A DNA stretch of 64,000 nt from Acidobacteriota bacterium (GTDB taxonomy: Bacteria; Acidobacteriota; Aminicenantia; Aminicenantales; Saccharicenantaceae). The stretch's first letter is position 1. The number at the start of each line of letters is the position of its first letter. The notes beneath the pieces are model-generated. The model saw only the letters and a list, made by a program, of their open reading frames with translations. It did not search any database and was not told the origin of the DNA. The translations under genes and the position numbers were made by a program. This document shows positions 1 through 64,000 of the stretch, piece after piece. The stretch is taken from contig JAKLEN010000005.1 in NCBI GenBank assembly GCA_022711665.1, positions 130,619-194,618 on the forward strand, in the 5' to 3' direction.

Positions 1-1
1 C

Positions 2-2236
2 AAGCAGGTCGACTGGTTTTACCGCTACCTCAAGGGCCGGACCGACATCGACAACCTGCCGCCGGAATCGCCGCCGTACTGGGGCCACTACGTTTTCCAC
101 GACAACAACCGCGACTCGCACCAGGAAGCCCTCCAGCTCTCCAAGGCCGTCAGCCGCATGTTCTTCGCCTACCATCCGCAGGTCGTCCACGACCTCCACG
201 AGTCCATCCCGTTGCTCCAGACCTGGAACGGCACCGGCCCGTTCAACACCAACCTCGACCCGATCCTGCTCAACGAGTGGTTCGCGATGTCGCTGGCCGA
301 GATTGGCGCGCTGACCTCGGCCGGCATGCCCGGCGTCTGGACATGGGGCTTCAGCGACGGCTGGGAGCACGTCTTCCTGGATTCGATCGGCGTCAACCTC
401 AACAGCATCGGCCGCGGCTACGAGACCTTCGGCAACGGCACGGCCGAGACGGTCGAGCGCGTCCTGCGGCCGAACGAGGAGCGTTATGCCGGGCGCCCGG
501 TGACGAGCCAGGAGTGGTACCGGCCCCTGCCGCCGCCGCGCAAGCTCCTCTGGTCGCTCCGCAACAACACCAACTACATGGAAAGCGCCTGCCTGGCCGC
601 CCTCGACTACACGGCCAAGAACGCCAGGGAGATGCTCCGCGACTTCTACCGCAAGGGCCGCAACTCCTGGCAGAAGGGCGTCAAGGGCGGTCCCTACGCC
701 TTCGCCATCCCCGCGGAGCAGGGCGACCGTCGGCGCGTCGCCGACATGGTCGATCTGCTGATGCGCCACGGCATCGAGGTCGGACGGGCGGTGGCGCCGT
801 TCAAGGTGGCGGAAGGGGAGTTCCCGGCCGGCACCTACGTGGTGCGGCTCGACCAGCCCTACCGCAACTACGCCGTGGACCTGCTGACGCCGCAGAATTT
901 CCCCCAGGACGCGACCTACGAGCCCTACGACGACGTGTCCTGGGCCCTGCCAGTCCACTACGGGCTCGAAGCCCGGCGCATCGACGACGCCGGGATCATG
1001 AACGCGGCCGGGGTGGCGCTCGAGGCCCTCAAGCCGGGATTCGCGACGGCCGGGACCGTCAGCGTCCCGGCCGGGAACGCCGGGGCCGCCGCCGGGATGG
1101 AGCCCGTTTTCCTGCTGAAGGACACGGGCCAGGAAGGGCTGATGGCCCTCCGCGCCCGGCTGGCCGCCTTCCGCGTCGAGATCGCCGAGAAGCCGTTCCA
1201 GAGCGGCGGCAAGGACTATCCCGCCGGATCGTGGATCATGCCCGGCCAGAATGGGCTCGGCGACGCGGTCCGGAAAGCGGCCGAGGAGCTGGCCCTCGAC
1301 TTCGACGGCGCCGCGGCCGTCCCGGACGTCGCCCGCCACGAATCGAAGCTGCCGCGGCTGGCCGTCTGGCATTCGTGGGCCGACACGGAAGCGACCGGCT
1401 GGGTCCGCTTCGTACTCGACCGGGAGAAAGTGCCCTATGCCTACATCCGCGACGAGGACGTCCGGGCCGGGCGGCTCAGGGACCGCTTCGACGTCATCAT
1501 CTACGGGCACAACTACCTCGATCTGCAGGGGCAGATCCTGGGCATAGATAAGAAGTGGGGCCCCCTGGCCTACAAGAAAACGAAGGAGACGCCCAACCTC
1601 GGCCGGCCCGACGCCTCCGACGACATCACCGGCGGCATCGGCTGGGCCGGCATGAGCAAGCTCGAAGAGTTCCTCGGCGCGGGCGGGGTCCTGGTGACGC
1701 TCGGCAACGGCTCGGCCATCGCCCTCCAGGGCGGGCTAGTGCGCGACGTAGACCGCCGGGGCGGCGCCGTGTTCACGCCGGGCTCGGAGCTCCGGGCCAA
1801 GTTCGTGCGGCCCGGGCATCCGCTGGCCTATGGCTACGGCGAGACGACGTCGGTCTTCCGGTCGATGATGCCCGTCTACGACGTGGCCCGATCGATCCGG
1901 GGCACGGTCGTACTGCAATGGGGGACCAAGCTTCGGGCCGAGGACCGCGAGGAGGAGAAGCCCGGCGAGACCATGAGCGAGGACGCCGTAAAGGCGAAGG
2001 AAGCCGGCGCTGCCGGCCCGGCCGCCGCGGCCAAGAAAGACGAGCCAAAGATGCTCGTCAGCGGCACGATCAAGGGGGAGGACGAGCTCGAAGGCCGTCC
2101 GGCCGTCCTCGACCTGCCGGCGGGGAAGGGGCGCGTCGTGGCCTTCCTGTTCAACCCGATCCACCGCGACCTCAACCGCTCCGACCACCGGCTGCTCTGG
2201 AACGCCCTGCTCAACTGGAGCGCGCTGAACAATTAG
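2..2236 (+). CDS. Zinc carboxypeptidase, peptidase M14 family (5' end outside window)
   Basis: Frame of ORF 158..2236 stays open back to nt 2. M14 motifs HDNNRD (Asn-Arg substrate-binding residues) and VVHDLHES (His zinc ligand). The long C-terminal extension is typical of large bacterial M14 proteins. Confidence 0.7.
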   Translation, partial: KQVDWFYRYLKGRTDIDNLPPESPPYWGHYVFHDNNRDSHQEALQLSKAVSRMFFAYHPQVVHDLHESIPLLQTWNGTGPFNTNLDPILLNEWFAMSLAEIGALTSAGMPGVWTWGFSDGWEHVFLDSIGVNLNSIGRGYETFGNGTAETVERVLRPNEERYAGRPVTSQEWYRPLPPPRKLLWSLRNNTNYMESACLAALDYTAKNAREMLRDFYRKGRNSWQKGVKGGPYAFAIPAEQGDRRRVADMVDLLMRHGIEVGRAVAPFKVAEGEFPAGTYVVRLDQPYRNYAVDLLTPQNFPQDATYEPYDDVSWALPVHYGLEARRIDDAGIMNAAGVALEALKPGFATAGTVSVPAGNAGAAAGMEPVFLLKDTGQEGLMALRARLAAFRVEIAEKPFQSGGKDYPAGSWIMPGQNGLGDAVRKAAEELALDFDGAAAVPDVARHESKLPRLAVWHSWADTEATGWVRFVLDREKVPYAYIRDEDVRAGRLRDRFDVIIYGHNYLDLQGQILGIDKKWGPLAYKKTKETPNLGRPDASDDITGGIGWAGMSKLEEFLGAGGVLVTLGNGSAIALQGGLVRDVDRRGGAVFTPGSELRAKFVRPGHPLAYGYGETTSVFRSMMPVYDVARSIRGTVVLQWGTKLRAEDREEEKPGETMSEDAVKAKEAGAAGPAAAAKKDEPKMLVSGTIKGEDELEGRPAVLDLPAGKGRVVAFLFNPIHRDLNRSDHRLLWNALLNWSALNN

Positions 2237-2250
2237 GGGACAAACAAATC

Positions 2251-2311
2251 GGGGACACAATACTCATTTCCGATTTAGAAATTCAGAAATGAGTATTGTG
2301 TCCCCTTTTTT
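2251..2311. terminator. Bidirectional intrinsic terminator (perfect 20-bp stem GGGGACACAATACTCATTTC, 15-nt loop, T6 tail)
   Basis: Perfect inverted repeat read directly from the sequence, lying between convergent genes. The stop codon of the minus-strand gene (2264) sits inside the stem. Confidence 0.7.
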
Positions 2312-4402
2312 CAGGAAGATGTAGTCCAGACCGAGGCGGTTGGCGGCCTTGGCCGCCGGGTTGGGCGCCAGGGCCCGCATCTCGAGCGTGTTGTCGCCTT
2401 CCTTGAGGTCGAAGACGCCGAGCGCCGGACGCGTCCAATCGAGCGTCTTGGACCAGCAATCGACGGGGCCGGTCCCGGCCGGCCGGCCGTTGACGTAGAG
2501 CGCGAACCGGCCATAATCCGGCGACTTGCAGAGATTGAGCTCGACCGCGTACCGCCCCGCTTTGAGAACGGTGAACGTGACCGTGAGCCGGTCGCCCGTC
2601 CTGGCCCCGGACCAGGCCAGGTGCTCGGCCCCGGAACAGTTGGCCAGCCGCTCTTTCCCCGCCCGGCCGCCTGAGGCCGCGAAACGAAGGGCCTCGCCCT
2701 CGATCGGCTCGAGCATGTCCCCGCGCCGGCCCAGATCGACCGGGGCCAGCGTCTCCCGGTCGACGGGCGCCGGCCCGGGGGAGCCGGGCCTGGCGTACCA
2801 GTAGATGATATGCCCCCAGGTCGGGCGGCACGGCATCCAATGCCAGATCTCCTGGTCGAAGCGCAGGGCCGCGCGGTAGGGCAGCGCGTCCAGCACGTAC
2901 CAGCGGTTGAGGCTGATGTGCCCGCCGCTCGCCGGGCCGTCGACCCGCGTCTGGGCATGGTAGGGCCGGACGAACGGCCGGTTGTCGCCGTAGGCGTAGC
3001 CGTAGTCGTCTTCGGTCCCGGTGCCGAACGTGCTCGGGAACGGCTCGCCGTCGATCGAGACCTTCTGATCGCCCTCGCCCCACCAGATGAGGCCGTCGTT
3101 GGCGATCTCGTAGACCGTGCCGACGACCTTCCCTTCGCCCGTCGTGTCGAGCAGGTTCGTGTCGAAGGGCGGCCAGGAGTGGCGGGTCCGCGTCCGCCAT
3201 TGGGCCCGGAGGTGATAGTCGCCGTCCGCGAACCGCCGCGGCCCCAGGCGCATCATGATCTCCACGGTGCAGGCGGCCCGGCCGGCGTTGGTCAGGCGCA
3301 GGTCCATCGACTCGCGGAACGGCATGACCAGGCGGCTCGTCATCCGGCCGGTGACGTCGACCGTGAAGAACAGGCTCTCGTAGGGGTTGACGCCCGGTCC
3401 GGACCCGAAGAAATCGCCGAGCGGCGTCTCGATCGAGCGCTCGCCGTCGAACAGGACCTCTAGGACGAGTGAGCGGTAGGCGTCGCTCGCCCGGCCCGGG
3501 TCGCCCTCCTCCCGGCCTTGGCCCGCGCCCAGGACGCGAACCGACCATTCGTAGACGGCTTTCTGGCCCTCGATCCGGGGCAGGGCCGCCGTGGCCCCGG
3601 GCTCGACGACCAGGGTGGCGGCGAGCCATCCGGACGCGGCGCCGCGCCCCCCGGACGCGGGCCGGGCCGCTTCGGGCCGGGCCAGCCTGGCGGCGACGAG
3701 GGCCGCGGTCTTCTCCCAGACCGCCGCGTCCCTTGGATCGAACGTCGCGACGCGGGCGCCCGGGTCGTACGTCCGGTAGCCGATCTCGTAATAGAGGCGG
3801 AGCGGCGTGTCCGTCTCCTCGGCCGTGATCTTGAGCGACCTGGCGTAGGGGAGGGGGAAGTAGAGGTTGCCGCCCGTCCCGCTGACGTACGAGAAGTCGG
3901 GCCCGAACGGGGCGGCCAGACCCTTGAACAGGTCGGCCAGCGGCAGGGCCAGCCGCGGCTCGGCCTCGCCGTCGAAGTAGAACCGGACGACGTTCGTCCG
4001 GCCGGGATTGGCCGACCAGAAGCGGGAGACGGCGCCCGGGCCGGCGAGATCCGCCAGGACGTGCTCCCTGCGGCCCTCCCCGGTCGTCTCGGTGCGGACG
4101 TACTGTCCGGCGTCGCGGTTGGCGAACCAGGAATCTCCGCCCCGATGGCTCTCCCGGTCGTAGCTCGAGGCCTGGGCCTGCTTGAAGAACGGCGCCGGCC
4201 GCGCGGCCAGGCCCTCGAGGTCAACCATCTCCCGCAGGAGCGTTTCGACGGTGACGGCGGTCCCCGGGCCTTTTCCCGGTCCCCGGCCGCAGCCCGCCCC
4301 GGCGAGGGCGAGCAGGAGAAGGAGAAGGATAAGGAGACCCAGCGGCGGCGCCCAATCCGGCCGCGGCGACCCCGGTTTTTCCGCTCGGTTCTTGATGCTC
4401 AT
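2264..4402 (-). CDS. DUF2961-family secreted lipoprotein (glycoside-hydrolase-like fold)
   Basis: FGTGTEDDYGYAYGDNRP motif typical of DUF2961. N-terminal signal peptide with lipobox LAGAGC. An ATG at 4402 is preceded by AAGGTGG (the track ORF begins at an upstream GTG, 4411). Confidence 0.55.
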   Translation of the reverse strand: MSIKNRAEKPGSPRPDWAPPLGLLILLLLLLALAGAGCGRGPGKGPGTAVTVETLLREMVDLEGLAARPAPFFKQAQASSYDRESHRGGDSWFANRDAGQYVRTETTGEGRREHVLADLAGPGAVSRFWSANPGRTNVVRFYFDGEAEPRLALPLADLFKGLAAPFGPDFSYVSGTGGNLYFPLPYARSLKITAEETDTPLRLYYEIGYRTYDPGARVATFDPRDAAVWEKTAALVAARLARPEAARPASGGRGAASGWLAATLVVEPGATAALPRIEGQKAVYEWSVRVLGAGQGREEGDPGRASDAYRSLVLEVLFDGERSIETPLGDFFGSGPGVNPYESLFFTVDVTGRMTSRLVMPFRESMDLRLTNAGRAACTVEIMMRLGPRRFADGDYHLRAQWRTRTRHSWPPFDTNLLDTTGEGKVVGTVYEIANDGLIWWGEGDQKVSIDGEPFPSTFGTGTEDDYGYAYGDNRPFVRPYHAQTRVDGPASGGHISLNRWYVLDALPYRAALRFDQEIWHWMPCRPTWGHIIYWYARPGSPGPAPVDRETLAPVDLGRRGDMLEPIEGEALRFAASGGRAGKERLANCSGAEHLAWSGARTGDRLTVTFTVLKAGRYAVELNLCKSPDYGRFALYVNGRPAGTGPVDCWSKTLDWTRPALGVFDLKEGDNTLEMRALAPNPAAKAANRLGLDYIFLKKGDTILISEFLNRK

Positions 4403-4590
4403 GGGAACCACCTTGCCGGTATTCTATCTAAAAACGGGGCTGATGCACCCCTTTTCCGCTTTCATTCCCGCCCGCCTGCCGGGTTTCCCGCCGGGACCAG
4501 TCCGTTGGTTCTGAGCTTTGCGGTTGCGGAACACTCCGGGAAATGGGTATCATGTCCCCGCCCGGATTCCCCCCTGGAGGTGTGAGGGCC

Positions 4591-6777
4591 ATGAAAGGCA
4601 GAGCCATGATCATCGTCCTGCTTTCCGCGCTGGCCGCGATCGCTATCGCCGCCTGCAAGAGCGACACGACGACGTCCCCGGCGCAGGGGATCTCGCCGGA
4701 GGCCCGGGCCGCCGCCGAAGCCGCGGCCGCGGCCAACCCGGACAACCCGTTCTTCAAGCCGTACGGTACGCCGTTCAACGTCCCGCCGTTCGACCGCATC
4801 CAGACCGCGCACTTCCTGCCGGCGATCCAGGAAGGCATCCGCCGCGAACAGGCCGAGGTCGATGCCATCGTAGCCGACCCGGCCGAGCCGACCTTCGGGA
4901 ACACCATCGCCGCCCTGGACCACTCGGGCATTTTCCTGACCGAGGTGGAGAGCGTCTTCGGCTCCCTGCAGAGCTCGATGACGAATAAGGAGCTGCAGGC
5001 CATCGACCGTCAGACCGCGCCCCTGCTGGCCGCCCACGCCGACAACATCTCGCTCAACGAGAAGCTCTTCGCCCGGGTCAAGGCCCTCTACGACAGGCGC
5101 GAGACCCTCGGCCTCGGCCGCGAGGAGCTGTTCCTCCTCGAGAACACCTACAAGGACTTCGTCCGCGGCGGCGCTCTTCTCGACGAGGCGCAGAAGGCCC
5201 GCTTCCGCGAGCTCAACCAGCAGCTCTCGCTCCTGACCGTCAGCTTCGGCGAGAACGTCCTGGCCGAGACCAACGCCTTCCGGCTGGTCATCGCCGACAA
5301 GGCCGACCTGGCCGGTCTCCCGGCCTCGGTCGTGGCCATGGCCGCGGCCGCCGCCAAGCAGGCCGGTTTGCCGGACGGGCAGTGGCTCTTCACCATCCAC
5401 GTCCCGAGCATGACGCCGTTCCTGACCTACTCGGAGCGCCGGCCCCTGCGCGAGAAGGTCCACCGGGCCTACTTCATGAAGGGCGACAACGACTCCGAGT
5501 ACGACAACAAGGAGAATGTCCGCCAAATCGCCGCCCTGCGCCTGGAGCGGGCCCGGCTCCTCGGCTACGCCAACCATGCCGCCTTCGTCCTCGAGCGCAA
5601 CATGGCCAAGACCCCGGAGAAGGTTGACGCCTTCCTGGCCCAGCTCTGGGCGCCGACCCTGGTCAAGGCCAAGGAGGAAGCGGCCGCGCTCCAGGCCCTG
5701 ATGGACCGCGACCCGAAGGCCGGCCGGGGCACGCTCGCCTCCTGGGATTGGTGGCTGTACACCGAGCGCCTGCGCCAGGAGAAGTACGCCCTGGACGACG
5801 AGGCCCTGCGGCCGTACTTCAAGCTCGACAACGTCCGCGACGGCATCTTCGCCCTGTGCGGCAAGCTCTACGGCCTGAAGTTCATCCCCCGGCCCGAGCT
5901 GCCGCGCTATCACCCCGACGTCCAGGTCTTCGAGGTCCAGGAGGCGGACGGACGTCATACCGGCATCCTCTACATGGACTTCCATCCGCGGCCGAGCAAG
6001 CGCAGCGGGGCCTGGTCGGGCTCGTTCCGCCGCGCCTACTCCGAGGAGGGCGTGCGCGTCCCGCCGATCTCGACCATCACCTGCAATTTCACCGCCCCGA
6101 CGGCCGACGCCCCGGCCCTGCTGTCTACGGACGAGGTCGAGACCTTCTTCCACGAGTTCGGCCATTCGCTGGCGACGCTCTTCTCGCAGTCCCGCTTCCG
6201 GACGAGGACGGTGGCCCGCGACTCGGTCGAACTGCCGTCGCAGATCATGGAACACTGGTGCTTCGAGCCCGAGCTGCTGGCCCTCTACGCCCGGCACTAC
6301 CGGACCGGCGAGGTCATCCCGGCGGAGCTCGTCGGGAAGCTGGAGAAGAGCAAGCTCTTCAACCAGGGCTTCATCACCGCGGAATACCTGGCTGCCTCGA
6401 TCCTCGACATGGCCTGGCACACGGCCGCCGATCCCGGCGCCGCCGACGTCCGGACCTTCGAGAAGGAGGCCATGGACAAGATCGGGCTCATCCCGGCCAT
6501 CGTGCCGCGCTACCGCTCGACTTATTTCAGCCACATCTTCAGCGGTGGCTACTCGGCCGGCTACTACGCCTACATCTGGTCGGAGGTCCTCGACTGCGAC
6601 GCCTTCGAGGCTTTCCGGGAGAAGGGCGTGTTCGACCGGGCCACGGCGGAATCGTTCCGGAAGAACATCCTCGAGCCCTTCGGCACGGAGGACCCGATGA
6701 CCCAGTACGTCAGGTTCCGCGGCGCCGAGCCCAAGATCGACGGGCTGCTGAAGAACCGCGGCTTGACCGTGCAATAA
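4591..6777 (+). CDS. M3-family peptidyl-dipeptidase (Dcp) / oligopeptidase A-like zinc metallopeptidase, lipoprotein
   Basis: HEFGH zinc-binding motif and overall M3 architecture. Start at 4591 is preceded by GGAGGTG. Signal peptide with lipobox IAAC. Confidence 0.85.
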   Translation: MKGRAMIIVLLSALAAIAIAACKSDTTTSPAQGISPEARAAAEAAAAANPDNPFFKPYGTPFNVPPFDRIQTAHFLPAIQEGIRREQAEVDAIVADPAEPTFGNTIAALDHSGIFLTEVESVFGSLQSSMTNKELQAIDRQTAPLLAAHADNISLNEKLFARVKALYDRRETLGLGREELFLLENTYKDFVRGGALLDEAQKARFRELNQQLSLLTVSFGENVLAETNAFRLVIADKADLAGLPASVVAMAAAAAKQAGLPDGQWLFTIHVPSMTPFLTYSERRPLREKVHRAYFMKGDNDSEYDNKENVRQIAALRLERARLLGYANHAAFVLERNMAKTPEKVDAFLAQLWAPTLVKAKEEAAALQALMDRDPKAGRGTLASWDWWLYTERLRQEKYALDDEALRPYFKLDNVRDGIFALCGKLYGLKFIPRPELPRYHPDVQVFEVQEADGRHTGILYMDFHPRPSKRSGAWSGSFRRAYSEEGVRVPPISTITCNFTAPTADAPALLSTDEVETFFHEFGHSLATLFSQSRFRTRTVARDSVELPSQIMEHWCFEPELLALYARHYRTGEVIPAELVGKLEKSKLFNQGFITAEYLAASILDMAWHTAADPGAADVRTFEKEAMDKIGLIPAIVPRYRSTYFSHIFSGGYSAGYYAYIWSEVLDCDAFEAFREKGVFDRATAESFRKNILEPFGTEDPMTQYVRFRGAEPKIDGLLKNRGLTVQ

Positions 6778-6794
6778 TCGGAGAGATCAAGAGG

Positions 6795-6844
6795 GGGTCA
6801 AACCTACCTTTTACCTAAAAATGGGTGAAAGGTAGGTTTGACCC
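6795..6844. terminator. Bidirectional terminator hairpin: 21-bp stem (one G-U pair) with core GGGTCAAACCTACC
   Basis: Inverted repeat GGGTCAAACCTACCTTTTACC / GGTGAAAGGTAGGTTTGACCC with an 8-nt loop, followed by TTTCT. It lies between the convergent M3 peptidase and OMP genes. Confidence 0.6.
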
Positions 6845-6884
6845 TTTCTGGATTGACCCCTTTCCGGATGCCCGCAGGATTACA

Positions 6885-7577
6885 CTATTTGATGATATAG
6901 ACGAGGCCGGCGGAGAGGGCGAAGGTCGTGCGGCCGCCTTTTTCCAGCTCGAAGGTCAGGCCGGGCTGGATGACCAGCAGCGCCTTCGGCCCGAGGGCGT
7001 AGACGACGGGCAGGCCCAGCCCGAGCGAGACCAGCGAATCGTCCGCGCTGAGCGTGTAGGAGCTGGGGTCCGAGATCTTCAGCGACGTGCTGGAATAGAC
7101 GAGCCCGGCGTACGGCTGCAGATAGGCCGCTCCGGACAGCCGGACATCCCGGTAGACCGTGCCGCCGATCATCAGGGTGTTGGCCCACATCTTGTAGTCG
7201 ATGAGGTCGAGGTCCGGAGAGGCGAAGCTGTCCCTGGCGTAACCGACTGTGATCGACACCGAGACGGGCGATCTGGAAGAGTTCTGCTTGATGACGTGGG
7301 CCGTGAGCTGCGGGGAGAGCGAGGCCGCGGTGAGCTCGGTGAACTCGCCGGTGTCGTCGTACGTCACGTGCCCGGCCGCGAAGGACAGATCGAAGATGCC
7401 GCCGAGACCGACGCCGACCGTCCCGGAGAGCCCGTGGGCGGCGCTGTTCGAGGCGTAGGCGCCGGTCAGGCTGAATCCGTACTGGCCCTTCTTCAGGAAA
7501 CCGCTTTGGGGGAATGCGGCCAGGGCGCTCAGCAGGAACAGGCCGGCGAACGCGGCCGAGGCCTTGATCATCTTCAT
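6885..7577 (-). CDS. Outer-membrane beta-barrel protein (OmpA-like/porin-family barrel, ~230 aa)
   Basis: Signal peptide MKMIKASAAFAGLFLLSALAA followed by alternating amphipathic beta-strand pattern. AAGGAGG RBS lies 7 nt upstream of the ATG. The upstream part of the track ORF 6885..7649 lies in a hairpin. Confidence 0.6.
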   Translation of the reverse strand: MKMIKASAAFAGLFLLSALAAFPQSGFLKKGQYGFSLTGAYASNSAAHGLSGTVGVGLGGIFDLSFAAGHVTYDDTGEFTELTAASLSPQLTAHVIKQNSSRSPVSVSITVGYARDSFASPDLDLIDYKMWANTLMIGGTVYRDVRLSGAAYLQPYAGLVYSSTSLKISDPSSYTLSADDSLVSLGLGLPVVYALGPKALLVIQPGLTFELEKGGRTTFALSAGLVYIIK

Positions 7578-7609
7578 CGGGCGCCTCCTTAAAAAGAAGG
7601 GGTCATAAG

Positions 7610-7699
7610 AAGGGGTCAAACCTAAACGTTTTAACCTTTCGGCGACCACCCATTGGTCACATTCTGAAAAGTTAAAACGTTTAGGTTTGACCCCTTCTT
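7610..7699. repeat. REP-like palindromic element: perfect 27-bp stem (GAAGGGGTCAAACCTAAACGTTTTAAC) with 36-nt loop
   Basis: Perfect inverted repeat read from the sequence. It shares the GGGGTCAAACCTA core with the hairpin at 6795-6844. It sits between metK and the co-directional OMP gene, so it is a likely metK terminator/attenuator. Confidence 0.55.
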
Positions 7700-7704
7700 C
7701 CTTG

Positions 7705-8865
7705 CTAGTCGAGGCCGGCGGCCCGGCGCAGCGCCTCGGCCTTGTCGGTGTTTTCCCAGGTGAAGTCCGGATCGTTGCGGCCGAAGTGGCCGTAGGCCGC
7801 CGTCTTCTTGTAGATCGGCCGCTTGAGCTTCAGATGGTCGATGATGTCGGCCGGCCGGAGCGGGAAATGCTCCCGGATCAGCCCGGCGATCTTGTTGTCC
7901 GGCACCCGGCCCGTGCCGAACGTGTCGACGTACACCGCCATAGGGTCGGCGACGCCGATGGCGTACGACAGCTGGACCTCGCACCGCCCGGCCAGCCCGG
8001 CCGCGACGACGTTCTTGGCGATGTAGCGGCAGGCGTAGGCCGCGCTGCGGTCGACCTTGCTCGGGTCCTTGCCGGAGAAGCAGCCGCCGCCGTGCCGGCC
8101 CATGCCGCCGTACGTGTCGACGATGATCTTGCGGCCGGTGACGCCCGTATCGCCCTCCGGACCGCCGATGACGAACCGGCCGGTGGCGTTGATGTAGACC
8201 TTGGTCTTCTTGTCGAGATACTTGCCGCAGACCGGCTTGACGACCTTCTCCAGAATGAGCTTGCGCAGCTCTCGCTCGGAGAGGTCGGCGATGTGCTGCT
8301 GGGCGATGACGACGGCCTCGAGCCGGACCGGCTTCCCGTCGCGGTACTCGACCGTGACCTGGCTCTTGCCGTCCGGTCCCAGGGCGTGGCCGGCGTTGCG
8401 CCGCCGGACCTCGGCCAGCCTGGCCGTCAGCCGGTGGGCCAGCATGATCGGCAGGGGCATCAGCTCGGGCGTCTCGTCGCAGGCGAAGCCGAACATCATG
8501 CCCTGGTCGCCGGCGCCCTGGGCGCGCTTTTCCTTGCGGCCGACGCCGCGCGCGATGTCCTTGCTCTGGGCGTGGATGGCGACCCAGACGCCGGCGTCCT
8601 CGCAGTCGATGCCGTACCGCGGGTCCGTATAGCCGATCTCGCGGAGCGTCCGCCGGACGATCTTCTGGACGTCGGCGTAACCGTCGGTCGTGACCTCGCC
8701 GGCGACGTGCACCGTGCCGGTCGTCGTCAGGGCCTCGATGGCCGTATGTGTTTCCGGATCCTGCCGCAGCAGGTCGTCGAGGATGGCGTCGCTGATCTGG
8801 TCGCAGATCTTGTCGGGATGGCCCTCGGTGACGCTTTCGCTCGTGAAATAGTGCTTTTCGCTCAT
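7705..8865 (-). CDS. metK: S-adenosylmethionine synthetase
   Basis: Full-length MetK with GHPDK, GAGDQG and DxxKVDRS signature regions. Confidence 0.97.
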
Positions 8866-8897
8866 TCTTCACCTCCTCGGGGCCGGATTCACGATGG

Positions 8898-8926
8898 CCA
8901 TTATCGGCCATTGTGAAAATTTGTCA
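8898..8926 (-). promoter_or_regulatory. Sigma70-type promoter for metK (TTGACA-17 nt-ATAATG), leader ~30 nt with GGAGG RBS
   Basis: Hexamers read on the minus strand. They are conspicuous AT-rich consensus elements in ~70% GC DNA. Confidence 0.5.
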
Positions 8927-9049
8927 ATTGCGCCTGAGGGCCGGCCGGTTCAACCCGACAATTTGCGAAATAATGGCCCTGGAGCCGCCCCCAAGTTGAC
9001 GCCGGACGGGAATCGGCTTATCGTTTAACCAGCGGGGGAGGGTGAGAGG

Positions 9050-11677
<2,628 letters not shown>

Positions 11678-11705
11678 CGCTTGGATCGCACCCGTCAAGG
11701 AGGGG

Positions 11706-12077
11706 ATGAAGATGATCAGAAAACCGAGGAGGGCGGGACCGCCCAGGAAGCTCCGGACGGAGCACACGGTCAAGGTCAGCGTCAAGGGCAGGAAGATCGA
11801 GTACGACCGTCATTGCGTCCATGTCCAGCGCGGCGACACGATCGTCTGGCACCTCGACAGGCCCTGGCCGTTCGCCGTCATCGTCAAGGCCGTCGAGTCG
11901 CCTCTCGACTGGACCGCCCGAGTGGCGCCGCGCGGCGCCCGGGCGCTCGCGGCCAGGGTGAGGGCGGACGCAGCGCCGGGATTCTATCCCTACGCGTTCT
12001 GCGTCAGCGCCGGCGAGGCGCTACTGGTCGATGACCCGGAGATCATCGTCCGGCCGCCGGCGGGGGGACGGGGCTAG
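11706..12077 (+). CDS. Hypothetical protein (123 aa)
   Basis: AAGGAGGGG RBS and codon usage consistent with neighbours. No recognisable domain. Confidence 0.4.
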   Translation: MKMIRKPRRAGPPRKLRTEHTVKVSVKGRKIEYDRHCVHVQRGDTIVWHLDRPWPFAVIVKAVESPLDWTARVAPRGARALAARVRADAAPGFYPYAFCVSAGEALLVDDPEIIVRPPAGGRG

Positions 12078-12112
12078 GGCGGGGCCGGCCCCGGGGAGAC
12101 GGCCGCTCCGGG

Positions 12113-12364
12113 CTAGAACTCGCGGTCGTCGCGTTTGCAGTAGTAGTTGTACGGGCTGATGTCCAGGCCGCCGAGGTAGATCTCGCCGCGGTCGGCCATG
12201 AGGAAGGCCTTGTCCGTGGGAAAGCCGTAGAGGATGGGGATGACCTCGTCCGTCTCGTGGCAGTAGGGACAGATGACGTCACGCTTCCGGCCGTTGCTCT
12301 TGGCCGGCCTGTGGCTGTGGACGTGACCGTGGCCGTGGGTGGTTCCGCAGGACGTGTTCATCAT
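12113..12364 (-). CDS. Small His-rich hypothetical protein (83 aa; HGHGHVHSH tract, CPYCH motif)
   Basis: GGAAGGTG RBS upstream of ATGATG. Possible metal-binding protein. No family assigned. Confidence 0.4.
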   Translation of the reverse strand: MMNTSCGTTHGHGHVHSHRPAKSNGRKRDVICPYCHETDEVIPILYGFPTDKAFLMADRGEIYLGGLDISPYNYYCKRDDREF

Positions 12365-12560
12365 CTCGCACCTTCCTTCGTTTGTTCCGCTTCGCCTTTC
12401 CGCCCCCCATGCTAGGGTCGGGCGGACTAGCCCTCAATCGCCGCGGGGGGTGATAGGCGGGGGGATATTCGGCTCCGGGTGAGGTGGGGAACCCGGCCCC
12501 CTCTTTTTCCTTTGCCCCCGGCGGCGCGCTGAGCATATAATCGCCGGACGGAGGTTCACC

Positions 12561-14687
12561 ATGATGACGAGATCGCGCTTCTTCCCCGCCGGCCTCGCGG
12601 CCGTTGTCTTCCTGCTTGCCGCCTTTCCCGCCGGCGCTCTCCTGGCCCAGGAAAGCCCCTTCGTACCGGAAAAGCTGGCCCGGGAGCTCCGCAACGAGAT
12701 CTCCGGCGACAGGGCCTACAACTATGTCCGCCGCCTGACGCCCTATCACCGCATCATGGGGTCCGAGGCCTACGTCCAGGCCGCGGAGATGCTGGCCGGG
12801 CTGGCCCGGGAGTACGGCTTCGAGAACGTCCGCGTCGTCCGGCAGAAGTTCGACGGCGGCATCAGCTGGGATCCCCGCTCCGCCCGGCTGTGGCTGCTCG
12901 ACCCCGAAGAGGAGAAGCTCTGCGATTTCGCCGAGGTCCCGGTGTCGCTGGCGGTCTTCAGCCGGTCGGCCCGGGCCGAGGCCGAGCTCGTCGATATCGG
13001 GGGCGGCGCCTCGCCGCGGGATTTCTCCGGGATCGACGTCGCCGGAAAGATCGTGCTGACGACGGCTGCGCCGGCCCTGGCCGTGCGGACCGCGGTCTGG
13101 GAGAGGGGGGCGCTCGGCGTCATTTCCTGCGCCAGCGTCCACCCCGACGCCCGCTTCGATACGCCCGACCAGATCGCCTACATCAAGGTCCCGGCGTCCT
13201 GCCCTCCGGGCAAGGCCGCGCCGTGGGCCTTCATGATCTCGGCCCGCCGGCATGGCGCGCTGCAGGACCTGCTCCGGAAGGCCAAGGCGCGGGGCACGCC
13301 GGTCAGGGTCCGGGCCGAGATCGAGGCCGAGGTCCGCGAGCCGGGCGAGCAGGCCTACCTCATGGCCGAGATCCCGGGCTCGGAGATCCATGACCAGGAC
13401 ATCGTGCTCGTCGCCCACCTCGACGAAGAAAGCACGTCGGCCAACGACAACGGCAGCGGCTGCGCTTCCATCCTGGAGATCGGCCGGGCCGTCAACGCCC
13501 TGATCAAGGACGGGCGGATCGCCCGGCCCAAGCGCGACATCGTCTTCTGGTGGCCGAACGAGCACACCTCGGAGTACCAGCTCCTGCGGGAAGAGCCCGA
13601 GGCGCGCCGGTCGTGGCTGGCGGCCGTCAACCAGGACATGGTCGGGGCCCGGCAGGGAATGGGCTCGCGCATCCAGCACATCATCCGGACGCCGCACTCC
13701 CTGCCGAGCTATCTCAGCGACGTCGTTGAGTCCGTGGCCGAGTACGTCATCCTGGGCAACACCTCGTTCCTGGCCGCCGACGAGGCCGGCACGCCCCAGC
13801 CGTACGGCAAACCCATCCTGGCGTCCTACGGCTCGCGCGAGCGCTACGGTGCGATGGTCATCCCGCACAGCGGAGCCTCCGACCAGGAGGTCTTCGTCGA
13901 GGGCGTCGTCGGGGTGCCGTGCGTCGCCCTGATCAACAACCCGGACGTCTACATCCACTCGAGCGACGACGACCTGCCGAACATCGATCCGACCCAGCTC
14001 GAGCGGAACGCCTTCGTGACCGCGGCGACGGCGCTCTTCCTGGCCAACGCCGGGGACCCGGACGTCCCCATGACGGCCGGCGAGATCTACGGCCGGGGCG
14101 TCGCCCGGCTGGGCGCGGAGCTGCGGACCGCGCTGGCCCACGTCCGGGAGGACAAGGCGGGCGCGCCGGAGCGGTCGTTCCGGGAAGCGCGGAACCTGCT
14201 GGAGCGGGCCGGGGAGAGGGAGACCGCCGCGGTGAGATCGGCCCTCGTCTTCGCCTCGGCGGGAGGGGCCAACGCGGCCTACGCCGAGGGCCTGGCCGTC
14301 CGGATCGGCGAAAGGGCCGCGGGCTTCGTCCGCGACCTGGAGGCGGCCTTCCCCGAAGTCGCGGGGCGCGTCCGGAAGGCCGGGCCGGCGGGCGGGCTGA
14401 CCCCGGTCGAGAAGGAGCTGGCCTCGCGCAAACCCGTGAACGCCGGCACGCTGGACGAGTACTTCGGCCGGCGGGGCTGGAGCGTCGGCTACCCCGGCCT
14501 GCATTCGATCATGGCCAAAGAATGCTATTGCTTCGTCGACGGGAAGAGGACCGGTCTGGACATCTTCCGGGCGGTCCAGGCGGAGGCCCTGTCGGCGGGA
14601 GCCTACTATTACGGCACGGTCACGCCGGAAGCCGTCCTGGGGCTCCTCGACGAGGCGGTCAAGAAGGGCGTGCTGAAGCTCCGCTGA
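12561..14687 (+). CDS. M28-family aminopeptidase with PA domain, secreted
   Basis: Signal peptide. M28 metal-binding motifs (HLDEE, DNGSGCA, later EE/H). A TATAAT -10 and GGAGGT RBS lie upstream. Confidence 0.8.
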   Translation: MMTRSRFFPAGLAAVVFLLAAFPAGALLAQESPFVPEKLARELRNEISGDRAYNYVRRLTPYHRIMGSEAYVQAAEMLAGLAREYGFENVRVVRQKFDGGISWDPRSARLWLLDPEEEKLCDFAEVPVSLAVFSRSARAEAELVDIGGGASPRDFSGIDVAGKIVLTTAAPALAVRTAVWERGALGVISCASVHPDARFDTPDQIAYIKVPASCPPGKAAPWAFMISARRHGALQDLLRKAKARGTPVRVRAEIEAEVREPGEQAYLMAEIPGSEIHDQDIVLVAHLDEESTSANDNGSGCASILEIGRAVNALIKDGRIARPKRDIVFWWPNEHTSEYQLLREEPEARRSWLAAVNQDMVGARQGMGSRIQHIIRTPHSLPSYLSDVVESVAEYVILGNTSFLAADEAGTPQPYGKPILASYGSRERYGAMVIPHSGASDQEVFVEGVVGVPCVALINNPDVYIHSSDDDLPNIDPTQLERNAFVTAATALFLANAGDPDVPMTAGEIYGRGVARLGAELRTALAHVREDKAGAPERSFREARNLLERAGERETAAVRSALVFASAGGANAAYAEGLAVRIGERAAGFVRDLEAAFPEVAGRVRKAGPAGGLTPVEKELASRKPVNAGTLDEYFGRRGWSVGYPGLHSIMAKECYCFVDGKRTGLDIFRAVQAEALSAGAYYYGTVTPEAVLGLLDEAVKKGVLKLR

Positions 14688-14768
14688 ACGGCCCGAAACC
14701 GGGACCGAAACCGGGGCCGGGGACACGCGCGAACGTGCCCCCGGTCAGGCCGGCGCGGGGACGCGATC

Positions 14769-15398
14769 CTAGTGTCCGCCGCTGACCTTGTAGCCCATCT
14801 CCCTCAGCTTGGCCGCCCATCTCTTCTCGGCGGCTTTCGATGCGGCCTGGTCGTAGTACTTGGTTTCGGGGGCCAGGTCCGGGCGCAGGCGCCGGCCGTA
14901 TTTCCGGGCGACGGGGGAGAAGAGCGGCCCGCGCCTGTTCCTCTTGCCCTTGCGGTGCTCCTCGAAGCGCTCTTCGGGGGTCTTTGACGTCTCGCCTACG
15001 TAAACGAACCCTTTTCCCTGGTCTTTGCAGCCCTTGGGGTCGAGCTCGATCACGTAGACCGTCCAGACCTTCGGGTCGCGGTTGACCGTGAATCCCTCCG
15101 ACTTGAGGCACTTGACGGCGGCCCGCTTTTCGCTGTCGGCTTCTTCCCGGAGCAGAAAAGGGCCCGATGTCAGGTCGTCGCGCAGCATGACCAGGTGGTC
15201 CCGAAGCCACTCCGGCCCTTTCCCCTTCAGCAGGGCCGCGAACCGATTCGACGGCTCCTGGGTGGTGATGGCCACATAGAGATTGGGCTTCCCGGGATCG
15301 CGGCGCGGCACGACATCGTCGAGCTCGACCACTAGGACATAATTGCGCGGCTCCCTTATGGACCGCCGCGGGCTTCGCCTATAGAAGCGCTTTCTCAA
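14769..15398 (-). CDS. Tandem GIY-YIG (YhbQ/UPF0213-like) nuclease-domain protein
   Basis: Two consecutive GIY-YIG-like modules (YVLVVEL...LYVAITT...GKG and VYVIEL...FVYVGET...EERFEEH...GKR). Confidence 0.55.
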   Translation of the reverse strand: MRKRFYRRSPRRSIREPRNYVLVVELDDVVPRRDPGKPNLYVAITTQEPSNRFAALLKGKGPEWLRDHLVMLRDDLTSGPFLLREEADSEKRAAVKCLKSEGFTVNRDPKVWTVYVIELDPKGCKDQGKGFVYVGETSKTPEERFEEHRKGKRNRRGPLFSPVARKYGRRLRPDLAPETKYYDQAASKAAEKRWAAKLREMGYKVSGGH

Positions 15399-15711
15399 GG
15401 CTCGTATGCCCCTGCCAGAAGAACTATCACCGGGCGGCGGGGAGTGTCAATGATGCGGGCGCGCGAACCGCAACCTGGGGACACATATCAACGTGCCGCC
15501 AAACCGTGCGCCCGGCCGTCCTCGGCCTGAAGGCGGAAGGGGTCACGGATTTCTTAGAATATTTTTCGGTCGCCGCGAATTTCGACCGCTCTAGCCTGTC
15601 TTTACCATATGAAGCCTGTAGTTTACTCCGGATCAGGTTGTCTGGGAGAGATGCAGAAAACCCAGGTCAACGCCTGTTTACCTGACTTGATGACAGCAGT
15701 TGTCTTATTTC

Positions 15712-15740
15712 TTGACATTTGTCTAACTTTGGGTTTAATT
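15712..15740 (+). promoter_or_regulatory. Candidate promoter (TTGACA-17-TTAATT) with GACA..TGTC palindromic half-sites upstream of the HTH-ImmA regulator gene
   Basis: AT-rich 377-nt intergenic region. Hexamers and two GACA/TGTC inverted motifs (around 15692-15706 and 15714-15723) read from the sequence. Confidence 0.35.
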
Positions 15741-15775
15741 TCCATCGCATCGAGTTTCATGGGGATTTTTAGGGA

Positions 15776-16834
15776 ATGGGGCAGTTTCTGCCGGCCCGTC
15801 TGAAGAAAGCCCGCGAAGACGCCGGGCTGACGCAGGAGAGCTTTGCCCGCTCGCTGGGTCTTTCCTCCGAGTTCATTTCCCTTCTCGAGGCCGGCAAGCG
15901 GGCCCCCTCGCTCGAGACGCTCTCTCGGATCTCCGCCGCTCTCCATAAGGACGCCGCCTTTTTCCTGGGCGATAAGGAGCCGGCCTTTAAAGTCCTGTTC
16001 CGGGCTCCGGCCGTCGAGATCAGCCAGATAGCCCGCCAGGAGCTGGAACGATTCAGACGCTATGTGGACGATTATATGCGTCTCGAGGAAGCGACCGGAC
16101 GCACCCTGGAGCTGGCGCCCCTCTATTCCGGCCGGCTCTCGCCTGAGCGGATGGCCGCCGAAGAAAGGCGCCGCCTGGGCCTCGGGGACGAGCCGGTCCG
16201 CGATATCTTCGCCCTGCTCGAACGCAACGGCCTGCGGATCCTGCGCGGCCCGTTGCCCCCGGCCGTTGCGATCTCCGGCGTTTTCGTCTTCCTCGAGGCC
16301 CGTAACGCCGCTTTCGCCCTTATCAACTCGGCCCAAACCCCGTGCCGCCAGGCCTTCACCGCGGTTCATGAATACTGCCATTACCTCAAGGACCGCAGCG
16401 AGCCGCCGATCATCGATACCCACCGGATCTTCGAGGATGCCGCCAGGCCGAAAGCCGCGCGGAAAGAGGCGCGCTTCGATAAGAAGGATCAGTTCGCCCA
16501 GGAGTTCGCCGCCCACTTCCTGATGCCTCCGGCCAAGGTCCGGGAGATCGTCGAACGGGATTTCGGAGCCGGCCGGCTGTCCTACGACGACGTCCTGCTC
16601 ATCAAGCGCTATTTCGGGGTCAGCGCCCAGGCCATGCTTCGGGCCCTGTGCAATTTGGGGCTGCTCACCGCCGGCCGGCATCAGGAATATGCCCGGCTCG
16701 ATCCGGTTCAGCACGAAAAGAGAGTGTTCGGCGGAACCGACGAGGACTATGGGCCGGGATCGGGGCTTGATTCGGCTGGGATCGTCGTTTCCGACCGGTA
16801 TCGCCTGATGGAACGGGAGGTCTCATCACAATAG
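15776..16834 (+). CDS. Fused XRE-family HTH / ImmA(IrrE)-family zinc metallopeptidase regulator (COG2856-like)
   Basis: N-terminal HTH_XRE (LKKAREDAGLTQESFARSLGLSSEFISLLEAGKRAPSLETLSRISAAL). C-terminal HEXXH (HEYCHY) within an ImmA/IrrE-like domain. Confidence 0.8.
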   Translation: MGQFLPARLKKAREDAGLTQESFARSLGLSSEFISLLEAGKRAPSLETLSRISAALHKDAAFFLGDKEPAFKVLFRAPAVEISQIARQELERFRRYVDDYMRLEEATGRTLELAPLYSGRLSPERMAAEERRRLGLGDEPVRDIFALLERNGLRILRGPLPPAVAISGVFVFLEARNAAFALINSAQTPCRQAFTAVHEYCHYLKDRSEPPIIDTHRIFEDAARPKAARKEARFDKKDQFAQEFAAHFLMPPAKVREIVERDFGAGRLSYDDVLLIKRYFGVSAQAMLRALCNLGLLTAGRHQEYARLDPVQHEKRVFGGTDEDYGPGSGLDSAGIVVSDRYRLMEREVSSQ

Positions 16835-16972
16835 TGAGCGATATGAAATTACTAAATGTGCAATGCAGGCCTCAGGCAGGGAGACTGACTTGATTTAGCC
16901 CCCATTAATAAGCAATGCTTTTGGAAAGATTGTAAGCAGCAGATCAAGATTCGATAATAATAGCCAATTGGA

Positions 16973-18502
16973 ATGGGGTTTTCTATGCCTAAGACAAAAG
17001 CCTATGGGCAAGTAGTTCAATCACAGAAATATGAAATTGCTGATCCCAGGCCAAGCGCTCTAATCGAATCGCTTAGGTCTGTAGGATATAAGCTTTCCAC
17101 AGCGATCGCCGATATCGTTGATAACAGCATTGCGGCCGATGCAAGAAACATTTGGATACGTTTTAAATGGGCGGGAGCGAAATCGCTCATTTCGATCATA
17201 GATGATGGACGGGGAATGACAGAAAGTGCCTTGGTAGAAGCGATGCGGCCTGGCTCAATTAGTCCGATCGTCGAGCGCAGTCAGACCGATTTAGGGCGTT
17301 TCGGGCTCGGCCTAAAAACAGCGTCCTTTTCTCAATGTAGACGCCTTACCGTTATTTCGCGTAGCAAGGGCTGTCGTGCTGTAACCCGCGTCTGGGACCT
17401 TGATTATGTTGTCCGTCATGATGAATGGCGCCTTTTAAGAAGTGGAGATGAGCTTGAGGAAGGCGTAGCCAGTTTCGCGAAGACTGAGACGGGAACTGCA
17501 GTCATTTGGACACACCTTGACCGAATAATAACGCAAGGTGAGAATGCTAATGACGCGTCTGCACATAATCGATTTAATGATTCCATTGACCAAGTGCGTC
17601 AGCACTTGGCGGTTATTTATCACAGGTTTATCGAAGCTGGAGAGGTCAGGATATTTATAAATAACAATCTTGTTAATGGGTGGAATCCTTATCTAGAAAA
17701 CCATAAAGCTACTTATAGAGCACCTGATGAGATTATTCCTTTCGGGAAATCAAAGATTTATTTTCGTGGTTACGTATTGCCTCACAAGGATATGCTAACA
17801 CATGAACAATACGAATCTGCGGCAGGTCCATTAGGCTGGACAGCACACCAAGGATTTTACGTCTACAGAAACAGGCGACTTCTTGTTCCCGGCGATTGGC
17901 TAGGATTAGGGAGTCCAAAGCCGTGGATAAAAGCAGAGCACTATAACTTGGCACGCATATGTCTAGATATTTCTAATGACGCTGATAATGAATGGCATCT
18001 TGATGTGAAGAAATCTATGGCTCGGCCACCTGCTCTGGTTAAAGAAAGACTAACTGAACTTGCCGAAAACATACGAAAGCGGGCACGATCCGTTTTTGCC
18101 CATAGGGGAAAATATGGAGCACGAATTTCGCCCATATCTGAATATGAAAGGCCTTGGGAAGCAAAAACACGTCAGGGATATCGCATATATAAAATAAACC
18201 GAGGTCATCCTGCCGTTAGCCAGGCAATTCAGGCTGCTGGGACGGCAGCTCCCGATATAGAATCGATGCTGAGGATTCTCGAAGAAACCGTGCCGGTACA
18301 GCAGATATGGCTGGACATCGCAGATCAGACTCAAGACGTTGCTCGTCCATTTATCGGTACCGATTATTCTGTTATACGTTCAGATCTCCGGAAAATCTAT
18401 ATTTTCTTAACAAAGTCCGGAATAGATAGGAATACGGCTCTCGCGCGACTGAAGGCTATGGAACCATACAACCACTATACTAATCTTATTAACGAGCTAT
18501 AA
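16973..18502 (+). CDS. GHKL-superfamily ATPase (HATPase_c_3 / MORC-like)
   Basis: Bergerat-fold motifs: N-box DNSIAADA, G1 box DDGRGM, G2 box GRFGLGLK. First gene of the low-GC operon. An alternative ATG at 16985 is possible. Confidence 0.8.
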   Translation: MGFSMPKTKAYGQVVQSQKYEIADPRPSALIESLRSVGYKLSTAIADIVDNSIAADARNIWIRFKWAGAKSLISIIDDGRGMTESALVEAMRPGSISPIVERSQTDLGRFGLGLKTASFSQCRRLTVISRSKGCRAVTRVWDLDYVVRHDEWRLLRSGDELEEGVASFAKTETGTAVIWTHLDRIITQGENANDASAHNRFNDSIDQVRQHLAVIYHRFIEAGEVRIFINNNLVNGWNPYLENHKATYRAPDEIIPFGKSKIYFRGYVLPHKDMLTHEQYESAAGPLGWTAHQGFYVYRNRRLLVPGDWLGLGSPKPWIKAEHYNLARICLDISNDADNEWHLDVKKSMARPPALVKERLTELAENIRKRARSVFAHRGKYGARISPISEYERPWEAKTRQGYRIYKINRGHPAVSQAIQAAGTAAPDIESMLRILEETVPVQQIWLDIADQTQDVARPFIGTDYSVIRSDLRKIYIFLTKSGIDRNTALARLKAMEPYNHYTNLINEL

Positions 18503-18516
18503 GAACGGAGACAGGA

Positions 18517-21333
18517 ATGGAAACCAATGCTGCCCTAGCCATATGCCAAATATTATTAGGGCAAAAGCGGGCCAATAAAGATGCCGCTATTTGCCGTGAA
18601 GACATATTAGCGGTTGTTGAACAATTCGCCGCTCTAGAACCCGCCAAAGGCATAGATAAAGAGGAATTGGTTAAAACGCTTGAGGAACGTTTCACCGTCT
18701 ATGTGCCGAATCATCTTACTCTCGGATCGGATGACAACCATATTGCTTGGTTGTCGGCAAAACGCAGCTCTATTAATTGGCAATATTGGGAACGTTATAA
18801 AAATTATCTTGAAGGGCTACTCCCACCCGCTGCTGTTGAGGGCGTGGGCAAAACCACGGAGGAAATATTACAGCGCCTTGAAGATCCTTATCGTACGGGT
18901 ATTTGGGACAGGCGCGGCTTAGTGATGGGGAATGTTCAATCAGGAAAGACCGCCAACTATTGCGGCCTCATATGCAAGGCGGCAGACGCCGGATACAAGG
19001 TCATTATCGTCCTTTCTGGAATTCATAATAGCCTGCGTAGTCAGACACAAATTCGATTAGACGAAGGATTTCTTGGATTCATGAGCGAACCGCTGGCTGA
19101 CGGGACGCGGGGTTTTGTCCCCGCAGGGGTGGGCATTAACGGCCCTAGCATCAATCCCAATACTGCTACAAATCGGACGGAGCGTGGTGATTTTAATCGT
19201 ACGATAGCTAGCCAATTCGGAATTCATCCAGGCGGCCTGCCTCTCCTCTTTGTTACGAAGAAGAACGTGAGTGTGCTTAGGAACCTCAACAATTGGATAT
19301 CTTCTTGTATGAATGCCAAAGATCCATCGACGACTAGGCGCTTTGTCAGAGATGTCCCTCTTCTGGTGATTGACGACGAAGCCGATCTCGCGTCGGTAGA
19401 TACGCATTTTCAAGAGCTTGATGAAAACGGCAACCCTGACCCTGATCATAATCCGGCCGAAACCAATAAGCAGATTAGGAAACTCCTACGAGCATTCGAA
19501 AAGGTTGCCTATGTCGCCTATACGGCTACACCGTACGCGAATATTTATATTTATGATAGAGGATTTACGCCCCTATTAGGCGACGACCTTTTTCCTAGAA
19601 GCTTCGTTGTCAGCATTCCTCCCCCGAGTAACTATATGGGTCCTGCGCGTGTATTTGGGATTTCGGAAGACGAAGATGCAGGCCTAGAGGAGGTAACGCC
19701 ATTACCGGTAATACGAAACGTAAAAGATCATGCAGTCAGCGCTGATATGAATGAAACCCGGGGATGGATGCCCCCTCGACTAATCGCCGGAACTGACCAT
19801 ATGCCCCGTTATCTGGGAGAACGACGTATACCTCCGACATTACGAGAAGCAATTCTCTCCTTTATTTTAGCATCGATAGTACGCAAATCTCGTGGCTGTC
19901 TGCCCGCACATAATTCTATGCTCATCCATGTCGTCCGCTATACAAAGGTTCAAAAGCTTGTTTCAGATCAAGTAGAAGAAACTCTCCGCGAGATAACACA
20001 GCGCCTGAGGTATGGGGACGGCAGCCGCCGTCCGACGATAACCGATGAGTTCCGGAATCTTTATCTTAAAGATTTCAAGAAAACGACAGAAAGCTGTAAT
20101 AAAATCCTAAACGACAGGCTCGAGCTTCCAGTCTGGACAGCAATCACGCCGGCCTTGCTATCTACAGCGACGAGCATAAAAGTAAAGATTATTAACGGTA
20201 GCGCTGGGGATGTTCTAGATTATGAAGAGAATAAGAAGACTGGGATGAACGTGATCGCTATTGGAGGAGACAAACTCTCGCGCGGGCTAACTCTTGAGGG
20301 TCTTTCCATCAGCTATTTTTTACGGGCTTCTCGTATGTACGATACGTTAATGCAGATGGGGCGGTGGTTCGGCTATCGTGGGCAATATATTGACATTTGC
20401 CGACTCTATACTACTTCAGAGCTAATAAAGTGGTTTGCTCATATCACTGCAGCAGCAGAGGAGCTTCGGCATGAGTTTGAACGGATGGTATCTGTGGGCG
20501 GTACGCCGAAAGATTATGGACTGAAAATCCGTGCACACCCTGCCCTATTAGTAACATCGGCTGTTAAGATGCGTCACGGGACTTCAATGAGGATATCTTT
20601 TTCTGGCGAGATTAGTGAAACGATAATATTCCAGCGGGAACCTTGGTGGGTCCTAAGTAATTATGATGCGACCGTAGGTCTGCTTTCTAGCCTGCCAATG
20701 GAAAAATATTTAGGGTTTCGTAATTCCGGTTATACATGGCAAGAAATTCCCATAGAGACGGTACTTCAATATTTGAATGAGTACAAGACTCACAATGATG
20801 TCCGTCGGGCGGACACCGCGTTGCTGGCAAAATATATCCGGGCACAAAACGAAAATGGTGAATTAGCTAAATGGACCATTCATTTGTGCTCTTCAGGTAA
20901 AGCTGACGCAATACGTGAAGCAATAGGCAATCAGAAGGTTGGCCTTATTATGCGCGCGCCATTCCCTCAGCCTTATGACCCGCAAGCGGATCGATATACA
21001 ATCAGACGGCTGGTAAGCCCGACTGATGAACTTGTAGATTTAAGCAAAGAACAGCAGCAAGAGGCAATTCGGTTGACTCAAGAACGATGGAAAGCTGAGC
21101 ATAGAATGGGCGAGCCGGAAAGAGCAGGCGGAAGGGAGATACGTAAGGTCCGTGATAAGAACAACGGATTATTGCTTCTATATCCCATCGGGCCGCCTAG
21201 CTTTTATCCTGCCGGAACGAAGCCAATTATAGGGATGGCCATTAGTTTTCCAAAGAGCGACACCGCAAAAGAAGTGATTTATACAGTGAACAATGTGTTT
21301 ACGCAGCAGGGCGGAGATGATGAAAGCTTCTGA
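18517..21333 (+). CDS. Z1-domain protein (large P-loop NTPase, 938 aa)
   Basis: Walker A GNVQSGKTANY and a Walker B-like LLVIDDEAD. The size and position next to AIPR, GHKL and Dcm genes match the Z1 family. GGAG RBS upstream. Confidence 0.75.
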   Translation: METNAALAICQILLGQKRANKDAAICREDILAVVEQFAALEPAKGIDKEELVKTLEERFTVYVPNHLTLGSDDNHIAWLSAKRSSINWQYWERYKNYLEGLLPPAAVEGVGKTTEEILQRLEDPYRTGIWDRRGLVMGNVQSGKTANYCGLICKAADAGYKVIIVLSGIHNSLRSQTQIRLDEGFLGFMSEPLADGTRGFVPAGVGINGPSINPNTATNRTERGDFNRTIASQFGIHPGGLPLLFVTKKNVSVLRNLNNWISSCMNAKDPSTTRRFVRDVPLLVIDDEADLASVDTHFQELDENGNPDPDHNPAETNKQIRKLLRAFEKVAYVAYTATPYANIYIYDRGFTPLLGDDLFPRSFVVSIPPPSNYMGPARVFGISEDEDAGLEEVTPLPVIRNVKDHAVSADMNETRGWMPPRLIAGTDHMPRYLGERRIPPTLREAILSFILASIVRKSRGCLPAHNSMLIHVVRYTKVQKLVSDQVEETLREITQRLRYGDGSRRPTITDEFRNLYLKDFKKTTESCNKILNDRLELPVWTAITPALLSTATSIKVKIINGSAGDVLDYEENKKTGMNVIAIGGDKLSRGLTLEGLSISYFLRASRMYDTLMQMGRWFGYRGQYIDICRLYTTSELIKWFAHITAAAEELRHEFERMVSVGGTPKDYGLKIRAHPALLVTSAVKMRHGTSMRISFSGEISETIIFQREPWWVLSNYDATVGLLSSLPMEKYLGFRNSGYTWQEIPIETVLQYLNEYKTHNDVRRADTALLAKYIRAQNENGELAKWTIHLCSSGKADAIREAIGNQKVGLIMRAPFPQPYDPQADRYTIRRLVSPTDELVDLSKEQQQEAIRLTQERWKAEHRMGEPERAGGREIRKVRDKNNGLLLLYPIGPPSFYPAGTKPIIGMAISFPKSDTAKEVIYTVNNVFTQQGGDDESF

Positions 21334-22348
21334 GGAACTAATTCAGATATGGAACCTTGTTATGGAAGACAAGGGGGATCTACCAGGCTATTATTACCGC
21401 AGGATGCAGAAAGAGCTTCCTTTCCCCGTTTATGCTGGGATTATTAATCCAGGACGTTTGCGCTGTATTTCTATATTGGTGGATACAGAAGCTCTTGGCG
21501 TTGCTGCTCAGCGAGACGAAACAAATGGTTATTCCGTAAGAATTGAGTTGGCAGAAGCTGGCACACATAAGTCATTCATTCACCTCGCCTCAAGAATGGA
21601 GGCAGGGAATGATGAATTATTCGTATTCCTATGCGCTGATTTGCTTGGGTTATGCCGTTCGGATATGGAGGGCCACAAGGCTGTCGCCGCAATCTTTCAC
21701 CGACTATCTTATTGGCGTCGATTTTTTCAGCGACATGGCGGAGGATTGAGCAGAGAAGAAATCATTGGTCTTTATGGAGAACTCCGATTTCTTGAATTAT
21801 TGCTTGATTATGGAGTTCCGTCAGAATTAGCAGTCATGGCATGGAAGGGACCCCTTGGAACAAATCAGGATTTTCTCTTTGGTTCTAAAGCAGTGGAAGT
21901 GAAGTGCACGACTGCCAATGAAGCAGATATTGTAAAAATTACTAGTGAGAGGCAGCTGGATTCTACTGGGCTAACAACACTATTCCTTTTTCATCAAGCC
22001 TTTGACTTCCGGGAGAATTCTGGGAGAACATTAAAAAAGCTTATCGGTGATATTAAGAAGCGTCTAGAAGACACATCGCCGCACGCAATAATCCTATTCG
22101 AGGAATTACTTATTTCGGCCGGATATTCGGGCGAGTATAAACCTGTTTTCGACAACTATGGGTTCACGGAAAGGAAGCAATCGGCGTTCGAAGTCCAGCC
22201 AAGTTTCCCACGTATCGATGAGACAGCACTACCTGGTGGAGTTTCCCGTGTATCCTACCAATTAGATTTGGCTGTCTGCCATAAGTATAGGATTCATATT
22301 GAAGCGATCTTTCGTGCTTTAATGACTGGAGAGCAGAGTGGACAATGA
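21317..22348 (+). CDS. PD-(D/E)XK-superfamily nuclease (predicted)
   Basis: D...EVK core (QDFLFGSKAVEVKCT). Start ATGATG overlaps the Z1 stop by ~17 nt (track ORF begins at 21293). Translational coupling is suggested. Confidence 0.6.
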   Translation: MMKASEELIQIWNLVMEDKGDLPGYYYRRMQKELPFPVYAGIINPGRLRCISILVDTEALGVAAQRDETNGYSVRIELAEAGTHKSFIHLASRMEAGNDELFVFLCADLLGLCRSDMEGHKAVAAIFHRLSYWRRFFQRHGGGLSREEIIGLYGELRFLELLLDYGVPSELAVMAWKGPLGTNQDFLFGSKAVEVKCTTANEADIVKITSERQLDSTGLTTLFLFHQAFDFRENSGRTLKKLIGDIKKRLEDTSPHAIILFEELLISAGYSGEYKPVFDNYGFTERKQSAFEVQPSFPRIDETALPGGVSRVSYQLDLAVCHKYRIHIEAIFRALMTGEQSGQ

Positions 22349-24419
22349 ACGGGTAATAGTTCAGTTCCATCAGCAAATCGAGAGTGAAATCACAGAATCC
22401 ACACGGCAGGAGGGCGGCTTTGGCTCGGGTGAGTTCCGTGAGAACGTGCTGACGAGTATTTATGCGGAAGAGCTCTCGGCTGCGGGCGTGCTTGAATCGC
22501 CGGAAGTATGTCATTTGGAGGGCGGTAAAGGCAATGCATCTATTAAGGTGAATGGGTATGGGGTTCCGGAAGAGGATTCGCGGATAGACCTATTTATTAC
22601 GCTTCATTATGGCCCTTCGGATGAGATTGTCACTATAAATGCAGCGGAAGTCGAAACGGCGTTTAAAAAATTAGAACGTTTCTTTGGAAAGAGCCTAGAC
22701 GGCCTGTATAAAGAGCTGGATCCGGCTGGCGATCAATACTTGATGGCGGAGCATATCCAAGGGCTAAAGGCCAAAATGGACCGAGTCTGTTTCTATTTAT
22801 TTACTAATGCCAGACTGGCACAGAGAAAGGAAAAAGAACATAAGTCCGATATCTTTGGGCTTGAAGCTGTTTATGAAGTATGGGACCTGGAGAGATTTCG
22901 CCGCCTGAGAGAAAGTGGAACCAGCTATGAGGCATTGGTGGTCAACCTCGAAGATCAGAAGCTGGGAGGTCTTCCGTGCGTTCTCTTAGGAACAAATGGA
23001 GGCAATTCCCAAACTTGCGTGACTTTGTTCCCTGGGGAACTGCTTTGTGAACTCTATGATGAGTACGGGCCACGCCTGCTTGAACTGAATGTAAGGTCAT
23101 ACCTACAGGCGCGAGGCAAAGTAAACAAAGGAATAATGGAGACCCTCCAGAAAAGTCCACAAGATTTTTTAGCTTATAATAACGGGATAACGGTCGTTGC
23201 CGAAGAGATCATATTCGGAAAACTTTCTAATGGTTCACTGGGAATATTAGAGCTTCGTGGAATGCAAATCGTAAATGGAGGCCAGACAACCGCATCGATA
23301 CATAGGGCAGCAAAGGACTTCGGGGCTGACCTTTCGTGCGTAAGTGTGCAGGGGAAAGTGACGGTCGTTGACGGGGCCCGTTTTCAAGATATAGTGCCCT
23401 TAATATCACGATTTTCAAATACCCAAAATCGCGTAACAGAAGCTGACCTGAGCGCTAACCATCCTTTCCATATCGGGATGGAAAGAGTTTCTAGGCGGGA
23501 ATGGACGCCCGACCAACGCAGTATGTGGTTCTATGAACGCGCACGCGGAAGCTATCAGACGGCGAAGATCCGTGAAGGCAACACTCCTTCGAAAAGGAAG
23601 GCTTTTGAAGATAGGTACCCCAGTAACCAGCGGTTTTCGAAAGAAGATTTGGCCAGATTCGAAAACACTTGGCTTGGTTTGCCCCATATTGTTAGTCGTG
23701 GAAGTCAAAAGAACTTTGTCCACTTCATGCATGAGCTGGGGCAATACGACGAAGGTTGGGAGCCAGATATGGATCAGTATCGGCAGTATGTTGCGAAGGG
23801 GTTACTTTTCAAAGAAGCTCAAAGGGTAATTCGGGCAGATAGGAGGATAACAGCATATCAGATTAATGTAGCGGCCTATACCGTTGCCCTTCTAGCCGAA
23901 AAAACAGCCCGCCGACTAGACCTAAAACGTATATGGCGAATGCAGAAGGTTTCTGAAGCGACGTCAGAACTGCTGGCGGCTTGGGTGCCAATAGTATTTA
24001 AACACCTTCCTGATTATGCAGCAAAGGTGGGGAAACACATTGGTGAGTCCTTCAAGGCGTCCGCATGCTGGGATAATATCCGAGGGTTGGATCTGGTTGT
24101 GCCGAAAACTATTGATAAAGAACTCGTGGATGTCCCTGCAGGGGAAGACGAATTATCCGCAGCCAGGCGGCGTGATAGCAGGAAGCTGTCTTCAAATGAC
24201 AAGAATAACATAGCACGGTGCATGGAACTTGGGCAGAAAGAATGGCTGGCGATAGCTCTTTGGGGCCAGAAAACTAACATTCTTGCGGATTGGCAAAGGG
24301 GAATTGCCCGTACTCTTTCCGGATATGCTGCCGAAAAATGGGTAAAAAGGCCAAGCTCCAAACAGGCCTATCATGGTGTTCACATGATCGAAAGTGCACG
24401 AACGGCGGGTATCTTATAA
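22338..24419 (+). CDS. AIPR-family protein (abortive infection phage resistance family)
   Basis: N-terminal region with the GEFRENVLTSIYAEELSAAGVLE..RIDLFITLHY pattern typical of AIPR proteins. GTG start overlaps the previous stop by 11 nt. Size (693 aa) fits the family. Confidence 0.7.
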   Translation: MDNERVIVQFHQQIESEITESTRQEGGFGSGEFRENVLTSIYAEELSAAGVLESPEVCHLEGGKGNASIKVNGYGVPEEDSRIDLFITLHYGPSDEIVTINAAEVETAFKKLERFFGKSLDGLYKELDPAGDQYLMAEHIQGLKAKMDRVCFYLFTNARLAQRKEKEHKSDIFGLEAVYEVWDLERFRRLRESGTSYEALVVNLEDQKLGGLPCVLLGTNGGNSQTCVTLFPGELLCELYDEYGPRLLELNVRSYLQARGKVNKGIMETLQKSPQDFLAYNNGITVVAEEIIFGKLSNGSLGILELRGMQIVNGGQTTASIHRAAKDFGADLSCVSVQGKVTVVDGARFQDIVPLISRFSNTQNRVTEADLSANHPFHIGMERVSRREWTPDQRSMWFYERARGSYQTAKIREGNTPSKRKAFEDRYPSNQRFSKEDLARFENTWLGLPHIVSRGSQKNFVHFMHELGQYDEGWEPDMDQYRQYVAKGLLFKEAQRVIRADRRITAYQINVAAYTVALLAEKTARRLDLKRIWRMQKVSEATSELLAAWVPIVFKHLPDYAAKVGKHIGESFKASACWDNIRGLDLVVPKTIDKELVDVPAGEDELSAARRRDSRKLSSNDKNNIARCMELGQKEWLAIALWGQKTNILADWQRGIARTLSGYAAEKWVKRPSSKQAYHGVHMIESARTAGIL

Positions 24420-24422
24420 GCT

Positions 24423-25979
24423 ATGACGATTACAAAGTACCCCATTCCCGTTATTGATCTATTTGCCGGTCCAGGGGGACTTAGTGAGGGATTCTCTTCC
24501 TATGAGGAAGGATCTACTTTTTGTGTACGGCTTTCAATTGAAAAGGACAGATTCGCTCATCGGACTCTTGAGTTGCGGGCATTCTTTCGTAGTTTCGACG
24601 AAGATCCTCCCTCTGAATATTATAATTACCTTAAACATCAAATTAGTCGCGAAGAGCTATTCAAGATGTTTCCGACGCAAGCCAATAAGGCCAGGAACCA
24701 AGCTTGGCAGGCTGAACTAGGGAACAGGAAATATCCCAAAGCTCAGGTAGATAAGAAGATCAGGACTGCTCTGGGAAGACATGGTGACCGCTGGGTTCTT
24801 ATCGGAGGTCCTCCCTGCCAAGCTTATTCACTCATCGGCCGCTCTCGGATAAAGGGAAAGAGTATTAAGGATTATGAATCCGATAATCGCCATTTTTTAT
24901 ATCGCCAATATTTGAAGATATTGGCTGAACATAAGCCTCCTGTATTTGTAATGGAAAACGTAAAGGGATTATTATCCACGGAAATTAACGACCAGAGGAT
25001 TGTCGAACATATCCTCCGCGATTTACGGAACCCTAGTCAAGCAGTACGGAATAGTTCAAAGCATAATGGTGCCGAATATGTACTTCATTGTTTAGCGCCG
25101 ACAAAGAAGCAATACACAGAACTGACTCCTGAGGACTTTATCGTAAAGTCTGAGGCATATGGAATACCGCAAACGCGTCACAGGATCATTTTACTGGGAA
25201 TCCGAGCCGACGTACGCGTAAAACCAAAACACTTGATACCACAAGAAAGCACATTGTCGGTCGAACAAGCGATTGGAGATGTTCCGCCCGTAAGGAGCGG
25301 CATATCAAGAATGATTGATTCTTATGAACGATGGCTAGCGGTGGTTCGTAGCATTACTCGCTCTGAATGGCTAAAGGAGGGGGCTGTTACGAAAGAGATT
25401 CGTGGCGCTATAAAAGCCGTAGCAGAAAGCCAAAATCTGGCTTTTTCTCGGGGGGGGGAGTTCGTGAAAACTGTAGCTGCCCCCCAAATAATGGCGGAAT
25501 GGTTTAGGGATACCAGACTGCGCGGCGTATGTAACCATAGCACTCGCAGACATATGGAGAGTGATTTGCATCGGTATTTATTCGCTTCAGCATATGCGCA
25601 AGTTAATGGACATTCCCCACGACTGATTGATTTTCCGAAGGGATTGTTGCCAGATCATGCCAATGTCGGAGATGCGATCCGCGACCGGAAGTTCGGGGAT
25701 CGTTTTCATGTCCAAGTATCAAACCGTCCTGCATCCACGGTCACGGCCCATATATGCAAAGACGGTCACTATTTTATTCATTATGATTCAAAACAATGTC
25801 GTAGTCTTACGGTTCGTGAAGTAGCACGTCTGCAGACATTCCCAGATAATTATTTCTTTGAAGGGCCGAGGACTGAACAATATAGACAGGTCGGAAATGC
25901 GGTACCGCCGTTATTAGCTATTCAAATTGCCGATATTGTTGCGGGGATTTTTTATCAGGCTGGCAACCAAAAGGCATAA
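24423..25979 (+). CDS. DNA (cytosine-5)-methyltransferase, Dcm-type
   Basis: Motif I DLFAGPGG, motif IV GGPPCQAYS, motif VI ENVKGL, motif X VGNAVPP. Starts 3 nt after the AIPR stop. Confidence 0.95.
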   Translation: MTITKYPIPVIDLFAGPGGLSEGFSSYEEGSTFCVRLSIEKDRFAHRTLELRAFFRSFDEDPPSEYYNYLKHQISREELFKMFPTQANKARNQAWQAELGNRKYPKAQVDKKIRTALGRHGDRWVLIGGPPCQAYSLIGRSRIKGKSIKDYESDNRHFLYRQYLKILAEHKPPVFVMENVKGLLSTEINDQRIVEHILRDLRNPSQAVRNSSKHNGAEYVLHCLAPTKKQYTELTPEDFIVKSEAYGIPQTRHRIILLGIRADVRVKPKHLIPQESTLSVEQAIGDVPPVRSGISRMIDSYERWLAVVRSITRSEWLKEGAVTKEIRGAIKAVAESQNLAFSRGGEFVKTVAAPQIMAEWFRDTRLRGVCNHSTRRHMESDLHRYLFASAYAQVNGHSPRLIDFPKGLLPDHANVGDAIRDRKFGDRFHVQVSNRPASTVTAHICKDGHYFIHYDSKQCRSLTVREVARLQTFPDNYFFEGPRTEQYRQVGNAVPPLLAIQIADIVAGIFYQAGNQKA

Positions 25980-26066
25980 TGACTCATACATTTCCCAAGA
26001 CCGCTTTTGCCCATCTTAGCAATTCATGTGCATAACCTCCAATATGGGGAGCACGATATCTTAGAA

Positions 26067-26513
26067 TTAGCCGGGACACCTATCGGCTTCCTTTTTAATA
26101 TTAGGTTTTCGCCGGACTAACTGAAGAAGCCGTATTTTCCATTCGGGATTTTCCACCTCGCATTCCCATATTGTGAAATAAGTCCATCCCAATACTTGTA
26201 CCTTCTGGGCAATCTCAATATCCCGCCTTTGATTCTCAACGAATTTCTTTTTCCAAAAATCAGTTCTTGACTTTGGCATGTATGCATACTTACATGATTT
26301 ATGCCGATGCCAGTAACATCCATGAACGAATATTGCAATCTTGTATTTTGGAAGTAAGATATCGGGGGATCCCGGCAAGATACCGGGAGTCAAAGAAAAA
26401 CGAAATCCCATGTGATGTAGCTGCGAACGAGTTCGGATTTCGGGCATAGTATTTCGTGACCTAATCCTTGACATATTCCAACTGCGCTTTGCCGGGGGAA
26501 TTCGGTCAGTCAT
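26067..26513 (-). CDS. vsr: Very-short-patch-repair endonuclease
   Basis: FVHGCYWHRH and TxPExRxxL motifs. 148 aa. Convergent with the methyltransferase gene. Confidence 0.95.
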   Translation of the reverse strand: MTDRIPPAKRSWNMSRIRSRNTMPEIRTRSQLHHMGFRFSLTPGILPGSPDILLPKYKIAIFVHGCYWHRHKSCKYAYMPKSRTDFWKKKFVENQRRDIEIAQKVQVLGWTYFTIWECEVENPEWKIRLLQLVRRKPNIKKEADRCPG

Positions 26514-26965
26514 TCATAAGCCACCCGTTTTTTAGATTAACAGGATAGCTTATATAGAACAAGAAGCTATGAGACAATGAAATTCCGTCCGTGATGGAGA
26601 TAAAAAGCCTCCGCATGGAACATTGGCCAACTTCCAGACCAACGGTGAATTCCCCATGACGACTGCCAATTGTTCAGGGTCTGGGCATATATGAATAATT
26701 TTATTCGTAAGCGCGAAAACATACTGCTTTGCGGTGTCGTTCCCTTATGGGAACGGGCGTATAGGGGGGCTGCCTGAGGGAATGGGCCTCGTGGGCTTGG
26801 CCCTAGCCGTAAGGCGGGACGAAAGATCATGACGAAATGAGCGCTACGGAGAGCTACGGCATTTAACCCAGGGGCGGGTCCTCCCGCGACTGGCCGGAGT
26901 CCGAGCAGGAGGTCTATTGGCGCCTGGATGGGTCGCTGCCGGAGGACTGGACTGTCTGGCACTCG

Positions 26966-27409
26966 ATGAGGGTCCGGACGACCGGCGCGGAGTTCGCCGA
27001 ATCGGACTTCATCATCACCGACCCCGCCCGTGGCGTCCTCGGCCTTGAGGTCAAGGGCGGCCTCCTCGACAAGAAGGACGGCGCCTGGCGGCAGAACGGC
27101 CAGGCCATGAGATCCTTGCCGCTCGACCAGGCGCACCGCTTCATCATGTTACTCCTGGCCAAGTTCAGGGAAAAGGATCGTATCTCGCCGCCGATCGGCG
27201 TGGCCGCCGCCTTCCCGGACACAGATTTTGAAATCCCGGCCTCCCAGGGCGACCTTGTCGCTGATGTCGCGCCCGGGACCGGCCGGTATGCGGTGCGGAT
27301 GAACATCACCGTCAGCCGGGCTTGCGGCGCCCTACGGATCGTCATTTCCCGCAGCGAGCTCGATAAGGACCCGATCCTGAAGCGCCTCGCCGAGGACGGA
27401 AGGAGATAG
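26966..27409 (+). CDS. NERD-domain protein (PD-(D/E)XK-like nuclease-related domain)
   Basis: DFIITDP...GVLGLEVKGG core. Intermediate GC. The upstream frame is closed by TAA at ~26864, so 26966 is the only ATG start. Confidence 0.5.
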   Translation: MRVRTTGAEFAESDFIITDPARGVLGLEVKGGLLDKKDGAWRQNGQAMRSLPLDQAHRFIMLLLAKFREKDRISPPIGVAAAFPDTDFEIPASQGDLVADVAPGTGRYAVRMNITVSRACGALRIVISRSELDKDPILKRLAEDGRR

Positions 27410-28357
27410 GTGCCGATGGCATTTGATCGTGTTCATGACGCCCGCATCAGGGCCGCGGCCTTCGAGTGGCTGACGGATCAGGTTCTGCGGCATGGAGACG
27501 TGCTGCCCCGCAGCCTCCTGGTCCAGGGATTCTATTTCGGGGACTCGAGGGTTCCGCTGGTCGGCCCGCAGGGGATCTTCAAGCCTCGCATCCTCGAGCT
27601 GCCGCTGTCGATTACGACGGCGCCGGAAGGCCCCTATAACGATGCCTTCGGCCCGGATAAATTGCTGCGCTACCGTTACCGGGGGACCGACCCGGACCAT
27701 AGAGACAATCGGGGGCTGCGGGAGGCCATGGCGAACCGGTTGCCGCTGGCTTATTTCCATGGGATCGCGCCCGGACGATATATGGCGGCTTGGCCTGTCT
27801 TCATAGTCGGCGACCATCCTGATCCATTCTCGCCGTCGTTCTCGGTAGCTGTCGATGACAAGGGGCATTTGGGTGTCGTCGCCGAGGACCGAAATGAGCG
27901 TGGCGCCGTGGGCGAGGAAGGCGATACCGCCCGGCGGCAATACATAACGTCCACCGTTCGGGTCCGGCTCCACCAAAGAGCCTTCAGGGAGCGCGTGCTC
28001 GAGGCCTATCGCCGGCAATGCGCGTTCTGCCGGCTCAGGCATGAGGAGCTGCTCGACGCCGCCCACATCATTCCGGACGCGAGCCCGGAAGGCGAGCCCG
28101 TGGTCCAGAACGGGCTGGCGCTGTGCAATCTCCATCATGCGGCGTTCGACAAGTTCTTTATCGGGGTGCGGCCTGACTACGTCATCGAGATCCGCCCGGA
28201 TATCCTGAGAGAGGGGGACGGTCCAACGTTGAGGCACGCGATCCAGGGGCTGAACGGGACGAGCATCCTGGTGCCCGAGCGGCTGAGTCTAAGGCCGGAT
28301 CAAGCGCTCCTTTCGAAGCGTTATGAGCGGTATCGCGAGGCCGCCCGGGAATACTAG
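27410..28357 (+). CDS. HNH endonuclease, COG3440/HNH_2-like (candidate modification-dependent type IV restriction enzyme) with uncharacterised N-terminal domain
   Basis: C-terminal CAFCRL...LDAAHIIP...NGLALCNLHHAAFD HNH signature. ~200-aa N-terminal domain (GIFKP...YRYRGTDPDHRDNRGL). The likely ATG is at 27416, preceded by GGAAGGAGA. Confidence 0.75.
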   Translation: MPMAFDRVHDARIRAAAFEWLTDQVLRHGDVLPRSLLVQGFYFGDSRVPLVGPQGIFKPRILELPLSITTAPEGPYNDAFGPDKLLRYRYRGTDPDHRDNRGLREAMANRLPLAYFHGIAPGRYMAAWPVFIVGDHPDPFSPSFSVAVDDKGHLGVVAEDRNERGAVGEEGDTARRQYITSTVRVRLHQRAFRERVLEAYRRQCAFCRLRHEELLDAAHIIPDASPEGEPVVQNGLALCNLHHAAFDKFFIGVRPDYVIEIRPDILREGDGPTLRHAIQGLNGTSILVPERLSLRPDQALLSKRYERYREAAREY

Positions 28358-28442
28358 GTGCCGGAATGCGCATGGTTCACGCGCGCTCCCGGGTGGATGA
28401 CAGGATTGAGCCGGGGGCCCTTGCGAGCATAAGCAGATATCG

Positions 28443-28943
28443 CTAGGCCCGAAGCAGGGCCGAGTAGATGGCGTGGTCGGCGGCCGAGAAGCAGCAGAAT
28501 GTCACTTCGATCCCGCAAGCCGGGTGCCCGTCGAGGAATTCCCGTACGGCCTTGACCGCGACCGCGGCCGCGAGCTCTATGGGATAGCCGTAGACGCCGG
28601 TGCTGATCGAGGGGAAGGCGATCGACCGTACGCCGTTCTCAAGAGCAACTTCGAGCGACTTGAGATAGCAGCCGCGGAGGAGTGCAGGCTCGTTCGCGCG
28701 GCCGCCCCGCCAGACGGGCCCGACCGTGTGGATGACGAACCTGGCCGGGAGCCTGTAGCCCTTCGTGATCTTGGCCTCGCCGGTCGCGCATCCTCCGAGG
28801 GTGCGGCATTCGGCGAGTAGCTCGCGTCCCGCGGCGCGGTGGATGGCCCCGTCGACGCCGCCTCCGCCGAGGAGCGAGGCATTCGCGGCGTTGACGATCG
28901 CGTCGACCTCGAGGGTCGTGATGTCGGCGACGACGGCTTTCAT
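28443..28943 (-). CDS. Macro-domain protein (YmdB-like O-acetyl-ADP-ribose deacetylase / ADP-ribose hydrolase)
   Basis: [23 protein letters not shown] and [15 protein letters not shown] motifs. 166 aa. Confidence 0.85.
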
Positions 28944-29089
28944 TTATGCCTCTCTTCGGGGCCTTCCTTACTCTAGGGGCGGAACGCGGGGCTGTCAAAT
29001 CGTTCTGCAGCCGGGCCGTCCCAGGCGACGCGTTGAGACGATCGAATCCGAGACGGGCGCGGGCCGCGAAAAGGCCGGGGAAATCGCCT

Positions 29090-29118
29090 TTGACAGCAAG
29101 ACGCTATAACGCTATGAT
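29090..29118 (+). promoter_or_regulatory. Sigma70-type promoter of the TA operon (TTGACA-17-TATGAT) with ACGCTAT direct repeats overlapping the spacer/-10
   Basis: Hexamers and the repeated ACGCTAT(A/G) read from the sequence. GGGAGGG RBS before the ATG at 29136. Confidence 0.5.
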
Positions 29119-29135
29119 GTTTAAGGGAGGGCAGA

Positions 29136-29369
29136 ATGACTGGTTCAAACAAGCGCGTGACGATCTATCTCAAGCCGGAGTTCCATAGGGCGCTGAAGGT
29201 CAAGGCCGCGGAAACCGAGTATTCCATCTCCGACCTGGTCAATTCGGCCGTCAAGCGGGCGCTCCTCGAGGACGCCGTCGATCTCGAGGCCTTCGAAAAG
29301 CGGGCTGGAGAGCCGCTGCTTGCCTTCGAGGACGTCGTCAGGGACCTCAAGCGCCATGGAAAGCTATAG
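29136..29369 (+). CDS. Type II antitoxin (RHH/CopG-like fold predicted)
   Basis: 77-aa acidic protein immediately upstream of, and overlapping, a ParE/RelE toxin gene. The N-terminal KRVTIYLKPEFHRALKVKAAE pattern fits a ribbon-helix-helix antitoxin. Confidence 0.55.
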   Translation: MTGSNKRVTIYLKPEFHRALKVKAAETEYSISDLVNSAVKRALLEDAVDLEAFEKRAGEPLLAFEDVVRDLKRHGKL

Positions 29370-29616
29370 GGTCCTTGTCCGGAGGTCCGCGGCCGGAGAG
29401 TTGGCGGACATCCCGAAAAAGGACCTGGCCCGCGTCGTCGCCAGGATCGGCAAGCTGGCCTTGCAGCCGAGGCCCGACGGATGCGAGAAGCTCTCCGGGC
29501 AGGAGAGATACCGGGTCAGGCAGGGGGACTATCGAGTCGTCTACTCGATCGATGACGAGAACCGGGTCGTCGAGATCGTCAAGATCGGCCGCCGCAGCGA
29601 GATCTATCGGCGATAA
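29356..29616 (+). CDS. ParE/RelE-family toxin
   Basis: YRVVYSIDDENRVVEIVKIGRRSEIY C-terminal signature. ATG overlaps the antitoxin stop. Confidence 0.75.
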   Translation: MESYRVLVRRSAAGELADIPKKDLARVVARIGKLALQPRPDGCEKLSGQERYRVRQGDYRVVYSIDDENRVVEIVKIGRRSEIYRR

Positions 29617-29629
29617 GCTGGATCGGCCT

Positions 29630-31357
29630 TCATCCGATCTCGAGGATGCGGTCGAGGCGGAAGGTGCGGCACTCGCCGCGGCTGTGGCAGAAGGCGCGCA
29701 GGCCCTCGAAGGTCCGGCCGTGGTACTCCATCATCTCCACTGATTCGGGCCGGATGCGGCGGCGTGACTTCTTGTCGTCGGGCTTGAGGTAGACGATCTC
29801 GAGCTCGCGGCCGTCGCGGATGGCCTCGAGGAGGAGAGCGCGCTTGTCGGCCGGGGGCAGGGCCTGCTCGGCCTTCTTGTACTGGAAGCGGGTCAGGAAG
29901 CGGACGATGCGCCAGTCCATCAGGATGTGAGCGCGGCGGATGGGCGTCCGCAGGACCAGGCCCTCGAACGAGGTGCAGCGGCTCAGGGCGACGTAGACCT
30001 GGCCGTGGGCGAAGGCGCCGCGGCCGATGTCGACGACCACGCGCTCGAAGGTCTTGCCCTGGCTCTTGTGGATGGTCACGGCCCAGGCCAGGCGCAGCGG
30101 GTACTGGGTGAAGGCGCCGACGGCCTCGGAGTCGATGCGGTCCTCCTCGGCGTCATACTGGAAGCGGAAGAGCTCCCAGGTGTTGGGCCCGACGTCGACC
30201 TCGGCGCCGCCGGCGAGCTCGACCGTGACGATGTCGTCGGCGTCGATGTCCTCCGACTTGCGGATGCGGGCGACGCGGCCGATCGTGCCGTTGACCCAGC
30301 GGCCCTTGCGGTCGTTGGTCAGGAGCATGACCTGGGCGCCGGGCTTGAGCTCGAGGGCCTCCTCGGTCGGCAGGGAGCGGCGGTCGAACTCGCCGTCGAC
30401 GAGGCCCTCGTAGCGGCGGGCGTGGCCGCTCAGGGCGGCCAGCTTCTCGCGGTTGCGGGCGGCAGCCAGGTCGTTGGTGCTGGTCAGGGTGATGTAGAAC
30501 CGGTCGTCGGGCGGGACGAAGGCGGAATCGAGGCGGCTGTTGAGAAGGGCGATCTGGGCGTCGTCGATCGAGCGGTTGCGGATGGCGTTGAGCAGGCCGA
30601 TGAAAGCGGCGTCGTTCTGGCGGTAGACTTTCTCCAGCTCGACGAAGTCCATGTCGAAGCCGGGCTCGGCGAAGACGCGGGCCGAGAAAAAGTAGGGCGA
30701 CTCGTAGCGGGGGGCGGAAGCGCCGGACGTCAGGACGGCGGCGGGGGAGGGGCCGGCGTTCCCGGCGCCCCAGCGGCGGAGCGAGACCGGGTCGGGAGCG
30801 AAGAGGCCGCGCTCCTGGCCGGTGACCACGGGCGGCAGCTGGTAGAGGTCGCCGATGAAGATCATCTGCAGGCCGCCGAAGCGCTCCTTGGGGCGCGGGC
30901 CGTTGAGGCGCAGGAACTTCTCGACGCAGTCCATCAGGTCGGCCCGGACCATCGAGACCTCGTCGATGACGATGGCGTCGAGGTTGCGGTACAGGGCGAC
31001 CCGGTCGGCGGCGGCACCGCGGCCCTTGGAAAGCTTGCGCACCGACTCGGGCGTGACGTCGGGCTTGAAGCCGAAGAACGAGTGGATGGTCTGGCCGCGG
31101 ACGTTGAGGGCGGCGACACCGGTCGGGGCCAGGACGGCGATCTTCTTGAGCGTCTGGTTGCGCCAGAGCTCCAGGAGGGTCGATTTCCCGGTGCCGGCCT
31201 TGCCGGTGATGAAGACGTGGCGCGAGGTGCCCTCCATGATATCGAGTGCCCGCCGGAAACCGGGATTGATCTCGATGGCCGGCGCCTTGCCCGGCGTCCG
31301 GCCCGGAGACCGGTCCGGCTCGTCCGGTTTCGGTTTGCGAGCGCTTTTCCTGGTCAT
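29630..31357 (-). CDS. Pif1/RecD-like SF1 helicase fused to C-terminal WYL domain
   Basis: Walker A GKAGTGKST, Walker B IVIDEVSMV, the Pif1 signature LYQLPPVV, and VYVALSRCTSFEGL. The C-terminus ends ...GECRTFRLDRILEIG (WYL-type). Internal ATG (MTRKSARK) chosen as start. Confidence 0.8.
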   Translation of the reverse strand: MTRKSARKPKPDEPDRSPGRTPGKAPAIEINPGFRRALDIMEGTSRHVFITGKAGTGKSTLLELWRNQTLKKIAVLAPTGVAALNVRGQTIHSFFGFKPDVTPESVRKLSKGRGAAADRVALYRNLDAIVIDEVSMVRADLMDCVEKFLRLNGPRPKERFGGLQMIFIGDLYQLPPVVTGQERGLFAPDPVSLRRWGAGNAGPSPAAVLTSGASAPRYESPYFFSARVFAEPGFDMDFVELEKVYRQNDAAFIGLLNAIRNRSIDDAQIALLNSRLDSAFVPPDDRFYITLTSTNDLAAARNREKLAALSGHARRYEGLVDGEFDRRSLPTEEALELKPGAQVMLLTNDRKGRWVNGTIGRVARIRKSEDIDADDIVTVELAGGAEVDVGPNTWELFRFQYDAEEDRIDSEAVGAFTQYPLRLAWAVTIHKSQGKTFERVVVDIGRGAFAHGQVYVALSRCTSFEGLVLRTPIRRAHILMDWRIVRFLTRFQYKKAEQALPPADKRALLLEAIRDGRELEIVYLKPDDKKSRRRIRPESVEMMEYHGRTFEGLRAFCHSRGECRTFRLDRILEIG

Positions 31358-31542
31358 CCCGGGGATTTTCTCCCAAATCAGACGCCGACGCAATCGGTCC
31401 GTTCGTCGGCGCATCGCTTCCGCCGTTCTAGAGGACGATCCGGAGGAGGCGCTTTTCTCACGCCGGCGCCGGGCTTGCGCCAAGTCCGTCCGGTTATGTA
31501 TACTTCCCGTCAATCATCTTCCTTGACGGCACGGGGGCGGAC

Positions 31543-33027
31543 ATGGCGGGATCCATCATCGTCATCGGCGCCGGCGTGGGCGGGCTGGCGGCGGGCATCT
31601 ACGGCCGGATGAACGGCTTCGACACCAAGATCTTTGAGATGAACGCCGTGCCGGGCGGGCAGTGCTGCGCCTGGAAACGGGGCGGCTACACGTTCGACGG
31701 CTGCATCCACCACCTGTTCGGGTGCGCGCCGGGCTCGCGGCTATACGGCCTGTGGCAGGAGCTGGGGGCCATGCCGCGGGCGATGGTCCAGCCCGAGGAG
31801 TGCACCAGCGTCCTGGCGCCGGACGGGCGGCTGTTCCGCGATTATTACGACCTCGACCGGCTGCGGGCCCACATGACGGAGCTGGCGCCGGGCGATGCCG
31901 CGGCCATCGACGAGTACGTTCGGGGCTGCCGGGCCTTTGTCGGCGCGGATCGTCTCGGCGAGATGATGCTCGGGACGGGGGCGGGACGGGCCAGGGCCCT
32001 GGTCGGGATGGCGGCGCGGCTGAAATGGCTGACGCCAACGATGGAAAAATTCGGCCGGCGGTTCAAGGACCTGTTCCTGAAGCGGGCCGTGCCTCAGCTC
32101 GTCTATTCGAATCCCGCGGCGCCGCTCTTCGTGCATCTCGTTCGTCACGGCTATGGCGCGGCAGGATCTCTCCAGTGGCCGAGCGGCGGGACGCTGCCGT
32201 TCGCGCTGTCGATCGCGCGGCGTTACAAGGAGCTGGGCGGCGAGATCGCGTACAGCAGTCGGGTCGAGAGGATCCTGACCGAGAACGGGCGGGCGGTCGG
32301 GGTCCGGCTGGCCGACGGCGGTGAGCACCGGGCCGACGTCGTCATCTCGGACGCGGACGGCCGCAAGACCATCATGGACATGCTCGAGGGACGGTTCGTC
32401 GACGACGGGGTGCGACGGGCCTGCGGCGAGCCGCCGGAAACGACGGCTTGGTCGGTCCACGTCTATCTGGGCGTCAAGCGCGATCTGACGGGCGAGCCGT
32501 CGGCCATGATCATGCTGCTCGACGAGCCGGTCGAGATCGCCGGGCACCGCTGCGAGACCCTGGAGATGCAGATCTACGGCTTCGACCGGACGATGGCGCC
32601 GGCGGGGAAGAGCGTCATCAAGGCCGAGCTCTTCTCGGACTACTCGTACTGGAAGCGCCTGGCCGGGGATCGGGCCCGATACGAAGAAGAGAAGGCCCGG
32701 GCGGCCGACCGGACGATCGACGTGCTCGAGCGGCGTTGGCCCGGGCTGCGGGCGCAGGTCGAGACGATCGACGTGCCGACGCAGCTGACTTGGGAGCGGT
32801 ATATGGGCGGGACGCACGGGTTCGCCAATATGCCTGCCAAGAAAGCTTCGCTCTGGTCCGGATTGAAGGGGGCCGGCGGGGACATGACCCTGCCCGGGCT
32901 CGACCGGTTCTATTTCGTGGGGGTGTGGGCCAGCATGTCCGGGTCGCTGTTCGGCAACGCGCTGTCGGGGCGCCGGGCCATCCAGGAGCTCTGCCGGCGG
33001 CTGAAGCGGCCCTTTATCATTACTTGA
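31543..33027 (+). CDS. FAD/NAD(P)-dependent oxidoreductase, phytoene desaturase (CrtI)-like family
   Basis: N-terminal dinucleotide-binding IIVIGAGVGGLAAG motif and CrtI-like length. Confidence 0.75.
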   Translation: MAGSIIVIGAGVGGLAAGIYGRMNGFDTKIFEMNAVPGGQCCAWKRGGYTFDGCIHHLFGCAPGSRLYGLWQELGAMPRAMVQPEECTSVLAPDGRLFRDYYDLDRLRAHMTELAPGDAAAIDEYVRGCRAFVGADRLGEMMLGTGAGRARALVGMAARLKWLTPTMEKFGRRFKDLFLKRAVPQLVYSNPAAPLFVHLVRHGYGAAGSLQWPSGGTLPFALSIARRYKELGGEIAYSSRVERILTENGRAVGVRLADGGEHRADVVISDADGRKTIMDMLEGRFVDDGVRRACGEPPETTAWSVHVYLGVKRDLTGEPSAMIMLLDEPVEIAGHRCETLEMQIYGFDRTMAPAGKSVIKAELFSDYSYWKRLAGDRARYEEEKARAADRTIDVLERRWPGLRAQVETIDVPTQLTWERYMGGTHGFANMPAKKASLWSGLKGAGGDMTLPGLDRFYFVGVWASMSGSLFGNALSGRRAIQELCRRLKRPFIIT

Positions 33028-33040
33028 ACGCTGCCATCCG

Positions 33041-33616
33041 TCAGTAATGCTTCTGGATGCCGCCGAACCCTACGATCCGGTTGGCCCTGGTCGCGCGTAG
33101 GAAGCTGCGGAGGCGCTTGGCGAATTCCTCCGGCCGGCCGCGGGCGGCGTCGATATAGCCGATGCGGATGCGTTTGTAGGAGCCGGAGAAGGCCCGGTAG
33201 TTCTTCCAAGTCGCCGGGTCGGCCTTCAGGGCGGCCAGGATGTCCGGCGGAACGACGAGAGGCTTCTCGACGAGCAACGGGCGGACCTTTTCCAGGACCT
33301 CCGGGACGACCTTGCCTCCGGCCGCCATGGCCCGGAGCCGGACCAGGTTGGCCTCTGAGTAGGGGCTCTTCGGCTGGCGCGGCGTGAACCGTTGGGCGAA
33401 GCGGCCCTCGTCGATCCTCTTGGCCGTGCTGTCGATCCAGCCGAAGGCCAGGGCCTCTTCGACGGCATCGTTGTAAGCGACACGCGGCAGGCCGGAGCTC
33501 TTTTTGGCGAAGACGAGCCAGACCTCGTTGGACGTCTTGTAGTGCCGGCGCAGCCAGGCCCGCCACTCCGAGCGTTTGGAGACGTTCAGCAGTCGAGTCG
33601 GGTCGATCGCCGGCAT
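33041..33616 (-). CDS. YdeI/OmpD-associated family protein (DUF1801-like)
   Basis: WLVFAKKSSGLP...EEALAFGWIDS pattern. Start taken at the internal ATG (MPAIDPTRL). Confidence 0.55.
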   Translation of the reverse strand: MPAIDPTRLLNVSKRSEWRAWLRRHYKTSNEVWLVFAKKSSGLPRVAYNDAVEEALAFGWIDSTAKRIDEGRFAQRFTPRQPKSPYSEANLVRLRAMAAGGKVVPEVLEKVRPLLVEKPLVVPPDILAALKADPATWKNYRAFSGSYKRIRIGYIDAARGRPEEFAKRLRSFLRATRANRIVGFGGIQKHY

Positions 33617-33632
33617 CGCGGGCTCGCGGCTC

Positions 33633-36600
33633 TTACTTGATCTCCTTGAGGAGCTCGGTGACGGCGGCTTCAAGCTGCTCGTCGCGGCCCTTGGCCACCC
33701 GCTCAAAGGTGTTCATGACCTTGACGTCGGGCTCCGTCTGGTGGTTGTCGAGGTAGCCGATGCCCTCCACCTTGACGCCCATCGGAACGACGCCCCAGCG
33801 CACGCCGCTCGCGCCCAGCATCTCCCAGCCGGCGAACGAGCAGGTGCCCGGCACGGGCATGCCGACGAGCTTGCCCAGCTTGAGGTACTGGTAGGCGAAG
33901 GCATAGCAGTGGCCGTCGCTGTACTGGGCTTCGCCGACGATCGAGATCGACGGCTTGGTCCAGCGGAAATTCGGCTCGTAGCCGGTGCTGCGCTTGTCGC
34001 TGGTGTAATCGAAGAACTTCTTGCCGCTCAGGAACATGGCCAGGTCGGCCACCAGGTCCCCGCCGCCGTTGAAGCGGGTGTCCACGACGAGCGCCTCCTT
34101 GTTGGCGAACTTGCCCATGACCTCCTCGAAGGCCGAGCGGTAGGCGCTGTCGCTCATGCCCGGCACATGGATGTAGCCGAGGCGCCCGCCGCCGAGCTTC
34201 TCGACCTCGGCCTGGTTCCGCAGGACCCAGCGTCGGTAGAGAAGATTGCTCTCCTCGCGCGGCGAGATGGGCTTGACCGTGATTTCGCGCCGGAGGGGCG
34301 CCGCGCTTTTAACCGCGCCTTTGGCCGCCGCCGGCGCCGCCGGAGCCGTGAGCGTCAGCAGGACGTTCTGCCCGGCCCGGCGGTTGAGGTAGCGCTCGAT
34401 GTCCTTGTCGGGCGCGATGGTCTCGCCGTCCACCGCCTCGATGACGGTCCCGGGCGCGATATCGAAGCCGGCCTTGTCGAGCGGCCCGCCGGCCATGACC
34501 TCGACGACCTTGACGCCGGGGCCGGCGTAGGCCGGGTCGTAGAAGGCGCCGAGCGAGGCCGTCTCGTCGGCGTTCTCCATCTGCCGGCCGTAGCGCGCCC
34601 CACTGTGGCTGACGTTGAGCTCGCCCAGCATCTCCGACAGGAGCTCGGCCATGTCGTAGCCGTCGCTGATGCCGCTCAGGTGCTTCTCGTAGACGGGCTT
34701 GAGGGAATCCCAATCGGCCCCGTGATACCCGGCCGTATAGAACGTCTCCAGCACCTGGCGCCAGACGTGCTCGAACTGCGCCCGGCGCTCGGCGGCCGCG
34801 TCGACCGTCATCTCGCCCTTGATCCGGACGGGCTCGCGCTTGCCGCTGGCCGGGTCAACCTTGGCCACGGCTCCGTCGGCCAGGAGGAAGATCGACTTCT
34901 GGTCCTTGTCCCAGACCAGGCGCCCGCCGTTGGCGTCGAGGCCGGCCAGCATCCGGGTCTCGCGCGTCTTGAGGTTGGTCGTCCACAGGTTCAGGCCCTT
35001 TTCGAAGCGGGCCAGGTAATAGAGGGTGTCGCCGTCCTTGTTGACCAGGGCGTCGCCCAGCGACGAAGAGTGCAGGGTCAGCCGCGACTTGCGCAGAGCC
35101 AGGTCGGTCCAGTCGATGACCAGCGGCTTGACCTCGTCCTTCTTCTCCTTGTCCGCCGCCGCCTTGTCCTTGGGCGCCTCGGGCTTGGTCTTTTTCTCCT
35201 CGATGTCCTTGAGCAGGGCGGCCTCCTCCTTGGTCAGGCGGAAGCGGTCCCAGGCCTCGCGGGTGAAGAACAGGGCGTAAGCGTCGTACTGCGCGGCGCC
35301 GCTCTGGGCCACGGACTTCAGGCCGTCGCGGTTGCTGAACCAGAGCATGCCCTGGCCGCCGAGGATCCACTTGGCCTGGCGGTCCTCGAAGCCGCTCTCG
35401 GTCAGGTTGACGATCTTGCCCGAGCCGTCGGCCTTGACCAGGCCGATCTCGGCGGGGGCGAAGCCGGGGACGGAGTAGTCGAAGAGGATCCACTGGCCGT
35501 CCGGGCTCCACTGGTAGTATTGGCTGCCGCCGGCCGACGGGGCCAGCTGGCGGTCGGTCAGGAGCGTCAGCGCCTGCTTGGTGGCCAGGTCGAGGACCTT
35601 GAGGGTGGCGCGGTCCTCGACGAAGGCCAGCTTCTTGCCGTCGGGTGAATAGGCCGGCTGGGTGTTCTGGCGGGCATTGACGACGAGCGGCGTCTCCTTG
35701 AGCAGGGTCGAGGCGTAGAAGTAGGGCTCTTCGGTCCGGGCCCGGCGGGTCTCGTAAACGCCCCAATGGCCGTCGCGCTCCGAGGCGTAGACGATGGCGT
35801 TGCCGTCGGGGGAGAAGGAGACGGCGGTCTCGTCGCCGAAGGACGAAGTGACCCGCTTGGTCAGGCCGCCGTCGACGCCGGCGGCGAAGATGCCGCCGCG
35901 GGAGACGACCGCGATCTCCTTGCCGCCGGGCGATACGGCGAACTCCCGGACCTCGCCGCCGGCCGGGACGACGATCTCGTTGTTGGCCCGGGCGTCGGAG
36001 GCGATGAGGATCGGGACGCGGACGGGCGCGGCCGTGTCGCCGCGCTGGGTGTAGACGGCGCCGTCGTAGCCGAAGCAGAGCGTGCCGTCGTCGGCGCGCG
36101 ACAGGAAGCGGACCGGGTTCTTGGCGAACTTCGTGATCTGGGTCGAGGCGCCGCCTTCCGCCGCCAGGCGGTGGACGTTGAACGTGCCGCTCTCCTCGCT
36201 CAGGTAGTAGAAGCCCTTCTCGTCGGAGGTGAAAACGGGGCTCCGGTCCTCGCCGGCGAACCCGGTGATCCTGCGGTGCTGGCCGGTCTGGGTGTCGTAG
36301 GCCCAGATGTCGCGGGCGATGGCCGAGACGTGGTGCTTGCGCCACTCGTTCTCGCCGCCCTTTTTATCGTGGTAGAGGAGGAGACGGCCGTCGCGGCTGA
36401 GCTTGGCGTCCTCGGCCGGCGTGCCGAGGATCTGGACGGCGCGGCCTCCGGCGGCCGGGACCTTGTAGAGCTCGGGCTGCGAGCCGGCCGGGAAGGTCCG
36501 GTTGTCGGCCGCGTCGAGGCGGGCGGCGCCGAAGAGGACGGCTTGGTCGCCAGGCGTGAACGAATAGGGGATCTCGGAAGCCGAATGGTAGGTCAGGCGG

Positions 36601-36983
36601 CGGGCCTCGCCACCGGCCGCGGGCATGATGAAGACGTCGAAGTTGCCGTAGCGGTCGCTGGCGAAGGCGATGGACTTGCCGTCGCGGCTCCAGACGGGGT
36701 TGGTGTCGTGGGCCTCATGCAGCGTCAGCGGGACGGCCGCGCCGCCGTCGGCGGGGACGCGGTAGATGTCGCCCTTGTAGACGAAGGCGATGGCCGCGCC
36801 GTCGGGCGAGATGGCCGGGTAACGCAGCCACGTGGGAAGATTGTCGGCGGCCGGGCCGGCGGCCTGGAGGGCCGGCAGCGGGCCGGGGACGAGGACAGCC
36901 GCGGGATCGGCCGCGGCGATCGTGGCGAGGCCGAGAACGGCCAGGATGGGAACGAGGGCGAGGCTGGCTTTCTGACGCTTCAT
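33633..36983 (-). CDS. Tricorn protease homologue (beta-propellers + PDZ + S41 peptidase domain), secreted
   Basis: 1116-aa product starting MKRQKASLAL with signal peptide. TAAGGAGA RBS. WD40/Tol-like propeller repeats, a PDZ segment and a C-terminal S41-like domain. The track ORF 33633..38042 is a read-through artefact upstream of this start. Confidence 0.8.
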   Translation of the reverse strand: MKRQKASLALVPILAVLGLATIAAADPAAVLVPGPLPALQAAGPAADNLPTWLRYPAISPDGAAIAFVYKGDIYRVPADGGAAVPLTLHEAHDTNPVWSRDGKSIAFASDRYGNFDVFIMPAAGGEARRLTYHSASEIPYSFTPGDQAVLFGAARLDAADNRTFPAGSQPELYKVPAAGGRAVQILGTPAEDAKLSRDGRLLLYHDKKGGENEWRKHHVSAIARDIWAYDTQTGQHRRITGFAGEDRSPVFTSDEKGFYYLSEESGTFNVHRLAAEGGASTQITKFAKNPVRFLSRADDGTLCFGYDGAVYTQRGDTAAPVRVPILIASDARANNEIVVPAGGEVREFAVSPGGKEIAVVSRGGIFAAGVDGGLTKRVTSSFGDETAVSFSPDGNAIVYASERDGHWGVYETRRARTEEPYFYASTLLKETPLVVNARQNTQPAYSPDGKKLAFVEDRATLKVLDLATKQALTLLTDRQLAPSAGGSQYYQWSPDGQWILFDYSVPGFAPAEIGLVKADGSGKIVNLTESGFEDRQAKWILGGQGMLWFSNRDGLKSVAQSGAAQYDAYALFFTREAWDRFRLTKEEAALLKDIEEKKTKPEAPKDKAAADKEKKDEVKPLVIDWTDLALRKSRLTLHSSSLGDALVNKDGDTLYYLARFEKGLNLWTTNLKTRETRMLAGLDANGGRLVWDKDQKSIFLLADGAVAKVDPASGKREPVRIKGEMTVDAAAERRAQFEHVWRQVLETFYTAGYHGADWDSLKPVYEKHLSGISDGYDMAELLSEMLGELNVSHSGARYGRQMENADETASLGAFYDPAYAGPGVKVVEVMAGGPLDKAGFDIAPGTVIEAVDGETIAPDKDIERYLNRRAGQNVLLTLTAPAAPAAAKGAVKSAAPLRREITVKPISPREESNLLYRRWVLRNQAEVEKLGGGRLGYIHVPGMSDSAYRSAFEEVMGKFANKEALVVDTRFNGGGDLVADLAMFLSGKKFFDYTSDKRSTGYEPNFRWTKPSISIVGEAQYSDGHCYAFAYQYLKLGKLVGMPVPGTCSFAGWEMLGASGVRWGVVPMGVKVEGIGYLDNHQTEPDVKVMNTFERVAKGRDEQLEAAVTELLKEIK

Positions 36984-37024
36984 CGGGGTCTCCTTAATAT
37001 TGGCCTTCCAGATGGCGATGATAC

Positions 37025-38014
37025 CTATTTCGATTTGATGGCGAAGGAGAAGGCGCCCTTCGGGCAGCAGGAATTGACGCAGACGGTGCAGGAGAAGCAG
37101 TCGGGCCGTATGGCCGCGTCCTTCAGGATCTCCGGCACGGTTGGGCAGGGGGACTTCGCGGCGCAGGCGGCGCAATCGGTGCAGGCGGACTTGCGGCGGA
37201 CGACGCGGAACAAGGCGAAGTTCTCGACGAGGTTGGTCAGCAGGCCGATGGGGCAAACAAGGTAGCAGAACGGCCGGTAAACGATGAACGCGAAGCCGAG
37301 CGTCAGCAGGAAGGGCAGGAAGTGGAAGAGGTTGTCGAGCAGCGTCGGCTGGATGGCGATCTCGTAGCCGTGGAAGGCGTTGATGTAGTCGTAGAGCGAC
37401 AGGGCCACGGTCTGGCCGTTCTGCGACGTCGTGTGCAGGACGGCGGCGCCGCTGAGGAAGACGAAGAGCAGGAAGATGCCGACGCGGACGCCCTGCGTGG
37501 CCCGGAAGCTCCATTTGCGGCGGCGGATGCGGAGCTTGTCGGCGAGCATGGCGATAAGCTCCTGGATGGCGCCGACCGGGCAGACCCAGCCGCAGAAAAG
37601 CCGTGGCCCGACGAGCGTCAGCACGAGGATGACCGCCAGGAAGGCGATCATGGGCGGCCGGAAGCCGTAAAGCACGGACTTCGTCGCCGAGCAGATGGGG
37701 GAGGGGTGCATGGCGAAGCCGGCGAACAGCTTCGTCGGCAGGTTGGCGGCGACGCCGTAGAGGAAGGTCGAAAGGACCAGGATCGGCACCTTGACCGTGT
37801 TCTTCATCTTCCGGGTGAGGAGCAGGATCAGGGCCACGAAGCCGATGACCAGCATGGTCGCGAACTTGGGGCGGGCGATGATCGCCAGGATCCCGGCCGC
37901 TCCCTGGCGGCCGCGGCCCTGGCCCTGTTGGGCGGCGGCGAGGACGGCTGGAAGAGCGATCAGGACCGCTGCTGCGAGGCCGGCGATCTGGCCGGCGCGT
38001 CGGGCGTTTCGCAT
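37025..38014 (-). CDS. Membrane 4Fe-4S ferredoxin-type protein (NapH/MauN-like)
   Basis: CGWVCPVGA and CYLVCPIG cluster motifs, a C-terminal CxxCxxC...C segment, and several TM helices. Confidence 0.7.
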   Translation of the reverse strand: MRNARRAGQIAGLAAAVLIALPAVLAAAQQGQGRGRQGAAGILAIIARPKFATMLVIGFVALILLLTRKMKNTVKVPILVLSTFLYGVAANLPTKLFAGFAMHPSPICSATKSVLYGFRPPMIAFLAVILVLTLVGPRLFCGWVCPVGAIQELIAMLADKLRIRRRKWSFRATQGVRVGIFLLFVFLSGAAVLHTTSQNGQTVALSLYDYINAFHGYEIAIQPTLLDNLFHFLPFLLTLGFAFIVYRPFCYLVCPIGLLTNLVENFALFRVVRRKSACTDCAACAAKSPCPTVPEILKDAAIRPDCFSCTVCVNSCCPKGAFSFAIKSK

Positions 38015-38153
38015 GGCAACCTCCGGTTATGGGTCCGCTCATTCTAACCGAAACGGCTGGATATGGCCACCGCTATCGTTTCGCGGCCCGGCCGCCTCGC
38101 GAGGGAAGGGATTGTGATCGATCTCCGGGAACGCCTGCGGGGGCTGGGGCCTG

Positions 38154-39533
38154 TCAGGAGCCGGCGACGGTCATTTCCGCGACCTTGATCGTCGGCCCGG
38201 TGACGGAGCTATTGAAATCGAGGTCCGTCCCGACCGCCTCGATCGTCTCGAGGATGCGCCCCAGGTTGCCCGAGATCGTGATCTCGCTCACCGGGTAGGC
38301 GATCCGGCCGTCCTCGATCCACAGGCCGAAGGCGCCCCTCGAGATGTCGCCCGTCACCGCGTTCAGGCCGTGGCCGATCGTCCGGATGAGCAGCAGCCCC
38401 TTCTTCGTCCCGGCGATGATGTCCGCCGGCGAAACCGCCCCCGGCCCCGGCTGTAGGAAGAAGTTCGCCGGCCCGACGCCGCCGCCGTCGGCGCTCCCGG
38501 TCGACTGCAGCCCGAGCTTGCGGGCCGCGTAGTAGTTGCAGAGGTAGCTCTTCAGCACGCCCTTCTCGACGACCACGGTCCGCCGGCAGGGCAGGCCGTC
38601 CGAATCGAACGGGTGCGAGCCGAGCGCGCCGGGCATGAGGGCGTCGTCGACGACCGTGATCAGATCGTTCCCGATCCGCTGCCCCAGCCGGCCCTCGAGG
38701 AAGGTGGCCTTCTGGTAGACCGCCGTCCCGGCGACGCACCCGAACAGGAATCCCATCAGCCAGGACGTCTGCGTCGGCTCGAATAGGACCGGCACGTTCT
38801 GCGTCGGGACCTTGCGGGGATGGAGCTGGCGCACCGTCCGCTCGACGGCCTTGCGGGCGATCTCCTCGGGCGTCTCCAGGTCCTTGAAGTGCCGCTTGGC
38901 CGAGGACCAGGAGTCCTCGACCCGGTCGTCCGTGCCGCCGGCCTGGAGCCCGACGCCGAGGCCGCAATAGGTCTGCGCGCACTCGCCGACGAAGCCGTTG
39001 GTCATGGCCAGGACGGAACGGATCTCGTTCGTGGAGAACGTCGCGCCGTACGAGTTGGTGATGCGTTTGTCCCGCAACGCCGCCCGCTCGGTCCGCAGGG
39101 CCAGGCCGATCTTGGTCTTCGAGTCGAGCCCGGCGATGGCCGGGTCGTAGAGGTCGAGCCCGGCGGCGTCCACCCGCTCGGTCGAGAGCGGGGCCAGGGA
39201 GGCGAACTCGTCGGGGCTGCCGAGCTCGGTCCGCCGCACGGCGTTGCGGACGAGGCGCCGCAGCGTCGCCGGGTCGAGGTCGGACGAGCTGGCGTAGGCC
39301 GTCCTCTTGTCCTTGATGATCCGCACGCCGGCCGAGCGCGAGCCGGCCTCGACCAGCGTCTCGATGCGGCCCTTGCGGACGTCGACGTTGAACTCGTAGC
39401 CGTCGACGATGGAAACCTCGGCCTCGCCGGCGCCGCACTTGCGGGCATACTCGACGAGCGACTCGGCCAGGTCGCGCAGGGCCGGCTCCGGCCCCGCCGT
39501 TCCCCGGCGCCCGGCGCCCCGGCTCCGCGTCAT
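38154..39533 (-). CDS. pmbA: Metalloprotease PmbA/TldE
   Basis: 459-aa product (MTRSRGAG...) with the PmbA/TldD fold pattern. The start ATG overlaps the tldD stop (ATGA). The longer 974-aa track ORF was rejected. Confidence 0.8.
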   Translation of the reverse strand: MTRSRGAGRRGTAGPEPALRDLAESLVEYARKCGAGEAEVSIVDGYEFNVDVRKGRIETLVEAGSRSAGVRIIKDKRTAYASSSDLDPATLRRLVRNAVRRTELGSPDEFASLAPLSTERVDAAGLDLYDPAIAGLDSKTKIGLALRTERAALRDKRITNSYGATFSTNEIRSVLAMTNGFVGECAQTYCGLGVGLQAGGTDDRVEDSWSSAKRHFKDLETPEEIARKAVERTVRQLHPRKVPTQNVPVLFEPTQTSWLMGFLFGCVAGTAVYQKATFLEGRLGQRIGNDLITVVDDALMPGALGSHPFDSDGLPCRRTVVVEKGVLKSYLCNYYAARKLGLQSTGSADGGGVGPANFFLQPGPGAVSPADIIAGTKKGLLLIRTIGHGLNAVTGDISRGAFGLWIEDGRIAYPVSEITISGNLGRILETIEAVGTDLDFNSSVTGPTIKVAEMTVAGS

Positions 39534-40996
39534 GACCGGCCTCCCACCGTCATCCGGCCGATGCGCAGGGTCGGGCAGCCGTCGTTGACCGGCACGTCCT
39601 GGCCGTCCTTGCTGCACGTCCCAGTCTGCAGGCCGAAGGCCAGGTCGCCGCCGACCCGGTCGATGCGCCTCAGGATGTCGATGTTCGTCCCAATGAGCGT
39701 CGCCTGCTTGACCGGGGCCGTGAGCTTGCCGCCCTCGATGAGGTAGCCGAGGGTCACGGAGAAGGTGAACTTGCCCGAGTCCTCGACCTGGCCGCCCGAC
39801 AGGCTGGCGACGTAGAAGCCCTTGTCGACCGAGCGGACGATGTCTTCCGGCGCGTCGCCGCCGGCCGCGATGTAGGTGTTGGCCATGCGCGGGATGGGCC
39901 AGTGGCCGTAGTCCTGGCGGCGGCCGTGGCCGGTCAGGGCCGCGCCCTTCATCAGCCGCGCCGAGAGCCGGTCCTGGAGCAGGCCGCGGACGACGCCCTT
40001 GTCGATGAGCAGGGTCCGCCGCGGCGGCGTGCCCTCGTCGTCGACGTTGTAGGAGCCGCGGAACGAGGGAATGGTCGGATCGTCGTAGATCGTGACCAGC
40101 TCGGAGCCGACCCGCCGGCCCATCTTGTTCCAGAAGATCGAGGTCTTCTTGCGGTTGAAATCGGCTTCGAGCAGATGGCCGACGGCCTCGTGGATGAGGA
40201 CGCCGCTGTGGCCGGGGGCCAGCACGATGGGCATCTCGCCGGCCGGGGCGTCGACGGCCCCCAGCAGGACGACCGCCTCGCGGGCCGCCTGCTCGCCGAT
40301 CTGGCGCGGCGTCAGGACGTCGCGGAAGTACTCCAGGCCGACCCGGCCGCCGCCGCCCCAGTAACCCGCCTCGCGCTGGCCATCCTTTTCCGAGATGGCG
40401 ACGCAGACGAGCTTGACCATGGGCCGGGTGTCGCGGACCAGCAGGCCTTCGGAGTTGGCGACGCAGAGATGGACGAGGGAATCTGAATAATAGGCCTTGA
40501 CCTTGACGATGCGCGGATCGTAGGCCTGGGCCGCGCCATAGGCCTCGCGGACGAGCGCGACCTTGCGGCCGAGGGCCGAGCCGCTCGCCGGCCGGCGGAC
40601 GGCCAGGCGGTCCGAGGCCCGGGTCCGGTCCCGGAGCGGCGGGGGAGAGGCCTGGACGCCCCGGCCGCGGGCGATGGCCGCGGCCGTCAGGGCCGCCTTG
40701 CGGACCTTGTCCATGGCGAAATCGTTGGTGTAGCCGAAGCCGGTCCGGTCGCCGCGGATGACCCGGATGCCCATCCCCAGGCTGACGGACTCGGCCGTCT
40801 CCTTGACGATGTCCTCCTCCATGTTGACCAGGTCGTAGGCCCGGTGCTCCATGAAGATCTCGGCGAACTCGCCGCCGCTCGACAGGGCGTCGGCCAGGAC
40901 CGATCGCAGGTCGGCCGGGCTCAGGCCGAAGTGGTCGGCGTAGGGGATGGCCCGCGGCTCCGTTTGGCGCTTCAAGATGCGGCCATGATGGCACAT
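39530..40996 (-). CDS. tldD: Metalloprotease TldD
   Basis: 488 aa with typical TldD N- and C-terminal conservation (GxRVIxGDRTGFGYT, HEAVGH-like segment). Confidence 0.85.
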   Translation of the reverse strand: MCHHGRILKRQTEPRAIPYADHFGLSPADLRSVLADALSSGGEFAEIFMEHRAYDLVNMEEDIVKETAESVSLGMGIRVIRGDRTGFGYTNDFAMDKVRKAALTAAAIARGRGVQASPPPLRDRTRASDRLAVRRPASGSALGRKVALVREAYGAAQAYDPRIVKVKAYYSDSLVHLCVANSEGLLVRDTRPMVKLVCVAISEKDGQREAGYWGGGGRVGLEYFRDVLTPRQIGEQAAREAVVLLGAVDAPAGEMPIVLAPGHSGVLIHEAVGHLLEADFNRKKTSIFWNKMGRRVGSELVTIYDDPTIPSFRGSYNVDDEGTPPRRTLLIDKGVVRGLLQDRLSARLMKGAALTGHGRRQDYGHWPIPRMANTYIAAGGDAPEDIVRSVDKGFYVASLSGGQVEDSGKFTFSVTLGYLIEGGKLTAPVKQATLIGTNIDILRRIDRVGGDLAFGLQTGTCSKDGQDVPVNDGCPTLRIGRMTVGGRS

Positions 40997-41184
40997 TCTC
41001 CCGGCCGAGGCAAACGGGCCCCCGGCCCGCGTCCTGCTCCGCGCCCCGTGCCGAAGCCGGCTTTATTTGATCCAACAACCTGCCGTTCGGTCAGGTATTA
41101 CATGAGTCAATGCGCCTCCTTGACACCGGGAAGGGCCGGGCATTAGCATTGGCCCGGCAAAACCGCTGATTGATGGGAGGCGGC

Positions 41185-43083
41185 ATGGGAAAAGCGCGGC
41201 TCCTGTTTTTCGTCATCCTCCTGATGCTCTTGACGGCCGGTCCTCCGGCGGCCCGGTCGGCGTCCCCGGCCTGCGCTCCATCGCCGCCCCGGCTGGCTCT
41301 GACGGCTTCGGCGGAGGCGGTCCCCGGCCTGCCGCGCCGCGACCTGCGGCTGATCTTCATCGCGGACGAGGAATACCAGCGCCGGCCCGGCTGGATGGCG
41401 CGCACCTCAGCCATGATCAAGGCCGTCTCGGACGACTTCGAGAAGCTCTTCAACATCCGCCTCACGGCCCGGCCCTTCGAAGGCTGGCGGTCGGACGGCC
41501 CACTGGCCCGATTGGATGCGGCCGCCGAGTCCCTGGCGCGGGATTTCGACCGCGGCGGCGCCGATCTCCTCGTGGTCCTGTCCGGCCGGGAATGGACCGG
41601 GGACTGGCGCATGTCATACGCGATGTATAAGGAAGGCCTGATCTTCCTGGCGCCGCCCACGCACCTCTCGAGCCTGGTGCCGGTCTTCGAGCGCCTTCTC
41701 GGGCGCCTGTTCGGGGCCGTGGAGGTTCCCCTGCACGCCCTCGGGCCGCGGCTGGACCTGCCCTTCTCGCCCGGGGACCCCGATCGGTTCACGTTCTCCG
41801 CCGAGAACCGGGAGATCATCCTCCTCAACCGGGACCGGACGTTCAACCAGCCTGATTCTCCGGCCTTTCCGGTCGCGACGGAGCGGGCGATCGAGCTCTA
41901 TGGCTCGATCTGCGCTTCGATCGAAAGAGAGGCTGCCGTCCGGAAGGCCCAGCGCGCGGCCGCCCTGGCCGGACAGCCCGAAGGCGCGGAGGCCCCGTCC
42001 CAACCGCCCGACGGCGAGGAGGCCCTGCCGGTCCCAGCGATCGGCAACGTGACGGAAGCCCATCTCCTTCTGGCCCAACTCCATCTGAACGCCGGACGCC
42101 TGGACGAGGCCATGGCCTTCTGCGCCGGCGCGCTCAAGCTCAATCCTGGCGATCTCGAGGCCCAGAACACGATCGGGATCATCTACCGCCGAACTGGCGA
42201 CCCGGGGAAGGCCATCGAAAGATATCTCGGGGTATTCAAACAGGACCCTCAATTCGCCCAGGTCCTGTTCAATATGGGCGTCGCCTACGCCCAGCAGGAC
42301 GACCTGAAGAACGCCCTGTCCGCCTACGAAGCCGCCGTGGCGCTGAGGCCGGCCTACGCGGAGGCGCACAACAACATCGGCAACATCCGCCTCCGGCAGG
42401 GCCGCTACGACGAGGCCGAGGCGTGCTTCCGGCGGGCCGTTATCGCCAGGCCCGGCCTGGCCGCGGCCCACGCCAACCTGGCCGGGCTCATGCTGAGAAG
42501 AGGAGACGTCGCCGGGGCTGGGGCCGAGGCCGACGAAGCCGCCCGGCTGGACCCCGGCCTGGTCCAGGCGGCGCTCATCCAGGGCAACGTGGACCAGGCC
42601 GGAGGGCGCACGGACGAGGCGATCACGCACTATCTACTGGCCAAGTCCCTCGACCCGAAGGACGGGAGGGCGACCGTCAACCTGGGCATCTGCGCCTTCG
42701 GCCGGGGCGCGTTCGAGGAGTCCGAGGGGTTCTTCCGGGAGGCTCTGGCTTCTGACCAGAACTCCGCGGTGGCCCGCGCCGGCCTGGGCGCCTGCCTGCT
42801 CAAGCGCCGGGACCTCGACGCGGCCTCCCGGGAGCTCCAGGCCGCGCTGGCCCTCGGCCCGGGGACGGCGGAGATCCACCTCAACCTGAGCTCGATCGCC
42901 CTGGAGAGGAAGAGGTATGACGAAGCCGTCGCCCAGGCCAGGGCGGCGCTGGCTTTGGCGCCGGAGATGGACGAAGCCTACCGCAACCTCGGCGCGGCCC
43001 TTCTGCAGAAAGGCCTGAAGAAGGAATCCGCCGAGGCCTACGCGGCCGCCGCCCGGATCGCGCGGGACAAGGCCGGCCGGTAG
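41185..43083 (+). CDS. Secreted TPR-repeat protein with N-terminal domain of unknown function
   Basis: Signal peptide. At least 8 TPR units in the C-terminal half. ATG at 41185 preceded by GGGAGG (track ORF starts at 41170). Confidence 0.6.
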   Translation: MGKARLLFFVILLMLLTAGPPAARSASPACAPSPPRLALTASAEAVPGLPRRDLRLIFIADEEYQRRPGWMARTSAMIKAVSDDFEKLFNIRLTARPFEGWRSDGPLARLDAAAESLARDFDRGGADLLVVLSGREWTGDWRMSYAMYKEGLIFLAPPTHLSSLVPVFERLLGRLFGAVEVPLHALGPRLDLPFSPGDPDRFTFSAENREIILLNRDRTFNQPDSPAFPVATERAIELYGSICASIEREAAVRKAQRAAALAGQPEGAEAPSQPPDGEEALPVPAIGNVTEAHLLLAQLHLNAGRLDEAMAFCAGALKLNPGDLEAQNTIGIIYRRTGDPGKAIERYLGVFKQDPQFAQVLFNMGVAYAQQDDLKNALSAYEAAVALRPAYAEAHNNIGNIRLRQGRYDEAEACFRRAVIARPGLAAAHANLAGLMLRRGDVAGAGAEADEAARLDPGLVQAALIQGNVDQAGGRTDEAITHYLLAKSLDPKDGRATVNLGICAFGRGAFEESEGFFREALASDQNSAVARAGLGACLLKRRDLDAASRELQAALALGPGTAEIHLNLSSIALERKRYDEAVAQARAALALAPEMDEAYRNLGAALLQKGLKKESAEAYAAAARIARDKAGR

Positions 43084-43180
43084 GGGCAGGCCCGAGCGTA
43101 TGCCCGTGAGCCGGCCCTCCCGCCTGCCCACGCTGCGGTTTGACGCCCAACTGGGGGAAGGCATATAATCCGAGCCGGCC

Positions 43181-44044
43181 ATGGGAACGCAAACGGATCT
43201 CGGGCAAGCCCTCAACGCCGCCATCGACGCGGCCCTGCGCGAGGACATGCCCGAGGGCGACATCACCTCCGGGAGCATCATCCCGGCCGAGGCCCGCTCC
43301 GAGGCCTTCTTCCTGGCCAAGGAGGACGGCGTCCTGGCCGGCCTCGAAGTCGCGGCCCGGGTCTTCGCCAAGATCGATCCTTCGGTCATCTTCATCGAGC
43401 GCTTCCGCGACGGCTCCTCCTTCCATCAGGGCGACAAGCTGGCCCGGGTCAAGGGACCGACCGCGGCCCTGCTCGGAGGGGAGCGGACCGCCCTCAACTT
43501 CCTGCAGCACCTCTGCGGCGTGGCCACGGCCACCCGCCGCTTCGTCGAGGCCGTCGCCGGCACCAAGGCCAAGATCCTCGACACGCGCAAGACCACCCCG
43601 GGCCTGCGCCTCCTCGAGAAATACGCCGTCCGCACTGGCGGCGGCACGAACCACCGCCTCTCCCTGTCGGACATGATCCTGATCAAGGACAACCATCTGC
43701 GCTTCGTCGGCAGCGTCTCCGAGGCCGTCCGCCGCGCCCGGGCCAAGGCCCGGCCCGGCGTCCGCGTCGAGGTCGAGGCGGCCAGCCTGCTCCAGGTCCG
43801 CGAGGCCCTGGCGGCCGGGGCCGACATAATCATGCTCGACAACATGCCCCTCGAGACCATGACCCAGGCGGTCGCCCTGGCCGGCGGCCGCGTGCCGCTC
43901 GAGGCCTCCGGCAACATGACCCTCGATCGCGTCCGGGCCGTGGCCGAGACCGGCGTCGACTTCATCTCCGTGGGCGCCCTGACCCACTCGGCCCGGGCCG
44001 TCGACATCAGCCTGGATTTCGTCCGTCGAGGCGGCCCGGCGTGA
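43181..44044 (+). CDS. nadC: Nicotinate-nucleotide pyrophosphorylase (quinolinate phosphoribosyltransferase)
   Basis: Full-length NadC similarity (LxEDxxxGDITS..., KDNH, G(A/V)D(I/F)I). Confidence 0.9.
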   Translation: MGTQTDLGQALNAAIDAALREDMPEGDITSGSIIPAEARSEAFFLAKEDGVLAGLEVAARVFAKIDPSVIFIERFRDGSSFHQGDKLARVKGPTAALLGGERTALNFLQHLCGVATATRRFVEAVAGTKAKILDTRKTTPGLRLLEKYAVRTGGGTNHRLSLSDMILIKDNHLRFVGSVSEAVRRARAKARPGVRVEVEAASLLQVREALAAGADIIMLDNMPLETMTQAVALAGGRVPLEASGNMTLDRVRAVAETGVDFISVGALTHSARAVDISLDFVRRGGPA

Positions 44045-45621
44045 GCGACCTCACGTCCGACATCAGGACCGACGTCCTGATCATCGGCTGCGGCATCGCC
44101 GGCGCCTCGGCCGCCCTCGAGGCGGCCAGGGCCGGGCTGGACGTCGTCGTCATCACCAAGGACGCCCGGGTCGAGGAGTCCAACACCCTTTACGCCCAGG
44201 GCGGCATCGTCTCGTTCGCCCCCGATGACCGGCCGGAGCTGCTCAAGGAGGACATCCTCGAGGCCGGCGACCGGGCCGGCGATCCGGCCGCCGTCGACAT
44301 CCTGGTCGCGGACGGCCCGCGGCTGGTCCAGGAAACGCTCATCGACCGGCTCCGCATCCCCTTCACGCAGAGCTCGCCCGACGCCCTCGACTACGCCCTG
44401 GAGGGCGGGCACTCGCGGCGGCGCATCCTTCATGTCGAGGACGCCACCGGCCGGACGATCGAGGACCGCTTCCTGCGGGCCCTGCGGCGGGAGCCCCGGG
44501 TGACCATCCTGACGGGGCGGACGGCCGTCGACCTGATGACCGTGCCGCACCACTCGAAGAACCCGGTGGCCTATTACCGCGAGCCCCGGGCCATCGGCGC
44601 CTACGTCCTGGACAACGCCACGGGCCGCGTCGGCCGCGTCTTCGCCCCGTTCACCGTCCTGGCCACGGGCGGCTGCGGCGCGGTCTTCCTCCACACCTGC
44701 AATCCGCCCGGAGCGGACGGCTCGGGCTACGCCATGGCCTTCCGGGCCGGGGCCCGGATCGGCAATATGGAGTACATCCAGTTCCATCCGACCGTCTTCA
44801 TGCGCGAGTCGGGCGACGGCTTCCTCATCTCGGAGGCGGTCCGCGGCGAGGGGGCGCGGCTCAAGACCCGGGACGGCCGGACGTTCATGGAGAAGTACTC
44901 GCCGAAGCGCGACCTGGCGCCGCGCGACGAGGTTTCCCGGGCCATCTACGAGCAGATGATCCTCAGCAACGCCAACTATGTCCTGCTCGACCTGGCCTCT
45001 TACGCCGGGCCGGAGGTCATCCGCAAGCGCTTCCCGACGATCCTGCGGACCTGCCTCGAGGACGGCGTCGACATCACCCGCCAGCCCATCCCCGTCGTGC
45101 CGGCCGCCCACTATTGCTGCGGCGGCGTGCTGGCCGACGGCTGCGGCCGGACCTCGCTCGAGGGCCTCTACGCCGCCGGCGAGGTGGCCTGCACCGGCGT
45201 CCACGGCGCCAACCGCCTGGCCTCGACTTCGCTCCTCGAGGGTCTCGTCTGGGGGACGCGGGCGGCCCGGGACATCGCCGCCCGCTTCGACGGCTCGCGG
45301 CCGCACCGGGCCTCGGAGATCTTCCTCTGGCGGAATCCGAAAAGAGAGGACCATTTCGACCCGGCCCTGGTCCACCAGGACTGGCGGACCATCCGTTCGA
45401 CCATGTGGAACTACGCCGGGATCATCCGGACGCGCAAGCGCCTGGAGCGGGCCAAGGCCGACCTCGATTACCTCCGCCATCGCATCGAGCAGTTCTACCG
45501 GTCGGCGCCGGTCAACCCGGACATCGTCGGCCTGCGCCACGGCATCCTCGTCGCCCTGATGATCACCCAGGCGGCGCTGGCCAACCCCGTCTCCCGCGGC
45601 GCCCACTACATCAGGAAATAG
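44041..45621 (+). CDS. nadB: L-aspartate oxidase
   Basis: FAD-binding DVLIIGCGIAGASAALEAA. NadB length and conserved regions. Start overlaps the nadC stop by 4 nt. Confidence 0.92.
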   Translation: MSDLTSDIRTDVLIIGCGIAGASAALEAARAGLDVVVITKDARVEESNTLYAQGGIVSFAPDDRPELLKEDILEAGDRAGDPAAVDILVADGPRLVQETLIDRLRIPFTQSSPDALDYALEGGHSRRRILHVEDATGRTIEDRFLRALRREPRVTILTGRTAVDLMTVPHHSKNPVAYYREPRAIGAYVLDNATGRVGRVFAPFTVLATGGCGAVFLHTCNPPGADGSGYAMAFRAGARIGNMEYIQFHPTVFMRESGDGFLISEAVRGEGARLKTRDGRTFMEKYSPKRDLAPRDEVSRAIYEQMILSNANYVLLDLASYAGPEVIRKRFPTILRTCLEDGVDITRQPIPVVPAAHYCCGGVLADGCGRTSLEGLYAAGEVACTGVHGANRLASTSLLEGLVWGTRAARDIAARFDGSRPHRASEIFLWRNPKREDHFDPALVHQDWRTIRSTMWNYAGIIRTRKRLERAKADLDYLRHRIEQFYRSAPVNPDIVGLRHGILVALMITQAALANPVSRGAHYIRK

Positions 45622-45747
45622 GCGCGGCCCGGCGCCCCTTCATTCTTTCCTCCCGCAAGGGGAGAGAGCGGCGGGGCGGGGAGGCTGGCGGGATGCGGCA
45701 GCTTGTTCTATAATGGCCCTTTGTATTTCGTTTAACGGAGACCCCCT

Positions 45748-48540
45748 ATGGCCGACAAGTCCGACGTGAAGGCGACGCTCAACCTGCCGCGCACCGATTT
45801 CGCCATGAAGGCCGCCCTGGCCCAGAGGGAGCCGGAGACCATCAAGGCCTGGGAGACCGGCCGCCTGTACGAGAAGATCCTGGAGAAGAGGGCCGCCGCC
45901 GGCCGTCCGCCGTTCATCCTCCATGACGGGCCGCCCTACGCCAACGGCCACATCCATCTGGGCACGTCGATGAACAAGATCCTCAAGGACTTCATCATCA
46001 AGTCCCAGTCGATGCTCGGCCATTACGCCCCCTATATCCCGGGCTGGGATTGTCACGGCCTGCCCATCGAGATCCACGTCGACAAGCAGCTTGGCGAGAA
46101 GAAGAAGAGCCTGAGCGTCACGGCCGTCCGCGAGGAGTGCCGCAAATACGCCGAGAAGTTCATAGATATCCAGCGCGGCGAATTCCGGCGCCTGGGCGTT
46201 TTCGGCGCCTGGGAGACGCCCTACCTGACAATGGCCCCGGCCTACGAGGCCAAGGTCCTCGAATACCTGGCCGACTTCTTCGAGCACGGCGAGGTCTTCA
46301 AGGGCAAGCGGCCCGTCCACTGGTGCGTCCACTGCCGCACCGCCCTGGCCGAGGCCGAGATCGAGTACAAGGACAAGACGTCGCCCTCGATCTACGTCCG
46401 CTTCCGCGTCGTCTCCGACCTCGCGGCCAAGTTCCCGGCCCTGGCCGGCCGGCCGGCCTACGCGCTCATCTGGACCACCACGCCCTGGACGCTGCCGGCC
46501 AACATGGCCATCGCCTTCCATCCCGAGGCCGAGTACGCCGCGGCCGAGGTCAACGGCGAGGTCTACATCCTGGCCAAGCGGCTCCTGCCGGTCGTGGCCG
46601 AGGAGCTCGGCTGGCCGCAGCCGAAAGTCCTGGCCTCGTTCCCGGGCCGCGAGCTCGAGGGCCTGAGGGCCCGCCACCCGTTCGTCGAGCGCGACTCGGT
46701 CTTCGTCCTGGCCGGGTACGTCACGCTCGAGGACGGCACGGGCTGCGTCCACACCGCCCCCGGGCACGGCTACGACGACTACCTGACCGGCAAGGCCAAC
46801 GGCATCGATATCTACACGCCAGTCGACGACGAGGGCCGCTTCACGCCCGAGGTGCCGCGCTACGCCGGGATGCAGGTCTTCGAGGCCAACCCCCGCATCA
46901 CCGCCGACATGAAGCGGGACGGCTCCGTGCTCAAGGAGACCCTGATCACGCACTCCTATCCCCACTGCTGGCGCTGCAAGAACCCGGTCATCTTCCGGGC
47001 CACCGAGCAGTGGTTCATCTCCATGGACAAGGGCGGCCTCCGGGCCAGGGCGAGAGAGGCCATCGCCGGGGTCCGCTGGATCCCCGAATGGGGCCGGGAC
47101 CGCATCGACGGCATGGTCGCCGGCCGGCCCGACTGGTGCATCTCGCGCCAGCGCTCCTGGGGCGTGCCCATCCCGGCCTTCAAGTGCCGGGGCTGCGGCG
47201 CCCCGCTGGCCTCGGCCGCCGTGGCCCGCCACGTCGCCGGCATCTTCGCCGCCGAAGGCTCGAACGCCTGGTTCGTCCGCGAGGCCGCGGCGCTCGTCCC
47301 GCCGGGCGCTTCCTGCGGCTCCTGCGGCGGCCGGGATTTCGAAAAGGAATTCAACATCCTCGACGTCTGGTTCGAGTCCGGCTCGTCGCAGAACGTCCTC
47401 GAGCGCGAGGCCGGGCACGCCTGGCCGGCCGACGTCTACATCGAGGGGCACGACCAGCACCGCGGCTGGTTCAACAGCTCCCTGCTCATCGGCGTCGGGG
47501 CCAAGGGCGCCAGCCCCTTCCGGACCTGCATCACCCACGGCTTCATCCTCGACGAGCAGGGCCGGGCCATGTCGAAATCGATGGGCAACGTCATCGAGCC
47601 CGGCGAAGTCATCAAACGCAGCGGCGCCGAGATCGTCCGGCTCTGGGCGGCCATGCTCAATTACAAGGAGGATGCCCGCTTCGGCCCGGAGATCGAGCAG
47701 CGGCTGGTCGAGGCCTACCGCAAGATCCGCAACACCTGGCGCTTCCTGCTCGGCAACGTCTCGGACTTCGTGCCCGGCCGCGACGCGGTGGCCGAGGCCG
47801 ACCTGGCCGATCTCGACCGCTGGATCCTGCAGCGCTTCGAGGAGGTCCGGTCGCGGGTGGTCCGGTCGTACGGCGAGTTCGAATTCCATCCGATCCTCCA
47901 TGACATCCTCGACTTCTTCACCGTCGACCTGAGCGCCTTCTACCTCGACGTGGTCAAGGACCGGGTCTACTGCTCGGCCCAGGCCGCGCCCGAGCGCCGC
48001 TCGGCCCAGACGGCCATGTTCACGATCCTGCGCGATTCGTTGCTGCTCCTGGCCCCCATCCTGTCGTTCACGGCCGAGGAGGCCTGGGCCCGCGTCCCGG
48101 ACTACGAGGGCAAGGACCCTTCGGTCCACCTGGGCGAGTTCCCCGGCCCGACCGACTGGCTGAGATCGGCCCCGGCCGGCTTCTCCGCCGGGATGGAACG
48201 GCTGCTGGCCGTGCGCGAGAAGGCCCTCAAGGAGCTGGAGAAGGCCCGCGAGTCCAAGCTCATCGGGAACTCCCTCGAGGCCCGGGTGACGCTGAAGGCC
48301 CCGCCGGCCGAGGCCGGCCAGCTCGAGGCGCGCCGGGAGGACCTGGCCGCGCTTCTCATCGTTTCCCAGGTCGAGGTCGAGCCGGCCCCGGAGGGCGGGG
48401 ACCTAGTCATCGAGGTCGGCCAGGCGGCGGGCGCCAAGTGCGAGCGCTGCTGGAACTACTCGACCTCCGTCGGGACCAGCCCGGACTGCCCGACCTTCTG
48501 CGCCCGCTGCGCCAAGGCCGTCAAGGCGGGCCGGGCATGA
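45748..48540 (+). CDS. ileS: Isoleucine--tRNA ligase
   Basis: HIGH-class motif (PYANGHIHLGT), KMSKS motif (KSMGN), C-terminal Zn-finger cysteines. 930 aa. Confidence 0.97.
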   Translation: MADKSDVKATLNLPRTDFAMKAALAQREPETIKAWETGRLYEKILEKRAAAGRPPFILHDGPPYANGHIHLGTSMNKILKDFIIKSQSMLGHYAPYIPGWDCHGLPIEIHVDKQLGEKKKSLSVTAVREECRKYAEKFIDIQRGEFRRLGVFGAWETPYLTMAPAYEAKVLEYLADFFEHGEVFKGKRPVHWCVHCRTALAEAEIEYKDKTSPSIYVRFRVVSDLAAKFPALAGRPAYALIWTTTPWTLPANMAIAFHPEAEYAAAEVNGEVYILAKRLLPVVAEELGWPQPKVLASFPGRELEGLRARHPFVERDSVFVLAGYVTLEDGTGCVHTAPGHGYDDYLTGKANGIDIYTPVDDEGRFTPEVPRYAGMQVFEANPRITADMKRDGSVLKETLITHSYPHCWRCKNPVIFRATEQWFISMDKGGLRARAREAIAGVRWIPEWGRDRIDGMVAGRPDWCISRQRSWGVPIPAFKCRGCGAPLASAAVARHVAGIFAAEGSNAWFVREAAALVPPGASCGSCGGRDFEKEFNILDVWFESGSSQNVLEREAGHAWPADVYIEGHDQHRGWFNSSLLIGVGAKGASPFRTCITHGFILDEQGRAMSKSMGNVIEPGEVIKRSGAEIVRLWAAMLNYKEDARFGPEIEQRLVEAYRKIRNTWRFLLGNVSDFVPGRDAVAEADLADLDRWILQRFEEVRSRVVRSYGEFEFHPILHDILDFFTVDLSAFYLDVVKDRVYCSAQAAPERRSAQTAMFTILRDSLLLLAPILSFTAEEAWARVPDYEGKDPSVHLGEFPGPTDWLRSAPAGFSAGMERLLAVREKALKELEKARESKLIGNSLEARVTLKAPPAEAGQLEARREDLAALLIVSQVEVEPAPEGGDLVIEVGQAAGAKCERCWNYSTSVGTSPDCPTFCARCAKAVKAGRA

Positions 48541-49028
48541 CCAGGAACGGGCCGTACTTCCTGCTGGCCGCCGGCCTCGTCGCCCTGGACCAGGCGACCA
48601 AGAACCTCGTCGCCTCCAAGGTCGCTCTCTACCGGTCGATCCCGGTCATCCCCGGCTTTTTCAACATCACCCGCATCCACAACAAGGGCGCGATCTTCGG
48701 CACCTTTTCGCAGACCGGCAACCCGCTGGTTTTCGTCCTGCTGACGGCGGCCTCGCTCCTGGCCCTGGCCTTCGTCGTCTACTATTTCTTCAAGACGCCG
48801 GCCGCGGACAAGCTGATGAAGTTCGCCCTGACGCTGATCATGGCCGGGGCCGTCGGCAACCAGTTCGACCGCCTGGTCCGCGGCCATGTCATCGACTTCC
48901 TGGATTTCTACATCGGCCAGGCCCATTGGCCGTTCTTCAACGCGGCCGATTCCTGCATCACCATCGGCGCCTGCCTGATGCTCATCGTCCTGTTCAGGAG
49001 GAAACCCGCATGCTCCCCATCCTCGTGA
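48537..49028 (+). CDS. lspA: Lipoprotein signal peptidase II
   Basis: LspA topology and conserved NKGAIFG, FDR and D residues. Start ATG overlaps the ileS stop (ATGA). Confidence 0.9.
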   Translation: MTRNGPYFLLAAGLVALDQATKNLVASKVALYRSIPVIPGFFNITRIHNKGAIFGTFSQTGNPLVFVLLTAASLLALAFVVYYFFKTPAADKLMKFALTLIMAGAVGNQFDRLVRGHVIDFLDFYIGQAHWPFFNAADSCITIGACLMLIVLFRRKPACSPSS

Positions 49029-49813
49029 AGATCGGCCCGCTGACCATCCACACCTACGGCTTCCTGATGGCCGTGGGCGTGGCCCTGGCCCTCTGGTTCA
49101 TCTACCGGCAGGCCAAGGCCGCGGGCCTGGACGCCGACCGGATCATGGACGCCTCGTTCTACACGATCATCGTCTCGCTCATCGGGGCCAAGCTCATCCT
49201 CTTCATCGGCAACATCTCCTTCTACGCCAAGTATCCCAAGGAGCTCCTGTCCCTGGCCCAGTCGGGCGGCGTCTTCCAGGGCGGCCTGACTTTCGGCACG
49301 ATCTTCGCGCTGTGGTACTTCCACCGCCGCAAGATCCCGACCTGGAAGACGGCCGACATCATCGCCCCGGCCCTGGCCATGGGCCACGGCTTCGGCCGGA
49401 TCGGCTGCTTCAGCGCCGGCTGCTGCTACGGCCGGGCCAGCACCGCGCCCTGGGCCGCTACCTTCACCGACAAGTACGCCTCGCAGCTGACCGGGATCCC
49501 CCTGGATTCGCCCCTGCACCCCGTCCAGCTCTACGAGGCGGGCCTCAATTTTCTCAACTTCGTCGTCCTTTACCTCATCCTGAAGCGCAAGAAGTTCGAC
49601 GGCCAGGTCTTCGGCTTCTACATCATCAACTACTCCGTCATCCGCTTCTTCACCGAGTACTTCCGCGGCGACCACGCCGACCAGACCTACTTCCTGCGCG
49701 GGGCCTCGGCCCTGACGAGCCTGTCGTACCCGCAGCTCTACTGCCTGCTCGGGCTCATCGCCGGGGCCGTCTTCTGCGTCGTCATGAAGAGGCGCCGGGT
49801 TGCCCACAGCTGA
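49010..49813 (+). CDS. lgt: Prolipoprotein diacylglyceryl transferase
   Basis: Lgt signature (HTYGFLMAVG..., GRIGCFSAGCCYG). AGGAGG RBS. Overlaps the lspA 3' end. Confidence 0.92.
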   Translation: MLPILVKIGPLTIHTYGFLMAVGVALALWFIYRQAKAAGLDADRIMDASFYTIIVSLIGAKLILFIGNISFYAKYPKELLSLAQSGGVFQGGLTFGTIFALWYFHRRKIPTWKTADIIAPALAMGHGFGRIGCFSAGCCYGRASTAPWAATFTDKYASQLTGIPLDSPLHPVQLYEAGLNFLNFVVLYLILKRKKFDGQVFGFYIINYSVIRFFTEYFRGDHADQTYFLRGASALTSLSYPQLYCLLGLIAGAVFCVVMKRRRVAHS

Positions 49814-50726
49814 TCTCGTCGCCGGACCCGAGGCCGAGGGCGGCCTGCGCCTGGACGTCTTCCTGGCCGGCCGCCTCGAGGGGCTGCCGCGGGCCCAGGT
49901 CCGCAAGGCCATCGACGCCGGCGGCGCGAGGGTCGGCTCGTTCACGCGCCGGGCCTCCTACAAGGTCAAGCCGGGGGACCACGTCCACATCGCCTACGAG
50001 ATCCCGGAGCCGGAGGGCCTCCTGGCGCCGCAGGACATCCCGCTCAAGATCATCTACCAGGACCCCGACGTCCTGGTCATCGACAAGCCGCCCCACCTGG
50101 TCGTCCACCCGGGGCCGGGGCATCCTTCGGGGACGCTGGTCAACGCCCTGCTCTACCATTTCCCCGAGGTCTCGATCATCGGCCCCGAGGACCGGCCGGG
50201 CATCGTCCACCGGCTCGACCAGGACACCTCCGGGGTCATGGTCGTGGCCCGCTCCATGCGGGCCTACGTCTTCCTGCGTGACCAGTTCAAGCGGCGCGAC
50301 GTCTGGAAGACCTACCTGGCGCTGGTTTGGGGCCGCATGTCGGAGACGACCGGCAGGCTCAGCTGGGCCCTTGGGCGCCACCCCAAGGAAGGCGCGCGCA
50401 TCTCCATCCGGACCCGGAGCCCCAAGCGGGCCGAGACCTTCTTCCAGGTCCAGCGGGCCTTCAGGGACACGACGCTCCTCGACGTCAAGCCGGTCACGGG
50501 TCGGACCCACCAGATCCGCGTCCACATGGCCGCCGCCGGGCATCCCATCTGCGGCGACCCGGTCTATGGGCGCAAGCGCGAGCCGCGCCAGTTTCCCCGC
50601 ATCTTCCTCCACGCCCACACGCTGTCGTTCCTGCACCCGGAAAACGAAAAGCGGCTGGCCTTCGCCTCGCCCCTGCCGTCAGACCTCGAGGCGGTCATCG
50701 ACCGCGAGCTCTCCCTGAAAAGCTGA
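49800..50726 (+). CDS. rluD: RluA-family 23S rRNA pseudouridine synthase (RluD-like) with S4 domain
   Basis: S4-like N-terminus (RLDVFLAG) and catalytic HRLDxDTSG motif. TTG start overlapping lgt. Confidence 0.88.
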   Translation: MPTADLVAGPEAEGGLRLDVFLAGRLEGLPRAQVRKAIDAGGARVGSFTRRASYKVKPGDHVHIAYEIPEPEGLLAPQDIPLKIIYQDPDVLVIDKPPHLVVHPGPGHPSGTLVNALLYHFPEVSIIGPEDRPGIVHRLDQDTSGVMVVARSMRAYVFLRDQFKRRDVWKTYLALVWGRMSETTGRLSWALGRHPKEGARISIRTRSPKRAETFFQVQRAFRDTTLLDVKPVTGRTHQIRVHMAAAGHPICGDPVYGRKREPRQFPRIFLHAHTLSFLHPENEKRLAFASPLPSDLEAVIDRELSLKS

Positions 50727-50738
50727 CGGGGCGGCGCC

Positions 50739-52532
50739 TTATAGCCCGCCGTACTTCTTCCGGAGGCCGTCCCGCTCCCGCTCGAGTTCCTGGACGATCC
50801 GGCGGTAGCCGGGGTGGTCGCGGAGGCCGCCGCAGACCGGGCCCGGCGGATCGGCCAGGAGAGGGAAGGGGTAATCGATCCGGTGGAGCGTCCGCCGGCC
50901 CCTCTCGATCCCCGAACGGATCTCGGCCAGCGCTTCCTCGAAAAGGCAGAGAAAAGCATGGACGGCCGTGCTGTACAGCTCAGGCAGCGGTACGCGGCCC
51001 CCGAGGTCCCGCAAGATCCCCAGGGCCTTGTCCTTCTCTCCCTCAGCCGCCCATATGACCGCCTGGGTCAGCCGGACGTCCGTGTCCTCGGCGGCCAGGA
51101 CCGCGGCTACGCCGAGCTTGCGCCGGGCCCCTTCCAGGTCCCCCAGCCATAGCAGGGCCTGGGCGTGCATGGCGAACATCTTGGCGTTGGTCGGGTTCAT
51201 CTCGCAGAGCCTGGCCGCATCCCGCTCGGCCGCGCCGAACTGCCCCGCCAGCATCTCGTAATAGGCCCTCATGCGATAGGACCGCGTCGAACGGTCGCCC
51301 AGGTCGACGGCCCGGGTCAGGAAAAAGACCGCCCTGTCCGCCAGGCCGACCTGCCCCAGGAAGGCCCCGACATGATAGTTCACCTCGGGCTCCTCGGGGG
51401 CCAGGTCGCGGGCCTTTTTGAACTGGGCGTAGGCTCCGTCCACGTCGCCGCCGAGCAAATTCGTCCAGCCGACGCCGATGAGCGCCTCCGGCAGCTCCGG
51501 ATCCAGACGCAGGGCTTCCCGGTAGGCGGCGGCCATGGCCTCGAAGATCGTCCGATCGAGGGTGCCGCAGACGTAGTACTGGGTCTGATAGCAGTGCCCC
51601 AGGCCGAAGTAGGCCGGCGCGCTCGCCGGCCGGACGGCGATGGCCCGGCGGTAGAGAGCGATGGCCTGCTGCAGCTGCTCGGGGTCGAAGAATTCCGAGA
51701 CGGACGACCGTTCGGCGGACTGGGCCGCTTCGAGGAAGGGCCCGGGCTCCTCGCCGGCGGCCTTCAGGCGGGCCGGCTCGCGGCCGGCCAGGTCCCGGTG
51801 TGCCGGCGCTCCCAGGTCCAGGAACAGCCGGCCCGCGGCCAGGGGCGCCAGGGCAAGAGGGTCCGCGTCGGTCTTGAGGGACGCGCTCGCGGACCGGCCT
51901 TGCGGGCCGAAGAGGTCGTAGCTCAGCGTCCAGCCCGCCTGGTCCTTCCAGAAATGGCCGATGAAGAGATGGGTCGCTTCCGTCCTTTTCATGACCGATC
52001 GGATCAGGGATTCGGACAGGTCCGCCAGCCCGGAGGCGCCGAGGGCTTCCAGGGTTTCCGCCACGGCCGGGGCATTGACGACGGCGACGCGCTCTTCGCT
52101 CCCGGCCCTGATCTCGGCGATGATCCGGCGCTGGAGCCGGCCGCCGATGGCGTCCAGACCGGCGTCCCCGGTATCGTTGAGGAGCGGCAGCACGGCCAGG
52201 GAAATGGAGGGCCTGGCCGGGGCGCCGGCGCCTCTTTTCAGCCAGCCGGTCCGCAGGACCACCAGGACCATCGTCAAGAGGACGGCGTGCCCGGCCACGA
52301 CGGCCGCCCGGGTGAGCAGCTTCCGCCGGGCCGAGCGGGGGTGTTGGTGTCTCGTCTTGCTGAGCCACTGGTCGAGCTCTTCCGTCGTGGCGTAGATGCG
52401 GGCCTTGGGCGTATCATCGACGCGGTGGATGGGCAGCCCGGCTTCCCGTTCCAGGCGCTGGCAGGTCCGGATGCTATGGTTGAGGTAGCTGGCGACGGCC
52501 TTCCAAGAATCGAGAATAGTCCCAGGCGCCAT
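50739..52532 (-). CDS. Membrane-anchored TPR-repeat protein with N-terminal winged-helix/HTH-like DNA-binding segment
   Basis: N-terminal DSWKAVASYLNHSIRTCQRLEREAGLPIH (HTH-like), one TM helix, multiple TPR repeats. Confidence 0.55.
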   Translation of the reverse strand: MAPGTILDSWKAVASYLNHSIRTCQRLEREAGLPIHRVDDTPKARIYATTEELDQWLSKTRHQHPRSARRKLLTRAAVVAGHAVLLTMVLVVLRTGWLKRGAGAPARPSISLAVLPLLNDTGDAGLDAIGGRLQRRIIAEIRAGSEERVAVVNAPAVAETLEALGASGLADLSESLIRSVMKRTEATHLFIGHFWKDQAGWTLSYDLFGPQGRSASASLKTDADPLALAPLAAGRLFLDLGAPAHRDLAGREPARLKAAGEEPGPFLEAAQSAERSSVSEFFDPEQLQQAIALYRRAIAVRPASAPAYFGLGHCYQTQYYVCGTLDRTIFEAMAAAYREALRLDPELPEALIGVGWTNLLGGDVDGAYAQFKKARDLAPEEPEVNYHVGAFLGQVGLADRAVFFLTRAVDLGDRSTRSYRMRAYYEMLAGQFGAAERDAARLCEMNPTNAKMFAMHAQALLWLGDLEGARRKLGVAAVLAAEDTDVRLTQAVIWAAEGEKDKALGILRDLGGRVPLPELYSTAVHAFLCLFEEALAEIRSGIERGRRTLHRIDYPFPLLADPPGPVCGGLRDHPGYRRIVQELERERDGLRKKYGGL

Positions 52533-52605
52533 TCTCGTATGTCCCCCTGGACACTACTATAGCAGGACTATTTCGGGGAAAGCAAGGGGGGCCCGGGGCT
52601 GCCGC

Positions 52606-53646
52606 CTAGCTGACGATCATGTAGCGGTAGTCCCCTCGAGCCAGGGCCGCCGCGGTATAGCTGCTGATCTCTCCGGGCCGGGCCGGGCCGCCGCAGCTCA
52701 GCTCGACCAGCGCGTAGCTGATCGATTGGATGGTCAGGGTCGAGCCCCGAACGAACGGCACGGCGACTCCCGCCAGCATGTGCTCGGGCACCCGGATCAG
52801 GATGACCCGGCAATGGGAGAGCTTGAGCCAGAGCGCCGCGAAGAGCACCGACTTGGAGTCGCAGTCGCCGTTGTCGTCGACCAGGACCCGGAGCGGCACG
52901 TCGAGGCCCGAGCGGAAGCGGCCGTCGTCGACCGGCGGGATCGGCCGGTAGGGGATGGCCAGGACGAAGGAATGCAGGGCGGCCAAGAGCTCGGACCGGG
53001 ACGGGCCGAAGGCCCGCCGGAAAGCGTCGGCCAGCGGCTCCAACCGGTCCGCGCTGACCTTGACCAGGCGCTGGTAATCGACGGCCAGGCCGCCCGGGGT
53101 GAGCCGCAGCCCGTGGGCCCCGGCGTACTTCCTCAATTCGCCGCGCAGGCGCGCCTGGACCTCTTTATGGCTGGCTTGCCAGCGCCGCTCGAAGGCCGCG
53201 ACCAGGTCCGCCACCTCGGCCTCGCCGGCGGGCCTGGCCGGCCTGAACGCGATCTCGAAGTCCTTGGCCGGGGCCTGGCTGACCTGGAAGCCGCCGGGGC
53301 CGGACGCGCCTGAGGCGGTTTCCCGGGCGATGTCGATGGCGGCTAGACCCATTTGGCGGCGGATCCGGGCCTCGGCCTCGAGGAGATGGCGCCTCAGGTC
53401 TTCGATCGGAAAGCCCAAGGCATGCTCGGATTCCTCGAGGGCCCGGCGCGGGATCTCAAGCTGGATCGAGCGGACGACGTCTTTCGCGTCCGTCCAGCGA
53501 TAAGCGATCCTGTAGCCGTCGGGCAGGGTCGTCATCCGGACCGAGCGGCCCGGAGGCTGGCCGCCGGGCCCGCTTGCCGGCCAGGCGGGGAGGGCGGCGC
53601 AGAGGGCCAGCGCGCCTCCAACGATCTTCTGCCGCCAGGACCGCAT
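52606..53646 (-). CDS. Secreted protein with C-terminal transglutaminase-like cysteine-protease core (predicted)
   Basis: Signal peptide and a Cys/His/Asp-type core (DNGDCDSKSVLFAALW ... PEHMLAGV). Confidence 0.45.
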   Translation of the reverse strand: MRSWRQKIVGGALALCAALPAWPASGPGGQPPGRSVRMTTLPDGYRIAYRWTDAKDVVRSIQLEIPRRALEESEHALGFPIEDLRRHLLEAEARIRRQMGLAAIDIARETASGASGPGGFQVSQAPAKDFEIAFRPARPAGEAEVADLVAAFERRWQASHKEVQARLRGELRKYAGAHGLRLTPGGLAVDYQRLVKVSADRLEPLADAFRRAFGPSRSELLAALHSFVLAIPYRPIPPVDDGRFRSGLDVPLRVLVDDNGDCDSKSVLFAALWLKLSHCRVILIRVPEHMLAGVAVPFVRGSTLTIQSISYALVELSCGGPARPGEISSYTAAALARGDYRYMIVS

Positions 53647-53725
53647 CGGCTTCCTCCTCCGCCCGGCTCTTCCGGGAGACGTTCAATCCTTCGAACGAAC
53701 GTGATCCTTTTGAACGGCGCGGGGA

Positions 53726-54040
53726 TCAGCGCCGGGAGACTACGGTCTCGAACTTCCGGACGGGGACGATGCCCAGCGAGCGGAGCTTGTAGTGCAGCGT
53801 CGTCGGCTTTAGACCGAGGATCCTGGCCGCCTGGTTCTGCCGCCCGTTCGTCTGTTCCAGGACATAAACGATGATGTCCCGCTCGAGCCGGTCCAGGGCC
53901 CCCTTCAGCCCGGCGCGGTCCTCCAGGCAGACCTGGCGGAGGTAGAGCTCGATGAGCTCCCGGGACAGGACGGCCGCGGGGGCCTCGGCCGCCCGGCTCC
54001 CCCCGGGCTTGCGGCCGCCGTTCCTGACCGGACTGGCCAT
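53726..54040 (-). CDS. Fis-family small DNA-binding protein (HTH_8)
   Basis: C-terminal QAARILGLKPTTLHYKLRSLGI motif. 104 aa. The rest of track ORF 53726..55567 is antisense to the EF-G gene. Confidence 0.55.
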   Translation of the reverse strand: MASPVRNGGRKPGGSRAAEAPAAVLSRELIELYLRQVCLEDRAGLKGALDRLERDIIVYVLEQTNGRQNQAARILGLKPTTLHYKLRSLGIVPVRKFETVVSRR

Positions 54041-54226
54041 TTCGCCTCCCCGTCCCCGGAACGCCTCTTCCGGGAACTCGCATCGCGTTGAAAATATTGA
54101 ATTCCGAGGGGCCGAAAGCAAGGAGGCAGAAGCGTGAAAATAGGCGAAAATGTGACAGGGATGCGCCAAACCATGGGCCGAAAGGCCCCCCCTTCTGTTT
54201 CTTGAGAGATGAGTCAATATGCCCTC

Positions 54227-54255
54227 TTGAGCCTGGCTCCTTTTTTGGGTAGAAT
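54227..54255 (+). promoter_or_regulatory. Candidate sigma70 promoter for the EF-G paralogue (TTGAGC-17-TAGAAT)
   Basis: Hexamers read from the sequence. A GGGCC-GAAA-GGCCC hairpin followed by a T-rich run lies just upstream (54176-54200). Confidence 0.4.
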
Positions 54256-54292
54256 AGCCTTTCGTTTTCGCCGAGAATCCCATGGAGGCTCG

Positions 54293-56392
54293 ATGATGAA
54301 AGACTACTCCGCCGAAAACATCCGCAATATCGCCCTGGCCGGGCACGGCTCGTCCGGCAAGACTTCGCTGGCCGCGGCCTTCCTGTTCGACGCCGGGGCG
54401 ACCAGCCGCCTGCTCAAGGTCGACAAGGGGAACACGATCACCGACTACGATCCCGACGAGATCGAGCGCAAGATCTCGATCAACGCCACGCCCTGCTTCG
54501 CCGAGTGGGCCGACCACAAGATCAACATCATCGACACGCCCGGCTACAGCAACTTCCTCTGGGACACCCGGGCCGCCCTGCGGGCCGTCGACGGGGCCGT
54601 GGTCCTGGTCGACGCGGTCGCCGGCGTCGAGGTCGGCACGGAAAAGGTCTGGGAGATGATCGAGGAGCGCGGTCTGCCCCGCCTGTTCGTCATCAACAAG
54701 ATGGACCGCGAGAACGCCAATTTCGGACGGGCCCTGGAGTCCATCCGGGAATTCTTCGGCCGCCAGGCCGTTCCGGTCCAGCTGCCGATCGGCGAGGAGA
54801 AGAACTTCGCCGGGGTCGTCGACATCGTCGAGCGGAAAGCCTACGTCTTCGAGAAGGACGAGAGCGGCAAGATGAGCCAGGCGGGCGTCCCCGAAGCCCT
54901 GGCCGGCGAGGTCGAGCGCCGCTACAAAGAGCTGATGGAGATGGTCGCCGAGACCGACGAGAAGCTCATGGAGAAGTACTTCGACAAGGGCGAGCTGGCG
55001 CCGGAGGAGCTCAAGGCCGGGCTCAAGAAGAGCATCCGCCAGCACCAGATCTTCCCGGTCTTCGCGGCTTCGGGCCTGGCCAACGTCGGCGCCCAGACGC
55101 TCCTCGACGGCATCCTGACCTACCTGCCGTCGCCGGCCGAGGCCGGCACGGTCAAGGCCTCCGTCAAGGGCGAGGACAAGACCGTCGCCCCTTCGGCCGA
55201 CGGACCCTTCGCGGCCGTCGTCTTCAAGACCATCTCCGATCCCTACACCGGGCGGATCTCCCTGATGCGCGTCATCTCCGGCCGGGTCAATCCCGACGGG
55301 GCGGTTTACAATCCCAACCGCGACGCCGACGAGAAGCTCGGCGGCCTCTTCTTCCTCCAGGGCAAGGAGCAGATCGCGGCCGGCCAGGCCAAGGCCGGCG
55401 ACATCGTGGCCACGGCCAAGCTCAAGGTCACGGCCACGGGCGACACCCTGTGCCTCAAGGGCTCCGGGATCGTCTTCCCGGCCATCAACTTCCCGCTTCC
55501 GTCCATCTCCTTCGCCATCGAGCCCAAGACGCGGGCCGACGAGGACCGCATCTCCCAGGCCACCCACCGCATCATCGAGGAGGACCCGACGGTCCGCATC
55601 GAGCGCGACGCCAATACCTCACAGCTCATCATCTCGGGCAACGGCGAGCTCCACGTCCGCATCATCACCGAGCGGCTGAAGAAGCGCTACAACGTCGAGG
55701 TCGACCTCAAGCCGCCCAAGATCTCCTATCTCGAGACGATCAAGGGCCGGTCCGACGTCCAGGGCCGGCACAAGAAGCAGACCGGCGGCCGGGGCCAGTT
55801 CGGCGACGTCTGGGTCAAGTTCGAGCCCCTGCCGCGAGGCAAGGATTTCGAGTTCGAGGATAAGGTTTTCGGCGGGGCCATCCCGCGCAACTTCATCCCC
55901 TCGGTCGAGAAGGGGCTCCAGGAGGCCAGGAAGAAGGGCGTCCTGGCCGGCTACCCGACGGTCGACTTCAAGGCCATCCTCTACGACGGGTCCTACCACG
56001 ACGTCGACTCGTCCGACATCGCCTTCAAGATCGCGGCCAACAAGGCTTACAAGAAGGGCATCCGCGAGGCCAAGCCGACCCTGCTCGAGCCGGTCATGAA
56101 CGTCGAGATCTACACGCCCGAGGCCTACATGGGCGATATCATGGGCAACCTCAACGGCCGGCGCGGCCGGGTCCAGGGCATGGAGCAGAAGGGTCCCATG
56201 CGCGTCCTCAAGGCCCAGGTGCCCATGTCGGAGATGCTCGATTTCGAGCCGACCCTGACCTCGATCACCGGCGGCCGCGGCTCCTTCCTGATGGAGTTCT
56301 CGCACTATGAGGAAGCGCCATCGAACATCCAGCAGAAGATCATCGCCGAGGCGGTCAAGGAAGGCCGGGTCAAGCCCGAAGAAGAGGACTGA
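54293..56392 (+). CDS. Elongation factor G family GTPase (EF-G paralogue, EF-G2-like)
   Basis: Translational GTPase domains G1-G5 (AGHGSSGKTS, DTPG, NKMD). EF-G domain IV/V conservation. GGAGG RBS before ATGATG at 54293. Not in the str-operon context. Confidence 0.85.
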   Translation: MMKDYSAENIRNIALAGHGSSGKTSLAAAFLFDAGATSRLLKVDKGNTITDYDPDEIERKISINATPCFAEWADHKINIIDTPGYSNFLWDTRAALRAVDGAVVLVDAVAGVEVGTEKVWEMIEERGLPRLFVINKMDRENANFGRALESIREFFGRQAVPVQLPIGEEKNFAGVVDIVERKAYVFEKDESGKMSQAGVPEALAGEVERRYKELMEMVAETDEKLMEKYFDKGELAPEELKAGLKKSIRQHQIFPVFAASGLANVGAQTLLDGILTYLPSPAEAGTVKASVKGEDKTVAPSADGPFAAVVFKTISDPYTGRISLMRVISGRVNPDGAVYNPNRDADEKLGGLFFLQGKEQIAAGQAKAGDIVATAKLKVTATGDTLCLKGSGIVFPAINFPLPSISFAIEPKTRADEDRISQATHRIIEEDPTVRIERDANTSQLIISGNGELHVRIITERLKKRYNVEVDLKPPKISYLETIKGRSDVQGRHKKQTGGRGQFGDVWVKFEPLPRGKDFEFEDKVFGGAIPRNFIPSVEKGLQEARKKGVLAGYPTVDFKAILYDGSYHDVDSSDIAFKIAANKAYKKGIREAKPTLLEPVMNVEIYTPEAYMGDIMGNLNGRRGRVQGMEQKGPMRVLKAQVPMSEMLDFEPTLTSITGGRGSFLMEFSHYEEAPSNIQQKIIAEAVKEGRVKPEEED

Positions 56393-56401
56393 GCCGGCCC
56401 A

Positions 56402-56623
56402 TCGCCGCCGCGAGAGGGGAACTGATGCGGTTCTTCTCCCGATTCCGGGAAGTCCCTCTCTCGGGCTTTAGCTCGGGGATGTCCTCTGGCTCCCCGGCCC
56501 CCCGGGGAACCAGTTCGCACGGTTCCCCCCCGCTTCGCGGATCCCCTCCTCCAGCAACGGGGAACTGCGAGGACAATCCCCTCGCCGCCGCGAGAGGGAA
56601 TCCCGGAGAGGGGAGAAGAACCG
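56402..56623. repeat. Repeat-rich structured intergenic element (two 17-nt direct repeats, 13-bp outer inverted repeat, internal 8-bp hairpin)
   Basis: Direct repeats TCGCCGCCGCGAGAGGG at 56402-56418 and 56583-56599. Inverted repeats CGGTTCTTCTCCC (56428-56440) / GGGAGAAGAACCG (56611-56623). Hairpin GGGGAACC-9nt-GGTTCCCC at 56504-56528. GGGGAACTG occurs twice. Confidence 0.5.
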
Positions 56624-56624
56624 T

Positions 56625-57818
56625 TTAAACTAATCGCCGCCGCTTGTCCTTGACGAAGACGAGGAGCAGGGCGGCGATCGCCGTCAACCCCATCGAAAGA
56701 AGGAAGGGCGCCCGCCGGCCCGCCTTGTCCCAGAGGAAGCCGGCCGCCATGGAGGCCGGGAAGGCGCACACGCCGATGACCATCTGGAACCCCCCCAGGA
56801 CCGAGGCCCGGTAGGCGTCCGGCGCCAGCTCGGCGGCGATCGTCTTCTGGACCGGATCGAGGGCGGCCTTGTGCAGGCCGTAAAGCACGAACATCGTGGC
56901 GACGGCCGCCGGGCCGCGGGCGAAAACGACGCCGGCGCAAACTACGGCCCAGGCCCCGAGGGCCAGGAAGAGGACGGGCTTGCGCCCGATCCTGTCCGAG
57001 AGCCGGCCGAAGGGATAGGAGAGGAGGGCGGCGACGGCCGAGTAGACGAGGAAGAGAACGGGGATGGCGCCCGTCCGGAAGCCCTCCGACCGGGCATAGA
57101 CAAGCAGGAACGAATAGGTGAAGGCGCCCAGGGCGAAGACGGCGTTGAGCAGGATATAAAGGGCCAGGTTCCTGTCGATGTCCCTGAAGGACAGGCCCTT
57201 GAAGATCCGGGCCGCGGGGGAGCGCTTCTCCCGGATGTTCCGCAGGACGAGGAAGACGGATACGAGGGAAGGAACGGCGGCCAGGGCGAAGAGGAGCCGG
57301 TAGCCGAGCACCCCGAAGAGGGCGATGGAGATGAGGATGCCGGCGACGGAGCCGGAGTTGTCCATTGCCCGGAGCAGGCCGAAATGACGGCCCCGGTTCG
57401 CGTCGGTCGAGATATCGGCCAGCATGGCGTCCCGTGGCGCGCCGCGGATCTTGCCTGCCCGGTCGAGGACGCGGAAGGGGATGAGGTGCTGCCAGACCGA
57501 CGAGGCGGCGTAGCCGAGGCGCGAGACCGCGCCGCAGAGATAGCCGCTCCAGATGAAGACCTTGCGCTTGCGGATCTTGTCGGAGTAGTAGCCGGCGACG
57601 GCCTGCGACAGCGATACGATGGCCTCGCCGAGGCCGTCGAGGAAGCCGAGCGCAGCCATGTTGGCCTTGAGGACCTGGGTCACGAAGAGCGGCCAGACGG
57701 GGTTGATGATGTCCGAGCCCATGTCGTTCAGGAACGAGGCGACGGCGAAGGTGCGGAGGGTCCGGCGCGTCTCGGCCGGCGCGGCGGCGCCCGTTTCGGT
57801 GAAAGCTGGCTCCGGCAT
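56625..57818 (-). CDS. MFS transporter
   Basis: 12-TM pattern with the MFS motif GxLSDRIGRKPV between TM2 and TM3. Confidence 0.8.
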   Translation of the reverse strand: MPEPAFTETGAAAPAETRRTLRTFAVASFLNDMGSDIINPVWPLFVTQVLKANMAALGFLDGLGEAIVSLSQAVAGYYSDKIRKRKVFIWSGYLCGAVSRLGYAASSVWQHLIPFRVLDRAGKIRGAPRDAMLADISTDANRGRHFGLLRAMDNSGSVAGILISIALFGVLGYRLLFALAAVPSLVSVFLVLRNIREKRSPAARIFKGLSFRDIDRNLALYILLNAVFALGAFTYSFLLVYARSEGFRTGAIPVLFLVYSAVAALLSYPFGRLSDRIGRKPVLFLALGAWAVVCAGVVFARGPAAVATMFVLYGLHKAALDPVQKTIAAELAPDAYRASVLGGFQMVIGVCAFPASMAAGFLWDKAGRRAPFLLSMGLTAIAALLLVFVKDKRRRLV

Positions 57819-57924
57819 GGACTCCGATTATATCGCGTCGGCGGAAAAAAGGAACCGTCCCGTGGATCCCGCGGGGGCGCCGTAACTCGTCCCGAAGCCG
57901 GCCATGCCCCCGGCTGGCCGCGCG

Positions 57925-57954
57925 TTGACAGGCCCGGAAGACCGCGGATATGAT
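57925..57954 (+). promoter_or_regulatory. Sigma70-type promoter (TTGACA-18-TATGAT) for the M14 peptidase gene
   Basis: Consensus hexamers read from the sequence. AAGGAGAA RBS before the ATG at 57997. Confidence 0.45.
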
Positions 57955-57996
57955 ACGGGGCGGATCAATGCCGAAATTTCTGAAGGAGAACGGATT

Positions 57997-59739
57997 ATGA
58001 GACGAACGGCTTGGGAACGGATTTCGGCCTTGTCGGTCCTGGCCGCGGGCCTGATGACGATGATCGGCGCCGCTTGGGCCGGGCCAGCGGCGGAGGTGTC
58101 GCGCGCCGCGACGCAGACTGTCCTGAAGACACCCGCGGAGCTGGCCGATTATCGCGAATACAGCCAGAACGAGGCCATCGCCGCGTTCCTGAGCGCCCTG
58201 GACGCCGTCTCGGACAACGTCGCCGTCTCGGTCGTCGGACGTTCGCTTGCCTCGGGCACCTACGGCGCCCGCGAGATCTTCCTGGCCGTCCTCAGCGCCA
58301 AGGGCGCGGCCCGGCCCGAAGCGCTCGACCGGACCAAGCTCACGGTCATGATCACGGCGGCCCAGCACGGCAACGAGCAGTCGGCCAAGGAGGCCGTGCT
58401 CCGGCTCGTCCGGGACCTGGCCGCCGGCGAGCTCCGGCCGCTCCTGGACAAGGTCAATGTCCTGGTCATGCCCCAGACGAACCCCTACGGCAACGCCATG
58501 GACGTCCGGGTGAACGAGCTCGACCTGGACATGAACCGCGACCACGTCAAGCTCGAGGCCGAGGGCGTGCGGGCCATCCACCGCGTTTTCCGCCGCTGGA
58601 CGCCCGAGGCGACGCTTGACGTCCACGAGAAGGGCGACGATTATTACCGGGTCTCCATCGGCTGCGTCTCCAACGTCAATATCGGCCGGGACCTGCAGGA
58701 GTATTCGCGCTCGGTCGTCCTGGCCGAGGTCGGGAAGGCCCTGAAGAAAAAGAACGTCGCCTTCCACGAATACCTGGTCACGGAAGACCTCGGGACGGAC
58801 ACCTCGTCGGGGGCGGCCGTTGCGCCGGGGCCGTCCGGTCCGCGCGAGGAGATGAAGCGATTCTCGACGACCGACCTCAACGACGGCCGGAACAGCCTGG
58901 GAATCTTCGAGACGCTGTCCTTCATCCAGGAGGGCGCCTCGCGCCACGACGTCGAAACGCTCGAGGCCCGGACGGCCTGGCAGTACCAGGGACTGCGGGC
59001 CTGGCTCGAATCGGTCGCCGGCCACGCGGCGGAGATCCTGCAGATGGTCCGGCGGGACCGGAGCCGGCTGCTCGAGCGGGCCGCCCTCCGTGGCGCGGCC
59101 GATCCCGTCCATCTGCGCATGAAGTTCGCCCGCGACCCGAAGGAGCCCGAGCTGGCGCTCAAGGCCTTCGAGACCGTTGCCTCGCCCATCCGGGGAGTCC
59201 TCAAGGTCGACAAGAAGGCGGGTGAGCCCCTCACGAACGCCGACGTCGCTCCTTATCCCGGGCCTCGGACCGTCAAGATCGTCGACAAGGTGGTCAAGAA
59301 CTGGTTCCCGAACGTCGAGCCGACGCTCTCGGTCACGCGGCCGCGCGGCTACATCATCCGCCGCGACCGGCTCGACATCATCGAGACCCTGCTCGGCCTC
59401 GGCGTCGAGGTGGGCCTCGTCGACAAGGACGGGACGGCGAGCGCCGAGGCCTATGACGTCAAGGCGATCGAGCCGGCCGGGCTCGATTACCTGGCCCCGA
59501 CGAGGATCGACGTCGCCGCCCGGGCCGTAGAGGTCCCGATCCGCAAGGGAGATTTCTATATCGACTGCGTCCAGCCAGCGGCCAACCTCGTGCCCTGCCT
59601 GCTCGAGCCGCAGTCGGAGTTCGGCCTCATCCGCTATTGGAAGTTCAGGCTCGTGCCCGAGGCCGGCGGCGTCTTCGAGATCCTGCGCTTCACGGGAACG
59701 CCGGGACCGTCCGTCGTCCCCTACAAGCGCTGGCAATAG
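57997..59739 (+). CDS. Zinc carboxypeptidase, peptidase M14 family, secreted
   Basis: Signal peptide. M14 motifs HGNEQS (HxxE), DMNRDH (Asn-Arg), DVHEKG (His). Confidence 0.75.
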   Translation: MRRTAWERISALSVLAAGLMTMIGAAWAGPAAEVSRAATQTVLKTPAELADYREYSQNEAIAAFLSALDAVSDNVAVSVVGRSLASGTYGAREIFLAVLSAKGAARPEALDRTKLTVMITAAQHGNEQSAKEAVLRLVRDLAAGELRPLLDKVNVLVMPQTNPYGNAMDVRVNELDLDMNRDHVKLEAEGVRAIHRVFRRWTPEATLDVHEKGDDYYRVSIGCVSNVNIGRDLQEYSRSVVLAEVGKALKKKNVAFHEYLVTEDLGTDTSSGAAVAPGPSGPREEMKRFSTTDLNDGRNSLGIFETLSFIQEGASRHDVETLEARTAWQYQGLRAWLESVAGHAAEILQMVRRDRSRLLERAALRGAADPVHLRMKFARDPKEPELALKAFETVASPIRGVLKVDKKAGEPLTNADVAPYPGPRTVKIVDKVVKNWFPNVEPTLSVTRPRGYIIRRDRLDIIETLLGLGVEVGLVDKDGTASAEAYDVKAIEPAGLDYLAPTRIDVAARAVEVPIRKGDFYIDCVQPAANLVPCLLEPQSEFGLIRYWKFRLVPEAGGVFEILRFTGTPGPSVVPYKRWQ

Positions 59740-59753
59740 GAGAGCCCGGCGTC

Positions 59754-61487
59754 GTGACTTCTGACGAAGGGACGGGAAGGGCCGGCCGCCTCGCCGCCGC
59801 CTGGACGAAAAGGCTGCCGGCCGACATCCGGGAGAACGCCCGGACGGTCATCCTTAGCTTGGCCGCCGGATTCTCCGCCGTCGCGTTCCTCGTCCTGACC
59901 AATCTCCTCTTCAACAAGACCTACGTGGTCTTCGCTTCGCGCTCCAGGCTCTTCTTCGTCGCGGCCAGCTTCCTGCTGATCATGGCCGTGTCCCTGGCCG
60001 CGGGCCTGTTGCTCAGAACCGTGCCGGAAGCCGCGGGCAGCGGCATCCCCCAGGCCAAGGCGGCGTTCTGGAAGGACCTGGGCTGGATCCCGGCCCGGCC
60101 GGTCGTGGTCAAGTTCGTCGCCGGCATCCTCAGCATCGGAGGCGGCCAGAGCCTGGGACGCGAGGGACCGTCGGTCTTCCTCGGGGCCGGCGTGTCCTCG
60201 AACCTGGCCGGGGCGATGCGGCCTCCCCGGCGCGACCGCCGCGGCGCCGCCATCATCGGCGCTTCGGCCGGGCTGGCCGCCGCCTTCAACACGCCCCTGG
60301 CCGCGATAACCTTCGCCGTCGAGGAGGTCATCGGGGACCTGAACAGCCGCTTCCTCGGCCGCGTGGCGCTGGCTTCGGTCATCGGCGCGCTGGCGGTCCA
60401 GGCCGTCCTCGGCCGCCAGCCGTCCTTTTCCCTGCCGTCGGTCGAGAGCGCGAGCTGGCTGCACTATCTCATCGTTCCGGTCGTCGCCCTCCTGGCGGCC
60501 CTGATCGGCCGGGCCTTCCAGGCTTCGACGCTCCGTTTGTTGGGCCGGGTGACGCGCCAGTCGCGCCTGCCCCGCTGGCTCCTGCCCGTCTTCGGCGGGT
60601 TCGCCACCTGGGTCATCGGCGTTTCCGTGTTCCTGGCGACCGGCAAGCTGGGCGTTTTCGGCCTCGGCTACCGGGACCTTTCGAGCGCTCTGGCCAACAG
60701 CTTCGACTGGCGGATCGCCGGCCTGCTCGTCGCCGCCAAGTTCGTGGCCACGGTGGCCAGCTACGGCTGCGGCGGCTGCGGCGGCATCTTCGCGCCTTCG
60801 CTGTTCTTCGGCGGCATGGCGGGGTGTTTTGTCGGCGGGCTGGCGGGGCTCTTCCTGCCCCTGACGCCGGCCGACCGGATCGTTCTCGCGGCGGTGGGCA
60901 TGAGCGCCTGCCTCGGAGCGATCGTCCGGGCGCCGCTGACCTCGATGCTCATCGTCTTCGAGATGACCCACCAGTTCGTGCTGGTCCCCGGGTTGCTGCT
61001 GGGGGCCGTCGTCAGCCAGGCGGTCGCGCGCCGCGGCGGCCCGCTGAATTTTTACGACGCGCTGCTCGTCATGAACGGGCACGAGCTCCACAAGATCCGT
61101 CCGCCGCTCGACCTCCAGAGCTGGAAGAACCTGCCCGTATCGGCGATCGCCAATCTCCGGCCGGTCTTCGCCGACGATTTGAGCCCCGAAGGCCTGCGGC
61201 AGCTCGTCGACCGCCATCCTTACGCCCATTTCCCGGTCGTGCGCAACGGGGTCCTGGCCGGGCTGGTCGCGAGGAAGGAAATCCTGGCCGCCGCGGCCTC
61301 CGGCGCCGCGCCGGCGATCGGCCCGGCAGTCAAGTGCTATCCCGATCAGACGGTTCGGGAAATCGGCGACAAGTTCATCGGATCGCCGTCGAACATCCTG
61401 GTCGTCGTGGACCGGTCGAACGGGACGGTCGTCGGCATCATCACGCTCCACGACCTCCTCCGGGCCCAGGCGGCCGTGGAATGCTGA
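59754..61487 (+). CDS. ClC-family chloride channel/H+-Cl- antiporter with C-terminal CBS-domain pair
   Basis: GSGIPQ, GREGPSVFLGAG and GIFAPSLFFG selectivity-filter motifs. Two CBS domains at the C-terminus. A GTG at 59754 preceded by AGGAGA was chosen as start (track ORF starts inside the previous gene). Confidence 0.8.
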   Translation: MTSDEGTGRAGRLAAAWTKRLPADIRENARTVILSLAAGFSAVAFLVLTNLLFNKTYVVFASRSRLFFVAASFLLIMAVSLAAGLLLRTVPEAAGSGIPQAKAAFWKDLGWIPARPVVVKFVAGILSIGGGQSLGREGPSVFLGAGVSSNLAGAMRPPRRDRRGAAIIGASAGLAAAFNTPLAAITFAVEEVIGDLNSRFLGRVALASVIGALAVQAVLGRQPSFSLPSVESASWLHYLIVPVVALLAALIGRAFQASTLRLLGRVTRQSRLPRWLLPVFGGFATWVIGVSVFLATGKLGVFGLGYRDLSSALANSFDWRIAGLLVAAKFVATVASYGCGGCGGIFAPSLFFGGMAGCFVGGLAGLFLPLTPADRIVLAAVGMSACLGAIVRAPLTSMLIVFEMTHQFVLVPGLLLGAVVSQAVARRGGPLNFYDALLVMNGHELHKIRPPLDLQSWKNLPVSAIANLRPVFADDLSPEGLRQLVDRHPYAHFPVVRNGVLAGLVARKEILAAAASGAAPAIGPAVKCYPDQTVREIGDKFIGSPSNILVVVDRSNGTVVGIITLHDLLRAQAAVEC

Positions 61488-61505
61488 GGTCGAGGCGGGC
61501 CGGCG

Positions 61506-64000
61506 CTAGCCGAGCCGCCGGATGATCTCCAGCACCTCGGCCGGGGGCTTGGGCCGGCCGAGGAGCTCGCGGGCCTTGAGCCGGTCCTCCCTGCGGCCGA
61601 GCTTTTCCAGGACCAGCCCGCCGCAGTAGCCGTACGGCTGATCTTCGTCCCAGTATCTCAGCGTGTAGTCGCGGATGGATTCCCGCAGGGCCGAGGCCTC
61701 GTCCTTCTCTCCCATCCGGTCGAGGCAGAGCGAGATCAGGTAGTCCTGCATCCGGCTGTCGGGATGAAAGGGGGCGCCGGTGCCGAGCTTCTCCGGGTAG
61801 AGTTTGGAGAGCTCGAAAGCCCGCCGGGCCTCGGCCCAGGCGGCCTTCTTCATGGCTTCGAGGCCGATCCCGACGTGAGCCCGGACATAGAGCCCGTGGA
61901 TGTCGCTCGCGCCTTCATAGGGCAGGGCGGAGACGGCGTCGAGGACGGTCGCGGCCTCATGCGGATCGCCGGCGGCGATCAGGGCCTCGGCCAGGTCGAC
62001 CTGGATCGGGACCTCAGCCGGGAAGTCGGCCGCCGCCTTCCGGGCCGCGCCCAGGGCCTCGGCGGCCTGCCCCTGCCGCAGGCAATGGGCGGTCAGGGCA
62101 TGGCGGGCCCGCCAGGCGGAGGGATCGAGCTCGACCGCCCGCCGGTAGTCCGCGCTGGCGCGCCGCGGGTCGGTCGTCTCGAAGAACGCGCCGCGGGCGA
62201 TGTAGAACGGCGCGAAATCGGCGTTCTCGATCATCTCCAGAAGGTCGCGCGCCTCCTCGAGTCGGCCTTTGGCCCAGTAGATAAGAGCCAGATAATACTT
62301 GGGTTTCCAGTCGGCCGGCCGGGCGGCCAGGGCCCAGGAGAAGACGGCGATCTCCTCCTCGCGGAAGGGGAAGACGAGGAGCGGCGAGGCCGCCGACGCC
62401 TTTTCGAGACAGGCGGCGCTGTCCGAGGGTGCGCTCTGGCGTAAAAGATAGGCCAGGGTATAGAGGACGGTCGTCTGGGCCGGGGCCGCCTTCAGGGCCT
62501 CGACCGCGTCGGCCTCCAGGCCGAGGCGGTGGTAGAACGCGGCCATCTCCAGCCAGGTCTCGTGAGGCAGCTCGTTGCGGATGAGGGCCCGGCAGGCTTC
62601 CAGGTCCCCGGCTTTCCGGCTGCCGAGGTACTTCTCGAAACGGGCCAGGTGATCGAGCGGGTCGACCTGGAGGAGCCAGTCGAGGACGCGGCCGGCGTCG
62701 GACTTGCGGCCGGCCAGGCGGTCGGCCACGGCCAGGACCTCGAGGGCGTTGACGTTCAGGTCGTCGGCGACCAGGGCCTTGAGGGCGTATTCGACGGCGG
62801 CCGGATGGTCCTTCTCGACGAGCGCGATCTCGGCCTGCTGGACCCGGGCCACGGCTTCGAACTGCGGCGAGCGGGCCGCCCAGCCCAGGGCCTCCTTGGC
62901 GTCGACGAGCCGGCCCAGCCGGCGGGCCGCCACGGCGTAGACGTAATTGGCCTCGGGGTCGTACATCGAAACGGACAGGGCTCGGTCGGCCAGGTCCAGG
63001 GCCCGGGCCGGCTCGCCCCGGCGGGTAGTCAGCTCGGCCGCCCGGGCCAGGGCCCGGACGTGGAGGGGCTCTTCGGCCGAGGCGGCCAGGTACTTGTCGA
63101 GGGCCTCGGCCAGGCGCCGCTCCCGCTCGAGGGTGCGGGCCTGAAGATACAGGGCCTCGGCCGAGCCGCCCGACGGCGTGCCGAAATGGAGCGGCCGTTC
63201 GGGCTCGTCGGCTCCGGGCGCGCTGGTGAAGAGAAGCTGGGAGCCGAGCCGGACCTCGAACGGCGCATCGGCCGGCCCGCCGGCCAGGGGAACGCCCTTC
63301 TTCCAGGACTGCTGCGGCCGGAGGGACAGGCGTTCGCGGAAGATCTCGCGGCCGGACGCCGAAACGGACAGGTCGCCGGCCAGGGGCCGGATGGCGAAGA
63401 TGCCGAGGTTCAGCGTCTCCCCGTCGCGGACGGCGCTGAGCGCGGCCTCCGGCGTGGCCCTGGTCAGGGGTCCGATGCCGGAATAGGGGAACCAATGTTC
63501 CTGCCAGCGGTCGGCCGATCCCGGGGCGAAATCGCCGTGATCGGACTGGTTGAGCAGGCGGCCGGCCTGGGGCTCGGTGTACTGGCCGTCCTCGTCGGTC
63601 AGCAGGTCGACCCAGATCCCGCCCGACCGCGAGAGGTCCCAGATCCAGACCTTGCGCCCGGGCATGTCCTCATAGGGCGACCAATGGCCGAAGCCGGCGT
63701 CGGCCTTCTCGTACCAGGCGCCGTAGAAATCGGCGTGCCGGCCGACGGCGAAATAGCTCTTGGAGCCCGGCGTGTCGTTGTTCCGATACCGGGAGAGGTC
63801 CCGGCCGGTCCGGTCGACGGGCCAGGGCTCGAGAGGCACGGAATAGTCGTGGCCGATGAACCAGCGCCCGGGGAAGACGTACCTGAGGTCGTCGGCGGCC
63901 TTGATCGCGGCGCAGGACCAGGCGTAGTAGGACTGGCTGAAGGGCGTCGGGTTGACCCAGAGGGCGTGGGTCTCGAAGGCCGCGCTGTCCTTGGGCAGGG
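61506..64000 (-). CDS. DUF5107-like N-terminal domain protein with C-terminal TPR repeats (5' end outside window)
   Basis: Frame remains open beyond 63839 to the window end (…ETHALWVNPTPFSQSYYAWS…). Multiple TPR repeats in the C-terminal 500 aa. Confidence 0.5.
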   Translation of the reverse strand, partial: LPKDSAAFETHALWVNPTPFSQSYYAWSCAAIKAADDLRYVFPGRWFIGHDYSVPLEPWPVDRTGRDLSRYRNNDTPGSKSYFAVGRHADFYGAWYEKADAGFGHWSPYEDMPGRKVWIWDLSRSGGIWVDLLTDEDGQYTEPQAGRLLNQSDHGDFAPGSADRWQEHWFPYSGIGPLTRATPEAALSAVRDGETLNLGIFAIRPLAGDLSVSASGREIFRERLSLRPQQSWKKGVPLAGGPADAPFEVRLGSQLLFTSAPGADEPERPLHFGTPSGGSAEALYLQARTLERERRLAEALDKYLAASAEEPLHVRALARAAELTTRRGEPARALDLADRALSVSMYDPEANYVYAVAARRLGRLVDAKEALGWAARSPQFEAVARVQQAEIALVEKDHPAAVEYALKALVADDLNVNALEVLAVADRLAGRKSDAGRVLDWLLQVDPLDHLARFEKYLGSRKAGDLEACRALIRNELPHETWLEMAAFYHRLGLEADAVEALKAAPAQTTVLYTLAYLLRQSAPSDSAACLEKASAASPLLVFPFREEEIAVFSWALAARPADWKPKYYLALIYWAKGRLEEARDLLEMIENADFAPFYIARGAFFETTDPRRASADYRRAVELDPSAWRARHALTAHCLRQGQAAEALGAARKAAADFPAEVPIQVDLAEALIAAGDPHEAATVLDAVSALPYEGASDIHGLYVRAHVGIGLEAMKKAAWAEARRAFELSKLYPEKLGTGAPFHPDSRMQDYLISLCLDRMGEKDEASALRESIRDYTLRYWDEDQPYGYCGGLVLEKLGRREDRLKARELLGRPKPPAEVLEIIRRLG

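Follow-up and report, generated by a model that had tools for sequence, protein, structure and literature searches.

The fused helix-turn-helix/M78 metallopeptidase gene at 15776-16834 of the window (the whole 64-kb stretch of DNA that was analysed) is best explained, with moderate confidence, as encoding an autoregulated repressor-protease, long resident at a conserved Aminicenantes locus, behind which a Dcm-linked cassette was inserted later without coming under a dedicated switch. DNA binding, cleavage, and transcription are all predicted here from sequence. The gene itself is ordinary, HTH-M78 fusions having already been described near defence genes (RmrA, CapH-CapP); it is of interest as the apparent resident anchor of a defence hotspot, a warning that a regulator found beside a system need not be the one that controls it.

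The regulator and its promoter

A single protein of 352 residues combining an HTH and an M78 domain had been proposed in a preliminary description, and this is confirmed by the open reading frame and by Pfam matches to HTH_3 and Peptidase_M78. The gene and its promoter comprise the following features:

15712-15740, plus strand: regulator promoter, with -35 TTGACA (15712-15717), a 17-nt spacer, and -10 TTAATT (15735-15740); from alignment and weight matrix
15724-15736, no strand assigned: candidate operator TAAC-N5-GTTA (here TAAC TTTGG GTTT), between -35 and -10 and overlapping the -10; a conserved palindrome with predicted binding
15776-16834, plus strand: fused XRE-HTH/M78 metallopeptidase regulator, 352 residues; open reading frame present, with Pfam, PADLOC, and AlphaFold2
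15800-15958, plus strand: XRE-type HTH domain, residues 9-61; Pfam HTH_3, E 4.5e-13, and Foldseek
15998-16003, plus strand: F75-R76, candidate scissile bond within a conserved FxxLFR just after the HTH; suggested by conservation, a dip in pLDDT, and analogy to CapH
16319-16645, plus strand: M78 (ImmA/IrrE) peptidase domain, residues 182-290; Pfam PF06114 Peptidase_M78, E 1.1e-11

The M78 domain carries the motif HEYCH at residues 198-202 (nt 16367-16381); its conservation among homologues, on which the preliminary description had made its reading depend, is complete, H198, E199, and H202 being invariant in 120 of 120. The third zinc-ligand position, 238 (16487-16489), is Glu in 112 of the 120 but Asp in the window protein, and its nearest subclade has Asp or Asn where the family has Glu; peptidase activity in this subclade is thus not assured. 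The FxxLFR segment following the HTH is also broadly conserved (F71 in 118, L74 in 120, F75 in 106, and R76 in 118 of 120 homologues), as is a further segment, LELAPLY; the conserved part of the protein stops at ...MEREVS, around residue 350. The AlphaFold2 model has a mean pLDDT of 86.1, which falls at residues 61-80. CapH is cut at F82|R83, likewise an F-R dipeptide shortly after the HTH (Lau et al. 2022, 10.1101/2022.04.27.489752), and cleavage at the corresponding dipeptide of the regulator would be analogous.

In PADLOC the regulator is matched best by RmrA (E 1.2e-32, residues 4-303 against positions 2-274 of the 363 in the profile), and 15 RmrA profiles match; capP (E 7.4e-15) and capH (E 6.3e-10) match as well, and NCBIfam gives a weak match to the spr1629 repressor/antitoxin family. 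In Foldseek, the HTH matches C.BclI, DdrO, the CapH N-terminal domain, and ImmR over 56-66 columns with rmsd 1.0-2.5 Å (1.1 Å for the CapH domain, 7t5u; 39% identity across 56 residues for C.BclI), and the peptidase matches CapP (7t5t, E 1.6e-6, the best solved match) and IrrE (3dti). A 393-residue HTH-M78 fusion has been solved as PDB 9vzy, for which a literature search found no paper.

The capP and capH matches, and CapP as the top solved structure, are points in favor of the proposal made in the preliminary description, namely a CapH/CapP-like regulator dedicated to the operon, which would hold the Dcm-linked effectors off until it cleaves itself in response to DNA damage or ssDNA. We consider this very unlikely, in part already on the grounds of fold and family. 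RmrA is the top profile match, not CapP or CapH. Past residue ~300 the model has helices alone, in the 52 residues remaining, and a GAF domain is found neither in the model nor in the Foldseek alignment to CapP, which spans 189 columns of the 278-residue target; in CapP and IrrE the GAF domain, together with the peptidase domain, bounds the ssDNA groove (Calloji et al. 2026, 10.64898/2026.05.16.725639), so that their damage or ssDNA sensing is not transferable to a regulator that has no GAF domain. The cysteine-switch loop is likewise absent, there being no Cys within residues 203-237; the loop at 221-234 is variable and of low model confidence.

The 377-nt region upstream (15399-15775), which had been described as AT-rich, is lower in GC than its surroundings (~0.55-0.56 vs 0.63-0.72), and the TTGACA-17-TTAATT promoter that had been read in it aligns column for column with the TTGACA-17-TATAGT-type promoter of 12 relatives. 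A weight matrix made from the relatives, with the window left out, scores the site at 15712-15740 with 32.9 bits, against 9.2 for the runner-up in the 64 kb and a shuffle maximum of 17.5; it is the single occurrence in the window. Family-wide, the promoter/operator takes the form TTGACA-17-TAnnnT with an embedded TAAC-N5-GTTA palindrome, and lies 42-92 nt (mostly 57-69) 5' of the regulator start at ~55 loci, in almost every family member, and also before homologues with 37-56% identity which had no part in building the matrix. Away from regulator starts it is almost never seen, with few exceptions in 1.43 Mb of related loci, the search having covered ±10 kb of the regulator, ~20 kb per genome. 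Homologues with as little as 38% identity still have the palindrome (ATAACTCAGGGTTAT and TAACCGCGCGTTA are examples), and in the window its right half-site is GTTT, against the conserved GTTA; we infer that this palindrome is where the repressor would bind. The GACA..TGTC half-sites previously put forward as the operator are present (15714-15723), yet relatives do not share them and have TAAC-N5-GTTA as their conserved inverted repeat. Masking of the Shine-Dalgarno by a conserved hairpin in the 5'-UTR was considered and rejected, the consensus fold reaching just -2.0 kcal/mol with weak covariation, and no Rfam family matches within 15200-17200. The palindrome inside TTGACA-17-TAnnnT offers a testable promoter/operator for a whole family of an uncultured phylum.

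The cassette and the gap before it

At the regulator stop codon the GC content drops from 0.64 to 0.46, the cassette having 46% against 64% in the regulator. The features of this segment are:

16835-16972, plus strand: gap between regulator and cassette, the left junction of the low-GC insert, with a promoter-like TTGTAA-17-GATAAT (16930-16958); from GC and promoter scan
16973-25979, plus strand: Mza-like cassette, of GHKL (MzaB-like), Z1 (MzaC-like), DUF4420 PD-(D/E)XK (MzaD-like), AIPR (MzaE-like), and Dcm genes; Pfam, PADLOC, and NCBIfam
26067-26513, minus strand: Vsr very-short-patch repair endonuclease, companion of Dcm, at the right end of the low-GC insert; GC 0.43

The PADLOC profiles MzaB-E match the cassette strongly (E 1e-30 to 1e-231); its NCBIfam MzaB-E scores (166-878 bits) lie under the equivalog cut-offs (420-1500 bits), and by these profiles it is best read as a Dcm-linked relative of Mza rather than canonical Mza. 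PMC9523054 treats this Dcm-linked relative as putative 'type II'. Relatives of the cassette were obtained by protein search and contig look-ups: the closest ones elsewhere are without the regulator, the five-gene core recurring in L092, L094, and L095 with the regulator absent in each case, and the cassette stands at 0 of 72 regulator loci of other genomes. Metagenomes scanned for sequences close to the GHKL gene gave nothing useful.

Regulator and cassette thus differ in origin and are apart everywhere else, which speaks against a dedicated CapH/CapP switch; their arrangement in the window bears on it in both directions. The GHKL gene (16973-18502) is co-directional with the regulator and 138 nt downstream, as had been noted, and no terminator was detected in the gap, so that adjacency and direction would allow such control. 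Against it, the matrix scan of the 64-kb window shows the conserved operator to be absent from the gap and from the front of the cassette, and the gap contains one promoter-like match of its own; the claim that the regulator silences the Dcm-linked effectors is not borne out. Given the 138-nt gap and this separate promoter-like site, the cassette may be transcribed wholly on its own. RNA folding of the gap is no better than that of shuffles (z = +1.6). Canonical capH/capP genes, moreover, run divergent from the operon that they regulate (10.1101/2022.04.27.489752). Finally, silencing Dcm along with the effectors would presumably be hazardous, leaving the chromosome unmethylated, which argues against tight repression.

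The conserved locus and its variable cargo

To the right of the insert lie the following features:

26966-28357, plus strand: NERD-like open reading frame (26966-27409) and HNH_2 endonuclease gene (27410-28357), island genes; GC 0.64-0.65, like the regulator
29630-31513, minus strand: PIF1-like helicase with a WYL domain, the conserved right-hand anchor of the locus; Pfam

Homologues of the PIF1-WYL protein, with 62-65% identity, are encoded 0.5-3.5 kb 3' of the regulator in at least 14 other species, and the left flank PkTPR-g123-g83 of the window is common to L004 and L083; judged by its flanks, the regulator holds an orthologous position throughout Aminicenantes. Paralogues occur in several genomes (L034/L065, L040), and the orthology of the window copy with the copies in conserved synteny is thus assigned from shared flanks only. 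Dozens of Aminicenantes species have a family member at this syntenic position, the basal arrangement being without defence genes; in the window, the upstream neighbor of the regulator is a divergent GIY-YIG gene. The GC break, the separate relatives of both partners, and the positional orthology next to PIF1-WYL support the suggestion that the regulator was already resident when the cassette inserted behind it. By the same comparison, the NERD-like and HNH_2 genes are older island genes, which the insert pushed away from the regulator: L006 encodes a NERD homologue (62% identity) 3' of its regulator, and HNH_2 has this position in L004, L009, L030, L034, L037, and L089. The regulator-NERD intergenic region of L006 is masked by Ns.

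Compared across loci, the stretch from the 3' end of the regulator to the PIF1-WYL gene is a defence hotspot. Its cargo varies (Fic, HNH, type I R-M, SIR2, DrmD, HSP70/UvrD/SbcCD-like) and, where present, almost always runs in the direction of the regulator; variable co-directional cargo with stop/start overlaps is seen in L003, L005, L009, L034, L037, L083, L086, and L089, and in relatives the cargo appears often to be translationally coupled to the regulator. One of these loci, L009, has a full-length DrmD (E 7.5e-203) with a regulator relative upstream, which resembles the CapH-CapP fusions known near CBASS and DISARM (10.1101/2022.04.27.489752) and is a further point for the dedicated switch. 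The description of the regulator as neighbor of a defence operon thus holds insofar as close relatives head defence-type cargo; the regulator does not, however, belong to this particular cassette.

The same synteny bears on two other explanations. In the first, the adjacency is coincidental, the hotspot lying beside the gene by chance, and the protein would regulate the response to stress or DNA damage throughout the lineage, as a fused DdrO/IrrE analogue with its targets elsewhere. This would accord with its presence beside PIF1-WYL in dozens of species, with the basal loci that have no defence genes, and with an operator seen (within ±10 kb) at the regulator's own promoter alone; it is nevertheless unlikely, as other operator copies were not found in the ~20 kb searched per genome, and the co-oriented cargo with its frequent stop/start overlaps argues for co-transcription. 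In the second, which is doubtful but has some claim, the protein is a RosmerTA-type antitoxin (RmrA) whose partner was displaced or lost at cassette insertion, leaving the protein orphaned and without a role in the cassette. Here the RmrA and spr1629 matches are joined by the neighbors of the regulator in relatives, which include a conserved ~145-residue protein with an N-terminal transmembrane helix, encoded 0-154 nt (mostly 10-30) 3' of the regulator in 17 loci, and a Fic gene directly after it in L005, L009, and L089, overlapping its stop codon in L005 and L089; RmrA antitoxins pair promiscuously, and some of their toxins are membrane-depolarising (PMC10440598). The 145-residue protein, however, has no Pfam family and is only a putative toxin, and several sets of cargo form large systems of many genes rather than toxins; a small toxin-like gene is missing beside the regulator in the window, and neither the window nor close relatives hold a remnant of the 145-residue partner gene or of a hexapeptide-transferase gene.

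Proposed mechanism and known systems

Under the explanation that we prefer, an autoregulated and long-resident repressor-protease, the regulator, presumably dimeric, would bind TAAC-N5-GTTA in its own promoter and shut it. Upon a signal, the M78 domain would cut the regulator in FxxLF|R, between the HTH and the rest, so that the HTH is released and the promoter opens, by analogy with CapH, DdrO, and ImmR. The foreign 9.7-kb Dcm-linked Mza-like cassette would have landed exactly at the regulator stop codon, splitting the regulator from NERD/HNH_2; as it keeps its own promoter-like element, the regulator would add at most an inducible read-through component. The regulator having no GAF domain, the question arises which signal such proteins sense.

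A more far-reaching, speculative and on balance improbable reading is that regulator and promoter form a lineage-wide 'expression platform', the few bases after the stop codon being a capture site that has repeatedly taken up unrelated defence cassettes in one orientation (Fic, HNH, type I R-M, SIR2, DISARM parts, HSP70/UvrD/SbcCD-like, Mza-like/Dcm), each of which would come under one protease-gated, stress-inducible promoter, with the GAF-less M78 domain sensing a signal other than that of the CapP/IrrE ssDNA groove. If true, this would be a defence-island analogue of the integron Pc promoter.

In ImmR/ImmA (ICEBs1, phage phi105) and DdrO/IrrE (Deinococcus), the repressor is inactivated by an M78 protease, the two being separate proteins. 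ImmA, like the regulator, is without a GAF domain, whereas IrrE has one; ImmR/ImmA, on the other hand, controls excision of a mobile element, while the window has no tRNA gene, the island genes scanned include no integrase, and the flanks are syntenic chromosomal. C proteins (C.BclI, C.AhdI) have a similar HTH, an operator in their own promoter, and a gene co-directionally upstream of R-M-like genes, but they are HTH-only, of ~80 residues, and belong to the R-M system, with C-boxes before the nuclease gene, none of which applies to the regulator. In mzaABCDE, a system that PMC9523054 credits to Gao et al. 2020, the gene of MzaA is found where that of the regulator stands in the window, directly before the GHKL-Z1-PD-(D/E)XK-AIPR genes and in their orientation; MzaA, however, is an unrelated sigma-70-family factor (a sigma-70 gene has this position in the canonical example L097), and the regulator, a predicted repressor-protease, has no sigma-factor match in Pfam, PADLOC, or NCBIfam.

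CapH/CapP shares with the regulator an XRE repressor and an M78 peptidase beside a defence operon, with a peptidase fold nearest to that of CapP; the regulator differs in the missing GAF domain and cysteine-switch loop (the latter not universal in CapP), in the Asp at the third ligand, and in being co-directional with the cargo, in the window as in cargo-bearing relatives, rather than divergent. RosmerTA/RmrA (Millman et al. 2022, bioRxiv 10.1101/2022.05.11.491447; Ernits et al. 2023, PMC10440598) resembles it in the single polypeptide with N-terminal HTH and ImmA-type Zn-peptidase, matched over most of the profile, in the highly variable neighboring partner genes, and in the defence-island setting. 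RmrA, however, lies beside its cognate toxin, whereas the window has a foreign five-gene R-M-like cassette 138 nt 3', and the regulator family keeps its chromosomal position throughout a phylum-level lineage.

The regulator locus and its variable cargo

The regulator is encoded by an uncultured Candidatus Aminicenantes bacterium. Its ORF (15776-16834, + strand) is intact and encodes 352 residues; in Pfam, residues 9-61 match HTH_3 (E 4.5e-13) and residues 182-290 match Peptidase_M78 (E 1.1e-11), as expected from the HTH-M78 architecture proposed in the preliminary description. Its start codon is backed by 13 loci in which ATGGG is invariant and a purine-rich tract lies just 5' of it. Homologues of about 50% identity lie in the same conserved chromosomal setting: a hexapeptide-repeat transferase, the regulator, a protein of about 145 aa that has a transmembrane helix at its N-terminus and falls in no Pfam family (0-154 nt from the regulator, mostly 10-30), and a convergent PIF1-WYL helicase, 62-65% identical to its counterpart in the window. 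On the left flank, L004 and L083, two loci of other genomes, share with the window its Ser/Thr-kinase-TPR gene and two small genes (9050-12364). These common flanks make the window regulator a positional orthologue; its conserved locus is a hotspot for variable, co-oriented defence cargo. Regulator and helicase lie 0.5-3.5 kb apart in 14 species versus 12.8 kb in the window, where the extra DNA is inserted cargo. Every homologue in the 63-76% identity range heads cargo that is variable and co-directional.

Cargo at regulator loci of other genomes
L003, L086-88: HSP70-TPR, UvrD-like, PbeA-like helicase, SbcD/SbcC-like and DUF499 genes
L089: Fic (SoFic-like), HNH_2, HsdM, HsdS, SIR2, DUF87 ATPase
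L009: Fic, GHKL protein, HNH_2, full-length DrmD
L083: SNF2 helicase, then DUF1156 gene
L084: DUF3024
L004: Schlafen/AlbA_2, HNH_2, putative N6 adenine methylase
L006: NERD

At seven loci (L003, L005, L030, L032, L034, L037, L089) the gene that follows either overlaps the regulator stop codon or lies right against it, an arrangement that indicates an operon. Conservation of the regulator ends at ...VSDRYRLMEKEVS, beyond which the tails vary in length and sequence; the cargo junction thus lies at the gene's extreme 3' end, which is also where the window has it.

One set of genes recurs after the regulator at three independent loci (L003:5923-15223, L005:12196-16148, L086:3256-11140): an HSP70-like ATPase of 820-888 aa that carries TPR repeats, a UvrD-like helicase, and genes resembling SbcD and SbcC/SMC, accompanied in some cases by the PbeA-like helicase and DUF499. 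PADLOC gave no match for the HSP70-like, Metallophos and two other proteins of this set, which is a candidate for an unnamed defence system.

The inserted cassette and its origin

The genes 3' of the regulator, and those around the insert, are:

First cassette gene, 138 nt 3' of the regulator, co-directional: GHKL ATPase (HATPase_c_3)
Second, co-directional: Z1-domain protein
Third, co-directional: DUF4420 PD-(D/E)XK protein
Fourth, co-directional: AIPR protein
Fifth, co-directional: C5 cytosine methyltransferase (Dcm)
After the methyltransferase, convergent: Vsr gene
Beyond the insert, listed start 26966: NERD-like ORF, GC 0.64-0.65
27410-28357, beyond the insert: HNH_2 endonuclease, GC 0.64-0.65
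Within 28443-31513, - strand: Macro-domain gene
Within 28443-31513: RHH antitoxin/ParE toxin pair
29630-31513, - strand: PIF1-like helicase with WYL domain
14769-15398, - strand, divergent from the regulator: 209-aa GIY-YIG-domain gene

In PADLOC the first four cassette genes match MzaB (E 2e-129), MzaC (1e-231), MzaD (5e-30) and MzaE (7e-105); NCBIfam returns the same Mza families, yet none of the four scores reaches the equivalog cut-off, so that the cassette is related to Mza without being canonical Mza. It agrees with the putative 'type II' system linked to Dcm in PMC9523054, where mzaA is a sigma factor. GC is 0.42-0.50 over 16.9-26.5 kb, against 0.64 in the regulator and 0.67-0.77 in core genes, and the drop starts at the regulator stop codon; contigs of the identical strain show the same arrangement. 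In the genome collection, cassette genes occur at none of the 72 regulator loci of other species, and the nearest cassette relatives (L092, L094 and L095; GHKL 60-69% identical) keep the five-gene core with unrelated genes directly 5' of it, while in three annotated plasmid examples this slot holds a sigma-70 gene, Dcm itself, or other genes. The cassette is thus of foreign origin and independent distribution, and regulator and cassette do not belong together; the earlier suggestion that the regulator was already resident is borne out by the GC break, the positional orthology and the separate distributions. In L092, whose contig begins too late to show whether a regulator precedes the cassette, the cassette comes directly after a UvrD-like helicase 65% identical to a cargo gene of the regulator-headed L086; the same module pool therefore circulates through such islands. 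No tRNA gene was found in the window and no integrase among the island genes scanned.

A RosmerTA reading, in which the regulator is an RmrA-type antitoxin whose adjacent partner was displaced or lost at cassette insertion, would account for the tightly coupled small partners in relatives (PMC10440598) and for the RmrA match of the regulator in PADLOC (E 1.2e-32), but it leaves the window copy an orphan, and we consider it unlikely.

In L092:1-13829, the cassette's closest relative, Dcm and Vsr are separated by two extra genes; an AspBHI-N-like domain is encoded by both, and one of them adds an Mrr catalytic domain. The NERD-like frame extends 5' of its listed start (...RDWPESEQEVYWRLDGSLPEDWTVWHS-M...; region 26837-27409), but this extension is interrupted by an in-frame TAA at 26864-26866, after an ATG at 26837, and contains no ATG, GTG or TTG from that TAA to 26966; this could be a 5'-truncated gene or a pseudogene in decay. 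HNH_2, which has weak similarity to modification-dependent nucleases of the phosphorothioate/ScoMcrA type, follows the regulator family more often than any other gene (the window, L004, L009, L030, L034, L037, L089) and in L095 also adjoins another copy of the Mza-like/Dcm cassette; such a nuclease beside a newly acquired Dcm raises a question of compatibility. The GIY-YIG gene has its own promoter-like site (TTGACA-16-GATAGT, 15423-15450) and homologues of 37-39% identity that lie upstream of the regulator, at distances that vary, in L004, L007 and L009; regulator homologues of about 38% identity also keep the Macro gene close by.

Promoter and candidate operator

Over the 110 nt 5' of the regulator start, 13 close homologues share TTGACA, a 17-nt spacer and a TATAGT-like element, the spacer holding either a second TTGAC or TAAC-N5-GTTA. 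A promoter weight matrix built without the window sequence scores window 15710-15743 at 32.9 bits, the next-best site in the 64 kb reaching 9.2 and the maximum over 20 shuffles 17.5. Alignment and matrix thus identify the TTGACA-17-TTAATT noted previously as the family's conserved promoter; the GACA/TGTC repeats then offered as operator are not conserved in relatives. Over 1.43 Mb of related loci, matches fall almost only at one place per locus, upstream of the regulator start (42-92 nt, mostly 57-69), and regulator homologues of 37-56% identity, left out of matrix building, also have the site, often with a perfect palindrome (ATAAC TCAGG GTTAT; TAAC CGCGC GTTA). In L040:5051-11062, two regulator paralogues each have their own site. 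In the DNA searched, the promoter/palindrome is essentially restricted to the regulator's own promoter. The window's right half-site, GTTT, has one mismatch to the consensus GTTA. By its sequence, this pattern is the signature of an autoregulated repressor, with a candidate operator overlapping the -10 to which the protein would bind.

Two regulator paralogues 5-18 kb apart, as in L040, also occur in OY970261.1 (L034 and L065). Between -10 and start codon, close relatives conserve a block ...AGCGGGGCT...GGGAGA (alignment A2, columns 84-140), present in the window at 15741-15775 as CATGGGGAT...AGGGA; its consensus RNA fold is weak (-2.0 kcal/mol).

The 138-nt gap before the cassette (16835-16972) holds a separate promoter-like site, TTGTAA-17-GATAAT at 16930-16958; the best operator-matrix scores there are negative, and no terminator-like hairpin, stable RNA fold or Rfam match was found in it. 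The regulator would repress its own promoter until released by protease action, and cargo would be co-transcribed with it; a read-through boost of the cassette from this promoter is plausible.

Catalytic residues, predicted structure and known systems

The metallopeptidase motif H198-E-Y-C-H202 (nt 16367-16381) is conserved among homologues: none of 120 aligned sequences (52-75% identity) departs from H198, E199 or H202. The third zinc ligand is expected six positions ahead of the conserved F-A-A-x-F-L-M-P, where 112 of the 120 have Glu and the window protein has Asp (D238, 16487-16489); only this protein and six of its nearest relatives (P0003, P0006, P0008-P0011) have Asp or Asn there, all with Glu at 243 and an expanded loop 221-234, which may reflect relaxed catalysis or a ligand that has shifted. 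The F71-x-x-L74-F75-R76 segment hardly varies, and by analogy F75|R76 is proposed as the candidate scissile bond. The AlphaFold2 model (mean pLDDT 86.1, pTM 0.78) comprises:

Residues 1-65: HTH domain
Residues 61-80: hinge, lower confidence
Then a long helix, followed by an extended yet confident segment 108-122 with invariant A114-P115
About residues 140-300: alpha/beta peptidase domain
After it: helical tail

Foldseek places CapP (7t5t; E 1.6e-6, 189 columns versus a 278-residue target) as the best solved match, with IrrE (3dti) also among the best, and the HTHs of C.BclI, DdrO, CapH and ImmR superpose on that of the regulator; the nearest solved protein by sequence is 9vzy, a 393-aa HTH-M78 fusion. 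In CapP and IrrE, a groove between the peptidase and GAF domains holds ssDNA (10.64898/2026.05.16.725639). The regulator model shows no beta-rich C-terminal domain; the GAF domain is therefore absent, and damage or ssDNA sensing cannot be extrapolated from CapP and IrrE to the regulator. The proposal of a regulator that silences the cassette until DNA damage occurs is unsupported as stated, because the cassette has a promoter-like site of its own and no operator before it, the regulator lacks the ssDNA-sensing domain, and silencing Dcm along with the effectors would mean an unprotected chromosome when induction came.

HTH-M78 fusions encoded next to defence genes are already known, for example RmrA and the CapH-CapP fusions, the latter from 15 CBASS systems and a group of DISARM systems, and the regulator resembles them in this respect. 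Of moderate interest are its residence at a lineage-wide hotspot with a well-defined candidate operator, its co-directional position at the operon head and, unlike CapP and IrrE, its lack of a GAF domain; the loop that carries the cysteine switch in CapP has no cysteine in the regulator.

Follow-up and report, generated by a model that had tools for sequence, protein, structure and literature searches.

The anti-phage system mzaABCDE was reportedly first named by Gao et al. in 2020. It is termed a validated defence system (PMC9523054), the E. coli version restricts T4 and its purified MzaD cuts DNA (bioRxiv 10.1101/2022.06.16.496414), and phage protection by Mza has been demonstrated for the Salmonella and E. 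coli versions only (PMC9523054; bioRxiv 10.1101/2022.06.16.496414). Operons that join a MORC or paraMORC protein, a Z1 helicase, a restriction-fold nuclease, an AIPR protein, DCM and VSR have been predicted to be restriction-modification (RM) systems that are highly laterally mobile and integrate at hotspots among other mobile elements (PMC2292703). In the CglI system, ATP-dependent translocation of the DEAD-Z1 motor along double-stranded DNA activates cleavage (PMC5861437).

Here we analysed a 64-kb stretch of DNA, referred to as the window, from a metagenome-assembled genome (MAG) of Candidatus Aminicenantes with ~68% GC. We put the probability at roughly 85% that its low-GC segment came in by horizontal transfer as a self-contained Mza-type defence cassette with a proposed RM-like mechanism, which was probably acquired recently and lies in a Candidatus Aminicenantes defence hotspot. 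The transfer is clear-cut but not unusual, and the system is of a known kind.

Maximum-likelihood change points over the window delimit an island of ~9.9 kb (16,821-26,748) with a GC content of 46.1% as compared to 68.4% elsewhere, and its foreign di- and tetranucleotide signature supports its annotation as a horizontally acquired segment. The two-change-point fit places the left edge at 16,821 (support 16,765-16,831), 13 nt before the TAG stop (16,832-16,834) of a gene for a fused HTH-ImmA protein, and the right edge at 26,748 (support 26,722-26,767), ~235 nt past the vsr start codon (26,513). An earlier, sequence-only reading had set the left boundary at ~16.84 kb, just past that stop, and the return to host-like GC at 26.56-26.85 kb beyond the vsr start, a range that includes the fitted right edge. 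The sharp discontinuity that it described is evident from 1-kb bins, which have a GC of 0.454-0.477 between 17,001 and 26,000 (z = -7.9) against a mean of 0.684 (sd 0.028, minimum 0.588) outside 16-27 kb; over 16,840-26,560 the GC is indeed low, at a measured 0.461, and only the range of 42-45% given for it was slightly too low. The Karlin dinucleotide distance (x1000) between island and host is 135, while it is 22-43 for host segments of 9.9 kb, and the tetranucleotide correlation with the host is 0.50 for the island and 0.95-0.97 for host segments. In codon usage, the six island genes have a GC3 of 0.39-0.47, far below the 0.88-0.95 of core host genes, and five of the six start with ATG, which bears out the dominance of ATG starts and AT-rich codons inside the island and of GC3-rich codons outside it that had been claimed.

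The coding space of the island is fully assigned and holds six intact genes only, all of which were identified with very strong Pfam and PADLOC scores and have intact catalytic motifs. The first encodes MzaB, a GHKL/MORC-like ATPase (16,973-18,502, forward strand, with gene callers starting it at 16,985 for 505 aa; Pfam HATPase_c_3 1.5e-29; PADLOC MzaB 2.2e-129, 485 of 500 profile positions covered), which has motifs I-III intact (N-box DIVDNS, DDGRG and GRFGLG) and the MORC4 ATPase as its sole PDB relative by sequence. Inside the island, ending 15 nt before MzaB starts, a candidate promoter-like site, TTGTAA-17-GATAAT (16,930-16,958, forward), was picked out by a consensus scan only. MzaB is followed by MzaC, a DEAD-Z1 superfamily-2 helicase-like motor of 938 aa (18,517-21,333, forward; Pfam Z1 8.2e-79; PADLOC MzaC 1.3e-231) with Walker A GNVQSGKT, Walker B LVIDDEAD and the Z1 motif DTLMQMGRWFG, and by MzaD, a DUF4420 PD-(D/E)XK nuclease with a D...EVK core (21,293-22,348, forward, started at 21,317 by gene callers; Pfam DUF4420 8.7e-65; PADLOC MzaD 4.6e-30), whose gene overlaps those of MzaC and of the AIPR protein MzaE (22,338-24,419, forward; Pfam AIPR 2.5e-88 and AIPR_N 1.4e-35; PADLOC MzaE 7.3e-105). 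A PDB sequence search returned no relative for MzaC or MzaE. Starting 4 nt past the MzaE stop, a gene for a Dcm-like C5 cytosine DNA methyltransferase of 518 aa (24,423-25,979, forward; Pfam DNA_methylase 1.3e-42; PADLOC DrmMII/MTase_II) shows motifs I FAGPGG, IV PPCQ, VI ENV, VIII QTRHR and X GNAV; its target sequence could not be inferred, as the PDB search gave generic C5-methyltransferase relatives only, namely M.HaeIII and DNMT1. The sixth gene, convergent with Dcm, encodes a Vsr very-short-patch repair endonuclease (26,067-26,513, reverse strand; Pfam Vsr 2.7e-25; PADLOC Vsr 1.7e-25) with the motifs FVHGCYWHRH and PDI. The PADLOC MzaA profile, which matches a control plasmid locus (L024, 5.7e-58), matched none of the nine proteins in and around the island; in L018 and L021, the two nearest cassettes that were scanned, it also failed to match any ORF preceding MzaB. 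Judged by its gene content, the cassette belongs to the known Mza defence system, in the form that lacks MzaA and is linked to Dcm and Vsr.

The nearest cassettes, on the unrelated metagenome contigs L018, L021 and L071, keep the order B-C-D-E-Dcm(-Vsr) with 47-77% amino-acid identity per protein, which argues that the six genes travel as one unit, and among 21 loci on plasmid, viral and metagenome sequences, most have Vsr and/or Dcm beside the Mza-BCDE genes. Since the closest sampled cassettes are just 65-70% identical in MzaC and have 50-57% GC, the donor lies outside the sampled sequences, and its GC was presumably below that of any sampled relative. Plasmid, phage and IMG/VR sequences were considered as a source and contained Mza-like cassettes, with MzaC identities of at most 46%, and hence no vector or donor. 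The total lack of amelioration suggests that the acquisition was probably recent. The sequence-only reading had proposed recent acquisition of the whole methyltransferase-linked cassette from a lower-GC donor; its transfer as a whole is well supported by the gene order in L018, L021 and L071, by a cassette-free relative (L043) and by different cargo elsewhere, whereas we infer, rather than measure, that it was recent and that the donor had a lower GC.

The site of insertion can be compared in several relatives. In the syntenic L043 (86% identity to the window in metK, 73% in GIY-YIG, 65% in HTH-ImmA and 60% in NERD), only 59 nt separate HTH-ImmA from an intact NERD gene downstream and the cassette is absent, while in the window the cassette separates the two and NERD is a truncated remnant (26,867-27,256, forward; delimited by translation, a partial Pfam NERD match, alignment with intact homologues of 183-253 aa and tblastn limits). 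Past an in-frame stop at 26,864-26,866 this pseudogene offers no start codon, and it lacks the C-terminal part, its homology to intact NERD genes stopping at 27,256. The other HTH-ImmA orthologues (65-76% identity) head different defence cargo, namely a SNF2/DUF1156/DUF499 system in L044, an HSP70-UvrD-SbcCD-like set in L045 and L049-52 and a type I RM system in L046, with left synteny to the window common to L044 and L046. The differing cargo points to a defence hotspot, and the slot after HTH-ImmA can be described as a defence and toxin-antitoxin hotspot. In its surroundings, a GIY-YIG domain gene divergent from HTH-ImmA (14,769-15,398, reverse; Pfam GIY-YIG 1.3e-5) lies in the variable region, and an HNH_2 endonuclease gene (27,410-28,357, forward; Pfam HNH_2 4.1e-11; PADLOC HNH 1.5e-20) that is missing from L043 lies in an older, moderately atypical right flank with a GC3 of 0.76. 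Both the Mza identity of the cassette and the hotspot nature of the site had been missed in the sequence-only reading. As no relative above 90% identity without the cassette was found, and the empty site is known only from a distant one (60-86% protein identity), neither the precise junction nor a possible target duplication can be made out. Two further approaches, one to the empty site and one to the left junction, were set aside. The core M28 peptidase gene has relatives at 52-84% identity among genome and metagenome contigs, none of which has a neighbouring gene in common with the window, its neighbourhood not being conserved; and the similarity of 16,862-16,897 to the L043 spacer, considered as a left-junction marker, was not significant (p ~0.12). 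Similarly, 26,701-26,900 showed no similarity to the L043 spacer and NERD N-terminus (p ~0.96).

How the cassette entered is a separate matter. The left anchor, HTH-ImmA (15,776-16,834, forward), fuses an XRE-HTH to an M78 Zn-peptidase of the ImmA/IrrE type (Pfam HTH_3 and Peptidase_M78), with HExxH present as HEYCH, resembles RmrA and CapH-CapP fusions (PADLOC RmrA 1.2e-32, capP 7e-15, capH 6e-10), has 9vzy as a full-length PDB relative (6e-9) and is intermediate in composition (GC 64%, GC3 0.79). It is possible, although we would not favour it, that the cassette came attached to a donor HTH-ImmA and replaced the resident cargo by homologous recombination, with the left crossover near the 3' end of this gene, a route that would be compatible with horizontal acquisition of a self-contained cassette. 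The orthologues do occur with different cargo in contigs of very different GC (51% overall in L045), their homology stops ~13 nt before the stop of the window's HTH-ImmA, exactly at the change point 16,821, the intermediate GC3 fits such a swap, and an HSP70 N-terminal remnant after HTH-ImmA in L046 suggests serial replacement. However, a gene of this type stands directly beside MzaBCDE in none of the 21 Mza-like loci and none of the three nearest cassettes, no right-hand anchor common to other loci was identified, and the NERD remnant favours insertion upstream of NERD over clean replacement. In L071, separate CapH- and CapP-like genes lie ~4 kb from the Mza genes, beside a Bil operon. What was shown for HTH-ImmA is a positional association with variable defence cargo, and it may control the Mza cassette; no cognate small toxin for it is present. 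Here we speculate, as a long shot, that HTH-ImmA could be the portable leader of the Aminicenantes defence slot, acting both as recombination anchor and as a damage-responsive switch in place of MzaA. If true, it would now govern an MzaA-less Mza cassette and serve as the anchor for swapping whole defence systems.

A transposition-like or site-specific insertion, with a recombinase acting in trans or since lost, is unlikely. The short target duplicated in this event would be GGAACGGG or else a longer att-like core from the 3' end of HTH-ImmA. Such an insertion would draw on an imperfect direct repeat of 23-26 nt that abuts both change points (16,795-16,817 and 26,731-26,757, both forward; 20 matches over the 26 columns of a gapped local alignment of the two junctions), whose copies hold the 8-mer GGAACGGG at 16,810-16,817 and 26,750-26,757, on a 10-nt inverted repeat CCTCAGGCAG at 16,870 and 26,770, and on the IS481-family transposase that follows the closest cassette, L018. 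Yet both repeats are marginal (p ~0.06 each against shuffles, with ~0.5 shared 8-mers expected at the junctions by chance), they point to different element ends, and no terminal inverted repeats lie directly inside the putative duplication. Moreover, none of the genes scanned from 7.7 to 38 kb, island included, has an integrase or transposase domain, and the 64-kb window has no tRNA gene; it also has no Rfam family. This upholds the earlier statement that integrase, transposase and tRNA are absent. As for the companion statement that there are no clear direct-repeat att sites, a standard repeat search found nothing, and the marginal direct repeat on both change points had been missed. The shared 8-mer ATGAAATT, which had already been dismissed as meaningless, was rejected as a boundary repeat, both copies (at ~16,843 and 26,577) being internal to the low-GC segment.

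That the segment is ancestral, its low GC being kept by selection or by a local mutation bias, is highly improbable. When the exact proteins of MzaC, HTH-ImmA and the NERD remnant were looked up, the island was present in each of the 14 contigs that the collection contains for this species, as this explanation would have it, and the DNA of these contigs is 100% identical over ~20 kb, which leaves neither a presence/absence polymorphism nor any diversity from which to date the acquisition. Among relatives at about 60-87% protein identity, however, the cassette is absent at the locus, which is empty in L043 and carries other cargo in L044, L045, L046 and L049, and an ancestral low-GC segment was seen in none of those compared. 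In addition, a GC3 of 0.39-0.47 in a genome of around 0.92, the foreign oligonucleotide signature and the occurrence of cassette homologues in scattered, unrelated lineages, on plasmids and in viral contigs all speak against it. Finally, an abrupt change of composition in a MAG is a classic sign of an assembly chimera of two organisms, but this is contradicted by junction-spanning sequence identical over ~20 kb in three independent read sets processed by different pipelines (ERZ27257455, SRR18360463 and SRR4244739), by contigs of up to 583 kb and by high-GC host DNA on both sides with left synteny to relatives (metK, STK-TPR), and can practically be dismissed.

The acquired cassette probably works as an RM-like system. 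Dcm would mark host sites as self, and a MzaBCDE complex, through ATP-driven translocation by MzaC and GHKL-driven remodelling by MzaB, would deliver the MzaD nuclease to invading DNA that lacks the mark, while Vsr would repair the T:G mismatches that arise from deamination of 5-methylcytosine at Dcm sites and thereby limit the mutational cost to the host. Methylation-based discrimination of self from non-self by the cassette is a proposal; the validated Mza of Salmonella and E. coli includes a sigma-factor-like MzaA but no methylase of its own, and may therefore tell self from non-self by means other than methylation. A Dcm/Vsr-coupled, MzaA-less Mza represents natural material for asking whether Mza discriminates by cytosine methylation. 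Although the island does not overturn current understanding, it is a complete, unameliorated defence cassette in a chromosome whose GC exceeds that of the cassette by over 20 points, from an uncultured phylum whose defence repertoire is little studied, and the HTH-ImmA slot, with its five cargos (Mza-Dcm-Vsr, NERD, SNF2/DUF1156/DUF499, HSP70-UvrD-SbcCD-like and type I RM), adds a case of regulator-headed defence hotspots.

With genomic and defence islands in general, the segment shares atypical composition, defence genes, absence from syntenic relatives and toxin-antitoxin and nuclease neighbours, and it differs from classical genomic islands in having no tRNA target, integrase or clear flanking repeats. 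The domain fusion of HTH-ImmA is like that of the CapH-CapP fusions that, as do CapH/CapP regulators, precede defence operons (bioRxiv 10.1101/2022.04.27.489752), and of the RosmerTA antitoxin RmrA (PMC10440598). HTH-ImmA lies directly upstream of defence cargo on one strand, and in the listed order of genes this resembles the CapH-CapP-fusion DISARM system of Lau et al.; unlike the CapH-CapP regulators, it lies outside the imported DNA. CglI and NgoAVII (PMC5861437, PMC4267653) likewise have a cytosine methyltransferase and a DEAD-Z1 motor subunit that is coupled to a separate nuclease, with cleavage activated by translocation, but the CglI nuclease is a B3-PLD R subunit and GHKL ATPase, AIPR and DUF4420 proteins are lacking, all three of which the island has. 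Compared to Mza as modelled in PADLOC-DB, the island has MzaB-C-D-E in matching order on one strand with strong scores; it differs in having no sigma-70-like MzaA, in the C5 methyltransferase directly after MzaE, in the Vsr that closes the cassette and in its host phylum (Aminicenantes/Acidobacteriota). The operons of Iyer, Abhiman and Aravind 2008 (PMC2292703) have the island's domain set, cytosine methylase and Vsr included; as in their RM-like model, the methyltransferase lies within the cassette, a linkage kept in L018, L021 and L071, and Vsr is linked to it, being adjacent in most of the 21 Mza-like loci as well. Miller et al. 2022 (PMC9523054) described Z1/PD-(D/E)XK/cytosine-methylase "type II" systems, which like the 2008 operons are known from computational descriptions only and share this domain set; their reported identity to MzaBCDE is ~20%, whereas the island proteins strongly match the canonical Mza profiles.

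Horizontal acquisition of the methyltransferase-linked cassette, as proposed in the sequence-only reading, is supported by a cassette-free relative, by other cargo at the same slot and by foreign signatures. The sharp compositional island described there is borne out by the 1-kb GC profile, a change-point fit, GC3 and di- and tetranucleotide signatures. In the 1-kb profile, GC is 0.454-0.477 across 17,001-26,000 and 0.59-0.75 in the remaining window, and fine profiles locate the two falls in GC at ~16.8 and ~26.7 kb. A two-change-point likelihood fit, used to set the island edges, places them at 16,821 (support 16,765-16,831) and 26,748 (support 26,722-26,767), with a mean GC of 0.461 for the island and 0.684 outside it, and with inside bins 7.9 sd under outside bins. 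As such, the 42-45% GC proposed from the sequence was right in being low but slightly too low as a figure, and the right end proposed was ~190 nt short of the fitted edge, although the range mentioned with it covers that edge. The six island genes have a GC3 of 0.39-0.47 as compared with 0.88-0.95 in core genes, the dinucleotide signature distance between island and host is 135 (x1000) against 22-43 for same-size host segments, and the tetranucleotide correlation with the host is 0.50 against 0.95-0.97 for host segments. Such a compositional signature is what recent transfer would be expected to leave. Both immediate flanks (14.7-16.8 kb and 26.75-29.6 kb) show intermediate values (GC 0.63-0.64, GC3 0.76-0.86; delta* 102 and 63, respectively), and hence the sharp island is embedded in an older, mildly atypical region. 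A single 1-kb bin of lower GC (0.626) lies elsewhere, at 54,001-55,000, at the start of a 727-aa ORF (54,209-56,392).

Three separate read sets (ERZ27257455, SRR18360463 and SRR4244739) hold contigs that match the window with 100% identity over 19-23 kb across both junctions, which excludes a chimeric assembly; the same identity means that within-population variation for dating the acquisition is absent. In addition, 14 contigs, the longest of 583 kb, carry the MzaC protein of the cassette together with both flanking proteins and are labelled Candidatus Aminicenantes by their sources, and relatives of the flanking M28 peptidase come from Aminicenantes/Acidobacteriota MAGs as well.

Scans for an empty site with the core M28 gene returned distant relatives only, without neighbours in common with the window. 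It was the right flank that proved informative: one homologue of its NERD gene lies on L043 (ERZ27272664), a syntenic 66% GC contig without the cassette and the closest approximation at hand to the empty site. L043 matches the window in gene order and orientation (metK 86%, GIY-YIG 73%, HTH-ImmA 65% and NERD 60% identity), and in it an intact NERD gene starts 59 nt after HTH-ImmA, the fused XRE-HTH and M78 Zn-peptidase gene of the left flank. In the window, the 9.9-kb cassette sits exactly between these two genes, thus splitting what are neighbours in L043, and the NERD gene has lost its start and, further along, its C-terminal third. What is left is a NERD-domain fragment in a 147-aa ORF (26,966-27,409), whose frame can be followed back to an in-frame stop (26,864-26,866) without meeting a start codon, while intact homologues of 183-253 aa align to the window only from ~26,858/26,900 to 27,256. 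The gene is a pseudogene remnant, and since homology ends at 27,256, a second rearrangement breakpoint lies nearby. Within 26,867-27,409, the DNA beyond 27,256 encodes an unrelated C-terminus that reaches the HNH_2 gene.

A search for HTH-ImmA orthologues gave 367 at E of 1e-40 or lower, and those whose context was compared (65-76% identity) each precede different cargo on the same strand. HTH and M78-peptidase genes lie at 15,776-16,834 (+) in the window, 6213-7274 in L043 and, among the loci with other cargo, at 8544-9644 in L044, 4826-5926 in L045, 10001-11125 in L046 and 2156-3214 in L049. In L044, which retains left synteny (metK 87%, STK-TPR 63%), the gene is followed by an SNF2 helicase, DUF1156 and DUF499, with a cargo GC of 0.46-0.58 vs 0.66-0.75; in L045 and L049-L052 by an HSP70-TPR, UvrD, metallophosphatase and SMC-like set (HSP70-UvrD-SbcCD-like); and in L046/L047, with left synteny to STK-TPR (58%), by a type I RM system, AAA_14 and HNH_2. 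Given this variety, the stretch that follows the STK-TPR kinase gene is a defence and toxin-antitoxin hotspot in the clade, of which the island is one among several alternative fillings, and HTH-ImmA looks like the conserved "leader" of a swap slot. The HTH-ImmA protein matches the RmrA, CapP and CapH profiles, and since CapH-CapP fusions have been described upstream of DISARM operons, it may by analogy regulate whatever follows downstream, the association seen here being positional.

Several further features of the hotspot were observed. The HTH-ImmA stop codon of L045 overlaps the start of the next gene. In L046, the DNA right after HTH-ImmA (~11150-11300), in which no gene is called, aligns with the HSP70-like gene start of L045/L049, namely with the stretch that would give an IGIDLGTTNS-type N-terminus, and looks like an HSP70 remnant from an earlier cargo replacement. 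The M28 peptidase gene of the window (12,561-14,687; GC3 host-like, 0.93) is absent between STK-TPR and HTH-ImmA in L044 and L046, its orthologues in >25 related contigs have none of the window's neighbouring genes alongside, and it may have moved into the hotspot. The divergent intergenic region between GIY-YIG and HTH-ImmA shows a short AT-rich dip (15,600-15,800, GC 0.455) and a promoter-like site at 15,450-15,423 (-), and presumably serves to regulate both genes. On the right flank (28,443-31,513), a Macro-domain gene (-), a PIF1-like helicase fused to a WYL domain (-) and, according to precomputed Pfam hits, an RHH/ParE toxin-antitoxin pair (~29,136-29,616) are typical defence-island neighbours.

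With regard to the route of entry, the window scan returned no tRNA genes and no match to Rfam families, and the genes from 7.7 to 38 kb include no recombinase, in agreement with the earlier remark that integrase, transposase and tRNA are absent from the edges. The standard repeat search gave nothing at the edges. Comparing the left and right junctions with each other revealed a direct 8-mer, GGAACGGG, at 16,810 and 26,750, whose copies are part of an imperfect 23-26 nt direct repeat abutting both change points, as well as an inverted repeat of 10 nt (16,870 and 26,770). Against shuffles both are marginal (p ~0.06 each), and they point to different element ends, so that they are candidates only. 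Homology among the HTH-ImmA orthologues ends ~13 nt before the stop codon of the window's copy, at the change point, which fits a junction inside the last codons of the gene, one that either insertion or recombination within a donor copy of HTH-ImmA could have produced.

The island is filled by six ORFs with hardly any spare DNA. Pfam and PADLOC assign the first four, all on the plus strand, to MzaB (GHKL ATPase, HATPase_c_3; 16,973-18,502; PADLOC E 2e-129), MzaC (Z1-domain protein; 18,517-21,333; 1e-231), MzaD (DUF4420 PD-(D/E)XK protein; 21,293-22,348; 5e-30) and MzaE (AIPR protein; 22,338-24,419; 7e-105), and Pfam identifies the remaining two as a C5 DNA methyltransferase (Dcm; 24,423-25,979, +) and Vsr (26,067-26,513, -). 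All expected catalytic motifs are intact, namely GHKL motifs I-III in MzaB, Walker A, Walker B and the Z1 motif DTxxQxxRxFG in MzaC, the D...EVK core in MzaD, motifs I, IV, VI, VIII and X in Dcm and FVxGCxWHxH in Vsr. Active-site residues include C132 of Dcm, the Walker A lysine K144 of MzaC and N51 of MzaB. Spacing is operon-like, with genes overlapping or 3-15 nt apart, and a promoter-like hexamer pair, by consensus match only, lies directly upstream of MzaB within the island. No island gene matches the profile of MzaA, which in canonical Mza is sigma-70-like and encoded first; the profile does recognise a plasmid control, and among the ORFs that precede MzaB in L018 and L021 (metagenome contigs with the two nearest cassettes scanned) it found no match either. 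Public gene calls begin the methyltransferase at residue 82, yielding 437 aa (L001 16150-17463) rather than the full 518-aa ORF, and thereby miss motif I (FAGPGG, residue 14); in the ERZ27257455 contig, vsr is without any public gene call.

The order MzaB-C-D-E-Dcm, with Vsr nearby, is kept in the three nearest contexts at 47-77% identity per protein (70% for the nearest MzaC homologue), and Vsr and/or Dcm adjoin the BCDE core in most of 21 Mza-like loci from plasmids, IMG/VR contigs and metagenomes, and from this the six genes are concluded to be a single mobile module. HTH-ImmA stands beside the core in none of the 21 and hence belongs to the recipient site rather than to the cassette. Cassette GC is 0.50-0.57 in the three nearest contexts vs 0.463 in the window; the immediate donor is unsampled and, to judge from GC3, probably had a lower GC than any sampled relative. 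In L018, which carries the closest cassette, Dcm and Vsr are separated by a split AspBHI_N/Mrr_cat methyl-directed restriction gene, and Vsr is followed by an IS481-family transposase (11313-12506, 13565-14488). The juxtaposition of a 5mC-dependent nuclease and a 5mC methylase is odd. In another metagenome contig (L071, 10602-14751), a ubiquitin-like Bil operon (BilA-D) with separate CapH-like HTH and CapP-like peptidase genes adjoins the Mza-Dcm-Vsr cassette, which is thus found in another defence-island context.

Operons of MORC/paraMORC, Z1 helicase, a novel restriction-fold nuclease, AIPR, DCM and VSR were predicted by Iyer et al. to be laterally mobile RM systems, in which the GHKL ATPase loops or remodels the DNA between recognition and cleavage sites (PMC2292703). 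The literature speaks of mzaABCDE as validated in defence (PMC9523054), and E. coli Mza protects 10^3-10^4-fold against T4 whose DNA is unmodified or carries hmC and more weakly when the T4 DNA is glucosylated, does not cause growth arrest, and includes an MzaD that cleaves DNA when purified (bioRxiv 10.1101/2022.06.16.496414). In CglI, ATP hydrolysis by the DEAD-Z1 motor drives dsDNA translocation and activates a separate nuclease (PMC5861437). By analogy with these systems, the cassette most likely works by methylation-protected restriction: Dcm would mark host sites, MzaBCDE would find unmarked DNA, translocate and cut, and Vsr would correct the T:G mismatches arising from 5mC deamination. 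Canonical Mza, however, is without a built-in methylase.

Beyond the sequence-only reading, the present analysis identifies the system as Mza, provides a cassette-free syntenic relative and a disrupted NERD neighbour, and reveals that cargo varies behind a conserved HTH-ImmA gene. Everything found falls in known categories, the cassette being a Dcm/Vsr-linked, MzaA-less form of a known defence family in a defence hotspot.

Follow-up and report, generated by a model that had tools for sequence, protein, structure and literature searches.

A Pif1-family helicase with a C-terminal WYL domain near a low-GC Mza block in an Aminicenantes bacterium, probably a chromosomal gene outside the defence island

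The window (the whole 64,000-nucleotide stretch of DNA analysed here) carries on its minus strand a gene for a 575-amino-acid Pif1-WYL helicase at 29630-31357, with its stop codon at 29630-29632 and an ATG start at 31357, as taken from the open reading frame list and checked by translation. The gene and its features were mapped as follows, in the direction of translation:

29630..31357, minus strand: Pif1-WYL helicase gene (ORF list; Pfam PIF1, AAA_30, UvrD_C_2 and WYL; homologue starts)
31358..31513, minus strand: putative N-terminal extension of 52 codons, starting at TTG 31513, with no conserved counterpart
31280..31357, minus strand: basic proline-rich N-terminal tail (MTRKSARKPKPDEPDRSPGRTPGKAP), weakly conserved (sequence; alignment of 40 orthologues; pLDDT about 34)
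29882..31279, minus strand: SF1B Pif1 core, domains 1A/1B/2A and a putative 2B, plus UvrD_C_2 region (PDB sequence alignment, Foldseek)
31178..31204, minus strand: motif I / Walker A GKAGTGKST (GKAGTGKS at 31181-31204), invariant in 40 orthologues
30950..30964, minus strand: motif II / Walker B DEVSM, with D132 and E133 (ATG-start numbering) invariant in 40 orthologues
30866..30880, minus strand: …RFGGLQ, closing the Pif1 signature motif that lies between motif II and motif III, with F160, G161 and G162 (ATG-start numbering) invariant
30824..30853, minus strand: motif III GDLYQLPPVV, invariant in 40 orthologues
30710..30796, minus strand: hypervariable low-complexity loop of 29 amino acids, PDPVSLRRWGAGNAGPSPAAVLTSGASAP, after motif III (alignment break; pLDDT below 50)
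30056..30076, minus strand: motif V TIHKSQG, invariant in 40 orthologues
29978..29995, minus strand: motif VI YVALSR, invariant in 40 orthologues
29837..29881, minus strand: helicase-WYL linker (gap-free alignment to the Pif1 helicases SsPif1 and DdPif1; helical in the model)
29636..29836, minus strand: WYL domain, residues 560-626 (508-574 in ATG-start numbering) (PF13280, model, superposition)

Two candidate starts were available for this reading frame, a TTG at 31513 that would yield 627 amino acids and the ATG at 31357 that yields 575. The 52 codons upstream of the ATG had no conserved match before any orthologue, only 14 of the 120 listed homologue sequences extended into the aligned region upstream of M53, and a start at TTG 31513 would place the divergent oxidase gene only 29 bp away. 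The extension is probably not translated, and the 627-residue frame was dropped in favour of ATG 31357, where 80 of the 120 listed homologues begin in the alignment (query M53) and where an earlier interpretation made from the letters alone (hereafter the sequence-only reading) had also placed the start. Residue numbers nevertheless follow the TTG-start form (627 residues, with the ATG as M53) unless stated otherwise, the ATG-start form being 575 residues long. A search of the gene's surroundings for promoters and terminators returned no promoter-like site for the helicase, and the sites that it found were the neighbouring parD and Macro genes' own.

Pfam analysis of the protein showed a PIF1 match (PF05970) at residues 93-235 with 86.4 bits against a cut-off of 25.9 (E 2.7e-24), together with matches to AAA_30 (E 3e-12) and, at residues 467-525, to UvrD_C_2 and Herpes_Helicase. 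The core aligned with the Pif1 chains 8bns, 8bnv, 5ftb, 6s3e, 5o6b and 5fhh, and all of the best 18 matches in a PDB sequence search, as well as all of the best 38 Foldseek matches, were Pif1 helicases. Judged from these matches the protein is a Pif1-family SF1B helicase. NCBIfam returned no family at or above its cut-off, and identities as RecD2 (69.7 bits against a cut-off of 500) or RecD (59.9 bits against 310) were rejected, with both Pfam and PDB pointing to Pif1.

SF1 motifs I, II, III, V and VI are all intact. The sequence-only reading had called a Pif1 helicase, and this call was upheld by the above-cut-off PF05970 score and by the presence of GKAGTGKS, DEVSM and GDLYQLPPVV, although the last of these, which it had named the Pif1 signature, is motif III. 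The actual signature segment, DCVEKFLRLNGPRPKERFGGLQ, aligned with PFGGIQ in SsPif1 and PFGGTK in DdPif1, and its proline is replaced by arginine in this helicase and by tryptophan in the orthologue consensus. The 29-residue loop after motif III (residues 240-268) is absent from both SsPif1 and DdPif1, where the alignment breaks at 239/269; it differs in length and sequence among close homologues and is missing in more distant ones, making it a lineage-specific feature. The N-terminal tail is weakly conserved, with no majority residue at the first 13 consensus positions of the 40-orthologue alignment. In the 2B region the profile matches were weak (Pif1_2B_dom at 18.0 bits against a cut-off of 23.9, and SH3_13), but residues 269-544 aligned continuously with Pif1 chains, the model being of low confidence there. 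The full-length AlphaFold2 model built with 40 orthologues was poor overall (mean pLDDT 50.7, pTM 0.35) and only its WYL part was usable.

The WYL assignment made in the sequence-only reading was borne out by the profile search, in which PF13280 scored 41.6 bits against a cut-off of 21.8 (E 1.3e-10), rising to 46.4 bits when the tail was scanned alone, and the C-terminal string that it had quoted, ...ECRTFRLDRILEIG, does end the protein. The PIF1 and WYL scores both lie far beyond chance expectation. PADLOC WYL profiles likewise matched the tail (E 7.9e-9), and the domain stops one residue short of the C-terminus. Modelled residues 500-575 (ATG-start numbering) had a pLDDT of 84-94 and formed consecutive strands in a strand-rich barrel, which superposed on other WYL structures with an rmsd of 2.6-2.9 Å, including PafBC 6sj9 (2.9 Å over 78 columns) and BrxR 7t8k (2.7 Å over 73). 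The predicted basic channel comprises R585, C609, R612, R616, R619 and R622, all invariant in the 40 orthologues. A library-wide search with the linker and WYL domain (92 amino acids) recovered 195 clusters at 50% identity (E ≤ 1e-3), many of them fragments, so that this count is only a rough size of the family; full-length cluster members, with about 510-710 amino acids, have the size of a helicase and matched in or close to their C-terminal end.

The helicase gene has a GC content of 0.692, the Mza block one of 0.461 and the remainder of the window one of 0.686. This low-GC block of Mza, Dcm and Vsr genes spans 9.9 kb, from about 16.9 to 26.7 kb, and profiles for MzaB, MzaC, MzaD and MzaE matched ORFs at 16973-24419 and not the helicase protein. 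The description of the helicase as lying at the island edge, given in the sequence-only reading, is only loosely true: the gene is near the block, but 2.9 kb separate it from the end of the block at about 26.75 kb, and four ORFs of host-like GC (a NERD fragment, HNH, Macro and ParD/ParE) lie between. Opposite-strand genes occur on both sides of the helicase gene, which therefore shares no operon with its neighbours. No tRNA gene was found in the window, nor any convincing flanking direct repeats around 14.5-29.7 kb. A G4-specific role was also considered and found no local support, as canonical G4 motifs were not enriched: the 53 kb of host-like sequence contain 5, whereas mononucleotide shuffles, a crude control, gave 18.6 ± 4.2.

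Orthologues with 71-93% identity were found in 35 species-level Aminicenantes genomes. A Tricorn-type protease gene lies upstream at 20 of 39 orthologous loci and an OmdA gene at 15, and comparison by sequence of the same 39 loci revealed no Mza genes at any of them. In eight relatives with annotated neighbourhoods, the surrounding genes were for the most part ordinary ones of metabolism and the envelope, interspersed here and there with genes for toxin-antitoxin systems or nucleases. On the 3' side of the helicase gene, relatives repeatedly carried toxin-antitoxin, nuclease and helicase genes; this cargo was not the same in every genome, in contrast to the helicase and its 5' neighbours, which stayed constant. 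ParE was rejected as a fixed partner, with ParE-like matches downstream at only 4 of the 39 loci and at variable distances. More widely, the helicase has at least 8000 homologues, and all 120 of those listed carry both PIF1 and WYL. The Aminicenantes orthologues come from MAGs of peat-, lake- and permafrost-named sites, which are apparently non-thermal.

The location of the gene invites the reading that it is a defence-island component which senses nucleic acid or damage and assists or regulates the neighbouring Mza, HNH, Macro or ParDE modules, and the sequence-only reading had proposed a role of this kind. The 2.9-kb distance to the Mza, Dcm and Vsr block, with HNH, NERD, Macro and ParDE genes in between, is compatible with this, as are the toxin-antitoxin and nuclease cargo in the 3' flank of relatives and the fact that WYL domains regulate several defence systems, e.g. 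BrxR and CapW (PMC9122601, PMC9122588). PADLOC also gave partial matches, to WYL profiles and, with an E-value of 4.8e-21 for PDC-S68, to families of candidate helicases; these were dismissed as a sign of defence-system membership because they cover either the WYL domain alone or, with some 130 of over 1200 profile positions, just the generic ATPase part. The proposal was not supported by the comparison with relatives, where no Mza gene lies near any of the 39 orthologous loci and the adjoining cargo changes per genome, whereas the helicase and its 5' neighbours persist. Host GC is a property of the gene and not of the block (0.692 versus 0.461), and the opposite-strand flanks preclude co-transcription with the neighbours. 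No HTH family occurred among 18 Pfam matches at E up to 0.1, the N-terminus being occupied by the helicase core, and lacking an HTH domain the protein cannot act like BrxR or CapW. Because of its host GC, opposite-strand flanks, conserved synteny, absence of Mza genes at the 39 loci and lack of an HTH domain, the gene is to be regarded as a core helicase conserved outside island contexts, a finding that the sequence-only reading had itself named as refuting its proposal. A link of the helicase to the defence island was thus not supported, and we consider membership of the island very unlikely. A broader part in defence or in the handling of incoming DNA, for example with the WYL domain sensing ssDNA of phage or integration intermediates, was considered because toxin-antitoxin, nuclease and helicase cargo recurs on the 3' side of the gene across Aminicenantes, and it is likewise highly improbable.

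Alternatively, the WYL domain may not passively grip ssDNA but control the helicase allosterically, as an on/off switch that senses a small molecule, for instance a cyclic or linear nucleotide signal. Binding of c-di-GMP by another WYL domain has been reported or proposed (PMC11880434), as have ssRNA for WYL1 and further ligands for regulators of the BrxR/CapW type, and the conserved basic channel would fit any anionic ligand. In the only Pif1-WYL enzyme tested (TePif1), however, ssDNA is bound by the WYL domain on its own, and less well when the channel is mutated (10.1101/163188); the same channel residues are conserved here, and the conserved neighbours include no nucleotide cyclase or other signal-generating gene, leaving a sensor function unlikely. 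A further alternative is an origin as a mobile-element helicase, that is a phage, plasmid, conjugative RecD/TraA-like or Helitron-like remnant of an integrated element. Phages commonly encode Pif1-like cores, with matches in 500 phage records, weak NCBIfam matches to RecD2, RecD and TraA were obtained, a Helitron transposase appeared among the PDB matches (7lcc, E 2.9e-11) and mobile-type genes lie nearby. The best phage and plasmid matches are, however, at most 44% identical, and as none goes beyond residue 515 of 575 (ATG-start numbering) they largely lack the WYL domain at 508-574. The NCBIfam scores fell 8-30 times below their cut-offs, Pfam detected no relaxase, Rep or integrase domain, and the conserved chromosomal synteny, the host-like composition and the lack of a tRNA gene in the window or of convincing repeats around 14.5-29.7 kb all argue against such an origin, so that a mobile-element source appears extremely unlikely.

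In summary, we consider it likely that this gene encodes a chromosomal, vertically inherited Pif1-WYL SF1B helicase of an Aminicenantes bacterium, a reading that builds on the domain architecture, motif integrity, orthology, synteny and composition established above. As in its homologues, the polarity of the enzyme would be 5'→3', with two RecA-like domains hydrolysing ATP and translocating along ssDNA in this direction. The WYL barrel, carried on a short helical linker, would hold the 5' stretch of the same strand at the exit of the helicase channel through its row of arginines. Such a grip would strengthen ssDNA binding and couple the hydrolysis of ATP productively to the unwinding of DNA with a fork or a 5' tail, and both ssDNA binding by this WYL domain and the coupling are extrapolated from homologues. 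Its role in the cell is a matter of speculation; most likely it lies in the general maintenance of the genome, perhaps at replication forks as an accessory helicase, and not in phage defence. The helicase gene may further be read as a conserved boundary next to a variable stretch of chromosome that received foreign DNA, which would account for its proximity to the Mza/Dcm/Vsr block.

The gene should accordingly be annotated as a WYL-bearing Pif1 helicase and not be counted in the adjacent Mza defence island. Beyond correct annotation the significance of this is small; as the conserved edge of a variable region, the gene is nevertheless usable as an anchor for finding defence cargo in an uncultured lineage.

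Comparison with other WYL proteins showed that BrxR, CapW, PafBC and DriD have the WYL fold in common with the helicase, and DriD binds ssDNA through the basic ligand channel of its WYL domain (PMC9964779). These are HTH-WYL(-WCX) regulators whose genes lie next to the system under their control, whereas the helicase has neither HTH nor WCX, carries its WYL domain fused to a motor and lacks a conserved defence neighbour. RecD2 and RecD belong to the same SF1B superfamily and polarity class, and matched only partially in NCBIfam. The WYL-less Pif1 helicases BsPif1 (Bacteroides sp., 5ftb/5fhd) and ToPif1 (Thermus oshimai, 6s3e) have the same type of SF1B core, with 1A/1B/2A/2B domains of which 2B is putative in the helicase (E about 1e-69 to 1e-71, identity 31-35%), but end after it without a WYL domain, and their alignments stop at query residue 542-544.

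The nearest relatives with solved structures are SsPif1 (Sulfurihydrogenibium sp., 8bns; E 2.1e-168, core identity about 51%) and DdPif1 (Deferribacter desulfuricans, 8bnv/8bnx; E 4.5e-143, core identity about 44%), both of them colinear with the helicase (Rety et al. 2023, PMC9964779). Contacts to ssDNA modelled for the DdPif1 WYL domain (PMC9964779) are conserved, with R464, R491, R495, R498 and R501 corresponding to R585, R612, R616, R619 and R622. One of two DC2 contacts, DdPif1 K413, is not kept and is W534 here; the helicase also differs from both relatives in its insertion at 240-268 and its longer N-terminus. Residues 79-626 aligned to the 517-residue 8bns and 510-residue 8bnv sequences with the 29-residue insertion as the sole break. 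The coordinates of 8bns and 8bnv comprise the core alone (chain lengths 381-433; constructs 1-433 and 1-438), and the WYL domains of these proteins are AlphaFold models. To our knowledge, no Pif1 helicase has an experimentally determined WYL structure, and the path of ssDNA across this domain is a model.

The closest functional comparison is to TePif1 of Thermotoga elfii, which has the same Pif1 core, UvrD_C_2 region and C-terminal WYL domain, the latter serving as an accessory module that binds ssDNA and through which ATP hydrolysis is coupled to unwinding (Andis et al. 2018; 10.1101/163188). Deletion or mutation of the TePif1 WYL domain abolished high-affinity ssDNA binding, raised ATPase activity 3.5- to 5.7-fold and lowered unwinding efficiency 10- to 200-fold, and the isolated domain bound ssDNA but neither dsDNA nor tail-less G4 DNA (10.1101/163188). 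The TePif1-4x residues R470, C494, R501 and R504 would correspond to R585, C609, R616 and R619 here, by a constant six-residue offset via DdPif1. In comparison to TePif1, the helicase has an additional basic N-terminal tail and the 29-residue variable loop after motif III. The TePif1 host is a thermophile, whereas the lineage studied here is represented by Aminicenantes MAGs from sites named for peat, lakes or permafrost. The WYL extension has been suggested to be an adaptation to thermophily (PMC9964779), an idea that the abundance of the subfamily in apparently non-thermal Aminicenantes weakens. The alignments place the helicase in the Pif1-WYL subfamily of TePif1, DdPif1 and SsPif1; its combination of Pif1 core and C-terminal WYL domain is already known and biochemically characterised, and hence not new. 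By analogy with TePif1, the enzyme would be expected to display ssDNA-stimulated ATPase activity, unwinding of 5'-tailed or forked DNA and WYL-dependent high-affinity ssDNA binding.

The helicase gene is read from the minus strand, with its stop codon at 29630–29632 (ORF list and translation), and has two possible starts, a TTG at 31513 giving 627 aa and an ATG at 31357 giving 575 aa. On the alignment, the ATG, which the sequence-only reading had also used, is the better start, because 80 of the 120 listed homologues begin at its Met and the 52 codons upstream have no conserved counterpart ahead of any orthologue. Residues are numbered from the TTG unless stated otherwise; ATG-start numbers are 52 lower.

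Pfam domains of the helicase
Residues 93–235, PIF1 (86.4 bits, cut-off 25.9, E 2.7e-24)
AAA_30 (E 3e-12)
Residues 467–525, UvrD_C_2 / Herpes_Helicase
Residues 560–626, WYL (41.6 bits, cut-off 21.8; 46.4 bits with the tail scanned alone)

The strings GKAGTGKS, GDLYQLPPVV and the C-terminal RTFRLDRILEIG were all found in the translation. With these strings present and both the PIF1 and WYL profiles above cut-off, the sequence-only reading, which had proposed a Pif1 helicase with a C-terminal WYL domain and a WYL profile search as its check, was borne out. Walker A, Walker B, motif III, motif V (TIHKSQG), motif VI (YVALSR) and the FGG of the Pif1 signature motif were invariant in an alignment of 40 orthologues (76–94% identity), and the helicase looks, as predicted from sequence, catalytically competent and under purifying selection. 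Two features are lineage-specific and probably disordered and unremarkable: a basic, Pro-rich tail made up of the 26 N-terminal residues, and a 29-residue loop rich in G, A, S and P that follows motif III (residues 240–268). The loop varies in length and sequence among close relatives and, in contrast to the query, is not found in the thermophile Pif1 enzymes.

Among PDB sequences, Sulfurihydrogenibium sp. Pif1 (517 aa; 8bns, E 2.1e-168) was the best match, followed by the 510-aa Pif1 of Deferribacter desulfuricans (DdPif1; 8bnv/8bnx, E 4.5e-143), and the 8bns and 8bnv sequences align with residues 79–626, covering helicase core, linker and WYL domain. Alignments to the following matches, the Bacteroides, Thermus oshimai, yeast, Candida and human Pif1 proteins, in contrast stop at residue 542–544 or before, because these proteins lack the WYL domain. 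NCBIfam scores for RecD2 (69.7 bits, cut-off 500) and RecD (59.9 bits, cut-off 310) were far under their cut-offs; a RecD/RecD2 identity was therefore rejected and the helicase assigned to Pif1.

The window has a GC content of ~69% and contains a 9.9 kb block of ~46% GC at roughly 16.85–26.75 kb.

Genes of the low-GC block (PADLOC and Pfam)
16973–18502, plus strand, MzaB
18517–21333, plus strand, MzaC (Z1 domain)
21293–22348, plus strand, MzaD (DUF4420)
22338–24419, plus strand, MzaE (AIPR)
24423–25979, plus strand, C5 cytosine methyltransferase
26067–26513, minus strand, convergent Vsr endonuclease

This block encodes an apparently complete Mza-type defence system, and neither an integrase nor a tRNA gene nor a flanking repeat turned up. 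Four host-GC ORFs separate it from the helicase gene: a NERD fragment, an HNH_2 endonuclease, a Macro-domain protein and a ParD/ParE pair. The GC of the helicase gene is 0.692 versus 0.686 for the host, and its 3' end is convergent with parE and its 5' end divergent from a CrtI-family oxidase gene, so that it shares no operon with its neighbours; parD and the Macro gene each have their own promoter-like sites. Canonical G-quadruplex motifs in the host-GC parts of the window (1–16000 and 27001–64000) were fewer than in mononucleotide shuffles (5 vs 18.6 ± 4.2), despite the 69% GC.

A protein database search returned at least 8000 helicase homologues at E ≤ 1e-10; the 120 listed were 73–93% identical, 518–609 aa long and all carried PIF1 and WYL, those named coming from Aminicenantes or Acidobacteriota MAGs. 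Scanning a single genome for each species gave orthologues in 35 species-level genomes. Every window ORF was compared by tblastn with 39 orthologous loci.

Window ORFs matched in the 39 orthologous loci
33.6–38.0 kb, minus strand, Tricorn-type protease, 20 loci (18 at 74–82% identity, two weaker)
33041–33706, minus strand, OmdA/YdeI, 15 loci
31543–33027, plus strand, CrtI-family oxidase, 7 loci
HNH endonuclease, 4 loci
NERD fragment, 4 loci
ParE, 4 loci
Macro, 1 locus
Mza-block ORFs, 0 loci

In the precomputed annotations of eight relatives, the genes surrounding the helicase are for the most part ordinary ones, encoding among others peptidases, LptD, glycosyltransferases and SAM synthetase; the neighbourhood is conserved on the 5' side and variable on the 3' side. 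In L003 (~90% identity), which is the closest of the large contigs, the 3' side carries a ParE fragment, Macro, NERD-helicase, UvrD-RNaseT, an HD protein, a Phd/PIN pair and GIY-YIG. The conserved 5' side, variable 3' side and lack of Mza matches therefore identify a chromosomal border gene: the helicase gene is vertically inherited and marks the fixed boundary of a variable region, with the Mza block as one lineage-specific cargo of that region.

Phage and plasmid collections yielded Pif1 cores only; these are at most 44% identical, do not reach past residue 515 of 575 (ATG-start numbering) and are largely without WYL. Such matches argue against a mobile-element origin of the helicase, which is disfavoured. 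The earlier reading had also cast the gene as a possible accessory or regulator of neighbouring modules at an island edge. Its domain assignment stands and nucleic-acid engagement by the WYL domain is plausible, but the accessory or regulatory role is not supported, given the 0/39 loci with Mza ORFs, no shared operon, host-like GC and no HTH. BrxR/CapW-type WYL regulators are defined by an HTH domain, whereas Pfam finds none in this helicase. Conservation as a core helicase outside island contexts, which that reading had named as contrary to its proposal, is what the 35 genomes and the Mza-free loci display.

The 147-aa NERD ORF (26966–27409, plus strand) and 315-aa HNH_2 ORF (27410–28357, plus strand) share a reading frame and are parted by a single TAG (27407–27409). 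In L003, a 563-aa NERD-AAA_30 helicase has NERD at its N-terminus; by comparison the window copy appears cut short or rearranged, and the two ORFs may meet at a pseudogene junction or represent one fused gene interrupted by an in-frame stop. The HNH_2 protein matches PADLOC HNH profiles (E 1.5e-20), has a weak likeness to phosphorothioated-DNA-binding restriction endonucleases (NCBIfam NF045808, 57 bits, under the cut-off of 180) and may be a modification-dependent (type IV-like) nuclease. The Macro-domain O-acetyl-ADP-ribose deacetylase gene (28443–28943, minus strand; NF001664, 232.9 bits, above the cut-off of 200) adjoins genes for an RHH antitoxin (29136–29369, plus strand) and ParE toxin (29320–29616, plus strand), with strong divergent promoter-like sites between them (TTGACA-17-TATGAT, 29090–29118, plus strand; TTGACA-17-TAGAGT, 28998–28970, minus strand).

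Some relatives carry a PD-(D/E)XK (PDDEXK_1) nuclease gene, absent from the window, immediately downstream of the Pif1-WYL gene (locus L042, 11488–12978, minus strand; locus L002, 14211–15434, minus strand); in L042 the nuclease and helicase genes are convergent, with an overlap of ~100 bp at the helicase 3' end. Beyond the Mza block, away from the helicase, are an HTH_3 + Peptidase_M78 (ImmA/IrrE-like) gene (15776–16834, plus strand) and a GIY-YIG gene (14769–15398, minus strand). The GIY-YIG gene reappears in L003 (88% identity) and locus L006 (71%), 7–10 kb downstream of the helicase gene, and may represent the opposite boundary of the variable region. The CrtI-family FAD oxidase / carotenoid-isomerase-like gene separates OmdA from the helicase gene and is encoded on the opposite strand; as it occurs at this place in only 7 of the 39 orthologous loci, it is a secondary insertion that interrupts an otherwise conserved Tricorn-OmdA-Pif1 gene order. 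The 1469-aa mechanical ORF of the Tricorn region (33633–38042, minus strand) is over-extended; the real product is a ~1100-aa Tricorn-type protease that probably starts at an internal signal-peptide-like MKRQKASLALV..., and its orthologues have PD40, Tricorn and Peptidase_S41 domains.

Full-length AlphaFold2 modelling of the helicase gave a poor result (mean pLDDT 50.7). The last 75 residues were strand-rich and confident at pLDDT 84–94, and Foldseek superposed this segment on WYL domains from PafBC (6sj9, rmsd 2.9 Å over 78 columns) and BrxR (7t8k, 2.7 Å over 73 columns). The 8bns and 8bnv sequence records are full length (517 and 510 aa, WYL included) while the coordinate chains hold just 381–433 residues, the crystallised constructs being core only, so a match to these entries does not equal a Pif1 WYL structure, of which there is no experimental example. 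The DdPif1 contacts named by Rety et al. (PMC9964779), of which those in the WYL domain are modelled ssDNA contacts, fall, in gap-free alignment blocks with the PDB sequence, on R235 (K151), W534/R535 (K413/K414) and R585, R612, R616, R619 and R622 (R464, R491, R495, R498 and R501), and these five WYL arginines together with C609 are invariant among the 40 orthologues. Through a constant 6-residue offset, R470, C494, R501 and R504 of Thermotoga elfii Pif1 (TePif1) would equal R585, C609, R616 and R619. Deletion of the TePif1 WYL domain or mutation of these residues abolished high-affinity ssDNA binding, raised ATPase 3.5- to 5.7-fold and increased the protein concentration required for unwinding 10- to 200-fold, and the isolated domain bound ssDNA but neither dsDNA nor tail-less G4 (Andis et al., 10.1101/163188). 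This biochemistry and the matching conserved residues favour, as the best-supported mechanism by homology, a 5'→3' motor whose WYL barrel would grip the trailing 5' ssDNA and couple ATP hydrolysis to unwinding.

Orthologue-bearing MAGs are titled after a peat bog, lake sediment and water column, and a permafrost-associated site, all probably not hot. This is at odds with the proposal in PMC9964779 that the WYL extension of Pif1 is an adaptation to thermophily. A WYL-bearing Pif1 in seemingly non-hot habitats is a small remaining point of interest, as the Pif1-WYL fusion itself is already described, biochemically characterised and partly solved structurally, and the present helicase is an uncharacterised orthologue of it.
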